The notes beneath the pieces are model-generated. The model was not told where the DNA came from, searched no databases, and saw only the letters and a list, made by a program, of their open reading frames with translations. A stretch of DNA of 64,000 bases from Pavona decussata. Taxonomy: Eukaryota. Shown piece after piece: positions 1-64,000 of the stretch. The stretch covers positions 2,604,001 to 2,668,000 of the forward strand of contig CDRNST010000188.1 in NCBI GenBank assembly GCA_977016875.1. The letters run 5' to 3'. Positions within the stretch are counted from its first letter, which is position 1. Each line of letters begins with the position of its first letter. The position numbers were made by a program, and so were the translations under genes.

Positions 1-312
1 GATTAATTGGTTAGAAAAACTCGCGCCATGTTCTTAACCAATGAAAAACATTGGCGCCAGTAAATTGTATTGGCTTCGAATTCTTTATATTGGTTCATTG
101 TGTTGTTCACGTCTGTTGCAGTTGGTTAAGTGACCAGTTTGGTTTTGGTGTTACGACACTCAGTGAAAACGCTCCAAATCAAGTTGTTTTGTTGTTGTTC
201 CCAACGCCTTTTTCTTTCTCTATTGTGGTTTATTGATGGCTACCTTTCAAATTACGCGAAGTTAAAAATAAAAAATTTTCTTAATTTAAAAGTGGGTTGT
301 CCGTGTAGTTAC

Positions 313-906
313 CAGATCAAGTGTATACAATCCAGTGAAAGTTTTCCTCACTCTGTCCACTGAATCCTTGTCTGGTAGGAACCTAAAAATGAAATGTTAT
401 GCGGTTTTCACACTATACACTAAAATGACGGCTATGGGTTTCATCGTTCTCCTCTCAGTTAGCAATAAACTTAACATTATAAGTTCAAAAAAGGAGAGGC
501 ACACTGGCCTATCAGTTTTATTCCATATACGCTAAAAGTTGAGGTAATGCAGTGAAAAAAATGGTGTCCTTGTACATGAAAACGTTCGTGTAAATGTCAC
601 AGGAATTTAGTTTGTAAAAAATGGACACAGTCTTAAGTAACTTGGCAGAATTTTCTTATTCATTCATACCTTTCCAAAATTCCAGGACCAGCTAACACTT
701 GCTGCATCTTCTTTGTTCCCACCAACTGATGCGCCACTGTTGGGCATTTAATGCAACGGGATAATTCTAGTGTTAAACGAGCTGACCATTCCTACGGCAG
801 AAGAAAAAGTGGCAAGGCCGCCTCTGTTAAAATCAAAACGTAATATTCGGACTTGACATTGCAGTCAAATCCAACCCGAAACGGTAATCGATCGATCGAT
901 CGATCG

Positions 907-963
<57 letters not shown>

Positions 964-3900
964 CAAAATGGGGAGAAAGAGAGCTAGTGGGTTACTGAGT
1001 TTGATCATGTGATCATTTCTACCCTTCCTCTATTGAGCTTCCCTTAAGGTATAAATAAGTCAGCAAGCCCTTTATCTCTATCATCCTCCCCTCCTCCCCG
1101 CTTCCAGCTTGTTTTGTCCATATTAGCAACAGACCTGCCGCCTGATATTGCGTGCACAATCGTTATCTCACAACGCCGAGTAGCTTATAGGCGTACGTCA
1201 CGTGCAAAGAAAACGAGACGCTATTCATGAAAAATAAAATCCTGAACACTCTTGTTAGTTATTAAAGTAGTGCTCCTTGTTATGTCTATTCATGTTTCAG
1301 AATAGTTTTAAAATAGACTCCTTCCCCAAATCAAGGCACTCCCCCCCCCCTTCCACCTACAGTAAGTACTAAAATTAATAAGCTCACAAGGGAGGAAATA
1401 CGGTAATTATAGATCTACAAAGAACATTTGAAAGTATGTAGGTCCTAAGACAATTTGTATTAAAGTTGCTAATTGAGCTATATCCACCCCCTTCTCCGCA
1501 CAGATCGGAGGCACTAACTCTGACTGAGTTACAGGAATCAGCAATGTCTCAAGCGTCCATTTTTGGCGACAGTCGGTTGAACAAGTATCGGCACAAAATT
1601 CTATTCAAAACAGGAGAGGCTATGATTCGTATTAGCTCATCAGACGGCAGTACGAAAGTTTGCCGGCGTGGTTCATAGTGGGAGCGGATAGCAGCATTGT
1701 AAAATCCCAGCGGGAGATTCTCCTACCTTCTTAAAGTTTATGAAAACATTAATGATTTAGTTAAAAAGTTGTGTTCGCTGGCGAGAGGGGTGAGGCTTTT
1801 AGAGACTGGAGCATTTTTTATTTTTTATTTTTTGCTTCATTTCAAAGTAAAGGAATAAGTACTTAGCTATTGTCAAGCCAACTTTGATATCAATACCTAA
1901 GAGGCACTGATCTGGCAGTGAAGCATGCAAAGAGCTATCAAAATTTGTTTTCTTCGGAAGGAGGATAAACTTGTTGGCGACTTGACGAACAATAACGCTT
2001 ATTGTCTGGCAATAATAACTAAGGAAAACATTCAACTTTTTTCTCGAAAACCAAATCAATATTGTCATTTTTATTGCAGTGCTAAAAATGAGTTGTGTTT
2101 ACAACTTCTTCACCGCAACGCCAGTAAAAAAAGAAAGAAAAAAACATGAGCGGATTTTTAATATATACTTACTAGCTTACGTGAAGTTTTCGTTTAACGC
2201 AATACCACAACAGTCCATGGAATACACTCAACGGATAACATATCACCACGACATAGATGGTAAATCGACCGTGAGGGGACAATAGTATCATGCAATATCA
2301 TGGCTGACTCAAGTGTCTAGAAGTCGATATGGGTTCGACTTCCTCCAACGATTCGTAAGTTATTGATTTCAAGCATCGCTAAAGGTTAGCGAGAGTAAAA
2401 TGTGCGAAAATTAGTCAACGAGAAAGGACGTTTGTAAAACGTTTACTCCTTTGATGGTCACGATACACTGCAGAATAAGTTACGGAGAGCTTTTTGGATT
2501 AAAAGTTTGATATAACGACGACAACGTTCCTGATGATAATGATGATGATGATGAAGGAAAGTTACTGCTACTTGAAAACAGCAAATCAGATTCATACTCA
2601 TTGACATACCTTTTCAGTTGGGTAGTGTCTCGGATCATAGCCTGCTCTAAAGTAAGCCACGGCAACTTCCATTCCATCTCTGTTTCCGGAGAATAAATTT
2701 GCATGGCAAATTGGTCATTAGATACATACATCGCTTAATTAGTTAAACAATACCTTGGCGAAAGTGCTTTCAGACTACCGAATAAGTATTCAATGTAACT
2801 CGTTTCGCTATTAGCATATCTAGGAGTACGATTCCCAGCCCAGCGTACCCCATTCCCTTCGGGAAAAAATGCCACGAAGTGTGTCCACTCCTCTGGCCAG
2901 CTGTACTACAAGTATGGTCAAGTTACTCAAGGTAAAAATGTGTTAAATTTAAATTAAATTTAATGTACGCGCATAACCATCCAAAGCAACAGTAGTAGAT
3001 ATTTCCCATTTTCTGGGTATTGATATCCACTCAAGAAATATATAAAATACATGATTTTCTGTTAAGTTTAAGCTAAATGTTTGGGGCAAAAGCTCAAAGC
3101 CAGACCAAACATAACATAAGGGGAACACTGAAGGGCAAGTTTTATCAAAGACGGATTTTCAACTTACAGAAACAGACACTTATCTTGGTCTGTTTCACTG
3201 CTGTTAAAAATATCAGTAAGGCTTCGCCTGATCACTCTCACTGCAGAGTTTCTGTAAAAGCCAAAACAAAAACAAGAAAACAAAGCGGAAGTAAAAAAAA
3301 AATCAGGTTTACTCAGAAACTACTTACAATAAAAAGCGATTTCAGATGTTGGCCATTATAAAGGGACCCAAATTTGAGCCTATAATTAAACTCCTTAATT
3401 AACAAACCTATCAACGATTTCGAAGTAAAATTCGGTTATAAGCACCACCAGTCTCTAGTAACCTTAACTGTCAAAAACTATTTCATGGTCATGTTAAAAA
3501 AAATGACGGGTGTAAATATTGGATAATAGGTACCAAAAAGTTGAGTTATCGAATAACACATCATAAATCATAGAAATTGAAACCGGCCGGGCAAATTTAA
3601 ATAGAGGTGCAATTTGTATATAATCCTGGATATCCGTGTCCAAAAATATCGTTCAGCTTAGATAATGCACGTCACTGATCCTCCACGGAAAAACGAATGA
3701 AGCTTATTTAACGAAGCGAAGGTGGAATACATAGCCCAACAAATATTTCAAATAAAACATAACATGGATAAGAATCCGAACCGGGAGGACGCAGACCAGC
3801 TGGCTTTTTACAAGCGCAGCCGAGGAGTTGAAATCGGGGCTACCGAGAGAAACAGCTTCGTCTAGCGGGACTTGAACTAGGGACCCGGCTAAGGATTACA

Positions 3901-4027
3901 AGTTCAACGCCCTAAATTCTCGACTACCCTGCCACCTGTTCGTTCTGGCGTTCACCACGAAATAGAACTTATAACCCATCACTTCATTGGACTGAAATTG
4001 TATTTTGAATCAAATGATTGTTGTCTG

Positions 4028-4065
<38 letters not shown>

Positions 4066-7000
4066 GAAGCAGCAAAACAGGGATCATTTTATCCAGCTGG
4101 TTACCTTTCTTTAACGCGATGTTCCAGCATCCTTTGGTCAAAGATATTTACTTCATCAGGCTCAACAACAAACATAACGACAGCACTGGAATAAAAGTAA
4201 GTGTTGTTTGGTTGCCGACAAAGCAAGAAAATTAAACAAAAAAAACAACAACAAATAAACAAACAAACAAACACAAACAAAGCAACAAATACAACTGGGC
4301 CATGGTAACCTTTCTGATCCATATAGTTCCCAGGCCCTAATGAGCCCGTCAGCTGCCTCATCGAATGCATGGTTTGGGGGTATCTAAAAACGCAAAAATA
4401 GTCAAGTTAGCCAGTTTGCAGTTGAGCGGAAAAGGCGATATTTTTACGAAGCTCCCGGATCAATAACGACAACAAGATATGTTAAAGCAAACATACCTTG
4501 CTTTCTTGTCGACCGATCAACTGTAAGAGATATCTAGATTGCAAAGAAGGAATTTAGTTACATTGAATTAGTTTACAAGGGATTGTTTACGCGATATGCA
4601 ATTAAAAGTCTTTTGCTACGTTCTCGTTAGAACGTATTGAATTTACGGTTGATCATTAACCGCATAATATGACAATTTCAATTCTGGTTCAGGTCCATAC
4701 GATTTTCCACCGGTAAAAAGGTGCACGTGGCTGTCTTTGTGGCACGATATCTCTACTTACAACAACTTAAAGTTTTAGCCTGTACAGTGTGTGAAAAGAG
4801 AGCAGTATTTTTATGGTAGTCATTAAACTAAGACTCTCAGAATACTGAGTTAAAAAATCACAAACTCTTTCAAGCTCTGATAATTTACGATTTTCGTCAG
4901 CGAATTGTGAAGTTATTCCAACGTCATTTCAGCCTCCGCGGTGTCATTCCGTCTTCATTCTGACAGCATTCTGATACCCTTCCGAATTATTCGCATCTTC
5001 CCTATTACCAGAAATTACCGTAGGATTTGTCGGTCGCCCAAATCGTGCAAAATTGGCTTGTTGTATCAATTAAACATATCAACATAGTTTATCGCCGAGA
5101 CATGTACAGGCACCAAAAGCAAACCTCTATAGACTAACTGTGGGGTTCATCAGTACCCTTTATTTTTTTGTGGTATGCAAGCGAGAAAGCACTATCTGTA
5201 GCTTAAATTTCGTGGGTTGGAGTACTGGTGAGGGCAGCGGGGAGGGATGAAGTGGGTTGGAAGGAAAGCTCTCTGAACTACAGATCTCATTCTGGTATTG
5301 CTGATATATGGTATTTCTACGGATGATATATTGACATACACTGTCTTGCAGCGCTTTGTGGCGCTAGATTGGTAACATGTATAGGGAAAATCATATATTG
5401 TAGGTGTGTTGCTACTATCAGTTCCAAACTGCACACCACAGCCAGGAATTGCTTAAACTCGGGAAAAAGGAGAACGAATTCCTGTTGTTTTTTTGTTTAT
5501 TGAGCAAATCACGGATAATCTAGCCTAATCTTTCTATAATCCGGAGGCGACGAATTACCGCTTAACATAGAAATGCCACAGTAGAAACGTATAAATACGC
5601 ATGGCTATGACATCATAAGTTTTTTAATAAAACAAATTTCAAGAAATTGATGTCAAATTGTTTAACTTGATGATCGATAACTATCGGCTCTATTTTCAAT
5701 GATCAAAAGGCACGCCGTTTGTTGTCATGTGACCTACCAAACAGGTTGTAACTACAAAATCTTGAAAACCCTTTTTTATTGGCACTGACGTGGCCGAACA
5801 GCTTCTTAGCAGGTTTCTAAGAAATGATTGTAATAAAGTGTTTCTAACAACGATTTGGTAGTAAAGAAGCTCCCTCCTTTATTTGTTGCTACTTATTAGC
5901 AATATGCAAAAAAACCATGCGACAGTTTACTAAAATCATTAAAGTAACTCCAACCCCCATTTCGAATTCCACCCAATTTCGACCTCATTGAAATTAAATT
6001 CAATGTTACCTGTGCATTAACGGAACAAGGCAGGAGAATGTAATACCACCAAGAGATATGGTGTTCATTTCAACCTGCTTGATGTAGATAGGACTAGCAT
6101 CATCTTTTAAAGCAGGTTGATTACCACAACTGCAGCATTCATCGTTTAACCCACCAGTTGTGTCAATTAAATAATCTGAACGAAAGATGCCCAATGAGAT
6201 AGGCTGAAAGAAAGATTGAGAAATGTAAGATACGAAAATGCTCGGTAGGTATAGACCCTCAAAAGTGGAGCGCAATATAAATAGAGCGTTTTCTTTAGAA
6301 TGCCTATCCTCACATTCATAATGCCTTGCGATAAAGACGTCACAAACTACAACTATTATTAAATGGTAAATATACTCAGCGAATGAATTAATCTATACAA
6401 TTAATCTGTCAGTAAGTAGTGTAGACTCCTGCCTCCATGAAGGAACTTCCATTAAGTGGGATTGTCTTTCTACAACTGTTCCTGTGCTCGGAAAGATCTT
6501 CTCACGCTCTAGAACGACTTCCCAGTAATCCATAATACCGTTTAAGAAAATGCTCTAGAACACTTACAGCTAGAGTATAAGCCATAATTTACTGAAACTG
6601 CGCTCTCTAAGAAAGAAATTCCCGGCTCACTCCTGTTCAAGCTAGAATCCATGTTGTAAATGGTTTGAACCCAGGGGTCATGTCATAAGTACGTAAATTA
6701 TGATCATCCGTGTGAGTGTAGTCCTGAGAAGGACTGTTTGTGGTGCCTTTGACTGATGTTTCGACAACCTGAGCGGAAGTCATCTTCAGCGTCAAGTGAA
6801 TTGTGGAACGTCAGTAGGTGGTATATACGTCTCTGGTTGTTAACCTGATTGGTCAACGAAGTCCAGATGTTATTGGTCGTTTGTCAGTAAGCTGTGATGT
6901 TATTGGCTGTGAAGACTGTAAAAAGTGATTGGTGCGTTTCGATCCGTCTTTTGCTAGTCAAAAAAGTCCATGGGTCTATTGTTAGTAAAATGTCTATTGT

Positions 7001-8418
7001 TTTTCTGTTTCGTTGTTGTTGTCAATAAGTCGTTTGTATGGTGCAGGTAGTTGTAGGAAACGGTTGAGTGGCGTTTGTTCTAAGTTAGTAAACCAGCTTT
7101 CCAGAGTGAGTCTTTGATAGTAATTTGTACTGTAGGTAATGCACTTGGCAGAGTCCCAGTCGATTCTGTGGCTCGTTTGTAAATAGTGCTCAGGAATGTG
7201 ATTGTTGATATCACCATTTCTAGTTGCTTGTTTGTGTTCAGTCAGTCGTACGTTTAAATTTCGGCCGGTCTCACCAATAAAAGTGGCCTGGCAGTCGCAG
7301 CATTTGATCTTGTAAACTGCCCCCTGTCTGCGGTTCGGTTTGTCTTTATCCTTTACCTTCGTCAGTAGTTGTCGTAAAGTGGTTATAGGTTTGTGAGCTA
7401 TTCGGACATTGTAGGGTTGTAGAATCCGTGCGATAGTCTCAGAAGTGCCCCCTTACGTAAGGTATAATTACAGTAGTTACGGGAGTCGCGTCGTTGTTTG
7501 TGACGTTAGGTTCAGTGTTCTTGTAAGTGTTACGTCTAACAAAGTCCTTGTTATAGTTGTTCTTGTTGAAAACGTTGTCTAAGTAGTTGTTTTCGTCTGC
7601 GAGTCTGTCTGTCAAGAACTGAAGTGGGACGAAAAAGGAGTAAGCACGATGATGTGACGCACAAAGTAACGAAAACCTACCTGAGCGTTGCCTTGTTTCC
7701 AAACCTTGTCATAAATGTCAAATAGTTTTGATGTGAAAGGGTCAGCGGCGATTGTACTACGGTCAGATAAAATAGAAACAACTACATTATGGTTAATTTA
7801 AACTAAAAGAAATCTGCTATAGCAAGGTCTTTGCAACTGCCAAGATCTTTCGCTTATGAAGAGGATTCTCGAGCACTGTGATTTGTTACCATAAAAAGCC
7901 AAATATTCGGGGAGGATTTATTTACAAGGGTGAAGACAGGCTTATTATAGAGAGGAATTCTGCCTTTCAAAATTGATTGGGTGAAAGAAGAATTGAATAG
8001 TTAGTTTGTCATGATTTTAGCGAAATATCATGATAGATAGTGAAGTGGTAGTTTTCTGTTCTTTGGTATGTGGTGTGGACAATTCAATCTCTTTCCCCTC
8101 CCCCCCCCCCCCCAACCAAATTCACTCCACCTACATAGACTAATGTAGTTAATACCTCAACAATGCATTCTTGGTAAAGTGATAGTCCTGGCTGACTTTG
8201 TGAACTAAAAGGTTAAAATCCATCTGCACTTCTTTCGCAGCTGCAAAAAGCTTCTGTGGAAACGGTGAAGGATGCAGCGTGAAGGGAATATGTTGAACAT
8301 TTCCCTGAGAATCCTTATAAAGCATGCCGTGACAAAGGCAGTAATCCCTTCCTTCTGACTCAAGATATTTGACTTCATCTTGGCGAATCCCAACATCACT
8401 GATGAGTGAAAGAGCCAT
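313..8418 (-). CDS. GSS: Glutathione synthetase-like protein, copy A (exons 1-10; 3' exons lie outside the window)
   Basis: GT-AG exons in transcription order: 8156-8418, 7681-7756, 6010-6203, 4497-4533, 4310-4383, 4105-4185, 3168-3251, 2610-2679, 670-791, 313-382, all phase-compatible. Motifs [68 protein letters not shown] and TFTGLYTLD match eukaryotic GSS. Confidence 0.93.
887..962. repeat. (ATCG)n(ATCA)n microsatellite
   Basis: Read directly from the sequence. Confidence 0.95.
3755..3935 (-). mobile_element. tRNA-derived SINE-like repeat
   Basis: The - strand head reads ggcagggtagtcgag..ggcgttgaacttgtaatcc...ctagttcaagtcccgc (A/B-box-like), followed by a non-tRNA body. Confidence 0.55.
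6655..7615 (-). mobile_element. Penelope-like retroelement, 5'-truncated (GIY-YIG endonuclease and 3' region), in GSS-A intron 2
   Basis: The - strand translates to [30 protein letters not shown]...HRIDWDSA...RLTLESWF, with IPYVRG upstream and a frameshift near 7440. Confidence 0.9.
6749..6796 (-). ncRNA. Minimal type-I hammerhead ribozyme motif (probably degenerate) of the Penelope element
   Basis: UUGACG-CUGAAGA-U-GAC...GUC-GAAAC-AUC-AGUCAA gives both core boxes, stem II GAC/GUC and stem I UUGAC/GUCAA. Confidence 0.65.
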
Positions 8419-8597
8419 TGTCGTGAGATAGGAGGTGTTACATGCACCTGATTTATAGATATCCCTTAAAAATAGAATACACAAAAATTAGAAAATACAC
8501 AAAAAATGTCAGTTGGTTCTGCATTGTATAAAGCCGTGTGAATATTTGGTGGGCAATAAGCAATTAGCCAAACAGTTCAGCGCACATTTAAAAACGA

Positions 8598-8770
8598 GTC
8601 TCCTGTAGCTCAGTAATAAAGCATCCGAACAAGTAATCGGAAGGATGTAGGTTCGACTCAAGTTGGGAGGGCTCGGATTTCCTTTTCCTCTCTATGTCTG
8701 TGTCACTGCCTGAATAATACATCATTCTCATTTTATTACCAGGCTTAAAACATACCACCACGTCTATTTC
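8598..8770 (+). mobile_element. tRNA-derived SINE fragment
   Basis: tgtagctcagtaataaagcatc...gtaggttcgactc contains A and B boxes. A related copy lies at 63620-63716 (-) and body pieces at 16182-16330. Confidence 0.65.
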
Positions 8771-9709
8771 ATTGCGCAAATGCGCATGAAGCTGAAATGT
8801 GGGTAGAGGCAAGCCTATTAAATAAACAGAGGTGAGAGGTGATTTCATGTAGACTGGGACGCCAAACATGCTTCGTAGCAAACATATCGGTTCACGAGTG
8901 AAGATGTCTCTCTGGCCCTTCTGCGGATGGATTTCAGGACCTACCAAGGCAATTTGGGCAAGTTTTGACGGGTAAATGAAATTTCAATCGATGCGATACT
9001 TTGCTTGAAGGACTGAGTGGCCCAACACTAAATCTATAAAATGGGAATCAGAGGAGTTTCATGCTCGCGGTATTGCGCATACCCCGGCCATGAACGAGGC
9101 AACTTGAGATACACGACCCTGGCCCTCATCAAATGGTCGAAGCACGAGCGGCAAAAAAAGTGAGAAGCAAATTTCCAGCCAAATACCAAGATCTGGCCTT
9201 GATGTGTGCTATTAACGTATACTTTGATTTCTGAACAAGCGTTTATCTTAAAAAGCTGACGACAAAGAAGTGTACTTTTTAGTGTTGCTGTTGGAGCTAA
9301 AAAACGGACTCTTGGGATTGTTACCAAACGAACGGCTTAATGCCGTGGAAATCGGAAATCATGGTCGGACTTTTAGGCTGCGATAAGTGTTATACTAACC
9401 AGTTGGCACTATAAACACACTATCATAACGTTTTAGAAAAATTTCAGTAAGAAGGAAATGTTAAATGATGTTTTGGTATTTTTGTCACAAATATGTGTCG
9501 TTGGACTTTAAAGGGTTAATGACTTCATTTATTAAATATGTCAAGGATCTTTCCAAATGCAGTCTTTGTTTGATAAAATTATTTTCTTGTCTGGCATTTT
9601 CAAGCTTTTTGTTCCAGTCAGTTGTTTAGTCTGCTTTTCTTCCGAAATAAATGCTACAACAGCTGCATTCCGAATGAGTTGAGTTGGGCAGACTTCAACT
9701 CGTGAATCC

Positions 9710-9950
9710 AACATGGCTGGCCTCCATGTGTTTACCTTATTTGCATGCATTTGGCAATTTGACGCAAGTTTGCCAAATTCGTGACATTTGCCCAAATCGC
9801 CAAATCGGCCAACATGGCAGGCTTCCATGTGTTTAGCTAATTTGCATTTATTTGGGAATTTGACGAAATCTTGCCAAATTCGTCACCGTTATGACTGTGG
9901 CAAGATTTCGTCAAAATTGCCAAATTCGCCATTACCTGCATTTCTGGACA
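9710..9950. repeat. Tandem repeat of about 101 bp (2+ copies) rich in gccaaattcg subunits
   Basis: aacatggctggcctccatgtgttta at 9710 recurs as aacatggcaggcttccatgtgttta at 9811. Confidence 0.75.
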
Positions 9951-12091
9951 TAAGTGGAGTCGTTATGAAAAAGGGCCATATGATGATCAGAAACATTACA
10001 CGCAACGATTCACAAATCAAATAAACTTTAATCGGTTGTCTTGCGGTACGTTAAGTTGTGTTCTAGGAAGGAGGACGCTTTCTAATTGCATGGGTGGGGC
10101 TCCAGATCACAATCATAATGTCTTTTTTCTTTTATTTTCAGTCACAAAATACCATAAAGTTTTCCACGGCATGTCAAGTTTGCATTTTTTTACATCAAAA
10201 GTAGGGAAAGGAAAAAGAAAACGAGACCGGCGGGTTTCCTCAAACCAAATTCATAAAATTAAACTAAAACAGTGCCGTCTCTCGTTTATTTCTGTCGACA
10301 AATTAGTAAGACAAAATTAGATGTTTCAAAGGCTTTTAGAGACATTTAAAAATGTCAATGTAACGTAACATATCCATATAAACTATAAATGGAATAGAAA
10401 ATAAAAACGTTGCTAGGGAAATTGATTTTGTTTCAGCAACGGTGCTTCAACTCTTAACTGTGAAACGGTACGTTGCAAGATTTTTACATGAAGAACAAAA
10501 AGATTCCCTTTTGTATTTCTAAAATGAATTTTGTATTTCCTATTGTATATATTTTCCATCCGTGGTGTTGATTTTTTCTTAATACCGTCTTCCGTTGGCA
10601 AATAGCAAGTGACTTGATCGCCCCACTGCATAAGTGCTCGAGGCAGACAAATTCCCGCTTTCTTTATTCTTTGCGATACCTTAACTGACATTATTCGCTG
10701 TGATTGGTTCCGAGGTCTTCGACCGAAAATGGTGCACTTGGCGTTTGACAAAACCCAGTTGCAATCGGTGCTGGCCGATCGATTTTCCAGCAAGCACAAA
10801 AAAATGGAAGTGATTGAAATGCTGCACAAATCTGGGTCCTTCATACCTCTAGCTGTCACCCAGTATCTTCACGAAATGCAATTGATGAACGGTACCTGTT
10901 AGTCACAATTGTCTGTTCAAAAAGTTACCTGCCCTATCAAACCGGGTAAAACTACCCAAGAATATTGCATAACATTTTCAGTTAAGGTCCAGTAGATTTT
11001 ACGATCACCAGGGTGGGGTTCCAGATGTTTAGAGTCATATTGGCGTTATTTATATTGCTATTACAAACTCAGTACCACAACGCTAAGTTTGTAGTCTTAC
11101 ACATCAAAACAGTAGAATGGAAAAGTACGATAAGATCACTGAGCTATCTATCCTCAATTTCATAAACTTAATTAAGACAATAGTTTCCATTCCTCGTTGA
11201 TTTTTGTCGGCAAATAAATAATACAACATTACAAGTCGTAAAGGCTTAGATTTCACGTAATGATATACATACAAGCTACAAATGCAATAGAAAATAGGAA
11301 TGGTGCTATAGTTATGAAATCAACCCTTAACTTAACTGTTAAATTACACGATTAAACTGGTTGTTATGTTGCAAGGCCCTTATTTCCTAGTGCTCATTAC
11401 TTTTTTCCTTTTTTTCCGGTAAAAGGTTTAAAGGTTAGAAACCGACAAATAAAAGTTATTTTACATAAATTCCGCCTTAGCAAATTCATCCTTGCGGCAT
11501 CGTAACACTAGACTCCATATAGTCAAGCGCATTCATACGTTGAACACAAGAATATTACGATACAATAACAAACAGACAAGCGAAAGCACTATAAAAATTG
11601 TAACGTCTTTTTCCCCACGGCCAATCTAAAAAATATCCTGAAGAAGCATTTCAAAATATTGGGAAAATATATTTATCTGGCCATAAAATTAGCCTTGCTC
11701 TGTTTAGATTACAATTTATATTATTCACAATTTGTTAATTTGTTGTGATTACATCCTTTAGTACAGGATATGTTACTTTTATTTTGTCGCGGTTGTCCTT
11801 CCAAACAAAGTGCCTTTTTTTACTGAATTAACACGAAGACAACTTTTTACAGCGAAAAAAATATTAACGAGTAAAGCATTCACTAAATTTAACACGATGA
11901 ATTTAACACGGATGATATTCGCATTCATTAAACTATGTCTTACCAGTTTAGATATGAGCCGTTATACGTTCTCTAGAAGATGACTGTTGTTATAAGCTTA
12001 TTACCTTGTGCAATTCTTGTTTCAAGAATATTCAGTTTCCCACAGTCGACTGACAGAGCTTTCTAGCGGGAATGACTCTCCAGGGCTTGCA

Positions 12092-12841
12092 ATGGGCTGT
12101 TCAACGAATAAACCCTCTTGTCGCGCTACAACTTCGAATTATAACGAAATGGAAGTTTGCCTTGATTGGTGTCGTGGATGCTTGTTGCAAATTATACCGA
12201 CGTAACGTCGCTAAATATTCACATGCAGCTTTCTATATAGGGATAACACTTTTAACCGAGTTAACGCTTTTCTTGGTCGATTCGCTAAGGTTTCAACGCT
12301 TAGACTAAAAACAAGTTTGGTGGTTAATTAATTATTACACAATGTCAGAAAGTCGCAATACAACTGGTTTCCTGAAGAGGATTCTCTTCAGATGGTCATA
12401 AGGCGTAGCAAAAAAACAATTGTCCCTCGTTTCTTTCAGGGACGTTCGAGAGGACCCGCGAGGAGACGCGTGGATAGATTTTCGAAAGTGTCCGCGACGT
12501 TTGTTCGATCGCTCTGCTATCCTTGTAAGAAATAAGAGTCATAGCCATAGCCTAAGGAAGGCGGTGTTTCACTGTTACATCATTTTCATAGGATTGGGAA
12601 GAAAAAATTAGTGTCGTGGAAATTCTTCGTCAAGCTCTGTTATTAACGGACTCCAACAGATGCGGACTCCCAAACAGTGGATTCTGGGACAAGCATGTAA
12701 TAAGGTAATCTGGCCACCAGAATGATATTCGAGTGCTTACTCTTCGAGCGTTAACTCTTCGTCCCCAGTGATTCGCTCCAGGGCGATTCGCCCCCGAATC
12801 CAGAGCAATTCGCCCTGAGGACGGGCGAACACTATACTGGT
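12092..12841 (+). CDS. Candidate uncharacterised multi-exon gene or pseudogene (N-terminal MGCSTNK); 3' part unresolved
   Basis: Four GT-AG-bounded, phase-compatible segments (12092-12201, 12440-12524, 12592-12704, 12769-12841) splice into 127 stop-free codons. No family recognised. Confidence 0.45.
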
Positions 12842-12877
12842 GTAAGCATCCAGTTGCCAAAATAATTACCTTATCAG

Positions 12878-13050
12878 TAGGCCATTTCCGAGATGCTTTG
12901 CACTTCATTATGAAAGCGAGGCAAAGTGCAAAGTTTTTATTGTGGAAATTAGTTTTCATTCACTTTCAAACAAAACTAATTTTCATATGAAAACTTTGCA
13001 CTTAGCCTCGCTTTCATAGTGAGGTTCACAGTAACTCGGAAATGGCCTAT
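12878..13050. mobile_element. Palindromic MITE (about 172 bp, TA-flanked)
   Basis: taggccatttccgag...ctcggaaatggccta folds back over its full length. A second copy lies at 56478-56651. Confidence 0.85.
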
Positions 13051-14666
13051 TCTGGTGATAAAGTTGTAACTCTGTAAGCCACACGGTAAGGTACAAAAGC
13101 AATACTTTTAACATGGCTGTAGTGTAGGATGCATTTTGAGCAGCTCGGTGTTAGTGAAGTGACCATCTGAGCAGATGTTTCTTGAATTAGGTTAGCGAAA
13201 GAGCGTCGTGACTGAAGGGTTTTCCGAAGGGGAATTTGTTCGTGTTGCTGCTCAGGGAAACTGTATTTTAGGACTGTGGTGACACTTCATCTCTTTGCCA
13301 CAATTTATAAACAAAACAGCTTTAGTGGAGAATCAAGGTTAACTTTCATTTCGGTCACATAGCGATTTGACATATAGTTTTTGAAGACTCGTTCTCCATC
13401 ATACCGGTATTGTTTTTTTTTTCTCCTGTGAAGTTTCTGCAGTGACTACGTACTGTTCCTGTGTTTACGGTTATAGTGATCACAAGTCCACGTTTTTTGT
13501 GCTTAAATAATTCTGACTTAAAAATTAAAAGGACTTCTGCAAAAACAAAATGTATTTGCTTTATCTATCCTGGCGAATTTCAAGGTTCAAGGCCGTGTTT
13601 TGGGGAGAATTTGCCTATCGGCTCTTGTGACTTCTATCCCGCGTCCGCAAAATTTCACGTGTTCAGACGTGAGCCCGTGTCTCGACTCGGGTACCGCGGT
13701 ATATACCATTGAGAATAGATATTTATGTAAGGCGCACAAAACTATCGTGACTGCTTGTTACGCCTTCATACGAAATGAAAGAAATGAGATAGACGATAAA
13801 TAAGTTCATCCAGTTCGGTGAGATTAATTAGCAGGGAAAGGAACAAGGCAAAAGCAGCAACTCGTGTGTAAGGTATAGTTTTATTGTTAATTTCGCTTTA
13901 GAAACCTCAGTATGTCGTGATTACTTACTACTTAACTCGTCTTCTGTAATTATGTAAAAAGGGATCGGTCTGACTTCATCTAAGGAGAACTGGCCTCCTG
14001 TAAAAGGTTTTGAATACAGCGTTTGACTAAAAACAGATTGAAACGGTGGTCACTCAACGGGGACTATTTATGACACAGTAAACCGACAGTAATTTGCATC
14101 GCGCTGAAACATCTTGTTATTGCGAAGTTTACAAGCTCAGTGAAAGCGAAAGTTGAAAATGCGGATAATTTCAACGCTAGTCTTTGATAAGATTTTCTTT
14201 AAACTGCCTCAAAACTCCAAAAGCCGAATTGAATCTTGATGGACAGGATTCTGTGTGAAGGAAGACGGTTCTGAACATTTACAGCAACAAAATAGATTTG
14301 ATTTATTGTCTATTCTAATCATGTCACGCAATCTAAACACACATTAAAATTCTGAGTTGCAACCACTACATGGGACCTTCGTGACAAAAACTCATAAACC
14401 AAATGTAGTAAACTAAATTGCTATCAACTATACCAGTTCTTTCACATTGAAAGTTTTCGTCACTTCACTTGTTTGAAGCAGAGTATGCAGTTTTAAAATT
14501 TGCCCTCTTTTCAGGCTTATGTGAATAAATTTGTCGGATGAGGTTGTTTATGAAGTCATTTCTGGTCGATGTAAAGCTTCTTCGCATCCACTTTAATTCA
14601 AAACGACAAGGGATTCCAGACCACAGGAGCCTATTTATAGGCCCGTTTCAAACACTGTTCCACTAA

Positions 14667-15249
14667 TGCGCCGAACCTGACCCAACTAATTCGCCAAACC
14701 TTGCAGAAAAGAAGTAAACAGTTTTCACCGAGTCGCATAATCAGGAATTCTGTAAAAATTATGAGCCTGGTCTTTTTTAGTTATCGCTATAAATAGCCAT
14801 ACAATAAGAGAAAATTAAACTTTATCACTGGGTGATTTTGCATGACTTTTTCTGAACATTTTTGTTTCGTTCCCCTCGCTCGCTCTCCTTCGCGTCTCTC
14901 GAGGGGCCTGGAACAGGCTATCTAAATTAAGCACACTGAAATCTTAGCGACTTGAAAAACAGAAGAAGAGTTTCGCGGGGATCAAGCGATGGTCACGTTT
15001 GGCATTATTTCACGGTTAAAACTTCAGGCTGAGGGATTTTGAGTCAATTGCAAGCCCGCAAAACAATGAGTAAGGCACATGACAGGAGCGGCGTATGAAT
15101 CACTTCCGCTCCGGTGTCGAATCAGATCGGTCGGGCAGACATTGTCGAACTCAACGACGTTTGCCGAAGAAAATTAAAACTGTCACACCATACTGATTCA
15201 GTCGTCGTTCGTTCCCGAACTTAGTTCACCAGTCAGGTTCGGCACATAA
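14667..15249. mobile_element. MITE-like element with terminal inverted repeats
   Basis: atgcgccgaacctgac ... gtcaggttcggcacat. Confidence 0.55.
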
Positions 15250-15354
15250 GATTGCAGCGGCGTCCCGGCGGATCAAACTTCTTATTCCCTTTGGTTCATT
15301 TTAAAGGGTTCAGTATGCCCCGGTTGAAATACTGTAATAATGAGTTGTGTGTTG

Positions 15355-15965
15355 GTGGTATCGAAAACGAACTGAGCACTCGAAAACGAAGACCGAAGCA
15401 CGAAGCACCCCAAAACTCGAAAACGAAGCACCCAAGGTCGAAAACGAAGCACCCTAGGTCGAAAACGAAGCACCTTAAAACTCGAAAACGAAGTACTCTA
15501 GGTCGAAAACGAAGCACCCTATTTTCAATCAATTACAATCACATCAACAGAGGCGACAAACCAAGTTTATGTTGATTGGATAGATAGATAGATTGTTGTT
15601 AAAGAACTAAAAAGCTTTTGCAGAAGAAAAATATCAACAAAAGGTAAAGCTTGACATGCTTTATTCACGTGGAAAGCAGGAAATGCCACTTTGAAGTGTT
15701 TACTTTTAATTCTGTCAGGGCTGCGGAAATTCATTTTCAACAACTCGCAGTTGAATAGTTTTGCGCAGCACTCTATCCGTTATCGCGCTTGATTCGTGAC
15801 TAAATTTCGACCCTGAATAAAACAAACAAAACCCTAACTGTGAGTCGGCCTTAAAAACTGAGTGCTTCGTTTTCGAGTTTAAGGGTGCTTCGTTTTCGAC
15901 TTAGGGTGCTTCGTTTTCGAGTTTTGGGGTGCTACGTGCTTCGGTCTTCGTTTTCGATACTACCG
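15355..15965. mobile_element. Foldback-type element with modular TIRs built from about 20-bp subrepeats
   Basis: The cgaaaacgaagcacc array at 15360-15520 is mirrored by a ggtgcttcgttttcg array at 15858-15965. Confidence 0.8.
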
Positions 15966-16389
15966 GCGTTGTGTGTTAGTGTGTTCATTGACCTTTGCAT
16001 TTCATTAAGAGAATTGAGATAAATTGCGTAGTGTTAGTCACTGAGAATTATTAAGTAAGCTTAAGCCTTGTTAGCCCGGGACTTCCTGCAATCGTCCAGA
16101 TTACCTTTCTAAATACATTTTCTAACTATTGCGATCGAAACTGCGTAAGATATCTCTCGTTTATGGAATAAATATGATGGCATATTTCAAGCCTGGTGAA
16201 TCAATGAGAATGATGTATTATTCTAGATACATCATTCTGTAATGATACATCATTCTCATTAATTCACCAGGCTTGAAATATACCAACACATTTATTTCAT
16301 ATACCACACGTTCAACATTCAAATCCTAGCAGTATGCAGGATATTTTTCCCATGAACCTAGTTTAATGGCATCAGCTCCCTTAGCTCTT

Positions 16390-16895
16390 AGTAAGTAAGT
16401 AAGTAATTTATTTAGTGTCAAATACACAGGGGGTGGTCTCCCAGTCCCCCGAGCCACAGGCTCATGATATAAGTGTTTGACAGTATAAAAAAAAAGATAA
16501 TAACTACTAATTAAATTAAAAAGTAACATCTAAATATAAATAAATAAAAATAAATCGGGTCAGAGGCAATTGCTGCATTGACAGCCGTTAAAATTTAACT
16601 TAGTTAAAAGTCTCCGAAAGGATGATGCATTAGGTGCGTTTTTTACAGCAGATGGCAACTGGTTCCAGATGTGTGAGATCATGTACGCATGTGAGCCATG
16701 AAGGAATCTACTATTGTATGAAGTTTGTACAACATTTAGACCATTGCTTCTAAGATTATATGGTGTAACTCGGGATTTGAATAAATTGGCTACATAGCCT
16801 GGACCATTCTCCTTGAAACATTTAAAAAATATCATCAAAGATTGTTCTATGCGTCTATGTTCCAATGTATTCATGTCTGCCATCCTAAGAATTGA
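16390..16895 (-). mobile_element. LINE (CR1/L2-group) 3' fragment with short tandem tail
   Basis: TLEHRR..IFFKC...PGYV..LF...YNLRS....IWNQLP is a typical ORF2 C-terminus, followed by a taaataaa(ttac)n tail. Confidence 0.8.
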
Positions 16896-16899
16896 TTCA

Positions 16900-17960
16900 T
16901 GCCTCTTTCTTCCACCCTACAATTTACGAATTGTCCCATGGTCCTTAATAAATTGTGATCGCCTTGATACGCTTTTATTCAATCCTATCGAGCGGCCTGA
17001 ATTATGCAATCCACTCTCTTGCTATGTTGACCCTGATTCAAATTTTGCTGCTCGTCCTCCATCTAGTAAATACGTTTTCGCGGAAGAACTCAATAAAGAA
17101 ACTGACACTGCAAATAACACAGCCAGCTCCATTATCCATTTAAATGCTCGCAGTTTGACCAGTTTGCTCTGAATAGTAAACGCAAACCATTCTCTGTTGT
17201 TGGTGTGTCGGAAACTTGGCTAAATGACGCCACTTCAGAGCTGGTAAACATCACTGGTTACAATTTTGTCTCTAGCCATCGTAATTCTAAATCCGGCGGA
17301 GGTGTCGGTATTTATTTACAAAATGACCTTGATTACAAACTTCGCCCTGAATGTAATTTCTCAAATCCTGAATTAATTGAATCACTTTTTGTGGAAATAA
17401 CTCAATAACTGTTCCCCAAGAGAAAAATATCATTGTCGGCTCAGTTTTCTTGACCACCGAATTATAAGGTAGCCTTATTTCTGGACAATTTAATGGAATT
17501 CTCTCTAATATATCCAAAGATAACAAACAATGCCACGTGATGGGTGATTTTAATTTAGATTTTCTTCAACCAATCGTCACTCGGCCACCAAGGAATTCGT
17601 CGATAGTTTATTTTTACACCCATTTATACCACTTATTTCGACGCGCAACACCTCTCACTCCGCGCTATATTCACAACCTGTTTTTCAAGAAATGTTTTAA
17701 GCGGCATTGTTATAAACGATTTATCTGACCACTTTCCGGTATTTACGTATTTTCGCGATGAAGATCTTCCACGTAGTAGTTTCTGAAGCGCATAATTATG
17801 GCACCAGAACAGCCAACCACTATCGATCGCATTCTTGTCGAAAAAATCTTAAGCAATTTACAGTCCTTTACCAAGGTCCCAAAATCTGGAACTCTCTCCC
17901 AATATCAATCACTTCTTCATCTATTTTTTTCACCTTTAATTTCACCTTTAATTTCTTCCA
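16900..17960 (+). mobile_element. Degenerate LINE: APE endonuclease joined to the ORF2 C-terminus
   Basis: HLNARSL, SETWL, GGGVGIY, MGDFN and SDHFPV are spread over broken frames, then HNYGTR..YQGPKIWNSLP. Confidence 0.85.
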
Positions 17961-18718
17961 ACCGAAGCTTTGTAAGTTCCGTCATTGTGGGTTATGAAGC
18001 CAGTGCATGGCAATTGAACTTCTTTGTTATATGTTTTTGTTAGCATTTTGACCTTGATCGGCACAAACCACATGATAGATTTTGAAATGTGTTGGAGCAA
18101 CTGACCAATAGAAACGTGGCTGTTAAAATATTCAGGTGTATTGTGAACGTTAAAACAAAGGATTATGCACGGTCGCGGTCGCCTTCCAACATAAATTGCA
18201 GCTCCATTGTTTTCATGGCAAGCTGGTTGCCAATCAGTAACAACAATGGATTTTGTGAGGTTTTGACTTTCAGGTAGCCTCTTGCCAGGAATTGCCTGGA
18301 AATAATCCATTTACCCATTTTTGATAATTGTGGTGTAATTCCTCTGTTTTTCAAACCGTATTTACAAGAACACCAAGTACCACTTGTTTGTTACCTTGAA
18401 TTACTTTTACCTTCCTTCTATAACTTAGAAAACTAACTAGTGTAATTTAATTCAAAGGAATGATTGTCGAACGAAAACCTATTGTGTATCAGTACGTAAG
18501 GTGGCTTCGACGGCTGTAAACACTTTCCATTGCGTATAATTTATGACAGTAGGCGTGGTCTTAAATCCAGCCCTTCTTGTTGGATAGAAACCATTTGTTG
18601 AGAGAGTGGAGAAAGCTCCTTCGCAACGACTTTTTAACTTAGATTTTCATCCGCTTTTATTAAGTTTTTATATTGCTCTCGTAGCGGTGTTATACCAATT
18701 GTTTCACATAGTATAACA

Positions 18719-18928
18719 NNNNNNNNNNNNNNNNNNNNNNNNNNNNNNNNNNNNNNNNNNNNNNNNNNNNNNNNNNNNNNNNNNNNNNNNNNNNNNNNNN
18801 NNNNNNNNNNNNNNNNNNNNNNNNNNNNNNNNNNNNNNNNNNNNNNNNNNNNNNNNNNNNNNNNNNNNNNNNNNNNNNNNNNNNNNNNNNNNNNNNNNNN
18901 NNNNNNNNNNNNNNNNNNNNNNNNNNNN
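18719..18928. other. Assembly gap (210 N)
   Basis: Run of N. Confidence 1.
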
Positions 18929-19246
18929 CTTCTTATCCCTTTGTAAACTTTTGTTTTGTTCTCACTTTTAAGACCTAAAGAAATTTAGAAGACCGGCTTT
19001 GCCAACGCAGTATTTACACTTCAAACGCAATGAAATCTAGCGTAAAAAAGCTGCGTAGTACGTTTCGGCGAAAATATGCTTTGTATTGCAAATAAGGTTC
19101 AAAATAATACAACTCCAACGCTGCTTCTAGCAATCCGATCGTTGAGAAACTGCTCAATGTCCACCAAACAATCCCCTCTATTTTAGACCAACTGATTTTC
19201 TTTTCTTTTCAGATTTTCAAGGACTCTACAAATCAGGCACACGACA

Positions 19247-22200
19247 ATGGCTCTTTCACATATCAGCGATGTTAGTATTTCCCAAGATGAAGTCAAATAT
19301 CTTGAGTCAGAAGGAAGGGATTACTGCCTTTGTCACGGCATGGTTTATAAGGATTCCCAGGGAAATGTTCAACATATTCCCTTCACTCTGTATCCTTCAC
19401 CGTTTCCACAGAAGCTTTTTGCAGCTGCGAAAGAAGTGCAGATGGATTATAACCTTTTAGTTCACAAAGTCAGCCAAGATTACGACTTTACCAAGAATGC
19501 GCTGTCAAGGTATCAACAGTACTATGTGATTGGGGGAGAGGGTAACTGTACTTTGTGATTCGGGGAGGGGGTAACTTTTACTATGTGATTGGAGGATGGG
19601 GTGGGGGAGTATAGAGGGGTCCACACCATGCTTCACAGAACATAGAATAATCATTTCACATAAATCATTCGCAACATTTCTCTGCGTAGAGACGTCACAT
19701 TTTTCAGCATAAAAAATAATTTAAAGACCCATGTTCACCCAATAGGCCTTTCGCGCGTTTGTTATTATCTACAAACGCTTCTATTGCTCAGTATTTCGAA
19801 CTGATTGGTTTACCAAAATATTCACGCTGGGGTGAAAATCCTGGCGTATTCAAAATATAACAGACCAGGCAAATCGGACTGATTGATTTTGCTCCAGTCG
19901 CTCCGATTTATTTAAATCTCTGCGCCAACAAAATATGTTTACTCCCCAAAGCGCTGGAGTTATCCGTAGTTCTTTGCTTAAAGTCTCGGCGAACGAAAGT
20001 CGATGGTCTGCGTTCCTTTGATCGATGCGACGGAGCACTCGAACAGTTAAAGCCCTCAATATTGTATAGTTTTAGTACGTAAATTTGATCCTATTACTGT
20101 ACAATCTTAAGGGTACTTATTGGTCATTATAGAAGTTGGCATAAAAAGGAATTAACAGTGTTTGGCGCGATGGTAGCTCATTTAATGTCGCTTTCCAAAT
20201 AGCGCTGATCCGGTCTATCGCACTACAGGTATCGATCATGACGTTATCTCTACCTTTGGTGGTATACCAATGATATGATATTCTTAATTCGACCGTTTGT
20301 GAACCTGCAGCTTACTTGGCAGATGAGTATTTTAATTCAGTTGCCTTTGCCACGAGGAACAAACGAAGGAAACCTTCCTGGAAAACCATTCAGTTTATTA
20401 AATATCTGTTCGCTACTCTATTTACATCAATCGGGCGAATAAAATCAAATCGAACTGATCAAACTTACGTGCAAAGGTCAGATTATCGTAGAAATCAGGA
20501 ACATCGCTGCAACAAATGCATGGAATGAGACAACAAATCCTCCCGCTTCTTTTTTTCAGAGTGACAGCTATACGAAGAGTCAGAGTATATGCTTTCCCGA
20601 TAACAAAAAATGTACATTTCTCAACTGTGAAATGTCAGTTAAAAGCGACTAAAACGTCTTGTTTTGCCCGCGCAAATAAAAAATTTAATTCAAACTAACA
20701 ATAATCTGAAATGAAAGAATAATTTCCTACAAGATTACGAATTGAAAAATTATCTTCAAGATGGCCACAGAGTAAACGGAGCGGGACGCCTTGTTGGACA
20801 TCCGATTTTCCTTTCCTTACGAATGACCCTTCGTAGAAAATATCCTTAGAAATGAAATGAGAGGATGTTACACAAAGCTTGATGTCACGAAAAAAAAGGC
20901 GCTACTCGAGGAAATAAGCTCAATGGACGTTGATTATTTTCGCTATCTGGTGCTCGCTGGCGATTTTCGGATTTTTCGTCTGTGTCCGAAAATCAGCTCG
21001 GCGCGCAATGGCGCGTAATCGGTGAACATGGTTCTTCCTTACGCCAAAAGGAACTACTCAGAATAGTAAGAACTAAACGGGATGAGTAGTTACAAAGTTA
21101 TCATGCTTTATCTTCGATTATCTAGGTTGTAACAAACGAGAAAGAAAAACAAGAAACAAACAAGTAGATAAGTAAAGAAATAATAATTAAGATAGGAAAT
21201 GAAAAAAAGAAAAAAAAAAGGAAAAAGTACCTGATAATGAGTGAATCAATATTTGTACAAAGGTGTATTAGAAGCCAAAAGGAAATTAGCACAATAAGAG
21301 TTGTGGCATAGGTATTTCCCCAGATAACCGGGCCATAGGTTAGGAAGGGATAAACTCTATAGCTGAGTTAGTATATCACAAGTAACAAGGTGTCTAACTC
21401 TAGAAATAATGCCAATACTATAAACAAAATTCTATTTTTAGACGACATTACGGCTTTATATTGACGGCTACTTAGGAGAAAATATATTCCGGAGCCCAAT
21501 ACAGAATATATTTTCTCCAACGTAAGAATAATAGCATGAACTGTTGAATGATTCGAGCGAAATCCAAACTGTTTGTCAAAGAAAATAGATGATTTCTCAA
21601 AATACTTAATAAAGCTGTTGTTCATTAGCCTGCTCTCAAGAATATTATCAGTACGTCTAGATAACAATGAGATGGGACGATATATGGATACAAGAATTTC
21701 TTCTAGTTTCAACCTTTTTTATTCTTTCACTTCTTCAAATTAACCACATTGTGTTTGTTTTTCTTTGTTCTCACCATAGTACAATTGCCGCTGATCCCTT
21801 CACATCAAAACTCTTTGATATTTATGACAAGGTTTGGAAACAAGGCAATGCTCAGGTAGGTGGTCTTTACTTTGTGTGTCAGTTCATCGTGTCTACTCCT
21901 TTCTCATATCAGTTCTGCTTTCATTCGGTCTGTCTTGAATCCCACAACCCAAGGAAGTATTAGCGATGTAATCTGAAGATTTAACCACTGTTTCAGTTGG
22001 GCAGTAGGGAGATTACCAAGACTGATATCCTGAAAGGATCGTGGCCTTGAACTAGAAGGAAGTTATCAGACAATCGTTCTTCTCAGTTATATATAGTTTT
22101 AAACTGAGCACTCCGCTGTGTTCTAATTGTACATCGCACCTAACTTCTGGTTTGAACCAGGGTGGTTCCCGGGATTCAATCAAGTCAGGGCCATTTTTAA

Positions 22201-25200
22201 TTGCGACAATAAACTCAGATATGGATCAGTAATCCGACGTCTGATGTAGGATTGTTGCTAACAAATAGGGAACGCTAGAAGATCTATTGCAGGAAGCGGT
22301 TAAAGACAAGTAATACCGGCCATTCGAAGTTGTTTTATGGGACTAGTATTAACTCAGGAAACGAAGGTTTCGTTGAAAACAGTACAATGCATGATAAGTG
22401 TCTCAGTTGCCGCAGCGATTTAGAACGCCTTGAGAACAGGAATTGTTTATTAATAGTGAAGGCATTGTATGATGTAACCCATAGCGCGGGTAAACCCTTT
22501 AAAATCGGTTATGGTTTCAGATGCTTTTATCCCAAGGCAGTAAATTTGAAGGTAGGCAATCCAGAGAAAACATTAAAGGTGTGTATATTGCACTCCATTT
22601 TTAAGGCTTATACTGAACAAACATTTCGTACGTGACCTTTCTCTGATTTTCTTTCAGCCTATCTCACTGGGCCTCTTTCGTTCAGATTATTTGATTGACA
22701 CAGCCGGTGGGTTGCGTCCTGAATGTTGCACTAGTTCTGCGGAAAAAGATGGTCCAATCTACATCAAGCAGGTTGAAATGAACACCATATCTATTGGTGG
22801 TATTACGTTCTCCTGTCTTGTACCCGGCATGCACAGGTAGCTTTGAGAGTTTTCAAGGTTTTCTGGTTGTGACCATATCTAACTGAACTCAGGAGAACAC
22901 AACAGGAAAAATCCAAAACACAAACGGCGTGCCCTTTTAGTTATCAAAAACAGTGTTGTTCAATAAAACAATCCTAGCAATATCCGCAGCCACAAGATTA
23001 TCGGATTTTGTATGGTGTGCCACAGGACATTCTGTAAAAATTGGAAGGTTTATGGGCGGCAATGAACATTCAAATTCTTTGTAATGTCCTGTATTTGAAC
23101 GTCTGGCATTTGAAAATTTCTCTGGAAAACGTTCCAAAAAAGACGCGTTAACTGAAAAAAAAAAACTCCACTTCCACTTTGGAAGTAAGAAATTCATCGC
23201 TTTTCACTGTCAAAAAATAAGGGAAATTTAGTTGGGAACTCTGAAATCGCGCTGGCGATGTTCAATACTGACATGTAAATTTCAAAACTCCGTTGATATT
23301 TCAGGAATACTGGTCACAAGTCATGTAGATTGACTGTAACTGTTTCTTGTATTGCAATCTAGATATCTCTTAAAGTTGACCGGCCGACAAGAAAGCAAGG
23401 TATGTTTGCGTAAATGTATCTTGTTGTCGTTCTTTAAAAGCCAGGGACTAAAGATAAAATAAATAAACAGATAAATAAAAAATTACATATACCGAACTTA
23501 TGGTTCAGTTTGCATCTTAGGTTCCGCCAAACCATGCATTAGATGAGGCAGCTGACGGGCTTATTAGAGCCTGGGAACTGTATGGATCAGAAAGGTTGTT
23601 ATGGTCCACTTGTCCTTGTTGCTCCATTGTTTGATTTTCTTGCTTTTTTAACAACTAACATGCGCTTACGTCTATCCATTTCAGTGCTGTCATTATGTTT
23701 GTTGTTGAGCCTGACGAAATAAATATCTTTGACCAAAAGATGCTGGAATATCGTGTTAAAGAAAGGTAATCAGATAACTGAGCGATTCCCTGCTTATTTT
23801 CTGTTGGCTTAAACAACAATCATCTGATTTTAAGCAAAATTTCAGTACAATCTGATCGGCTATGGCAAACAGGCAGAAAAAGAAAATCATTCCAATCTCT
23901 TGGGTTATTCATGCCGCCTCGTTAATTTAGTAACGTTGATTTTTTTTCCTTTTATTTATTTCATTTCACTTTACTTCCTTCATTTCCATAATGGTTCCTG
24001 AAACGTTTGTCTGTAAAGAAGAGAGAGGGAGAGGTTCATTCCAGTTTGTCACTGTTCGCTGATTAAATTGTTTCAGGAGGAATGCTTTTCCTACTCAACG
24101 ATGCTTCTGGACACTCACGCCAAAGATTCCTCTACAAATCGTGTAACATGTTTACCTTAGCCTAGCCTCCCACGCTGTCGTTTTTAGGGGACTCGTATGG
24201 GGAGGAAGTAATACGAGTCCCCTAAAAACGATTGCGTGAGAGGCTACTATTAGCCTTGAGGAAATAATTAAAAGTTTTATGATTTGATTATGTGCCGTTC
24301 AGTTCCGAATTATTTGGGAATCGTTTTCTACATTTTTAAACACATTTTTCTATTCTGGCTCTGGAATGAGTCTAAGTTAACAGAAAAACGTTATAGAAAG
24401 AGGCGGGTTTATTATTATATTGTTTTTCAGTTGGCTCGACTTTCTTTGTTCTATTCGGGGGAATATATTTTTAATTAATATTTCCTGGCAGTCTGAGAAG
24501 GTGGTGGCGGCTTTGATAGTTGATAATAACAGCAGTACAATTCAATGCATATTCCTCTCGACTTAGTTCGCTACGAAGGCCCTTCAATAAATAAAAACGA
24601 ATAGTAATAAATGGACTTTCGATGTGTTTATTTAATACATTTCTAATGTTTTTTTTTTTTTGCAGAAACTCTACCGTGAGAGTGATCAGGCGAAGCCTTA
24701 CTGACATTTTTAACAACAGTGAAAAAAACGATAAGTGTCTTTTTGTGTAAGTTGTTCTTCGTTCTTTGTTAAGTCTCGCCCTTAAGTTTTGTCCCCTTTT
24801 TATGTTTGTTCTTCGTTGACAGGCATAAGGTGTAGCAAACAAAAGATTATCCTTAACATTCCAACAAATCACATTTTAACTTTATACATGCATGTTTGCA
24901 GTAGAAGAGCGCGCACGAGCTGAAAAAATGCTCACAAAATTGGCGACTGTCTGTGACATTAATCCCCCCTCCCCTCCTTTGTACCTTGGATATCTTGTAC
25001 GCATTTGCGTACATTATTCTTTCATTAATTTAACTTACTTTGAATAACTTGACAAGGTGGCTCAACTCTCGTAGGATTGAAACTTGTGGTGCACCTGGCC
25101 TCGGGAGTGAATCCACTGCTTGTTTAGTTTTGTTTGTTTGTTTCTTGTTGTTGCTGTTGCACTTGTTTTTTGTTTTGTTTTGTTTGTTTTTTGTTAAATT

Positions 25201-28200
25201 TTTTTTTTTTTGCAAGGAGGGAGGGGGAAGCGCTGCGCTGGACATCATGCTCCTAGATTCGAACTTCGAACGGTTTCCCTTTTTTCAGTAACAATGGGCT
25301 ATTTTCTTGGGATCTCCTATGCTAGTATATAGCCTAATCTGAATATGTAATCAAGAGTTTCTTTCACAAAGGTAAACTCTCAATAATTTACGATGCATAT
25401 ATCTGATGACTAATTTGCCGTGCAAACTGATCACACCAATATATCTATCTAAAAATTCATTTTTCATGCAAACTTTTTCGTCAACAGAGATGGTCTGGAA
25501 GTTGCTGTGGCCTACTTTCGAGCAGGCTTTGCGCCAAAACACTTCCCAACGGAAAAGGTAGGTCAGATGAGCATGACTAGAAATGATTCTCTTTTTGCCA
25601 TAAACACAAATTATTTTTCTCTATGCAGTTTTCAGTGGTGGTTCATCTAATTGCCATTATGTAATAAGCTGAATTCTACACGTATTTTGATTGGTACTTA
25701 CTTATGATCTATTGGAGGACAGACGCATAGATGACGTCACCATACAAAACTTTTGCTTCTTTATTATATAAAACAAATAGATTCCATGTTGCCGTGAGTC
25801 TGTTCAGTAATAGATCACAGAAGGCGTCAAAATGTGGTAAAAACATCAGTGACACACGAGGCGCAATTTTTGTGTTCTTACATGTATTTGTTTTAGGTAT
25901 GTTTACATTTAAGTTCACGACAAGCGTGCCAACTATGGACTCATAAAATCGCAAAATCGCAATTTTTTTCTTTCAAATGTCGTTTAGGAAAGTTTTGACA
26001 CTTTTCCTTCTGCAATAGGAATGGTCAGCTCGTTTAACACTAGAGTTATCCCGTTGCATTAAATGCCCAACAGTGGCGCATCAATTGGTGGGAACAAAGA
26101 AGATGCAGCAAGTGTTAGCTGGTCCTGGAATTTTGGAAAGGTATGACTAAATAAACGAATTCTGTCCAGCAAGCAAGCAATTACGTTTTTGTACTACATT
26201 TCCGTGAAATTCCCAAGGATACATTTATGGAAGCTGATGAAGGAATAGGCCATTTCACAATTGTGTGCTAAGTGACCTGGCCTTGGATTGTAAGCGAGGC
26301 TGGCGGTGACCTTGTTTTGATACAAACCTCACTACTTTTCATATGTTAAACTAGTTAGCATAAAAACGGCGTGATCTACACGTGGAAACCGGTGTGTTTG
26401 TATCAAAACAAAGTCACGTGCAGTCTTGTTTACAATCCAAGGCCAGGTCACTTAGCACACAACTGTAAAATGGGCTATTTTATATCATTCATGAATAGTT
26501 TTCTTTTGTATTTGTAGCGGTTTGAACTCAATTGCTTAGTAGCCAGTATCTTTGTATAAACCAGGTGATATTTCATTTTCCAGGTTCCTTCCCGACAAAG
26601 ATTCAGTGGACAGAGTTAGAAAAACTTTTACTGGACTGTATACTCTCGACCTGGTAATTATGGCAATAACTAGTGAGAGCGGTTTTCAATTGTAAGGCAA
26701 AAGTAATTAACGTACGTTCCCTTTGGTTTAAATTAAAGCTTTGCTTTTTTGGCTAAAATAAGCTAAAAACAAAAACACAAAAAATTCGCGCTACTTTCTA
26801 AAGCAAGGGGAGGCAAAACCAATCGTCCAATCCTGACTTACTCGCGCTCAATTCCCCTCACTTGACGCTGGCTACGTGTATTCCTTCGAGTTCTGATTGG
26901 TTCATTGCAATGTTTGCATCTTTTGCGATTGAACAGAGTTAGAGAGTTAGTATTTCTTTTTTTTTTTTTTTTCGGTCTTCGTTTCACGCCACTCAATTGT
27001 AAATCGCTCGAACTCTGGTGAAGTTTTAAAGTGGCTGGATAGAAATATATAACGTCAAGCAGTTTCTTGTCTTAGGAAACACACCGGCAAAATTACGCGA
27101 TCAGCCCTGTACCTCTTCCAATCTTTTTAGATCTTCAATTTTCTGAATTGATCGGCAGATCGAAAAGGAGTCCAACTTACCACCCTGTAGACCCAGAATC
27201 CCCCACTAGAGTAGTATATGTAAATGTTTACGCCCCTGGATGAATACCTTAGAGCGTGTACCTTTAACAGGTTGAACTTCAAAATGTAGGCCGAGGACGC
27301 TTTTGCTACATTTATACATTTTCATGGGAGTTCCCCTCCAAGGGATTTTCTTATCAATTTATACGGTCCTTGCTGTCAACAGCCACTTTCTTGACTCAAG
27401 CGACCAGCACACTACAGAAAGGTTGACATGGAGATGATGACTTTTCTACGCTTCAGAGGGAAGCTTCGTGTAAAACAAGGTCAGAGACTGTGGTCTCTTT
27501 CGCGAGATGCCCAATGATACCGTCCAAGAGGGATGATAAACTTGCCACGAGCGACACCTCATACTTTAAAGAGTTGTTGTTGGCTTTCTAGGGGAAGGGG
27601 AAGGAAGGGGGGGGGGGGGAGGGGTGGTTTCAATCCCTGCCCCAGCCCCCAAAAAAAGAAAATTGGTTACACGTCCAGATTGAAAGAAAACGCACACGGT
27701 CCCGGCCTGTGATGTTGGCAAGAAGCGCGAAGCGAAAATAACGAAGGTCTCTCTGGAAAAAAATCAACGCGGAAAATGTCTCGCACACAACAGGCACAAC
27801 AATGCTATTTACTCGGTCGTTCCTCTCGTAATACATTCATTTTTTAAGACCCCTTGTGAAATGGAGAACTCCGAGGACCGAAATTACACAGTACTTCATT
27901 AAAGTCGAGGACAATATCACTCAAAAACATCACAAAAACCACACAAGCTCACTAAAAGTGATCAAAATTGAACGAAAAACACCAGACGACTGCGTCTTGC
28001 ACACCTGCTGGTTGTCCCCTTGGCTAGCTTTTGATCCAGTCTCGATCACTCCCTTTCTTTAGTACTTGCTTGATGGTATGTAGATCATGAAATTAGTGAC
28101 GATCACTGAGAAAATGCCGTGAAATAATCTTAATCCTGTTGATTGAAGGGGCCAGAAGGAGACCACAACATGAAATGCTGCCTTAAAAGGGTAGACAAAT

Positions 28201-29589
28201 GCGTGCTGAAGCCTCAGAGAGAAGGCGGAGGTAAGAATCATCTTTAGAGAGATTTAGCATCGCGTTTACGTGAAACGACAAGCATCATCTTGCCGTTTCA
28301 CGTTTCATGTAAAATAGCGTGAACCTTTTGACTTTAGATGTAATATATCAAACACGAGGAAGAGTGTTTCATCCGATATCCAAACACCGAGAAGTAGGTT
28401 GGAAAAACGAGGCGCAGCCGAGTTTTTTTAACCAACTTCAAGGTGTTTGGAAATAGGAGGAAACACTCTTTCTAGTGTTTGATATAGCTTTTCAAACTAT
28501 TAATAATTCTTGGAGAAATTCGAAGCAAAAGTTCACCAAATTTTATGATGATTAAGATCACATTTCCAAACCTCCTTCACGGTAGTGATTTGCCTTGTTT
28601 TGTCTTAACTCCAGAATCTTATTTAGGCAAAAAGTCAACGAACATTTTTATTTGTAATTTTTTATAGTAGCGCTTTTTACTGCTGTGTTTTCTGCTTGCA
28701 CACTTTACATTTTTAGTTTTTACAGGACCCCTTTGATAACAATACTGTTTGTACTGATGGGTTTATCATGCAAGAGTATTACATTTAGCTGTCGAAACAT
28801 TGAAAGCCGCGATTGAACAGACGAGTATAAACATCACAACCTCCGGCAAGAATTTTGATATTTTTATCACAGTGAGTTCAAAATTCCTTCAGTCATTGAA
28901 ATCTACGTTCTATTTACTTTTAAATCACGTATGTAGTTAAGAGATTCGTTCGATGAAACGCGAGAAATAAATCTTTTTTCATGCAAGAGTCTTACATTTA
29001 GCTGTCAAAACCGCGATTGAACAGACGAGTATAAACATCACAACCTTGGCACGAGTTTTGATATTTTTATCCCACTGAGTTCAAATCCCTTTGGTCATTG
29101 AAATCTACATTTAGCTTTCTAATCACGCATGTAGCCAAGAGATTCTTTAAAAAAAAGGCGAGAAACAAATCTTAGCTTTTATATGCAAGAGTGTTACATT
29201 ATATTTGAATTGAAGCCGCGATTGAACAGACGAGTATAAAGATCACAACTGCGGCACGAACATTTTGATATTTTTGTCACAGTGACTTTAAAATCTCTTC
29301 GGACATTCAAATCTACATTCTATTAGCTTTCAAATCACGTGTATTTCTTAGAGATTCGTTGGAAGTAACGCGAGAAAAAAATTCTTTTATGGAAGTGTAT
29401 GATTGTGATTAGCCGTTGTGAAATTAAAAACGGTGAAAGACACGTAACGCGCGAGGTAACATTATCCGTGAGAAAATCGATACCGCCTAAAAATAACTTC
29501 AGAGGGATTACGATGGGAATAGGGCCTATATGGGGGATTACCTCTCTTACCTTCATCCTCTCTTGGTTTATCCTGTTTAAATATTCGTC

Positions 29590-29645
<56 letters not shown>

Positions 29646-30060
29646 CTTGGATTAGAACATTGCTTTCTTTTGAGATTTTAAAGTCGGTACACACATGCGT
29701 ACGAGGCTCCAGGACACCTTTTCACAAAATTCCATTTGGGGATTTCATTGATGACTGCCGCTTAAACGCTAGCCAAGCGTGTCTCCGCTAATTTTAGAAA
29801 GTGAATGATGGCGTGACGTTGTAAATTAGTATTTTAGGATCTTTTTAACAACTTTTTTATTTCATCAAAATTTTAGTCTTACTATTGTTAAAAAATTGTG
29901 CTTGAAAATAGCTCTGTTGTACTTGGAAATAGTCGCTTTTTTTTTAATCGAAATGAATTTTAAATATTGAATTGTAAATAGGTTTTAATAGCTCTTTTTT
30001 TCTACTTTTAACTTGTAAATATCAATTTTGCTTGGAATATTATAATAAAGAAAGATTATA

Positions 30061-30102
<42 letters not shown>

Positions 30103-33100
30103 GAATTTTTAATGAGTTTGAGAATTAATTTTGAAAGTTTCGATGTAGTGAGTTCATGAAGAAAAGTGCGGTAAGGAGTGACTTATGAAGGACTTTTAAA
30201 CATGAAACTTAATTTGCCCTAGTATGACTTGCCGGAAAAATTATTGTTGTACTTGTTTTCAACAATAACTACTTATTTGTATAAGAAAAAAAAGGAAGAA
30301 ATACTTACGTAGTTGTCACGTAGATAGAAAACGCGAAATAGCCTGTTTTCACGCAGAAACGGCAACTGGCAACCAGCAAACGCGTAAAATAGCGGGAATA
30401 TCGTGGTCACGTGGTCATTTTTGCCGTTCGCGTTTCACGTATACGCGATCCTAAATCTCTGTATTCCCTAAGTTGCTCTCGATATTTCAATGCTCTATCG
30501 TTTTATACCCTTCTGGCAGCCTTTGCGAAGGTTTTGTAGGATACCCAACTACTACTAAAGAAAGGAATAGAACCTGCTAGGACTGGGCAGTACATATGGG
30601 TTAGAGACTGTTGAGAGTGTTTTGTTTACAAATACACGCACGCGCTGACCGTACAATGAACGAGGAATTTTCAATACTGCACGAGGCCTTCTTAGGCCGA
30701 GTGCAGTATTGAAAATTTCGAGTTCATTGTACAGTCAGCAAGTGCGTGTATTTGTAAACAAAACACGAACTAACAGTCTCTAACCCTTTTAATATACGAT
30801 CTGAGTTCACTGTACGCGATACACGTTAAAGGGAAAACATAAAACGATAACAATAATTATGACAAGACAATTTTAATAAATAAAAAATCCGAAAAATAAG
30901 TACAGGTTTATTTCAATGAAAAACAAATTACAATTCACAAATACCCTGTACACAAGCTTAGTTATGTTCAATAGCTATAAAAATTGGAAACTACAGTCGG
31001 CGAGAAGCCTGTTGACTGTTTAAAGCGATTGTCAATCCCTTTTCTTTGTGACGTTATACGTCTACGCAAAATTACAGTTTTCAAATTTTGCATCAGTTCC
31101 CAAAGTCGACAAATTTGGGCGAACTTGTAGTAGTTGCGAACATGTTTTGTACGTTATTTCATTTCTATTGCTGTGCTCTATCTGCTGTGTTGGTTTTGTC
31201 GCCAATACCGTCGAAGCAACTGGTGCCGCTAAAATTTCAGAACATTGTTTTTGTTGTTGTAGCGTTTGTCGTTCACAGTACACTTTTACGCTTCCCTCGT
31301 TTCTATGGCCGGACACTTGCATTATACGATGGACAGGAACTCCTGCTCTTAATCTAACAATGTCACTGAAGTCGCTCTTATACCATGGTTTGGATAAACT
31401 TGGCTTAGGTTTGCTACTATTGATATTTCTTTCATCATGTTTCCTAAACTGTTCACGCCGAGCGGCGCTCTGTCAAACCAGATTTCATCGCTAGCACAGA
31501 ATTTTCTTTTCGGCCTCTGAAACAGTGCCTTTTCACCTGGATTAAGAACCTGAATTAACTTTTTTAGGAACTGAACTCGACAGTTGGCTTCACCAGTAGA
31601 AAACATTTTAGGATCCGCTTCGTCGGCCTTGTCACTGAGCCCGCCAGGATGATTTTTAGTTTTTTATTGCTCGGCCATTTCAACATATTCAACTTCACTT
31701 GCGTCTTCCTTGGAAACAAAACTATTTTTTGTCAATCTTCGTTGGTTTTCTCGACCTCTTCCGAGAAATACAGGTTTATATTAAACCAATTCACCCTTAG
31801 TAACGAAAAAGGCGAATCGCCAGCGAAAACACCGCTTTCGATTCGAAGCATTTTTGTATGTCCTCGGGCTGAATGCTAACATGATGTTTGACTTTAGACG
31901 TACCACTTTCCCTTTCGTATTCAAGGACTTGTTTGCCGTTTTGAAAATCGGATATGTTATAATAGAAAATGTCTTTCCAACTGTTTCTGAAGTCAAGTAA
32001 CGGTTAATTCCCGCTCTTATTGCTACATGAGCTGAACGGCTGTAGTCCTTTCCTTCGTCTTGTTTTAGTTCTTGGTAAAACTTACTCAGTCGCTCGGCCA
32101 ATATTACTGCACTCAAGTTCTCCAACTCTCCAGACCGATATCTCAGTTGCAGCCATTCTAGATAGTCGCGAAAAGAAAAACAGTAATTTTACTACCAATT
32201 CATTCAGCTTTTTAAGGTTCTTTTTTAGAAGCTTACGCTTCAGAAAGCCCGAATGGCGAAATCACCTGTTTTTCGCAAACGACAAATAAGTTTTACAGAA
32301 AAGCACAGACAAAATTTCAGTTCTTTTGTTTCACTTTTACCTTTAAAAATGGGAACACTCCAGGCTGTTTGTCTCTTGGTGTTCGTTGAAATCGAGTCAC
32401 TGATGATTTGAGGGATTTCCTGTTCTCCAACCTGTGCAAACCTCGAAGCCATTTGCAATAACGCACGATTTTCATGAGTTATCGCCAACACTGCACTTTC
32501 TGAATGTGGTTTCGTGACGTAAATGAAAATCACGTGATCGATTTTAACCAATGGGCGCGCGCGTATTTTGATAGAGAACTCAGATCGTATAGTAATACAT
32601 GATAACGTGCGGATATTTTATAAAAACAATAAATTGGCATGCACACATTTTTTTATAATTCCAAATAGCAAATCTACTAAATTGATACAAATACGAGTTC
32701 CTCGCGATTTACACCTCAACAACTGTAACAAAAATATCAAACAGTAAATCTACTAAAGGATGTGCGGTACAAGTATGAGCTCCTCGCGGTTTGCACCTCA
32801 GAATAGCAATAAAATTAACTTCAAACAGTAAATCTACTGGGGGATACAAGCATGAGTTCCTCGCGATTTGCACGTCAGAATTACAATAACATTAACTTCA
32901 AACAGTAATTCACTGAATGATTTCTAGTATGAGCTCTTCGTGATTGGAAACTACAGTAGCTCCAATAATTTCAAACATTATATCTACTGAATGGATACAA
33001 TTATGAGTTCTTCGCCGTGGTTGTACCTCTCTCCTACTTAAGAAAGCCTAATTTTGCATAATCGAAACTTATATTTTTTGTAGTTTTAACTTGAACCATA

Positions 33101-34513
33101 AAATAAATCCTATATTGGCCAAGCTTGTTCAGGCTTGTAATCATGTGTATCATTCTTGCAAGTCAAACTGTTTCAGAGAACGTTAAAGAAGCCTGAACTA
33201 CATCGTTTCTCACACTCAAGCGTTAGGAAGTAACATCATTTTAATTTCTCAGGTTTTTTCGGACTAATTAAAATCTGGGCACGAGATAGCTCATCCTCTC
33301 TTGATCTGGGTCATTAGATAATGAAACTTCAAAGTTTTAATTGGCTCAGCGGCCATATGATATCAGCCATCACACCATGCCAGATTTTTCTTGCAAAATG
33401 ACATTCCGTATAATTAATTGAAAAAAGTTATTTTACTCGCGGAATATTTTTTACTGCAGGTAATAACATTTATGGGGAAGACATTCGTCACACGTTACTT
33501 GGCAACCCCGAGAGCAGATCACAGTACATACTAATGGATCGTATCCAGCCCGAAATCTCCAAAAATTTTATGGTGCGTCAAGAACTCACAAATATCCAAT
33601 CCAGTGACGTCATTCCTGAGCTTGGAATTGTGGGTATTTTTATCAGGTAAGCCTGCCGGTGTGGCAGGAAATGGGTTTTTAAGCGATAAGCCCTGTGGGA
33701 AACAGGTTATTTTGTCTTCTCGAATCTCGCTGCTTCCTGCGGGGCCAGTAATCCCAACTCAAATATGAATGAACAACAACAACAACAACAACATGCGTGT
33801 TGTCGTGGCATTGAATAAAACAGAAAAAACCTCGCTGCTTCGTTTGGTTAGCCCAAATTTTAAAGTTTAATGATCTAACCATTTGCGAGTCTGAAGTTTA
33901 AGTTGTTTTTCCCGTAGGGGGTTCCCCTTGGGAGTTTTGTTCTCACTGTTGAATCCGAAACAAAAACGAATATTTAAGTTTTTTTCCATGTTCTTTGGGG
34001 TTTCTAAAAACGTGCTATTCGTGTCCATTGAATTCCGATTTAACACAAAATAAGCGTACGGGTTCTTTAGCATTTTCGTTTTCAACGATCAAGCTTCCTT
34101 CAGAACACTCGCACGCGCAGTTTGTAGGTTTCCGGATGTCAGCAATGTCACGTTTCATGGTGACTTACGTTTCTGGTTGGTTTGTCGTTACTAACTCAAA
34201 TGGCTTATTTTGCACAATGTTTGCACTTCTTTTAGAAAGGTGATCATGATTATGAAAACTTTTATCAATACAGGAGCACCAGTTGCAATTGTAGAGAGCA
34301 AAATCGCGACCTTTTTCCAATGGAGTGAACATACATCCCATGATCTCTCCTTTTCTTTAATATTCTAAGAGTACATCTTTGATTTTCAGCCGTGGAGATG
34401 AAGTGCTGCTGAACAAAGAGGGAGGTTACCTAGTGAGGACAAAGACAACTGAGCATGCGGACGGAGGAGTGTTTGCTGGTAGAGCTGCTTTCGACAGTCC
34501 ATATATGGTATGA
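19247..34513 (+). CDS. GSS: Glutathione synthetase-like protein, copy B (complete, 13 coding exons, 481 aa)
   Basis: Exons 19247-19509, 21780-21855, 22658-22836, 23363-23399, 23521-23594, 23685-23765, 24666-24746, 25488-25557, 26019-26140, 26584-26653, 28149-28230, 33460-33646 and 34390-34513 sum to 1446 nt and are open throughout. Contains [42 protein letters not shown] and [11 protein letters not shown]. Confidence 0.95.
21380..21700 (-). mobile_element. LINE reverse-transcriptase fragment in GSS-B intron 1
   Basis: YRPISLLS...[15 protein letters not shown]. Confidence 0.8.
24162..24246. mobile_element. Short palindromic MITE
   Basis: tagcctcccacgc..cgtttttaggggactcgtat / atacgagtcccctaaaaacg..gcgtgagaggcta. 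Confidence 0.75.
26245..26478. mobile_element. Palindromic MITE (about 230 bp)
   Basis: ataggccatttcacaattgtgtgctaagtgacctggccttggattgtaa ... ttacaatccaaggccaggtcacttagcacacaactgtaaaatgggctat. A remnant lies near 47820-47910. Confidence 0.85.
28344..30121. mobile_element. Non-autonomous hairpin element, interrupted; architecture like the Crypton-type element
   Basis: Hairpin 28344-28486 with loop gaggcgcagccgag. The adjacent tcaaactattaataattc (28492-28509) is inverted relative to gaatttttaatgagtttga (30103-30121). Confidence 0.6.
28768..29392. repeat. Tandem repeat, 3 x about 205 bp
   Basis: atgcaagagt.ttacatt at 28768, 28981 and 29183, each followed by ccgcgattgaacagacgagtataaa. Confidence 0.9.
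30598..32591 (-). mobile_element. Crypton-type (DUF3504/ZMYM-KCTD1-like) tyrosine-recombinase DNA transposon, frameshifted
   Basis: Fragments [17 protein letters not shown] (ATG 32452), [36 protein letters not shown]...PLGVNSL..MMKEIS...NHGIRAT (HxxR) and [12 protein letters not shown] (catalytic H and Y). A 16-bp inverted repeat at 30793-30808/32576-32591 and a terminal hairpin at 30598-30786. Confidence 0.85.
32665..33015. repeat. Diverged minisatellite of about 75 bp (about 5 copies)
   Basis: aaatctact...atgagttcctcgcgatttgcac recurs. Confidence 0.75.
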
Positions 34514-34743
34514 CGCGGTTGTATAACCCACCTTTTGGCCACGTTTGCCTGAAATATCAGGATATCAGCCCATACTTGACATCACAATCACTTCTTTACA
34601 ATATTTCACGTACAATAGATTGATAGAGCCTAGAAAACGTCATCAGATGACAATATCTTATTTTTTTCTTCAGACTGATGTAGAGCCAATGTAAGTTAAG
34701 AACGCGTCTGGAACTTAAGTCTGGTATCGTCATAGTTATAATG

Positions 34744-35030
34744 ATAGAGCGGTTTCTTATTGGGTGTCGTAAAACGAAAACCAAAGTAATTACTCTGGCC
34801 AATCGCAGCGGATGCAACCAACACAACGAGCCAATCAGAATTCGAAGCAAATACGTGTAACTGGCGCCAAGCGAGGAAAACGCGTGCGGCAAAAACACGA
34901 TTGGTTTTGGTTTGCATTCCTATTAGTTGAGAAAGTGGCGCGGGTTTCGTCAACCAATCACAGAGCGTAGTAATGCAAAACCAAAGCAAACGAGAAAGTA
35001 CTTTCGTCACTCAACTGAAAACTGTTCTAT
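34744..35030. mobile_element. MITE family of about 290 bp (TIR atagagcggttt / aaaccgctctat)
   Basis: Homologous copies at 1-176, 26675-27010 and 56465-56906 share gccaatcagaattcgaagcaaatac. Confidence 0.8.
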
Positions 35031-37560
35031 AGTCAGCCAACAGCTGTTTATTAATTTAGAGGTGTTTAATTTCAATGATTTACAACATGATCTTCAACTT
35101 TGGCTAAAAGCAATTCAAGCTCTAGCTAGTTAAATGACAGTAAGACACTGAAAACTGTTCTATCCATCGAAATGTTTGCAGGTGATTTGGAAATTGTAAA
35201 CATTTGAAGAACTATATCTGCACTTAAATAAAAGTGGAAACGTGTACTCAGCATAAACCTTTGAATAAAACCATTGCAATATAATTGGATTAAGATAATT
35301 GACCTACACTTTTTTTTTTTGACCTTGAGACGACAAACTTTCTGTTGTTTTGTTTTGTTTTGGTTGTGGTGTTTTCTTTCTTTTTTTTTTTTAGCTCCTG
35401 AGCCTAACGTGGGGTGGGGGTGACGGGGAGCGAGAGTTTCACTATGAAACCCAGCGGGCAAATGGTACGTCCGATGTTACATGGATTGGCGTCATTAATT
35501 ATTGACTTTCGCCGTCTTGGAGTTCTCAATTCCTGTAAAGGCGGCTTCACAAGGCGACAAACACGAATTGAAAAGTCTTAGTTGGGAAACTCCTGCTTTC
35601 GCATATTGCAACATGGCATTTCATTCGAGCGTCTTGTCGCAAGGCATGCACATGTAAAATAATCAACATTTGGGGACGTAAAGATGAGGTCAATCAGATC
35701 AGCTGTTATGACTTCCCCCGCTTTCTTTCCTGACGCTTTGAAGAATTACTTTTTACCACTCGATTTCTTACTTTTCTTTTCGCATGACTTGTTCATCTCA
35801 AGTAGTTTAAGACCTGGGTTAAGGCCGGGGAAAAATGGTTTATTCAAGATATCGTTAACCCTATGTAGACCAGACTTTTTTGGCTTTTAGGGCCCAGGGG
35901 AGGGGGCGTTCGCCTCTCCCCTCAGAAACTTCGTGAGTATAAAAGGTATGACAATGAGAATTAGTGGATAGAGAGAACTTTGAATGGTGTTTCATTTCTG
36001 GTCCACAATGGGAAGTGATGCGGCCATCTTGTATCCGCCATCTTGGATTTCTTGATTTCTCTCAAACCTCAGAAAACTACTGGAATGGACCGAAATGCAA
36101 TCAAAATGAAACGAAAAAAAAGGAAATGATATAAAACATGAAATTCACTTTACTTCAATTTAATTTCATCTATTCTAACCCTTACCTTTACCTACCAGAC
36201 CAAATTGTTTCCAGTCAAGTGTCTGAAAGGTCACGAAGTTTCGTGACATAACACAAATTAAAGGGTTAACAACGCGAATAACATTGAATCAAAAATTGTT
36301 GGATAGAAAGGTCTCGTGATCCTTAATATTTCTAAGCACAATAATCTTTCAAGTCACATACGAGGTGATCGTTTTCCTGGAAACAGCAAATATTTGACGA
36401 TTTCTCGAAAAACATCAAACAAATACGCTTTCCTAATGAAGATTAAATATCCCAACTCCTTCACGACTAATTGTCCACTGTTCCCTTAAAATAATTTATT
36501 AGGACAAAAGTCATTTCTCAGTCCATGGTGCTTTAAAAGCATTATCATTTAAAAGCAAGACGCCTGGAGGTGTTTGCGCAGGATGTTTTGGTACTCGGTC
36601 GATGTAAGCATTAGCTTTTATAATTTCAATGGCTATCCACAGTCACAATCTGTTTAAACGTGCAAATATACAAAAATGCAATTGTAAACACCCATTTCAG
36701 TATTAAAAACAGTGTTACTTGTACTGCCTCCAAATAAATGGTAACAGAAAGGGGTTGGTAGAAAGAGTAACACTTCTTTACTGTTGCGTCAAATTGCACA
36801 AAAATGACTCACTCCGTTCTAATATACCCACTCGACTCAAGACCGCCAAAAGGACTCTTACTTTACATGCAGCTTTATATCACTGTCGGGGATAAACTAG
36901 TTATTGCTTTGTGGCTAAGTGCCAACGTATGAATATTTGAAGAGGAGAAACCACACAAACTAAACTCAACAAAATTATTTTCCAGCTATATAAATTGAAC
37001 AGTAACAACAACAAACTCAACTGATATAGCATGGACCATATTCATATCAAGTTTTGGCTGGAAAATTCCGTCGAGCCAGTGATGATTTGTGATCGCTTTG
37101 CGATGTCGTCGAAGCGTAATTTCTTCGCCGTGAATTCTTGAATCTCCGCTGTTCAATTTGTCGAGTACTCCTTAGAAGTAATTCTTTCGAATGGTTTGTT
37201 TTCTTTCTGAAAATGTCATATTAGAGGCTTGAAAATTTACTCGTAAACAAGAATGTCCGCCATTTTGATATTTATTTATGGACGTCTGGGCCATAGGTGA
37301 GACAAAAACTTTACTTTCTAGTCCCCACTAAGACCTACAGACGATAGATTCTGATTGATCAGTCTTTGTTTAAGACAATTGGAACAAACATATCTCTTCT
37401 GACTGGAGAAGAGGGTTTAGTCCAGGCTTTAGGAATAAATTCGTATCCAATTTTTGTCTTATATGAAAAATGAACACGACCGAAACCTCAATACTTTGTT
37501 TAAAAAAGAAACGGTGTAGTCTTACTTAGAAGCCAGCCACCCCCCTCCCCCCCCTCCCTT

Positions 37561-38083
37561 TAACCCTATCTAGACCGTTAAAGAGTGGGGGAAGGAGGGA
37601 GAGGGTTGATTCTGCCCGCGGCGGCTTTAAACCTGAATGACTTTTTCAGTAGTGTTTGCGCTTACATCATAATACTAAGGGGATTTTTAAACAATTTATC
37701 TGGGAACAATTTAATGTGGTCGGCTAGTGTTCATTGACTGATGTTACCATGGCTATCAATTTTGACAGGCCGGTATTTTAGAAAATGAAAATCCCATTCT
37801 CAAATGACGAAAAATTACTTTTCGTACGGTGACTGTTTAATTTTTAGCACATATTAGTGTTGCTGTAGTAGTTTTGATTACTTTTCGGGCAATTTAGGGC
37901 TTTCCTGAAGTTTTGGGGAAATCCAGAAATCCAAGATGGCGGATTCAAGATGGCCACCATCATTTATCACGTGTCATTGACATAGCCTTAATATTCGCGA
38001 AGTCGGGGGAAATGGGGGGGGGGGGGGGGGGGAGGTTTCGGAATCCCCGTTCCCCGTTTCCCAGCCCGGTCTAGATAGGGTTG
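37561..38083. mobile_element. piggyBac-like MITE (TTAA-CCC ends)
   Basis: ttaaccctatctagaccg ... cggtctagatagggttga. Related copies lie near 35854-36060, 42168-42860 and 53030-53986. Confidence 0.7.
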
Positions 38084-38751
38084 AGAACGGTGTACTATGG
38101 TTCCATGTAATTTTTAACACTGCTCGGTTGGATTCAGTTTCCAGTGATCAACCACAGCAGGCCACGAACCGATTTGAATCTCCTCTCCCACCACAGAACT
38201 CAATTTTGCATTGAACCCTCAAACATATTAGTAACAATGGCTCCTCTATTCCTCTGACATAAGTATCGTCAGCTCGCATTATGTTCAGTAGCGACGGAAA
38301 CTGTCTGCGCAAACAGGCGGAAATAGTATAGAAGACTTGACTTTGTTAGCTCTTTGTTGGGAAAAAAGAGTAACGAAAAACGTAAAAAAACGAAACAATA
38401 TTCAAAAATTTTTTTTTTTTTTTGGTGGGGGGGGTGGGGGGGGGGGGGCTAGGCAAGTCCTCCTCGTAGGATAATTGCAAATGGCGTGATAGCTATTCCC
38501 ACAAATTTATCACTGATTTCCCCACCATTCCCCCAAAAACCAACGCGAAATGATCGCCCAGTTATTTAATATATTGCATTAGATAACGAAAACGTGTGAG
38601 CGATGGAAAACTGCCTGTTAAAAACAAAATGTCTATCACCGTCTCTGTAAGGCAAAAGAGCCCACCATGAACATTTCACAGGGTAAAAATGAGCTTACCA
38701 ATTATCCTACATACAGCAAATAAACACAAGTCAATAGTTCTCACCACGAAG

Positions 38752-39330
38752 CTATGCATTATTGAAGGTAGTTCCAAGTTCCTTTTGAAGTTGTAGACAT
38801 TTCGATCTGTAGTAATCTCTTTGCTTGAGAACCTTTTCTAGCTCCACTTTTGTAGTAGATACCTCCTGCTCCAAGGTCACATTTTCTTCCGCCATTTTAG
38901 CTTTTTTCTCGGTGCATTTCAATCGACATTTTAAAGCATATTTGCGATTCTTGAGAATTCGTCTCCTTTTCTTGATCTTTTCAGCTTGTGATTTTGAAAT
39001 GCCTTGAATATGGTTGTTGAGCTCTTTAGTGGTCATCTTTTCCAGTTTCTTGTCGCTCAAAGCAGGAAAACATTCTGAATCAGAGAGATGGCAAGTCTTG
39101 TTATGACATCGTTTGGACGCTGACTTTCGCTTTGGTTTGCTTCCGGCTTTTATGCGCGACAGTACATTTTTCTTGAATTTACCAAGGTCTTTCAGAGTCT
39201 CCGAGCCTTTAACATTTTTTTCGTCAAACAGTCGCAAGGTGTTATCGAACGACAGCGAAGGACTAGTATGTACTGGGAAGTTGAGAGGTAGATCCTCTTC
39301 TGTAGAGAAAATATAATCATCACACGCCAT
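38752..39330 (-). CDS. Maf-family bZIP transcription factor 1 (about 192 aa, single coding exon)
   Basis: LSDKKLEKMTTKELN..GISK.....IKKRRRILKNRKYALKCR is a Maf extended-homology region plus basic region with the diagnostic Tyr, followed by a leucine zipper. The likely start is MACDD at 39330; the ORF stays open to 39462. Confidence 0.88.
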   Translation of the reverse strand: MACDDYIFSTEEDLPLNFPVHTSPSLSFDNTLRLFDEKNVKGSETLKDLGKFKKNVLSRIKAGSKPKRKSASKRCHNKTCHLSDSECFPALSDKKLEKMTTKELNNHIQGISKSQAEKIKKRRRILKNRKYALKCRLKCTEKKAKMAEENVTLEQEVSTTKVELEKVLKQRDYYRSKCLQLQKELGTTFNNA

Positions 39331-39360
39331 ATCTGAGAACCTTGCAGATGGTAATGTTTC

Positions 39361-39501
39361 GAAAGTGAAAGCTTTTCTTTGAATAATTAGGTCAAAGATC
39401 GCGGAGCTTTTGAAAAGGGGGAACCCCCACACTTTGAATTGAATGGATCCGTATGACGTCATTTTTCAAGATAAACGAGCCGCTGTTGTGTCTGACGTTA
39501 T
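39361..39501. promoter_or_regulatory. Candidate IRF, kB and CRE motif cluster upstream of Maf gene 1
   Basis: GAAAGTGAAAG at 39361-39371, GGGGGAACCCCC at 39417-39428, TGACGTCA at 39454-39461 and TGACGTTA near 39493. Confidence 0.45.
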
Positions 39502-40908
39502 AGAAAGGATATTAATATTAATGCTGTCATTGATAGCTCTACCCTTGTGAACTTCAGCAACAAGGCTTTTCGAAGTTTTTAAATATCTCAGAGTCATACA
39601 AATGTGTAACATGCTTTACTGCATGATATTGCACTTGGCGTCGATATTACTGACCCTTACTGTGCTACAACGAGAACTTCGAAATCTAAACGCACTGAAG
39701 CTTATAGCAAGTAGCTAGACTTCAGTCTATTAAACAGTACCTTATATGAATGAAGATGAGTGTTGGCGAACCACTCAAACATCGATCGAAGGGAGTTAAA
39801 GAATGAGAATTGTCGTTGCTTTTCGTATTTGAAAACGTAATGTATTTATGCGCCAAGAAAGCGAGGAGTCATTACTGCCAACAATCAACTCATCGAACTT
39901 CCTAATGGTGTTTGGAGATAATAGTATATCAATAAAAATACCACTGTACGATGGAGAGCGATAGAGGATTTTTGAGTGCAAGAAAAAACCGGCTTAAACG
40001 TTGATGCCTGAAGGAACAAAAGATTTAGGAACCCCATTTTGAGATATTTCGCTTCATGAAGTTAGAAACAGAAGCCTGGTTCCTCAGCGAAGTTGCGAGT
40101 AAGCACTTCTCCGCGTTTAATTCGTTTTAAGTTACATCACCGCTATCATTTGAGCTTGTTTCTTGAGTTTTAGGAATAATTTATTGATCTTAGGTACTAT
40201 TATTACTGAGCTTGCTAACCGCTAACCCTCCCCTCGTGGGTTTCCCTCAATTCCCGGCGGTCACGGGCGGTAATGTAGCCAGTGAGTTTCCTCCTTCTCA
40301 TCAGGATTTGATAGGCTTCATTGATAGACGTCTTACATAGCCAGGTGAAATTCGATTTCGAAGATCGCTTGGGAAATTGACAGCAACCTATATTTGTGGT
40401 TTCACTTTCCAGTGCCCGGGCGTGGCTCATACACCAGTTTCAGAGCTTCTCACTGATGACAAAACATGCGGTCTACATTTCTCATAACACTAAAGTTGGT
40501 GAAAGTATTGTATATTTTCTATAGCAATGAAAGTTTAAACGGCAAGACCTTCACGAAATAGCTACTAATGATAAGCATTAGCTACAACAAGCAATTGTTT
40601 GACAATTTATGCTTCTTTGCTTGATACCCTAGTGAAGCAGCTACTGTAGTAACGAAAGAGTCTCTCAGATAGTTCGCTGATGAAACAAAACTGTTATGAC
40701 TTCAAAGAAGTCCTTTGACGCAGTCTTGGCGATCTTATCTTAGCTAAGATAAACTAAAATGTACAGGGATTTCACAACAACCATGCAGAGCTTCGTTCAC
40801 AATTCATGGTAATCTGTTCCACTGTGGGTCTCCCTAAGAAACGTAGGTTGTACAGTATGCCGGAACGATTTGCCATAAAGTGGATCACACAAAATATAGT
40901 AGAATACT

Positions 40909-41478
40909 TTAAGAAGCAAAATGACCTGATTCCAGGGAGAAGTCTTTAGGCACCAAGTGTTCCAGCGTGAATTGGGCCCTTTTGCATTCAGATCGCAGCT
41001 GAAGGTATTTGCGCTTGTAGGTATCTCTCTCCTTTGTAATTTTTCCCAGTTTCTGTCTGTTTTCGTCCAGTTGCCTCCTTAGAATGTTAGTTTCGTTTAT
41101 AAGATCCTCCTGCAACTGCATTCGTCGCTTGCGGCAGGTCAAAGCGTAGCCTCTATTTTTCAGGTTACGTCGCCTTCGTCGTATCTTTGCAGCTTCATCG
41201 TGCGACATGCAGCGGAGAATTTTATTGAGCTCCTGAACTCGAAGATTCTTTATTTCTTCGTCGCGGATTTCTTCAATACACAGTGGAGTGCCTGGATTGG
41301 AAATGGTCTCTTCGTCAAAGCCCTCGTCGTCCTTCGCCCTTCCGTTGAAAAGATCTGTTACATCTTCGTTCGAATCATTTAAGAATTCACCAAACAGTAA
41401 ATTATCGCCTAACCATGGTGTATCGGCGATATTTACTTTTTCAAAGAAATCGTGATCATTTAAGAAATCATCATCCAT
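40909..41478 (-). CDS. Maf-family bZIP transcription factor 2 (about 189 aa, single coding exon)
   Basis: IRDEEIKNLRVQELNKILR...RRRRRNLKNRGYALTCR plus zipper, with an acidic N-terminus. A pyrimidine tract and CAG acceptor sit directly before the ATG at 41478. Confidence 0.9.
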   Translation of the reverse strand: MDDDFLNDHDFFEKVNIADTPWLGDNLLFGEFLNDSNEDVTDLFNGRAKDDEGFDEETISNPGTPLCIEEIRDEEIKNLRVQELNKILRCMSHDEAAKIRRRRRNLKNRGYALTCRKRRMQLQEDLINETNILRRQLDENRQKLGKITKERDTYKRKYLQLRSECKRAQFTLEHLVPKDFSLESGHFAS

Positions 41479-41606
41479 ACCTGTTTCGAGGAAAAGTAAC
41501 AAAGTAAAGCACCTTATAACACGCGTAGGTGTCGGAGAGTAGAAGAAGTGAATGTCTTTGATGGAAAACAATCCAAATTGCATTTAATCCGAGCTTAGCA
41601 ATGCAA

Positions 41607-41684
41607 GGGAAAAATCCCTTCCGACGGGGAAACCCCAGTAACCAAACACGCTGGATTATTGGATATTGGAACTCATTGACGTTA
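41607..41684. promoter_or_regulatory. Candidate paired kB sites and CRE-like site upstream of Maf gene 2
   Basis: GGGAAAAATCCC at 41607-41618, GGGGAAACCCC at 41626-41636 and TGACGTTA at 41677-41684. Confidence 0.45.
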
Positions 41685-42259
41685 TGTCACCTGTCCTTTT
41701 CTGAGAAATCAGCTGTCAAAACATGGCTTTGACGGCCTTTCAATTTCAAAATAGCACCTAGTAAGGTGAATTCCAAAAGGTTTTAATCCGCTTCTTTCCA
41801 CGGTCTTCGTCGTTACTTGTCATAAAGCTCTGAAGTTTCATGGTGCTTGCACAAATATATTAAAAATATTATTGAGATGCAAAGTCGCCGCGGGCAGAAT
41901 TCCCCCGCCCCCCTCCCCCTCTGGTTGTGTCTCGAGGCAAAGATGAGTGGAACCTGCCCTAATAAAGCCTGATTATAAGGCTTTTCTAAGACGAAGGGGG
42001 AGGGGAGGGAAGAAAAGGAGTTCATACCCCGCTCAGCCCCTCGAAATGCGGCCTGTCCCGAAAACGACTGGTAGTTACATTAAACAGAAACTTTTAGGCA
42101 AACCGAAGACTACTACAAAGTTCAATAAGGTGACCCAAAGATAGACTTCCACAAGATAAACTTCAATTTAACCTAGACCGGGGGAGGGGGTGGGGTGGGG
42201 GCGGAATCTGCCCAGCGACTTTGCACCTTAATAACTTATTTAATATTTGAGCAAATGCC

Positions 42260-42260
<1 letters not shown>

Positions 42261-42339
<79 letters not shown>
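42261..42339. repeat. (AAT)n microsatellite, probably the tail of a retroelement 3' end at 42340-42560 (-)
   Basis: Read directly; it interrupts the MITE at 42168-42860. Confidence 0.9.
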
Positions 42340-43957
42340 CGAATATTTATACAGGATAACCCTTTAGTATAGAATACTGTTATCAACGGGGTCCTGTTGA
42401 CTAAGAATTAAAAACTTACAAATAAGAATAACTAAAATATGTAAAAGCAAAACATGCACTAATTTAGAACTACAGTAAAAATTTACAGGTAAAAATCGTC
42501 AAGGCTTTCCTGAATAAAAATGTTTCTCAAACTTAAACGCAAAGAATTAAATATCAAGGCACGATGAAACTTCAGAACTTTATCAGAAATTTATCTGGGA
42601 ATAATTTCTTCATGTGGTCGGTTTGTGTTTGCGTTGACTGTAACGTTACCATGGCATGTTTTATAGGCAGTTTTTTCAGAAAATGAAAAATCTCTTTTTA
42701 AAATGAAGAAAAATTACGTTAATTGTCACGTCACATGACGTCATCAATTACCGCTGTGGACCTCAAATGAAACATGATTGAACGTACTATCAATAATCAA
42801 GTCTCACTGTCATAACTTTGATGGTTGTGAAGTTATGTAGGGGGTCGGAATCCGGGTCGGATATCTGACTTAATTTTACAACAGCATCTTTATTACCACT
42901 TTGAAACTTTCGATAGTGTGTTCGGAAACATAGCATAAGGAACTAACTTAAGTTTTATTGACACACAAGGGCAACTGGGGGTAAAGTCATTTAGAGCCAA
43001 AAAAAAAAAAAAATTAGCAAGGCGTATAGAAAGCATTAATAACTACACCGAAAAACATCTTTTAAACATAAAATATGTATCACCAAGAAACGAATGACAG
43101 ATTATGTTGGTTTATTTATTTATCATATTTTCTCTGAGTCATAAGTTAAGAATATTGTCCTATTCTGTACATTTACTGTAATTTCCATCTTATTCTTGCT
43201 TTTTCTTTCCATATAATATTTTAAGGTTTTTTATCTATCTACCTTTAATTTGCCTCCATCAAAATTGATGATTCTTGCAAATCGGTCAGCGGTAATAAAA
43301 CATCCTGAGTTATTGATTCTTTAGCTTGCTGCATAGGATGAGTCAAAAATTGTATAATTTAGCACTATTTTTAGGGTAAAAAAATTATAATCTAGCACTC
43401 CTTGCATTTACGCTAAGTATTGGAGCTGTATATCCCATGCATCAGGAATTTAGCAGTAAACAACACGTATACATGTTTAGCCTTGACTGTGTGGTGAGAG
43501 AAGGGCTCGTATTGGAGTCCACTTTGTTCAGATTTCATCACCTCTCCGTCAACTATGTATCTCAACAACATCTCTATACATCTGTAGACAACAGTTGGTG
43601 CGTTTTTAATTCGAGAAGAACAAGTTCTCTTCATTCCTTTGTAATGGATAGCAAATCAGACAGTGGTTGAAGCGAGTAACAGAAAAGTTAAGTAAAGGAA
43701 GTAAGATTCATTTAAAATTCAAAGGCCTTTATCATGATGATTTTCCCCCTTTGGGTTCAAAACTGGGCTAGTATTAAAAGATAGTACCTTTCCTCGTAAC
43801 CAACATGCTTCTACACCACCAAATTAGCTGATGCTATTCCGATGTTTCCTGACTACTCATAAAGAATCTAATAAAGTATTTTTCCACAAATTTTACACAT
43901 TGTCTTTGGTTTTCTTCTGATTAGTGGACTGTCATTTGTGCTTAAAGTAATACTAAT

Positions 43958-44410
43958 AATAGAGACATTTAGCACCAGGCTTTTCGGCAAAAACCTCAGA
44001 CGGCGAACGGCTAGAGATCACGTGACAAGGCTCTGGCGTTACGTTTTCGGGTTTCAAGGTGCGTTTTAAACGTGCAGAGGTAGGTTTTCACGTAAGTCAT
44101 TTACCCCAGCGATTTGTGTCGTTAGGTACTTTTCAATTTTCTGAAACGTAAAAATGTCAGATTTGTATGTAGCAAGTCTTTATGTTGATGTTTAGGTGTA
44201 AACTAACGCGAAAGAGCGAACATGGAGCTTTATGTTGCTGTATGAAAAACAGCACTACTGCTGTTCGCAAATTCAATATGGCGGCCACTTCAAGTGATCG
44301 GTGTAGCTAAAGCGGTAGACGCCATAAACGTCAAACGCCAAACGCCTAACCTGAAACTGCCGTTTCCAGTTTGCCGTGAACGCAAAACCCTGGTGCTAAA
44401 TTTTTCTAAT
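43958..44410. mobile_element. MITE with TIRs
   Basis: atagagacatttagcaccagg ... ccctggtgctaaatttttctaat. Confidence 0.7.
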
Positions 44411-44798
44411 AACTGCCCTCGACTTAGAAAGAACGCACTCCTAATGCAGATCAGACTCGAGATTGTATAGGACAACGTATGAATGCATCTTGGGAAACGT
44501 ATCTGGCGTTCCCCCCGGATATTTGAAGGGGCGGATGACATCATCGCCAACTTGGCAAAGGAGAGAGAGAGGCGGGGATCGAGATCATCGAACACACTAC
44601 CTAATCTTTGATTATTACTAGTACTAATAATAGGTGGCGTAGCCTCATTAACATAACAGCAAAAGCCAACGCTTTCTCGCTCAGATAGCACCTACACTGT
44701 AGACTTGATGCTGTAGACATAGAGGTAGGGGTTATTTAGAGAGATCTAATTATAAAGCAGGTTATTTTTTAATGCTCAACTCCAACACGCAGACTGCG

Positions 44799-46442
44799 TT
44801 ATACTGATGTAGAAGTATTTTGTTTGTTTTTCCTGTTGTAGTTTGTTACGGAAAGTCTTGTCAGCAAACACTTCCTCTCTGTATTGTTCCTGCTTTTATG
44901 GTTTCCGTTCCTTCGGGAATCCTTCATTTTGCTTTTCTAAATAACAAAATAAAATAGAAGATATAACCCAGAAGCCGTAAGGAAGCAGAAGCAAGCTTAT
45001 AGAGATACAATCATATGCCATTGTTTACCATGGTGTTTATTGTGGGTTCAGTTTAAAACCTGTGGGTCATGAAAAGTTTTCACTGTTCAAACTTTAGCTA
45101 GCCAGCATGACTTTACCACTTTCACTATACCATACCGCAAAAGATAGTTAACACTTTTGCGAATACAAATGATCTCCTTCACCAACAGACAAAGATGTCT
45201 CCGATTATTCAAGGTTTGTTTCTTACCTTTTCGTTTTTTAGGCTTGACTCAATAGAATAACGATTCTTTACTGCCTTGATTGATCCCCGCACCTGAAAGA
45301 ACAGCATACACATTAGCAGATCATTGTTCACACTAGTCGGTAATGACATGACCGGTGACACGAAACTAGCGCCATTGTTGCAATCTATGTCACTGAATAA
45401 ACAACCACCTTCAATTTTCATGTTAAAGTCGATATGAGAAAATTTACTGTGAATCATGTAAACGTGAACAGTAAATCTCACCTCGCTACTTCCAATACAT
45501 TGGAACAGAAAAATAAAAGCACCCTGTCAATGCAAAAATATATAATAAGGAACTGCACTGAATTTGAAAATTCATAACTTTTACTCTTCTCAATACAAGT
45601 ATTATTTTCTAATATAAAAGTTTCAAGCTTCAAAATTTCGAAATATTTTTGGCCAACCAGATGTCAAGGATATTTCGGCGAACTTTCTTTCCTTTCATAT
45701 GGTGAAGATCTTCCAACATTCAGGTAACAGAAGTCAATTTAATGTGAAATTTTGGCGAGGAAAAATAAAAAAAAAACTCCATTTCGACAATGAGAAATGG
45801 GAGCGTTGAACATGCCGTTAATGGAACATTAGCCGATCATCTCAATGATTTAGTCTTAACTCCAGCTGGCGTCGTGTAGTTTTTTGTGCATTGTGTAAGG
45901 TAGCATTGATTTATTGTGTAGCGTAGACAGTGTAGTGATTAACTGCGTGGTTTTTTTTTTTTTGTTTGTTTGTTTGTTTTTTTAACAAGTGAAACAGCTT
46001 CGGTAGTTGTTCTCGGGAGATTCAACTCTTTCCCATCTGTTTCTGACTAAATTATTAAAATGTATAAGTGAATTACATACCTGAAGGGAGGAAAGCACTA
46101 CAAAAGCGTACAGAAATGGACGGTTTTTTGTTACTACTGCCAGTAAACCAAAAACCCAGCACAGGCCAAGAAGCGGAAACAGCACTATCACTGTTTTGAG
46201 AGCGGCACTAGGAGAAAAAATCAATTTAAGGACGGTGCCTCCTAATACATATATATTTTTGCACAGTTTATGACTGTGCGGGAAAAGCAGATCTTAGCAT
46301 GGGCTACTGGAATCCAGAAAGAAAATTCGGGGTTGCGGGGCGTTTCTGAGAGATAAGTAAGCAACAATTATTCTATAAGGCAGTAAAATACAAAGCAATG
46401 TATGGCGGTTTTATTTTCTAAATTGAAGCTTTATTACCCCTG

Positions 46443-46485
<43 letters not shown>

Positions 46486-49400
46486 CACTTGCTAAGTTCT
46501 GCTTTCTCTGCATAGATTTAAACAGCGGTCCCGTATTAGTAGGCACCACCTATAGGAAACACGAGTGTCTCCAGATGCACAGAACGTATTCGCAGTAACA
46601 AAAGTAGGCACCATCATTAAGTTTCTTATTACACTCGTCTTGCCTATATATCTGCGGTTCATTTCACACAAAACGTTACTGGTAAAAAAAACATGTAAAT
46701 ATTGTTAGGAAAGGTCAATAATATTTCTGCCGGACACTGCTTTTCATCTGGATAAACTTTTTGCTGGGAACACAACACACATTTAATTTCAGCCGCGTCG
46801 AACATGGAATTCAAAGTCCAAAACGTTTGGTTTTTTGACATTCATCTCTCTGATTTTTTGCTAGTTTTCCTGGGTTCCGAATTAAATTCAATAGAACTGA
46901 AATATATGACATAAATTGGGCCCATGAAAGGAAACAAAGCAAAAACAAGAACAAAAGAAAACAAAAACAAAGAAGAGAAGCAATATTTTCACATTTCTAT
47001 GCTTCAAATTAAGAGAAAAAATGCAGCAAATCTATTCATAGAAAGATAACTTCCCTTTTTTTTTTCAATTATAAAAATTAACTCCACAAAAGTCCACATA
47101 ATACGTGCGTTATGCGACCTGCACCTACTGTGTAAACACCACAATTCATGATATATGAATGAGGTCAGCTTAGTATAGACAGTACAAAAGTGATCATGAG
47201 AAATAAAACACGTATCAATAATAAGCGAAAGGAATAATTATCATTTTTTTTTAATTTAGTGATGGATGGTTGTTATTCATGAAGATAATTAAAGCGAAGT
47301 ATTTCTCGCCATTTCACTCACGCGAATTTTTTGTTTTCCCTTGGTGTCAGCGGATTTCCCTTTAAAGAGACACGAACAACTACAACAGCTATCAAAACTG
47401 CAAGGTTGATCTAAAATGAAGAGAAACAAAAAGTAAATATAGCAATTTCATTCCATTGTGCTTTTCCTAATGGTCTTTATTGCATGGCTGAAAAGACCGG
47501 TAAAACGGATCTAATATTAAAGAGACCCAGCATACACCAAGTTACTTGTAAGAATCAAAAATAAAACCTAGCGATAGCTAAGTTGGTTTGTGTACCATTT
47601 ACCTAGGCATGATAGTGGTACAGTCCATTTCCACGAATCTGCTTCCGTTTATGAGTGAGTTGAAATTCAAATCAAAAATATAATTACTTTGGTGATCGTT
47701 TTAGTTGGCGACTTCAGAAAGCCATCTGGGTCTCAATGGAAGCGACTTTGTTTAAATACAAGCCTCTCTGCTTTTTATATGTAAACGAAAACTAGTTACC
47801 ATAAGAACGTCATAATCTACATATGAAAAGCAGTGAGGTTTGTATAAAAGAAAAAGAGTCACCCCAGCCTCGCTTACAATCCAGGGCCAGGTCACTAAGC
47901 CTGGCACAGCAACACAAGATTATCACAATGATTATCACGTGGACACCATTTCTTGGTATAAATTACGCATCCGACGCTTAGCCATCCTGCGTTTTTATTT
48001 GCATGTTCCCTATACCATAGAGTGTTAATTAATTTTATTAGTTCTTTATCCGGCCTTACCAAAGCTATGATTATGACAGGTGAAATGAATGCCCAAATGA
48101 AATCTCCTTCGAGACTCAGCCAGCATCTAGAAATTGAGACAGGAAAAGGTTAGAGCAACATGATACACAAATTTACACGGTTGTTGTTGCTGTTATTACT
48201 TTTTTTCAAGGTAAAAAATAAGGCGATAAAACATAGTGACTTCAAATTCTTTCCCTGGCACCATGTTCAACAATAAAAAGGTGATATGTTAATTATTGTT
48301 ATATAGGTCAAATACAGTTGCATGTAAGTTAAATTCTTTGAGAGCCAATGAAAAAAAGAAACAAAGAAACAAAGGTTTTCATATTTCATTGTAAACATCA
48401 GCTAGTTGTTTGGTATTACATTTTACTTAAATGCAGTGAATGTAATCCCTTACAAGTAGACTCCTTGAGTTAAAGACTCCAAGATGTATTATGTGCTGGA
48501 AATAAAACGTTCTACATATGCATGTTAGTGACTGATTAAACAGGAAGGATCCCTAGCCACCTAAACGTATAGTGTCTATTCAGTTATCCTAGAGAAGGCA
48601 AGGAAAAACAAAAAGGTTTTTCCTATTACTAACGACCAAAAGAATAGCTAAAACTCACAACAATTTAAACTGTGAGTTTTGCATTCACCAGGTAATCCAA
48701 TCAAACCATGTTGAAAAACCTAATGGTAATAAAGAAAATAAAAGATAAAACAAAGAAACCATACAAAAGCCTAAGTACATACAGTTCTGATCCGGTGTAT
48801 CCATTTAAGTGGACGCTCACTGATATTATCACTATGACAGCTGGTATTCCTGTCATAAAAACAGAAAACGATGATTAGCATAATTGCGTCTTAGAAGTGA
48901 ATATCCAGCGTATTGACTCATTTGTTTGTTTGCTTCTGATCCTCAAAAATTTAGTAAAACTGAAATGGCAACTAGGCAAAACAAACGAAAAACGTTTGAG
49001 ATATATATTTCGCTGTAATTTGGCCATTACATCATGGCTGACCATTTTTAGAGTATGAAGCTGCAATAACCATGGGAAGATTATTATTTCTTGTGTAAAC
49101 TACGGGCTCGTAAGTGGGGTGAAATCGTCCATACCCAACGTAACCTTTCCTATTCTGTGCAGGGAGAGGGAGAGTCCTGCCGAACTAGTTCATTTGTGGA
49201 CACAATGAATTCAGTATTGGCCGTTTTGAAGGGACTGGCCGTAGTTTACAGATTGTTCGAATTGCGTCATATCACAAAATTAACCCCATCACCAAAAAGA
49301 TCACATAGACATTAATAAGTTTACCTAGTTTGGTTATGTTTCATTGCGATGTAACCAGGCCGTCGCCTGTCAAAAGTCGCCCAAATCCATACAAAGTCTA

Positions 49401-49981
49401 ATTTTTCCAATTTTTGAAAGCCTATATACATGGAAAACCATACATGGTTGCAATTAAACGACAGGACCTCAAACTTGATAAACTGACTAATTTTAATGTG
49501 ATCTTTATTGTGATGGACTCCAATATCTGGTTAAATAAAAATTTCAAAACTCGTCCCCAGCAGGAGCCCAGTCTCCGTTTGAACTTTGGAACGGGCAATC
49601 CAGTTTATCGAGGCTGAATTTTTATTGTATTAAATAGTATTGAAGAAAACAAATAAGTTGAAACATACCCCATCCTAGTGCAAAGTAATGAAGCATTCGA
49701 ATACGTTGCGCACTGAACACGGAGACAATTTTCGTGAACAAGTGAAACGCTTCCATGCACATCCAGGAGAATGATGCTGTGAAAAAGTAGTGCAGCATAA
49801 TAGCTACAGCTATGCAGACATTCTAAAAAGGAAAATCAAAAGTAAAGTGAGTTCAGGCGTGTGGAGACGTTAGATTTTTGTAGACAAGTTATTTAAAAAG
49901 ATCACTCTTAGACGGGTTATCCAGACATTGGGTAATTCATTCGTTCGTTCGAATGTTCGTTCAATCGTTCGTTCGTTCGCT

Positions 49982-50012
<31 letters not shown>

Positions 50013-53000
50013 TCATTCATTCATTCATTCAACCAATGTTCCATTTGACTACCCATTCTTTGTCTCCTTTTTTTGTTTATTTTCTTTTCCAGTAAGCTGT
50101 TGTAATCATAACCAAATGTCAAAAATACAGTCCTTAAAACGATATCCGATGTCATGAAATCCAAGTACTAAAAGTCAACGTTACAAATTAAGTAATGAAA
50201 AATGTACATATGAAACATGTAATGAAACATGAATTCATCAACCCAGTCACTTACACTACATATAGTCGTACGCATTTTTCCATAACAGAGGGTATTTGAA
50301 GTTTAAGTATAATTTCTAACATTAGAAATACTACTACTGATTAGTATAACAAAGTATGCAATTCTCACCTTAATGTAGGTTGCCTCAATACCAGCAATAA
50401 ATACTAATTGTGCAGCGGCTAACGCAATACATAGATTTAGATGGATTCGGTATCGCACTGCCGATAAACTCCTGTAAACAAAGGCAACAAACAAAGGGAA
50501 ACTGGAAACTTGCTTGTAATGTGCAAAATACCTGTAAAATACCTGTAAACTAGCTGGTGAGCCTAGCTTGCTGGTCTCACAAAAGCTAAGCGTATTTTCA
50601 CAATAAACTGCTTTCAAACTGCTATCGTAATGCACATGTGTGTATCGTGCAGAAAATGACTGACTTACTCACAGACGGGAGAAAGTGAGTTGTTGATAAC
50701 AAAACTGCCGCGCTTGTTATTGACAACTAAAGTAGTTTTTGCTTTTGAAAAGGAAAACTACAGTCGAACCTGTATATAACGGCCCTGTATTAAGCGGCCA
50801 GTTTTCAAAGTCCCGATTGTTTGCTCATATAAAAGCTGCATTTGTTACCTGTATTAGGAGGCCGGCCGCGGCCACCCTGTAGCAGTCCTATGTTTGTCTT
50901 TCTTTGTTATTTTTACCTGTATTAAGCGGCCACCCTTGAATGGAAACTAGGCCATATGTTATTTTATGCGGTATTTTATTGTGTTTAAAATGCGATCCAG
51001 CATCACTATAAAGAATAACACGTACAAAGCTACTGTAAGCTGCTGCTCGGCCGTTTAATATCGTTAACGCTTTTCAGATATCCACAATGTGTTAAAGTAC
51101 AGTACCATACCACGAACGCTAAAAGAAATTTGCTTTGAATATGGTTCACTCTTTAGCAAGAAATTCCTCTTTAATTAGCTTGTTCTTCAGCCATGTAACA
51201 TTTAAAATTGAGCGTAACAACTATGAAATGACTGAATGAGATATTTTGTTGTGAACTGTAAGTCATAGAAATAGAGCACTGTCTACCGTATTAGAGTAGA
51301 GGACAATTTTTTGCATAGTACTTTTACACAATGTCACGTACATTATACCGTTAAGTTACAAGTTGGCACTGAACTTTTTTTAAAATATTGGTCCCTTGAA
51401 AGAGTGTTGATTGTCCTATTGTTTCCTTGCATGAACTGTTTTTGTACGATATGCCATTAATATTGACATTAGGCAACGCTCAGTGAGTATTTTTAGTGAT
51501 CCTGTATTAAGCGGCCACCTGTATTAAGTCCCGAGGGTGGCCGTTATATGCAGGTTCGACTGTACTTTGTTGATGTTTTGTCATTGACAACCAAAGAGTT
51601 ATCGGAAAGAGCTTCCGTCGTCTGCGGAAGCCCTAAATTTCACAATAAAGAGTTCTGCAAATGAATTCTCTGAAACACTTTATCCACAATGACTGAAGCA
51701 TTCGGTTATCAGGAGCTAAGGATGACACAAAACAAATGAAATTTAGTTTTGTTTTTATTTTGTAAACTGTTACAAACCTGACACACGCGAAGGTAAATAT
51801 ACATGCGGCAAGACAGACGAGAGTAACACCACAACCAATTTTAGTAATGAGGTCCAATGCTATCCTTTCACCCTTGGATAACTAAAGAACAAAATCGTCA
51901 TACAGTTGAATTAGGTTCTGCATTAGTTTTTTTCACACGCTTTGTATGCTAATCTAAATCTAATTGAAAAATAAAAAATAATTGAAAACGATATTTCTCG
52001 AAGATTCAAACGCAAAACTGTGAACGTATGAATTTAGAAGACAGGGAGACTTCTGTCAGAAACTTCATTTTTTGTTCTTTTAAAAGTATGTTTAGTTCAA
52101 CAAATGAACAATAGTACTCAGTCGAAATCAGCTAAAAAGAATTGACCTTCCAGGTGCCCTCCATAGCTCAGTGTTAGCGCATTACACTGACTAGTGGTGG
52201 GTTTGGGGCAATGTGACAGATGTCTGACATTCATTTTTCGTTTTGTTGCTGGCAACGTTTGGTGACCATAACTTGTTTATATAAGAACCTCACCAACTTC
52301 CATCTATCGTAAAAACTCCTCCATTTTATATTAAACTACATTTATGTTGTTATTTTATTGGCACGGAAATTATTCGTACCTGATTACGAAGTGAATCTTT
52401 CTGGTAATCAATAAGAACAGCAAAACTTGTGAAGTGGTCTGTTAAACAAGTTGTGTAATGTTTCTTATGACCTTGTACTAACGTCATCCCTTTACTAGAC
52501 CAGGTTGGACGGTTGGAGCTGCGTGGAAAAGACCAACAAAGCAACCTTTCTGTTAACTAACTCATTCAAATTAAGCAGCTAGCATCAAGAGCCGATAAGA
52601 AAAAGAAACAAAGAAACAAAGGTTTTCATATTTCATTGTAAACATCAACTATTTGTTTGATATTACATTTACTGAAATACAGTGAATTTAATCCCTTACA
52701 AGTAGACTCCTTTAGTTAAAGACTCCAAGATGCTTTATGTGCTGGAAATAAAACGTTCTACATATGCATGCTAGTGACTGATTAAGCAGGAAGGATCCCA
52801 AGCACCTAATAATTAATAATTTCAAGTTGGCGTCCAGGAGCCTTTTGGCATTTTTTTCGTCGGCAAAATTTATCCGCGATCTTGAATAACCGTAAACATG
52901 ATTGCCTAATTTATCAACATCGCATACGTAGCAGTTTGGCGTCGCTAAGAATTCATCTCATCTCGAGATAGGCATTCTTCTACAACATGAAACGCAAGAA

Positions 53001-56000
53001 AGAGAAAACTTAGATAAAACTTAGCCTCACCTAGACCGGGCTTACTTTTTACTTTATGGCGGATGCCGACCCCAACTACACAGCCCCCTCCATAACTTCG
53101 CAACCAATAGAAGCTATGATATTAAGGCTTATGACCTCGCTTGGAGTCCTGGAACTCTAGCTACGTCTCGCATTATGGAGTACCTGTGAGCTATTTTCCT
53201 TCAATTATCGGTTGTTAGCCATCACCCGTAATTACAACTACCAGCCTTGTAATCATTTCCGTCTTGTACGCATAATTGCGTAAAATTGCGTAAAATTGTG
53301 TCCCTTTTCATTTGCCCAGCCACTTGTTAGTACTCAATTTAGCGTTAAGTGTTGCTGTTGTGATTGATTGATTGATTGATTGATTGATTTAGTTATTTAA
53401 TTGTCTTTATCCAAATCTGGGGGGAGGATTCTGCCCGTGCTTAACTTATTAAATATTTGCGCAAACGCCATGAAACTTGAGGACGTTTTCAAAAATTTAA
53501 CAGGCTAAACTATGATGTGGTCGAGTACTGTTCATTTACTTTGATTTTGCCATGGAAACCAATTTTTGACAGGCGAGTTTTTTCAGAAATCGGAAAATCC
53601 CTTTTGTAAATGAAGAATAGTTATTTTTCTTACTGTAACCTTTGTGTTTTTAGCTCATGTTAGTGTTGATTTTATTGGTTTTTTTATTACTCTTCGTTTA
53701 ATTTCGGCGCATTCCTAAAGTTTTGGGGAAAATCCAGAAATGCAAGATGGCGGATCCAAGATGGCTGCGATTTGACAGTCATTGCGTAATTGTTACATCA
53801 TGCTACGTCACCACTTTCACGTTGCGGACCTCAAAGGAAACTTATTGGACGTATCTATCTATCCCCTGAAACTATTCTCTCCTAATTTTCATAGCTTCTA
53901 TAGTTGCAAAGTTGAGGAGGGACACCTCTTCCCCCCGGTCCCAAAAGACAAAAAAAACAACAACAACACGGTCTACATGGGGTTAAAGGGACACAGTCAC
54001 CTGGTGCACATGCGCATTAGATACCATTTCTTAGCTGATTTGCATATCACACTTCATCACAAGTCTCGCGCTGAGAAGCGCATCCTTTGAAAAATATAAA
54101 CAAACCTTGTCGAGTCGACGAAGTATTTGCCAGTCAAAATTATTAATGTGATTATAGACCTAATGTCATTTTAAAACGCTCATTTTCTTGATACCATGGA
54201 GAATTTACTGATGGACTTGTCCCGGGAAAGTCACGTCAACGAATACCTCTGAAGTCGAAGAATCATTTAATCGTTTATTTCGGTATCCGGTCGGGTGAAA
54301 CATTATCTTAGCTGTTTCTACGTTTCACAGTGTTTGCATGAGAAGCAAATTGAGTTCAAATATTAGAGAATATGTCAATTTTAAAACGTAGCGAATCGAC
54401 TGAACTGCAGTGTAGCGAAACGACTTTGTAGCGAAACTACCGGTAAGCTTCATTTCTGCTTTCAATCATATATTTTGCTTTCACTATAATTTCGTTTCCA
54501 CAACTTCTCCGTTATCTAAATTTAGGAACCAAACGCATGTCGTTGCAAGAACGCTTCCTCGACCCGTAGAAAACAAGGTTCTACTGGAGGTTTTCCTTGT
54601 CGAAGAGATAATCGACTGTGTACCGAAGCTTGTCTTCGTCTGAGCTCAAAACCAAGCAGCCCTGACGCGTAGTTCGAATCGTTTACGAAGATTCCCACCG
54701 CACGAACCTTTCGCCAGGTTGAGAAAATGTAATTTTCCAAATATATATGATGGTGATTTGTTCTCCAATGTTTTTGATTGATTTCTCTCGTTATTTTAGT
54801 CAACGCAGGCGATTTCTTCCGCCCGGTGCCTTCACGTTTCCCACCTCTTCTTTTCATGTTCCGTTGGAGACGCGATCCATACTGTTTTTAACCAAATATG
54901 ATAAAATAGTATCATAGGATGAGCAAAAGCATACTCGGAAACAGTTTTCCAGTAAAAGATTGAAAATCCAATAAAACACTGGGAAGATTGAAGCGGATTT
55001 CTAGATGCCGACGCGTACTTTTGATTTCGGGTTGAGGTGGACGCTTTTCAAAATTGACAAAAACTAGCGTCCAGGTCAGCGCGGTCACAAAGGTGACTGT
55101 GTCCCTTTAAGGCGTCATCGAAAAACATGCACCACTTCTATTTATAAGTGTCATTAGCATGGCACAGATAAGCTGCAGGGGTTTCCCCGAAAATCATTGA
55201 CACCTGCGCTTAGACCAGGAGAAGCCCAAGAATAAGACAAATGTCTCAAGTCTCAAGCGAGCGAATTGGGTGTGTGGAGCAACAGTGTTAGTCAACTTTT
55301 TCGTGATCGCGATTTCATAAGACCGACTGCGCAGGTTTAACATTTTTTTTTTCCTGGAAGGCTTTTATACGGTGATCTGCAGTGTTAAATCAAAAACCAT
55401 GTGACCCACATGCCTCAAATACTTTTTATTTTCATGCCATTTTTAAATAATAGTTGCGCAGAAGACACTTACCTAGAGGAGCGGTTTAGGAACACGCACT
55501 TTGTCGATGATGGGTCGGCACTCTAGAGAAATTTTCGAAAAGTTATAGTTATCGAAGTGAATGTATGAAGTAATCATAAATATTTGTCCAATGAAAGTCT
55601 GACAGCAAAGTGATGTTAGCAACTTAAACAGCTGCGTAGAAGCCCGGGACAAAAAGAGGTTTCGTGGAATGGGATTCCAACACTGGTTGGTATTATCTTA
55701 TGTGTGGGAATAACAAGCCTTTTGCCAAATGCCGTTCTCATGGGGAAATTCAGGAAGTTAGGGAAAAGTAAATTATCAGTCACATCGCAGGTTTAATTCA
55801 GCTGGTTGTATAAGGGCTCTTTTGCGTTCAGCAAAAATACAATCAATGCGTCAAACCCGTCAATTATACCTTTGAAAGGTATTCAAATCCGATATAGGGT
55901 GATACCAAGTAATGGGAAATCTTATGTTTTCAACAATGATACCGCCAAGAAGCATAATCAGTACAGTAATTTACCATAATTCGAAAGCTTATAGTTGCGT

Positions 56001-57940
56001 TGTCTTGAAGAGCATTTATGTTTCCCTCCGTGTTCATAGCTACCACGGAAACTATCGGAGATTGCAATGACGAAGACCTAAAATTAAAAAAAAAAATTAA
56101 CGAGAAAAAATACATCAGCCAATAAACGAGAAAGCGAGAAGAAACATTTATGAACAATCCTTGTTCTCATTGTCCGCCCTAGACTTCTTCGGAGTAAATG
56201 TCCAACTCGTCGCTTACGCTTCTCAACTTGGCTGAAGAGTTGAACTCTTGTTTAGTCTATGCCTTGCCAAACGAAACTTTCTTTACATAAATTATTGGTG
56301 TAACAAACGACTGTGTGAATGTAATGAAAAGTATTTAAACAATTATTTATTATATGCGTAAACTTTCAATGAGCTCTATTTGACGAGATCACGTGTTAAT
56401 GTGAACAGTGTGAAGACATGTGAGAGAAAATAATGGCGTTATATTTGCTTTATATTAAACTCTTAAAGCGGTTTCCAATAGGCCATGTCCGAGTTACTGT
56501 GAACCTCACTATGAAAGTGAGGCTAAGTGCAAAACTTTTCATATGGAAATTAGTTTTGTTTGCATATGAATGAAAACTTATTTTCATGACAAAATCTTTG
56601 CACGTAGCCTCGCTTTCATAATGAGGTTCAAAGCAACTCGGAAATGGTCTATTGAGTGTAGTAAAACCAAAACCAAAGTAATAATTCTGGCCAATCGCAG
56701 CAGATGTCAACAAACCAGCGAGCCAATCAGAATTCGAAGCAAATACATGTAACTGGCGCCAAGCGCGGGAAAACGCATGCGGCGAAAACACGATTGGTTT
56801 TGGTTTGGATTCCAATGGTTGAGAAAGTGGCGCAAGTTTTGTTAAGTAAAGCAAAACCAAAGCGAACGCGAAATTACTTTCGAAACTCAATTGAAAACCG
56901 CTCTATAGTCCTAAGACTGACCCATTTGAGTTTGATGTATCCAAATGTAATCCTTCTGTTCTATTGCAGAGACGCTCGAACATAAACACGTATGTGAATA
57001 TCCCCAGTCGGCCTACAAAATAAAACAGAAAAAATGTTGTGAGCCTTTCTACTAAAATATACTCGCTTGCATAAAATGCCCGTGAAACTTTCTTGTGAAT
57101 TAATGTCCAAAGAACTCTACTAAAATTGGTATGCACCACAGAGACATAAACCATGGTGTAATCACAACTGATATATTTTTGTTGTTGTTGATTTTTGTTT
57201 GTTTTTTTTAGTAAAAATTCAGTTTCATCACCTTATTTTCATGACACTAGCACAAATTCTACATTTTTTGTAGCAGGCATTTCACTTCGTTTGTTTGTTT
57301 GTTTGTTTTGGGGACAAAAGTGGAAGCCCTGTATTCCCCAGGGAGTGCTTTGAAGGACTGACGATTGATGCTGAGACTTTTTGGGAGTAAATATTTTTGC
57401 ATTAATATTTCTCAAGTGCCCTTTCACATAGACTTTTTCTTTTCCTGTAGCTTATGCAACTATTCAATTCTATTCATTTTAAAAATCAAATCTGATAAAA
57501 CGTATTCACACGTATCAAACTGCAATCGATTGCAGAACCTACCATTTGAAAGATCAATAGAGCCAGGTAATAAACTGACAGATCCTTGTGACCCATCATC
57601 TTGTTCTGGAACTGTTATCGTTTTGTTGAAGTCTGCTGTGGCTACTACATGGAACTCTAAATTAGAACGGAGACAAACAAAGTCATTTAGACGTATGAGA
57701 ATTAATATTCAAGACACGCATAAATTTGATTTCCTGTTAGCATCATTTCTAAAACTACATACAAAATGAAGTAGATATGATTTTTTTTTAACCAATTTTG
57801 TTAGAACACGTTGTTGTTATTTTTTTTTTTAAATTCATTCCACTAAAATCGAAAGCCTAGGTTAAGTGAAAAATCATGGCTTGTATTTAGAAAGCACGAA
57901 GGAAAAGCCCTGCCCCAGTAAATCAATCAATCCATCCATC

Positions 57941-57981
<41 letters not shown>

Positions 57982-60900
57982 GTCATATCATATCAAATCA
58001 TATCAAATCATATCATATCATATCATATCATATCATATCATATCATATCATATCATATCATATCATATCATTTCATCTTATTTACATGTTGTTGTTGTTT
58101 TTCCGGGAAATATGAATCAAATATGAAGTAACAGCCACTCCGAGTGAACTGGAATAATTTTCCAACAGAAAAGCAGTATTTACCCCAGCATTCATTTCGA
58201 AAAATCAAAAAAGAAAGGTTCCAAAGTAAGGTGTTAGTAATATATTGCTCCTGATAACTTGAATAAGAAATGTTTTAGACTCCCCTAAAAAGGCAATATC
58301 ATGCGGTCAGTATATTATAGGTGGATTCTTTTTTATTTACTTTTGGAAGGTAACCATCAGCTGTGAGAATAAAATGGATACCAGGAAGCCTTGAAGCTGA
58401 GGAGCTGTAGCTCAAAAAGTGTGTAACAGCACTTTACTCGTAAAACAAAATTACCTATAAAATCTAGACGATACGAGAGTGATAGCCTTCCAGTGTTGCT
58501 TGCTTTAAGAATTGTTCTCAGCAATGGATGCACCAAGTCGTCTATGTTCACAAGTAACTTTTGAATCTGTTGAATAGACCACTGTTCTACAGACACAATT
58601 TGTAAGTTATTATCTAGTTATTTATTAATTAATTAATTTATTTATTTTACTTGATTCATTCATTCATATATGACTTGTTTATACATTCGTGGAAATTCCT
58701 ATTACTTTAGATAACTTCATTTTAAAGCAATATTCTGCAAGGCGCATGTAGCTTAGGCTACTAGGCTAGGTGGCGGGTTACAAGTTAGGATAATAATAAA
58801 TTAGTGAGAAGTGAAAAGAATAGGTAACATCTGTATACATAAATAAACGAAATGACTAAAAGGGAAAGAAAAATAATGGGTTTTCCCTTAACCAAATGGT
58901 TTTTCTCAAAGTTAAACAGATTTAATAAAAGTGGCCATAACTAAGCAAAACGTTGGCATAATGACAAGAGGGCGTAACTGAAATCATCATCATGCAGCAT
59001 CATCATAATCATTCTCTTCTTGGTCTCCTTCCTCCACCTTATCCTGGCCTTTATTGTCAACGTCACCATCGCTGTTGTCATTATCATCGTCATTATCGAC
59101 CATTGCCCGTGCCATGCCACACACGCGGGAATTATATTTTTTGTGTAAAACCCTCCGCGGATGAGAGACGTCTTGTTGCAAGGGGCACAGAAGTTTGACA
59201 ATCATCAATCAATATGAAAGGTAATTTACAATATGTACAACTCACCGAGGAAGCTGTGCAGTTAAAAAGGCTTGTTTGCTCGTTCACTCTTTTGCCCTGA
59301 GGATAAAAGCAACAATAAGCAAAATGCTATAGGTAATATAACAAATAAATATAGCTATAATTTGTTTATCTACATAATTATACTAGTTATACTTCTATTT
59401 CTTTCTGTCTTTGTTTTTTTTAAATGTGTTTTCGCTGAACATGTCAAACAACGGGAGCACATCCAACAAAATTAGATATAAATAAAACAAATTATATTCG
59501 GATGACAAAAAATCTTATTTCAATAATCCTTATGTCAGCACTAAACAGTCTATTGATTGAGAAAAGGGGGAGAGAAAGGGGGGCAAGGGAGGTGGGGGGG
59601 GGGGGGGGTTACCACCGCCAAGCTTCTGATTTTTGCAGAAATTTACCGAGGAGCAATTTGGTATGATTTGGAGATTTCTATTTGCTATATAGAGAAAAAC
59701 TGAGTTTGTTTTCGTCTTTTCCTAAGACGTTCTTTGACATTCGGTGTATTCCGGGTTTGAAGTAGAAAATCGATCGCGGGTGCCAAGGAAAGTTCTTTTA
59801 CATTTCTATCGGTAAGTTACTGACTAGGTTGTCACGCCGGTGTAAATTGGAAAGGGAAAACCCTAACCGTAAATCACTCTTTTTCACCCTTCCCACTTGT
59901 CCCCCACGCCACTGTTTTGTCGTATCCAGTCTTAGTAGTTTTATCTACTTTTGACCTCCATTGACCGAGATTTCCCATTATCTGGAAGAAAAATGACTTG
60001 GTATTCATTATCAATTTTTTTTTATGAAAAACCGCTGATCCGACCTGATGATTCATTGACTCATGACTCATGACTCATGACTCATTGACTCATTTGACTC
60101 ATAAAACATCCGTTCTCTTTATTTGAAGTGTTTGTGATCAATTTTAATCAATTGAATGTTTTCTGTACGGAAAGAGAATTATGGAAATCCAAGATGGACC
60201 TTGAACGGTGTAGAACTAGTAAAGTCATGCCGATCCTTTGTGTCAGCGTCGTCCCATTTTGCGGACCTAAAAGGAACAGGCACTATATGCCTTCCGTTTT
60301 TAAACTGTCCCAACCTTAAAGTGTTCACCACCCCACCCTTAATCTTCGTTCTCAGAAACTCAAGAAAAGTCCTGGCTCAATAGGACAAGGCATGTTTGTC
60401 TTTAGTGACATATTTAAGTGTATCTCACACGAAGCAATTTCGCGCGTAGGGGCAGTCATTGCTAAAAGGGTAAGACCAAAATAGCCTCCTACCCCGATCT
60501 CACTCTGCAGAAATGTTCGACCTGACATGCAGTGGAAGATATGGGTATGAGATAAGGACCAAAATTCATAAAACTTTATTTTTCTTGTTGATACAAATTA
60601 CTGTTTATGCCCATAGTTAGTTAAGTAGGTAGATGATTCAGATATAGTAACGTGAAGTTAGTTTAAACTTACAAGAGCTTTCAACGTTTTGTTTACTGAA
60701 GACAAATTATCCACTTCTCCTGTGTCTGTAGACCCTGACAAGAAATAAAGTGGCTATCGCATTAGCTTTCACTGAAAGCACTGAATATTATCACCTTAAC
60801 TCAAATACTTTCAAGCTCACCAGACCAATTTAATGTCGCGATGAAAGCTATAAAATTCACTGCACTTCTGGTAGCGCTGACTGTGTACGTCTCCTGATTA

Positions 60901-63124
60901 CTCAGATTTTTTCGATAAAGCTTTGGTAACATAAGCCTTTCAGGTGAGACGTCCATATGGAATAGCATTTTAGGACTAAATTTGACAGAGTTTTGTGTAT
61001 CTAGCTACATGGTCGTATATAACTGCCATGAAAATTGAAGATGGAAACCTTGCGAGCTCTAATACTCAAATATGAAATAACGAAATTTTTCAAAGTTATT
61101 GGCGTTTTCTTTTGTAAAAATGGGGCATTAAAATATATTCTAATTCATCAAACTCTTGCGCCGCTGTAACAGCTGGTAAATTTTTTAAAATTCAAATTTT
61201 CGTTAGTTAGGGCGCCAAAAATAAAAAAAAGTCAATTAATTACATCTAGCAGACAGGACTGTTTTTGTCATCACAACTCCGCGATGTTAGACTCGTTTCC
61301 TACAAAGACAATAAACTTTTTGATTCTTTCATATGAGGCCCAAACGTATCAGATTGTATTGTACATGTTGAGTTAGGTGCAACTTCATGATTGTAGGGTA
61401 CATATAAACACTAATAATCTGAAATTGACGTTTTAAAGTTATATCGATGTAGTGAAATGACGAAACTCATCTGAACAGAGTCTGCTTACCAGGTGGAAGT
61501 GATGTCATAATGGACTGGTTGCCTTGTGTAATTAGTTTTTCAGTGGAGAGATTTGTTGGTTTTTTTGTGCTAGGATTTCCAGGTTTGGTTGGTGCTGCTG
61601 TGCTGTAGTTTCCAGGCTTAGTTGTCGGCTGTGTTGTGCTGTAATTTTTAGGTCTGCTAAAGTTTTCGCTACTGGTCTTTGTTGTTACAGTTGAATATCG
61701 GTGGCTCTTGGGAGTAGTTTTGATCTGATATCCAGTTGTAAGGTGCGGGCTAGCCACAGTGCTTCTTTCAGGAATTGACGTTGTGTTCCCATTTTCTGAA
61801 GAAGGGTGGGTTTCTGTTGATGAAGTAATTGTAGAGTATAAACAGTTTCTTGTTACAGAAGGATTTTTTTGCATTTATTTACTTTTCTGCTTTAAATTGG
61901 AAAGGAAAGACGTTTTTATATACTATATACTTCTCAAATTTCACATTCATAGCTTTATTGTTCTTTCGTACATCGAGGAATAGCACCTGCGTAATGGACA
62001 ATGTCGTACATACCAGTGCAATTTTGAAGATGAGAGCGGTTGTTTGGAGTATTACAGTCGGCATAATAAGTTGCTGTCTTATGACGTACAACATCGGCTG
62101 TTTCTTCCAATTTAGGTAAGATACGCAGAGAAGCTTGTTTCCAATGGCAGTCCCAGACTCGAATCGTGTCATTATCGAATCTTGTAGAAATTAGCAAACA
62201 GGATGCTGCAACAGATGAACATATGCTAGTTGAAAATAAGCAAAGAGAACTAAACCTAGGTAGGCAGCTTTTATTGTGCAAATGTGTGCACTCTGTCGGC
62301 GTGGTCACACTCCATCTTGATTTCGCATTGAAATTGCCCTGATATTCCCAAAAATTGGCCAAAAAATCACCGCAAAAGGGAACATGCGTTACCCCGACAT
62401 TGGAAAAAGTTTGCACCAGAGTAGTATAAACCGCGTTGGTGCCTAGGTAAGTGCCTAGGTAAATCATTAAAATGCAGAATAATGTTATAAAGTTGTTTTT
62501 AGTAAAACAAACGGTACAAACTGGGAAGCTGGTAACTAAATGTATTCTGCGGTACCTGCTGCCTGCCTGAAAGCGTGCAAAACATTTGTCTCGCTTGCTT
62601 TGAACAACACATACACAATACTTTCAAAATCCTAAGTTATCGTCCTTCACAAGCAACGTGTACGTTAGGAGAGGGGCAAAGGACAAAAAGGTTGAAAGAC
62701 ATTGAGACTGGAAAAACGGGAAAAAGGGATTATGGTTGTGGATAGGAATTGAGCAAGGCGCTCTCAAAACATGGGAAGCAGTTGCAATTGTGCTTGTGTT
62801 CGCCCTCTCTTCCCCGTTGCCGGCTTCTCCCAACTGTAACTGCTCTTCCCAAAGTCTTTCCCTTTTTCATTCAGAGCTGTCTGTGGGACATCATGCAAAT
62901 AAATGTAATACCTGGTCCTACTGTAGGTGTGGAGTTTCCCTTCTTAGTGATAGCTTCACAACACATTCTAGCCGTTTCTGATGCCTCATCTATTTCTTCA
63001 AATCGTTTGCAAGTAAGGTTAATGTAGACTTGCGTTGAAGAGCTCGCGCAATTCCATGAAATGCTTCCTTGCAGCGACTGAGTTATCCTTCGTAACGTAG
63101 TGTTTCTCTTTTCCGTGCACATTA
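44799..63124 (-). CDS. Adhesion G-protein-coupled receptor (Ser/Thr stalk, GAIN/GPS, 7TM), 5'-incomplete
   Basis: Phase-compatible exons 61987-62180, 61490-61813 (Thr/Ser/Pro stalk), 60673-60734, 59246-59296, 58455-58581, 57543-57656, 56922-57012, 55975-56077, 55473-55522, 52380-52518 (GPS WSSKG..TCLTDHFTSFAVL), 51778-51881 (TM1), 50369-50471 (IHLNL, TM2), 49669-49822 (LHYFFTASFSWMCMEA), 48783-48849, 48060-48126 (CWLS), 47322-47410, 46081-46207 (LLGLCWVFG..SLQ), 45482-45523 (GAFIF), 45227-45292 and 44799-44936. Exon 62912-63124 is probable, but its link to the next exon is unresolved. Confidence 0.9.
46226..46620. mobile_element. TTAA-flanked MITE (Kolobok-like)
   Basis: ttaaggacggtgcct ... 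aggcaccatcattaa. Confidence 0.65.
48350..48563 (+). repeat. Dispersed direct repeat of about 210 bp (second copy 52600-52809)
   Basis: aaaaagaaacaaagaaacaaaggttttcatatttcattgtaaacatca...caggaaggatccc is present in both introns. Confidence 0.9.
50761..51562. mobile_element. Tc1/mariner (pogo/Tigger-like) MITE, TA target duplication
   Basis: TA|cagtcgaacctgtatataacggcc ... ggccgttatatgcaggttcgactg|TA, with internal cctgtattaagcggcc repeats. Confidence 0.88.
53983..55110. mobile_element. TTAA-flanked non-autonomous DNA transposon (Kolobok-like), 1.1 kb
   Basis: Perfect TIR ttaa|agggacacagtcacct ... aggtgactgtgtccct|ttaa, with an internal - strand ORF remnant at 54522-54857. Confidence 0.8.
56465..56906. 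mobile_element. Nested MITEs: the 172-bp palindrome inserted in the 290-bp family element
   Basis: The host element is split at 56478-56651 by a copy of the 12878-13050 palindrome. Confidence 0.85.
57920..58071. repeat. (AATC)n(ATATC)n microsatellite
   Basis: Read directly from the sequence. Confidence 0.95.
60057..60101. repeat. Six near-tandem TGACTCA (AP-1 consensus) heptamers
   Basis: Copies start at 60057, 60064, 60071, 60078, 60086 and 60095. Confidence 0.85.
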
Positions 63125-63619
63125 CTGCCGGAAGAGAAGATTAACAAGTGAGTGGTTATGGCAGGTTTGGTGATGACAATTTTAGTTTCCCCATTACCCC
63201 CGGTGCATATATCATGGAAGTTAAAAAGCACCTACAAAACTGCTCTTGCTAAGCTTCGAAATCAAATAAAGTTTTCAACGACTAATATCAATCGCTACAA
63301 CAAAGATGCCAAAAGGAAGGCTATGGGGACAGTCTTGCTCCGAACTCGCTTTTCTTTTATACTGCTACACTTCCATTAAAGATAATGATACGGTTTAAAG
63401 GTAAACATTTTTGTTAAAAAAAATAATAATAATAAAATAGAATAAAACATGGACGATCGGGCCCAGACTTAGATCTTCAACCACTCTTCTACTTAAAACG
63501 ACATGATTAAATAATGCCTTAAGACAAATGGCATGCTATTTACTTAATATTGAAAAAAAGGTGTAATGTTTTAAGATTGATGAATAAATGATAGATGTAC
63601 TTTTCTTTTCGACAGAAAC

Positions 63620-63716
63620 AGGGGAATACTCGGGTAAAAGAAAACACGAGTTCTCCCAGCAGGAGTCGAACTTATTTTCCGATAACTAGTTCGAATGCTC
63701 TACCACTGGGCTACAG
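63620..63716 (-). mobile_element. tRNA-derived SINE head
   Basis: The - strand reads ctgtagcccagtggtagagcattcgaactag...gttcgactcctgctgggagaactcg; same family as 8598-8770. Confidence 0.65.
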
Positions 63717-64000
63717 CATCCTAACAGTATACAGGTTTTTTGTCACATGAACCTAATTAAATGGCCTTATCTTAAGGTTTTCCCCAACAAAACATTTTAT
63801 TCTTATTTTGAAAACACCTTGACAGCTTAATGGCTAATTCTCCTATAGCTAATATTCTCTATAATTTGCCTTTTATTTATTTTTAACAAACACAGCTGTT
63901 CTGATCAAATGTGGATGCAATCATGATTAAAAGTTTGCTGCTGCGAGATCGCTTTAATTATGGAAATTTATATTGCTCAAGAAAAGGAATGGCTTAACAA

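Follow-up and report, generated by a model that had tools for sequence, protein, structure and literature searches.

Glutathione Synthetase Homologues with a Rebuilt Substrate Loop in Pavona decussata: Putative γ-Glutamyl-Peptide Ligases of a Divergent Stony-Coral Clade

Introduction

Does the glutathione synthetase (GSS) homologue described here still encode an enzyme for glutathione (GSH), or a ligase whose substrate preference has shifted? Glutathione synthetase is usually regarded as a single-copy housekeeping gene. New thiol chemistry came to light with each of the characterised exceptions, which are legume homoglutathione synthetase (hGS), rice OsGS2 and the nematode effectors. According to Lilley et al. 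2018, almost all eukaryotes have only one GSS (PMC5919673). The window is the whole stretch of DNA that was analysed, 64,000 nucleotides of Pavona decussata (contig CDRNST010000188.1, positions 2,604,001 to 2,668,000, forward strand). The original prediction placed in it a GSS-fold gene with an intact ATP/metal site and altered substrate loops, and suggested that the product may be a glutathione analogue or another small peptide. This idea depended on the presence of other GSS genes in the genome, and on the substitutions not being general among cnidarian GSS.

Gene Structure and GSS Inventory

A genome-wide PF03917 scan found four GSS loci only, which are called copies A, B, C and D. Copy B, on the plus strand at 19247-34513 of the window, was an intact GSS homologue with 13 exons and 481 aa, as obtained from ORF pieces and a splice-aware model. 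All of its introns were GT-AG and there were zero internal stops. The start ATG lies at 19247 and the stop codon ends at 34513, which is exactly the range that had been predicted for the gene. The features of copy B were as follows:

19247..19509, +, exon 1 with the start ATG; PF03917 match, E 6.9e-15, C188:2623286-2623516
21780..21855, +, exon 2; AG/GT borders, 88% identity to residues 89-113 of relative P0009
22658..22836, +, exon 3, splice-aware model; PF03917 match, E 2.9e-8; R125 in FRSDY at 22676-22690, Mg ligands E144/N146, rewired loop at 22775-22810
23363..23399, +, exon 4, splice-aware model
23521..23594, +, exon 5, splice-aware model
23685..23765, +, exon 6; PF03199 match; EINIFDQ at 23716-23736 with the γ-Glu ligands E214, N216 and Q220, all kept
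24666..24746, +, exon 7, splice-aware model
25488..25557, +, exon 8; S-loop FRAGFAP at 25516-25536, R267 kept, D268A and Y270F changed
26019..26140, +, exon 9; GTKK (K305) at 26091-26102, PF03199 match
26584..26653, +, exon 10, splice-aware model
28149..28230, +, exon 11; its 3' end is KPQREGGG, the first part of the G-loop
28231..33459, no strand, intron 11; 5229 nt, against 799 nt for its counterpart in copy A
33460..33646, +, exon 12; NNIYG (end of the G-loop), ILMDRI, PELG (E425) at 33615-33626
34390..34513, +, exon 13; VRTK (R450, K452) at 34433-34444, A-loop GGVFAG at 34463-34480, stop codon

Intron 11 interrupted the G-loop KPQREGGG/NN (28209..33467), and its larger size was due to an inserted mobile-element-like stretch. 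A run of N was present at 18719-18928, about 320 nt 5' of the copy B ATG.

Copy A was also intact (487 aa) and stood head-to-head with copy B, with exons 1-10 inside the window:

313..8418, -, copy A exons 1-10, splice-aware model
8156-8418, 7681-7756, 6010-6203, 4497-4533, 4310-4383, -, copy A exons 1-5
4105-4185, 3168-3251, 2610-2679, 670-791, 313-382, -, copy A exons 6-10
C188:2601484-2603580, copy A exons 11-13, ahead of the window start

Copy C, the third tandem copy, was located upstream of the window. Its exon 3 contained a TGA stop and a 2-nt indel lay where its exon 8 ends, indicating that the tandem array sheds copies. Copy D, on another contig (C163), was a canonical-type GSS with the motifs INTIASSFGGLS and YFRNGYDP. 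Thus, the separate canonical-type gene for which the original prediction had proposed a search does exist, and A and B are not the only GSS genes of the genome. The intron phases 2,0,2,0,2,2,2,0,2,0,1,2 were common to all four copies, and the 13-exon structure of copy B was identical to that of copy D, at about 51% identity between the two. The joined spliced proteins A-D were the basis of the local alignments, trees and dN/dS values, and the database, family and fold steps were performed exon by exon or on the relatives P0009 and P0152.

Family Membership and Predicted Fold

Copy B belonged to both PF03917 and PF03199, with every exon-wise match above the cut-off, and this architecture was the same as that of canonical GSS (human 2HGS and the coral orthologue D). 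In the genome scan with PF03917, its exons were matched at E values of 7e-15 to 4e-4, which is far beyond chance. The full-length relative P0152, which was 85% identical to copy B and about 40% identical to human GSS, scored 377.9 bits for PF03917 and 115.5 bits for PF03199. Its AF2 model, used as a proxy for copy B, had a pLDDT of 91.6 and superposed on 2HGS with TM values of 0.91/0.94 and an rmsd of 2.0 Å. Furthermore, the TM values to soybean hGS (3KAL) were 0.88-0.92, and the nematode structures 5OEU and 5OET were among the PDB matches. Copy B is accordingly predicted, through this modelled proxy, to have the GSS fold. The exon 3 peptide alone, a short query, gave no match in the PDB, and the full-length relative P0009 was used instead. 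One candidate relative, P0011 (1765 aa), of which 14 stretches matched exon 1, was a bacterial cadherin-repeat protein and was rejected as a spurious repeat match.

Active-Site and Substrate-Loop Residues

Human numbering was assigned using the 474-aa Bufo GSS (P0209) as a ruler, with 15 landmark residues checked. The Mg/ATP ligands and the catalytic Arg position (E144, N146, K305, K364, E368, N373, E425, R450 and K452) were all present in copies A and B, in agreement with the original prediction for the ATP/Mg site. The γ-Glu-binding residues E214, N216, Q220, R267 and Y270, together with R125, were kept in copy A and across the divergent clade described below; Y270F occurred only in copy B, and in no other clade member. 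The ATP/Mg ligands, R125, R450, K452 and the γ-Glu pocket are in common with canonical GSS.

The predicted motifs TISIGG, RAGFAP and GGVFAG were each found in their places in copy B, GGVFAG exactly at 34463-34480. Copy A had TISLGG, also as predicted (exon 6010-6203, minus strand), with RAGYDP and GGVFAG. In copy B, S149 was Ser, A150 Ile, S151 Gly, F152 Gly, G153 Ile, G154 Thr and L155 Phe; D268 was Ala, Y270 Phe, A462 Phe and A463 Ala. Loop 144-164 of copy B aligned with human GSS (2HGS) and potato GSS (5OES) ungapped in HMMER. A tblastn HSP suggested that the loop 149-155 lacks two residues; this was discarded because HMMER and MAFFT both aligned the loop ungapped with anchored flanks. Instead of the canonical γ-EC loop [SA]-x-S151-F152-G-G-L, copies A and B read S-I/L-G-G-I-T-F; for positions 150-155, [AS]SFGGL of canonical GSS compares with [LI]GGI[TS]F of the divergent clade. 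Previous work showed that S151 and F152 interact with γ-GC and that glycine is bound by V461/A462 (PMC6297838). In addition, both loop serines touch the Cys moiety via the backbone, and their positions tolerate small residues (PMC5919673).

The S-loop change from RDGYMP to RAGFAP was real at both D268 and Y270, but these replacements weaken the case for altered specificity: D268 was poorly conserved and D268A commonplace, and the human enzyme retained about 62-65% activity with D268A and 48% of its kcat with the mild change Y270F (PMC6297838).

On the glycine-binding A-loop, where small residues are expected at 462/463, copy B had Phe at 462 and Ala at 463, and position 462 was Phe in A and B compared with Ala, Ser or Cys in canonical GSS. 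The original prediction took SASF and GGVAAG as the canonical motifs. The SASF-type loop did differ from that of A and B, but the canonical coral form of the second motif was GGVCSG. The 462/463 pair in canonical coral and anemone GSS was C-S, S-S or A-S, never Ala-Ala, and in other canonical-type animal GSS it was V-A, S-A or N-A, so that residue 462 was A, S, C, V or N among apparently ordinary enzymes. The prediction also held that the Ala-Ala pair determines the acceptor. Legume hGS (PMC3783977) and S. pombe GSH2 mutants (PMC3473041), in which the 462/463 pair sets acceptor choice, agreed with this, whereas nematode clade-2 GSS retained its glycine preference without the conserved Ala-Ala pair (PMC5919673). 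The pair is not strictly diagnostic of a functional GSS.

Phylogeny and Selection

A cnidarian GSS tree, which had been proposed as a check, was built, and copies A, B and C fell in a separate, divergent GSS clade with 100/100 support, whose named members were all stony corals. The relatives in this clade were full-length ORFs on contigs of 1.7-2.0 kb, shorter than any intron-bearing gene, and are probably transcripts. The stem of the clade measured 0.65 substitutions per site; this branch is long, and constraint resumes after it. In the main subclade, S151G, F152G and L155F were 100% fixed and G153I reached 91%, and A462F was present in 9/11 members of the divergent clade. As many as 117 of the 131 near-invariant canonical columns (89%) were kept, and there were 25 clade-diagnostic replacements, including L86T, G187E, R288L, A291C, A354C, P358V and H447Y. 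Sister subclade 2 (Oculina X2, Pocillopora) had lost the GGV motif, reading EVISLHG, and had K452R, which indicates a family drifting from the canonical site.

In the free tree, the divergent clade stood outside canonical Actiniaria + Scleractinia (97/93), and a scleractinian-only origin was not rejected by the AU test (p = 0.078). As judged from the sequence tree, the clade arose within Anthozoa, independently of the plant analogue synthetases. The substitutions have so far been confined to this stony-coral clade, rather than being general in cnidarian GSS; in this sample, sea anemones yielded no member of the clade. With the canonical-type copy D present and the substitutions clade-specific, the scenario of duplication followed by divergence is real, and the hypothesis of altered specificity, based as it is on residues, survives on both genomic points. 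Partly similar loop changes (G152 with F155, or F/Y at 462) were observed in amphioxus and teleost GSS-like paralogues.

The dN/dS between A and B was 0.16, with branch omegas of about 0.22 for copy A and about 0.13 for copy B, indicating purifying selection, and therefore that both copies are used. The introns of A and B had diverged past alignment. The branch of copy C was 3-4 times longer.

One could suppose that A and B have no ligase function, being either duplicates that are catalytically dead (pseudoenzymes) or duplicates in decay (incipient pseudogenes). The stop codon, indel and long branch of copy C are of the kind that such decay would leave. The explanation is nevertheless very improbable for A and B, because their reading frames stay open through all 13 exons, their splice sites are canonical, their dN/dS stays at 0.13-0.22 while their introns no longer align, the catalytic and ATP/Mg residues are all conserved, and orthologous full-length proteins are conserved between distant coral genera.

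Proposed Function

Copies A and B would represent a functional cytosolic ATP-grasp ligase, derived from GSS through DNA-level duplication and working alongside copy D. The reading that we prefer, and hold at about even confidence, is that they are putative active γ-glutamyl-peptide ligases with shifted specificity. The enzyme would activate the C-terminal carboxylate of a γ-glutamyl dipeptide as an acyl phosphate, and an amino acid would then be coupled to this dipeptide. Where the second residue and the acceptor sit, the walls have been reshaped; this may move the preference off γ-Glu-Cys + Gly, and the product would then be a glutathione analogue of the form γ-Glu-X-Y. Since all γ-Glu-binding side chains are intact, a radically different donor is unlikely. 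With somewhat less confidence, we suggest that stony corals may possess a dedicated ancient candidate enzyme for an undescribed γ-glutamyl tripeptide beside GSH, in which the acceptor is not Gly and/or the middle residue is not Cys. The step from residues to a non-glutathione product appears weaker than was originally stated.

The main rival to a shifted specificity is a second true GSH synthetase. A and B might still join γ-Glu-Cys and Gly with compensated loops, and differ from D in regulation, tissue, stage, kinetics or allostery; the chance of this is a little below even. The γ-Glu side-chain ligands, R125, R450 and the entire ATP site are kept, as are 89% of the near-invariant columns, and the 462/463 pair already varies in canonical cnidarian GSS (C-S, S-S, A-S). 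Changes of this kind have been tolerated elsewhere: the human enzyme keeps much of its activity with Y270F (48%) or D268A (about 62-65%) (PMC6297838), nematode clade 2 still prefers glycine without the pair (PMC5919673), and the three GS homologues of rice all produce GSH (PMC6508825). Moreover, F152G, L155F and A462F could compensate for one another and leave the pocket as it was, and a difference in regulation, not in chemistry, might explain equally well why two copies have been retained for so long. However, four neighbouring positions of the substrate loop, near-invariant elsewhere, were exchanged and have since stayed fixed clade-wide, a bulky Phe or Tyr was placed on the glycine-binding loop, the very long stem precedes the renewed constraint, and sister subclade 2 lacks the GGV motif and has K452R. 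These points argue against a second GSH synthetase.

No published description of coral GSS paralogues or of the divergent clade was found in a literature search. Stony corals of reefs and of the deep sea thus share a second GSS lineage that is conserved, is maintained by selection and has its substrate loop rebuilt. Should its product be a different peptide, work on oxidative stress and bleaching in corals that measures "GSH" or "GSS expression" may conflate two pathways. With such an analogue, redox, detoxification or signalling chemistry would gain a small thiol or peptide specific to corals, and the amphioxus and teleost similarities would then suggest a recurrent alternative specificity in animals. 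If GSH is still made, the clade is a natural experiment on how far the γ-EC and glycine loops tolerate rebuilding.

Comparison with Known GSS Duplicates

Compared with canonical GSS, the divergent clade was set apart by its long separate branch. Like A and B, legume hGS (soybean, 3KAJ/3KAL) and rice OsGS2 are GSS duplicates beside a canonical copy. In these plant analogue synthetases, the γ-EC site is kept and the acceptor loop at 462/463 is altered (PMC3783977, PMC6508825); OsGS2 makes γ-Glu-Cys-Ser, hydroxymethyl-GSH (PMC6508825). Legume hGS has the pair Leu-Pro, whereas A and B have Phe-Ala, and Leu-Ala occurs only in the broken copy C. The 150-155 loop was not rebuilt in legume hGS, but it was in the coral clade. 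With Phe-Ala at 462/463 and a position inside Anthozoa, A and B do not belong to the homoglutathione synthetases.

The GS-like effectors of Globodera pallida (clades 2-3; 5OEU, 5OEV, 5OET) are, like the coral genes, an animal lineage-specific tandem GSS expansion, and in both cases the ATP site and catalytic Arg were conserved while the substrate pocket was changed (PMC5919673). Such neofunctionalisation within the same fold (PMC5919673) is a precedent for A and B using a non-γ-glutamyl donor, as proposed for nematode clade 3, but this is highly unlikely, as the effectors replace all six Glu-coordinating side chains (PMC5919673), whereas E214, N216, Q220 and R267 are kept here, as is Y270 in every clade member but copy B. 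Furthermore, the clade-3 proteins are secreted, while the N-terminus of A and B was hydrophilic, as judged from its sequence, and collinear with D, with no extension relative to D or the full-length relatives. The coral proteins, which retain the γ-Glu pocket, therefore fall outside nematode clade 3. The nematode expansion comprises >50 genes, compared with two intact copies and one broken copy in the coral.

Gene Structure of Copy B

The glutathione synthetase (GSS) homologue under study, copy B, consisted of 13 exons at window positions 19247-34513 on the plus strand. The exons were first seen as open reading frame (ORF) fragments and were then mapped by tblastn with a full-length relative, P0009 (486 aa), which was found by searching with the exon 1 peptide. 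In the junction search, a continuous frame without stops was required, and junctions were chosen for the best local alignment. The product was an uninterrupted protein of 481 aa, which began at 19247 with a stop codon ending at 34513, and all 12 introns were GT-AG. The motifs quoted in the original prediction were all found at their places, and GGVFAG, read there as a change from GGVAAG, was located at exactly 34463-34480.

Intron 11 (window 28231-33459) interrupted the motif KPQREGGG/NN, and was 5229 nt long compared with 799 nt in the neighbouring copy A. It contained ORFs at 31048-31494 (plus) and 31781-32125 (minus), the latter with a weak QRICH1-like match; a pair of poly-Ile ORFs of the (ATT)n type was present at 29335-29791. 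In addition, a run of 210 N (window 18719-18928) was situated about 320 nt 5' of the start codon. Since this run lies within the intergenic region between the head-to-head copies A and B (8419-19246), the promoter region of copy B was only partly readable.

Two tandem single-ORF bZIP_Maf (PF03131) genes, encoding 236 and 224 aa (E 4.8e-16 and 7.9e-19), were located 4-7 kb downstream of copy B, at window 38752-39462 and 40909-41583, both on the minus strand. Maf/CNC bZIP factors activate antioxidant-response genes in bilaterians, including those for glutathione (GSH) synthesis. The adjacency may be due to chance.

GSS Loci of the Genome

The complete 602-Mb assembly was scanned in six frames with PF03917 and PF03199. 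Both scans gave the same four GSS loci, namely copy B and the three below, and no fifth GSS locus was found by either.

Other GSS loci of Pavona decussata (C188, contig of the window; C163, another contig)
C188:2601484-2612418, minus strand: copy A, head-to-head with B; intact, 487 aa, 89% identity to B; exons 1-10 at window 313-8418, exons 11-13 immediately before the window
C188:2576158-2588999: copy C, third tandem GSS-like copy, upstream of the window; broken
C163:528027-540409: copy D, intact, 480 aa; 81% identity to Porites harrisoni GSS and about 51% to B

Copy D possessed a canonical-type loop (INTIASSFGGLS plus YFRNGYDP). Thus, a separate canonical-type GSS was present, and the divergent copies were not the only GSS genes in the genome. 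Copy C carried a TGA in exon 3 (C188:2586153-2586155) in place of the GGT of copy A (the G151 codon), and a 2-nt indel disrupted the frame at the usual exon 8 donor. Its A-loop was GGILAG, with Leu at position 462 as in legume homoglutathione synthetase (hGS). The branch omega of about 0.32 suggests that the inactivation of copy C was recent. The intron phases (2,0,2,0,2,2,2,0,2,0,1,2) were common to A, B, C, and D, and the exon lengths were nearly equal, indicating that these paralogues arose by duplication of a GSS gene at the DNA level, not by retroposition.

Distribution and Phylogeny

A word-indexed search with P0009 gave some 25 clusters with identities of 57-83%. Those members that were named, from Oculina patagonica, Porites lutea, Pocillopora damicornis, Orbicella faveolata, and Desmophyllum pertusum, carried no annotation beyond "glutathione synthetase-like" or hypothetical. 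The second tier, at about 48% identity, consisted of ordinary GSS from corals, sea anemones, and octocorals. No non-scleractinian member of the divergent clade was present among the matches, which is weak evidence of absence. In the maximum likelihood tree, the divergent proteins grouped in a single clade of 19 rows with 100/100 support, whose stem measured 0.65 substitutions per site. Copies A, B, and C were a species-specific trio within it (96/98), and D fell in the canonical scleractinian group, adjoining Montipora and Acropora. The stony corals possess a real and conserved divergent GSS lineage. It is apparently undescribed: no description of coral GSS paralogues was found in the literature searched, and the database labels of the clade were "glutathione synthetase-like" only.

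The free tree placed the divergent clade outside canonical Actiniaria and Scleractinia (97/93). A duplication confined to Scleractinia was, however, not rejected by the AU test (p = 0.078), so the duplication can be dated only to the base of the stony corals or earlier.

The divergent lineage also included a second subclade, not in the P. decussata genome, consisting of P0160 and P0170 (Oculina patagonica) and P0161 and P0163 (Pocillopora damicornis). This subclade had lost the A-loop GGV (EVISLHG) and showed K452R and GGGNL. The P0160 gene model had a C-terminal CTHRC1_C domain (PF25815, E 1.5e-26) and may be a fused gene model.

Predicted Structure and Residue Conservation

The structure was predicted for P0152, a relative 85% identical to copy B (loop ALGGISF, GGVFAG; 54-row alignment), which served as its proxy. 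The model had a pLDDT of 91.6 and a pTM of 0.91, and the sole disordered stretch was the variable insert preceding the EMNT strand. In Foldseek, human GSS was the top match (TM 0.91/0.94, rmsd 2.0 Å), followed by soybean hGS, potato GSS, and nematode GS-like effectors. By domain, fold (in the proxy), and catalytic residues, copy B belongs to the eukaryotic GSS family.

Residues were numbered as in human GSS, using the 474-aa Bufo GSS (P0209) as the ruler in our alignments; 15 of 15 landmark positions matched the expected human residue. The disputed loop was aligned without gaps by HMMER to human (2HGS) and potato (5OES) GSS. Copy B had S149=S, A150=I, S151=G, F152=G, G153=I, G154=T, L155=F, D268=A, Y270=F, and A462=F. 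Two features of the canonical GSH-forming site were absent from its sequence, namely the 151-155 loop and a small residue at 462. S151G, F152G, and L155F were fixed in 100% and G153I in 91% of the main subclade, where A462F was found in 9 of 11 members, with Tyr or Ser in the rest. The loop of canonical cnidarian and bilaterian GSS was S-F-G-(G)-L, so the substitutions are not general in cnidarian GSS. The reference motif GGVAAG was not the cnidarian norm either, as canonical corals had GGVCSG or GGVSSG and anemones GGVASG. Within the change from RDGYMP to RAGFAP in copy B, D268A was uninformative, as position 268 was commonly Ala, Ser, Thr, or Asn in ordinary GSS, and Y270F was found in copy B alone, with Tyr in A and all other clade members.

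The divergent clade kept 117 of the 131 columns near-invariant in canonical GSS. Among them were R125, R450, K452, every Mg/ATP ligand, and the residues E214, N216, Q220, R267, and Y270 that bind gamma-Glu. Canonical scleractinian GSS (copy D, P0168-P0183) had Leu in place of R367 in the G-loop (KPQLEGGG), and its residues at 462/463 were C-S, S-S, or A-S; R367 was retained in sea anemones and the divergent clade. The housekeeping copy has likewise drifted at sites usually called conserved.

Similar rewiring was seen in independent paralogues of other animals in our alignment. The amphioxus (Branchiostoma) GSS-like paralogues P0189 and P0197 had G152 and F155, P0189 with Y462 (GGVYVG). The teleost "GSS-like" proteins P0187, P0205, P0226, P0232, P0246, P0247, and P0262 had rewired 149-155 loops (GGF in several fish) and altered residues 462/463, with GGVFAG in the dragonet P0187. 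Additional GSS genes whose loops have changed are therefore commoner than the single-copy view implies.

Possible Function of Copies A and B

GSS joins glycine to gamma-Glu-Cys after phosphorylating its Cys carboxylate. R125 holds this carboxylate, contacts with the glutamyl end come from E214, N216, Q220, R267, and Y270, and S149, S151, and F152 lie along the Cys side. In molecular dynamics simulations, S151 and F152 added to binding (PMC6297838), and the serine contacts to the Cys side go through the backbone (PMC5919673). The A-loop residues V461 and A462 bind glycine (PMC6297838). In A and B, the parts for ATP binding, acyl-phosphate formation, and gamma-glutamyl head-group recognition are all intact, and the rebuilt walls are the two that face the second residue and the amino acid to be added. 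There is about an even chance that A and B are active gamma-glutamyl-peptide ligases with a preference shifted away from gamma-Glu-Cys and Gly. This reading draws on precedents: Leu-Pro at 462/463 sets the beta-Ala preference of legume hGS (PMC3783977), S. pombe GSH2 mutants acquire the use of Ser or beta-Ala (PMC3473041), and the product of rice OsGS2 is gamma-Glu-Cys-Ser (PMC6508825). With Phe-Ala at 462/463 and an independent origin, A and B are not hGS. Overall, the original observation was confirmed, and its interpretation as a possible non-glutathione peptide ligase was partly supported.

The main rival, a serious possibility though short of an even chance, has A and B remaining GSH synthetases that differ in their regulation or kinetics. 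Nematode clade-2 GSS without the conserved pair keeps its glycine preference (PMC5919673), and human Y270F and D268A retain 48% and about 62-65% of activity, respectively (PMC6297838). Furthermore, position 462 varied among ordinary GSS in our alignment, and the loss of F152 with the gain of F155 and F462 might be a compensated rearrangement.

It is very improbable that A and B use a donor that lacks a gamma-glutamyl group, as proposed for nematode clade 3, since the gamma-Glu pocket is intact and A and B have no N-terminal extension relative to D or full-length relatives. Nor is copy B like the secreted nematode effectors. It is equally hard to credit that A and B encode dead or decaying proteins, as both frames were open and omega was low (A vs B: dN 0.056, dS 0.34, omega 0.16; three-way branches: about 0.22 for A and 0.13 for B). 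Of the A/B intron pairs compared (4, 5, and 12), two could not be aligned and the third matched over just 35 nt, indicating that the exon conservation reflects selection, not recent origin. Relatives from other corals had full-length ORFs on contigs of 1.7-2.0 kb in run assemblies, which are too short for a 12-intron gene and are therefore most likely mRNAs.
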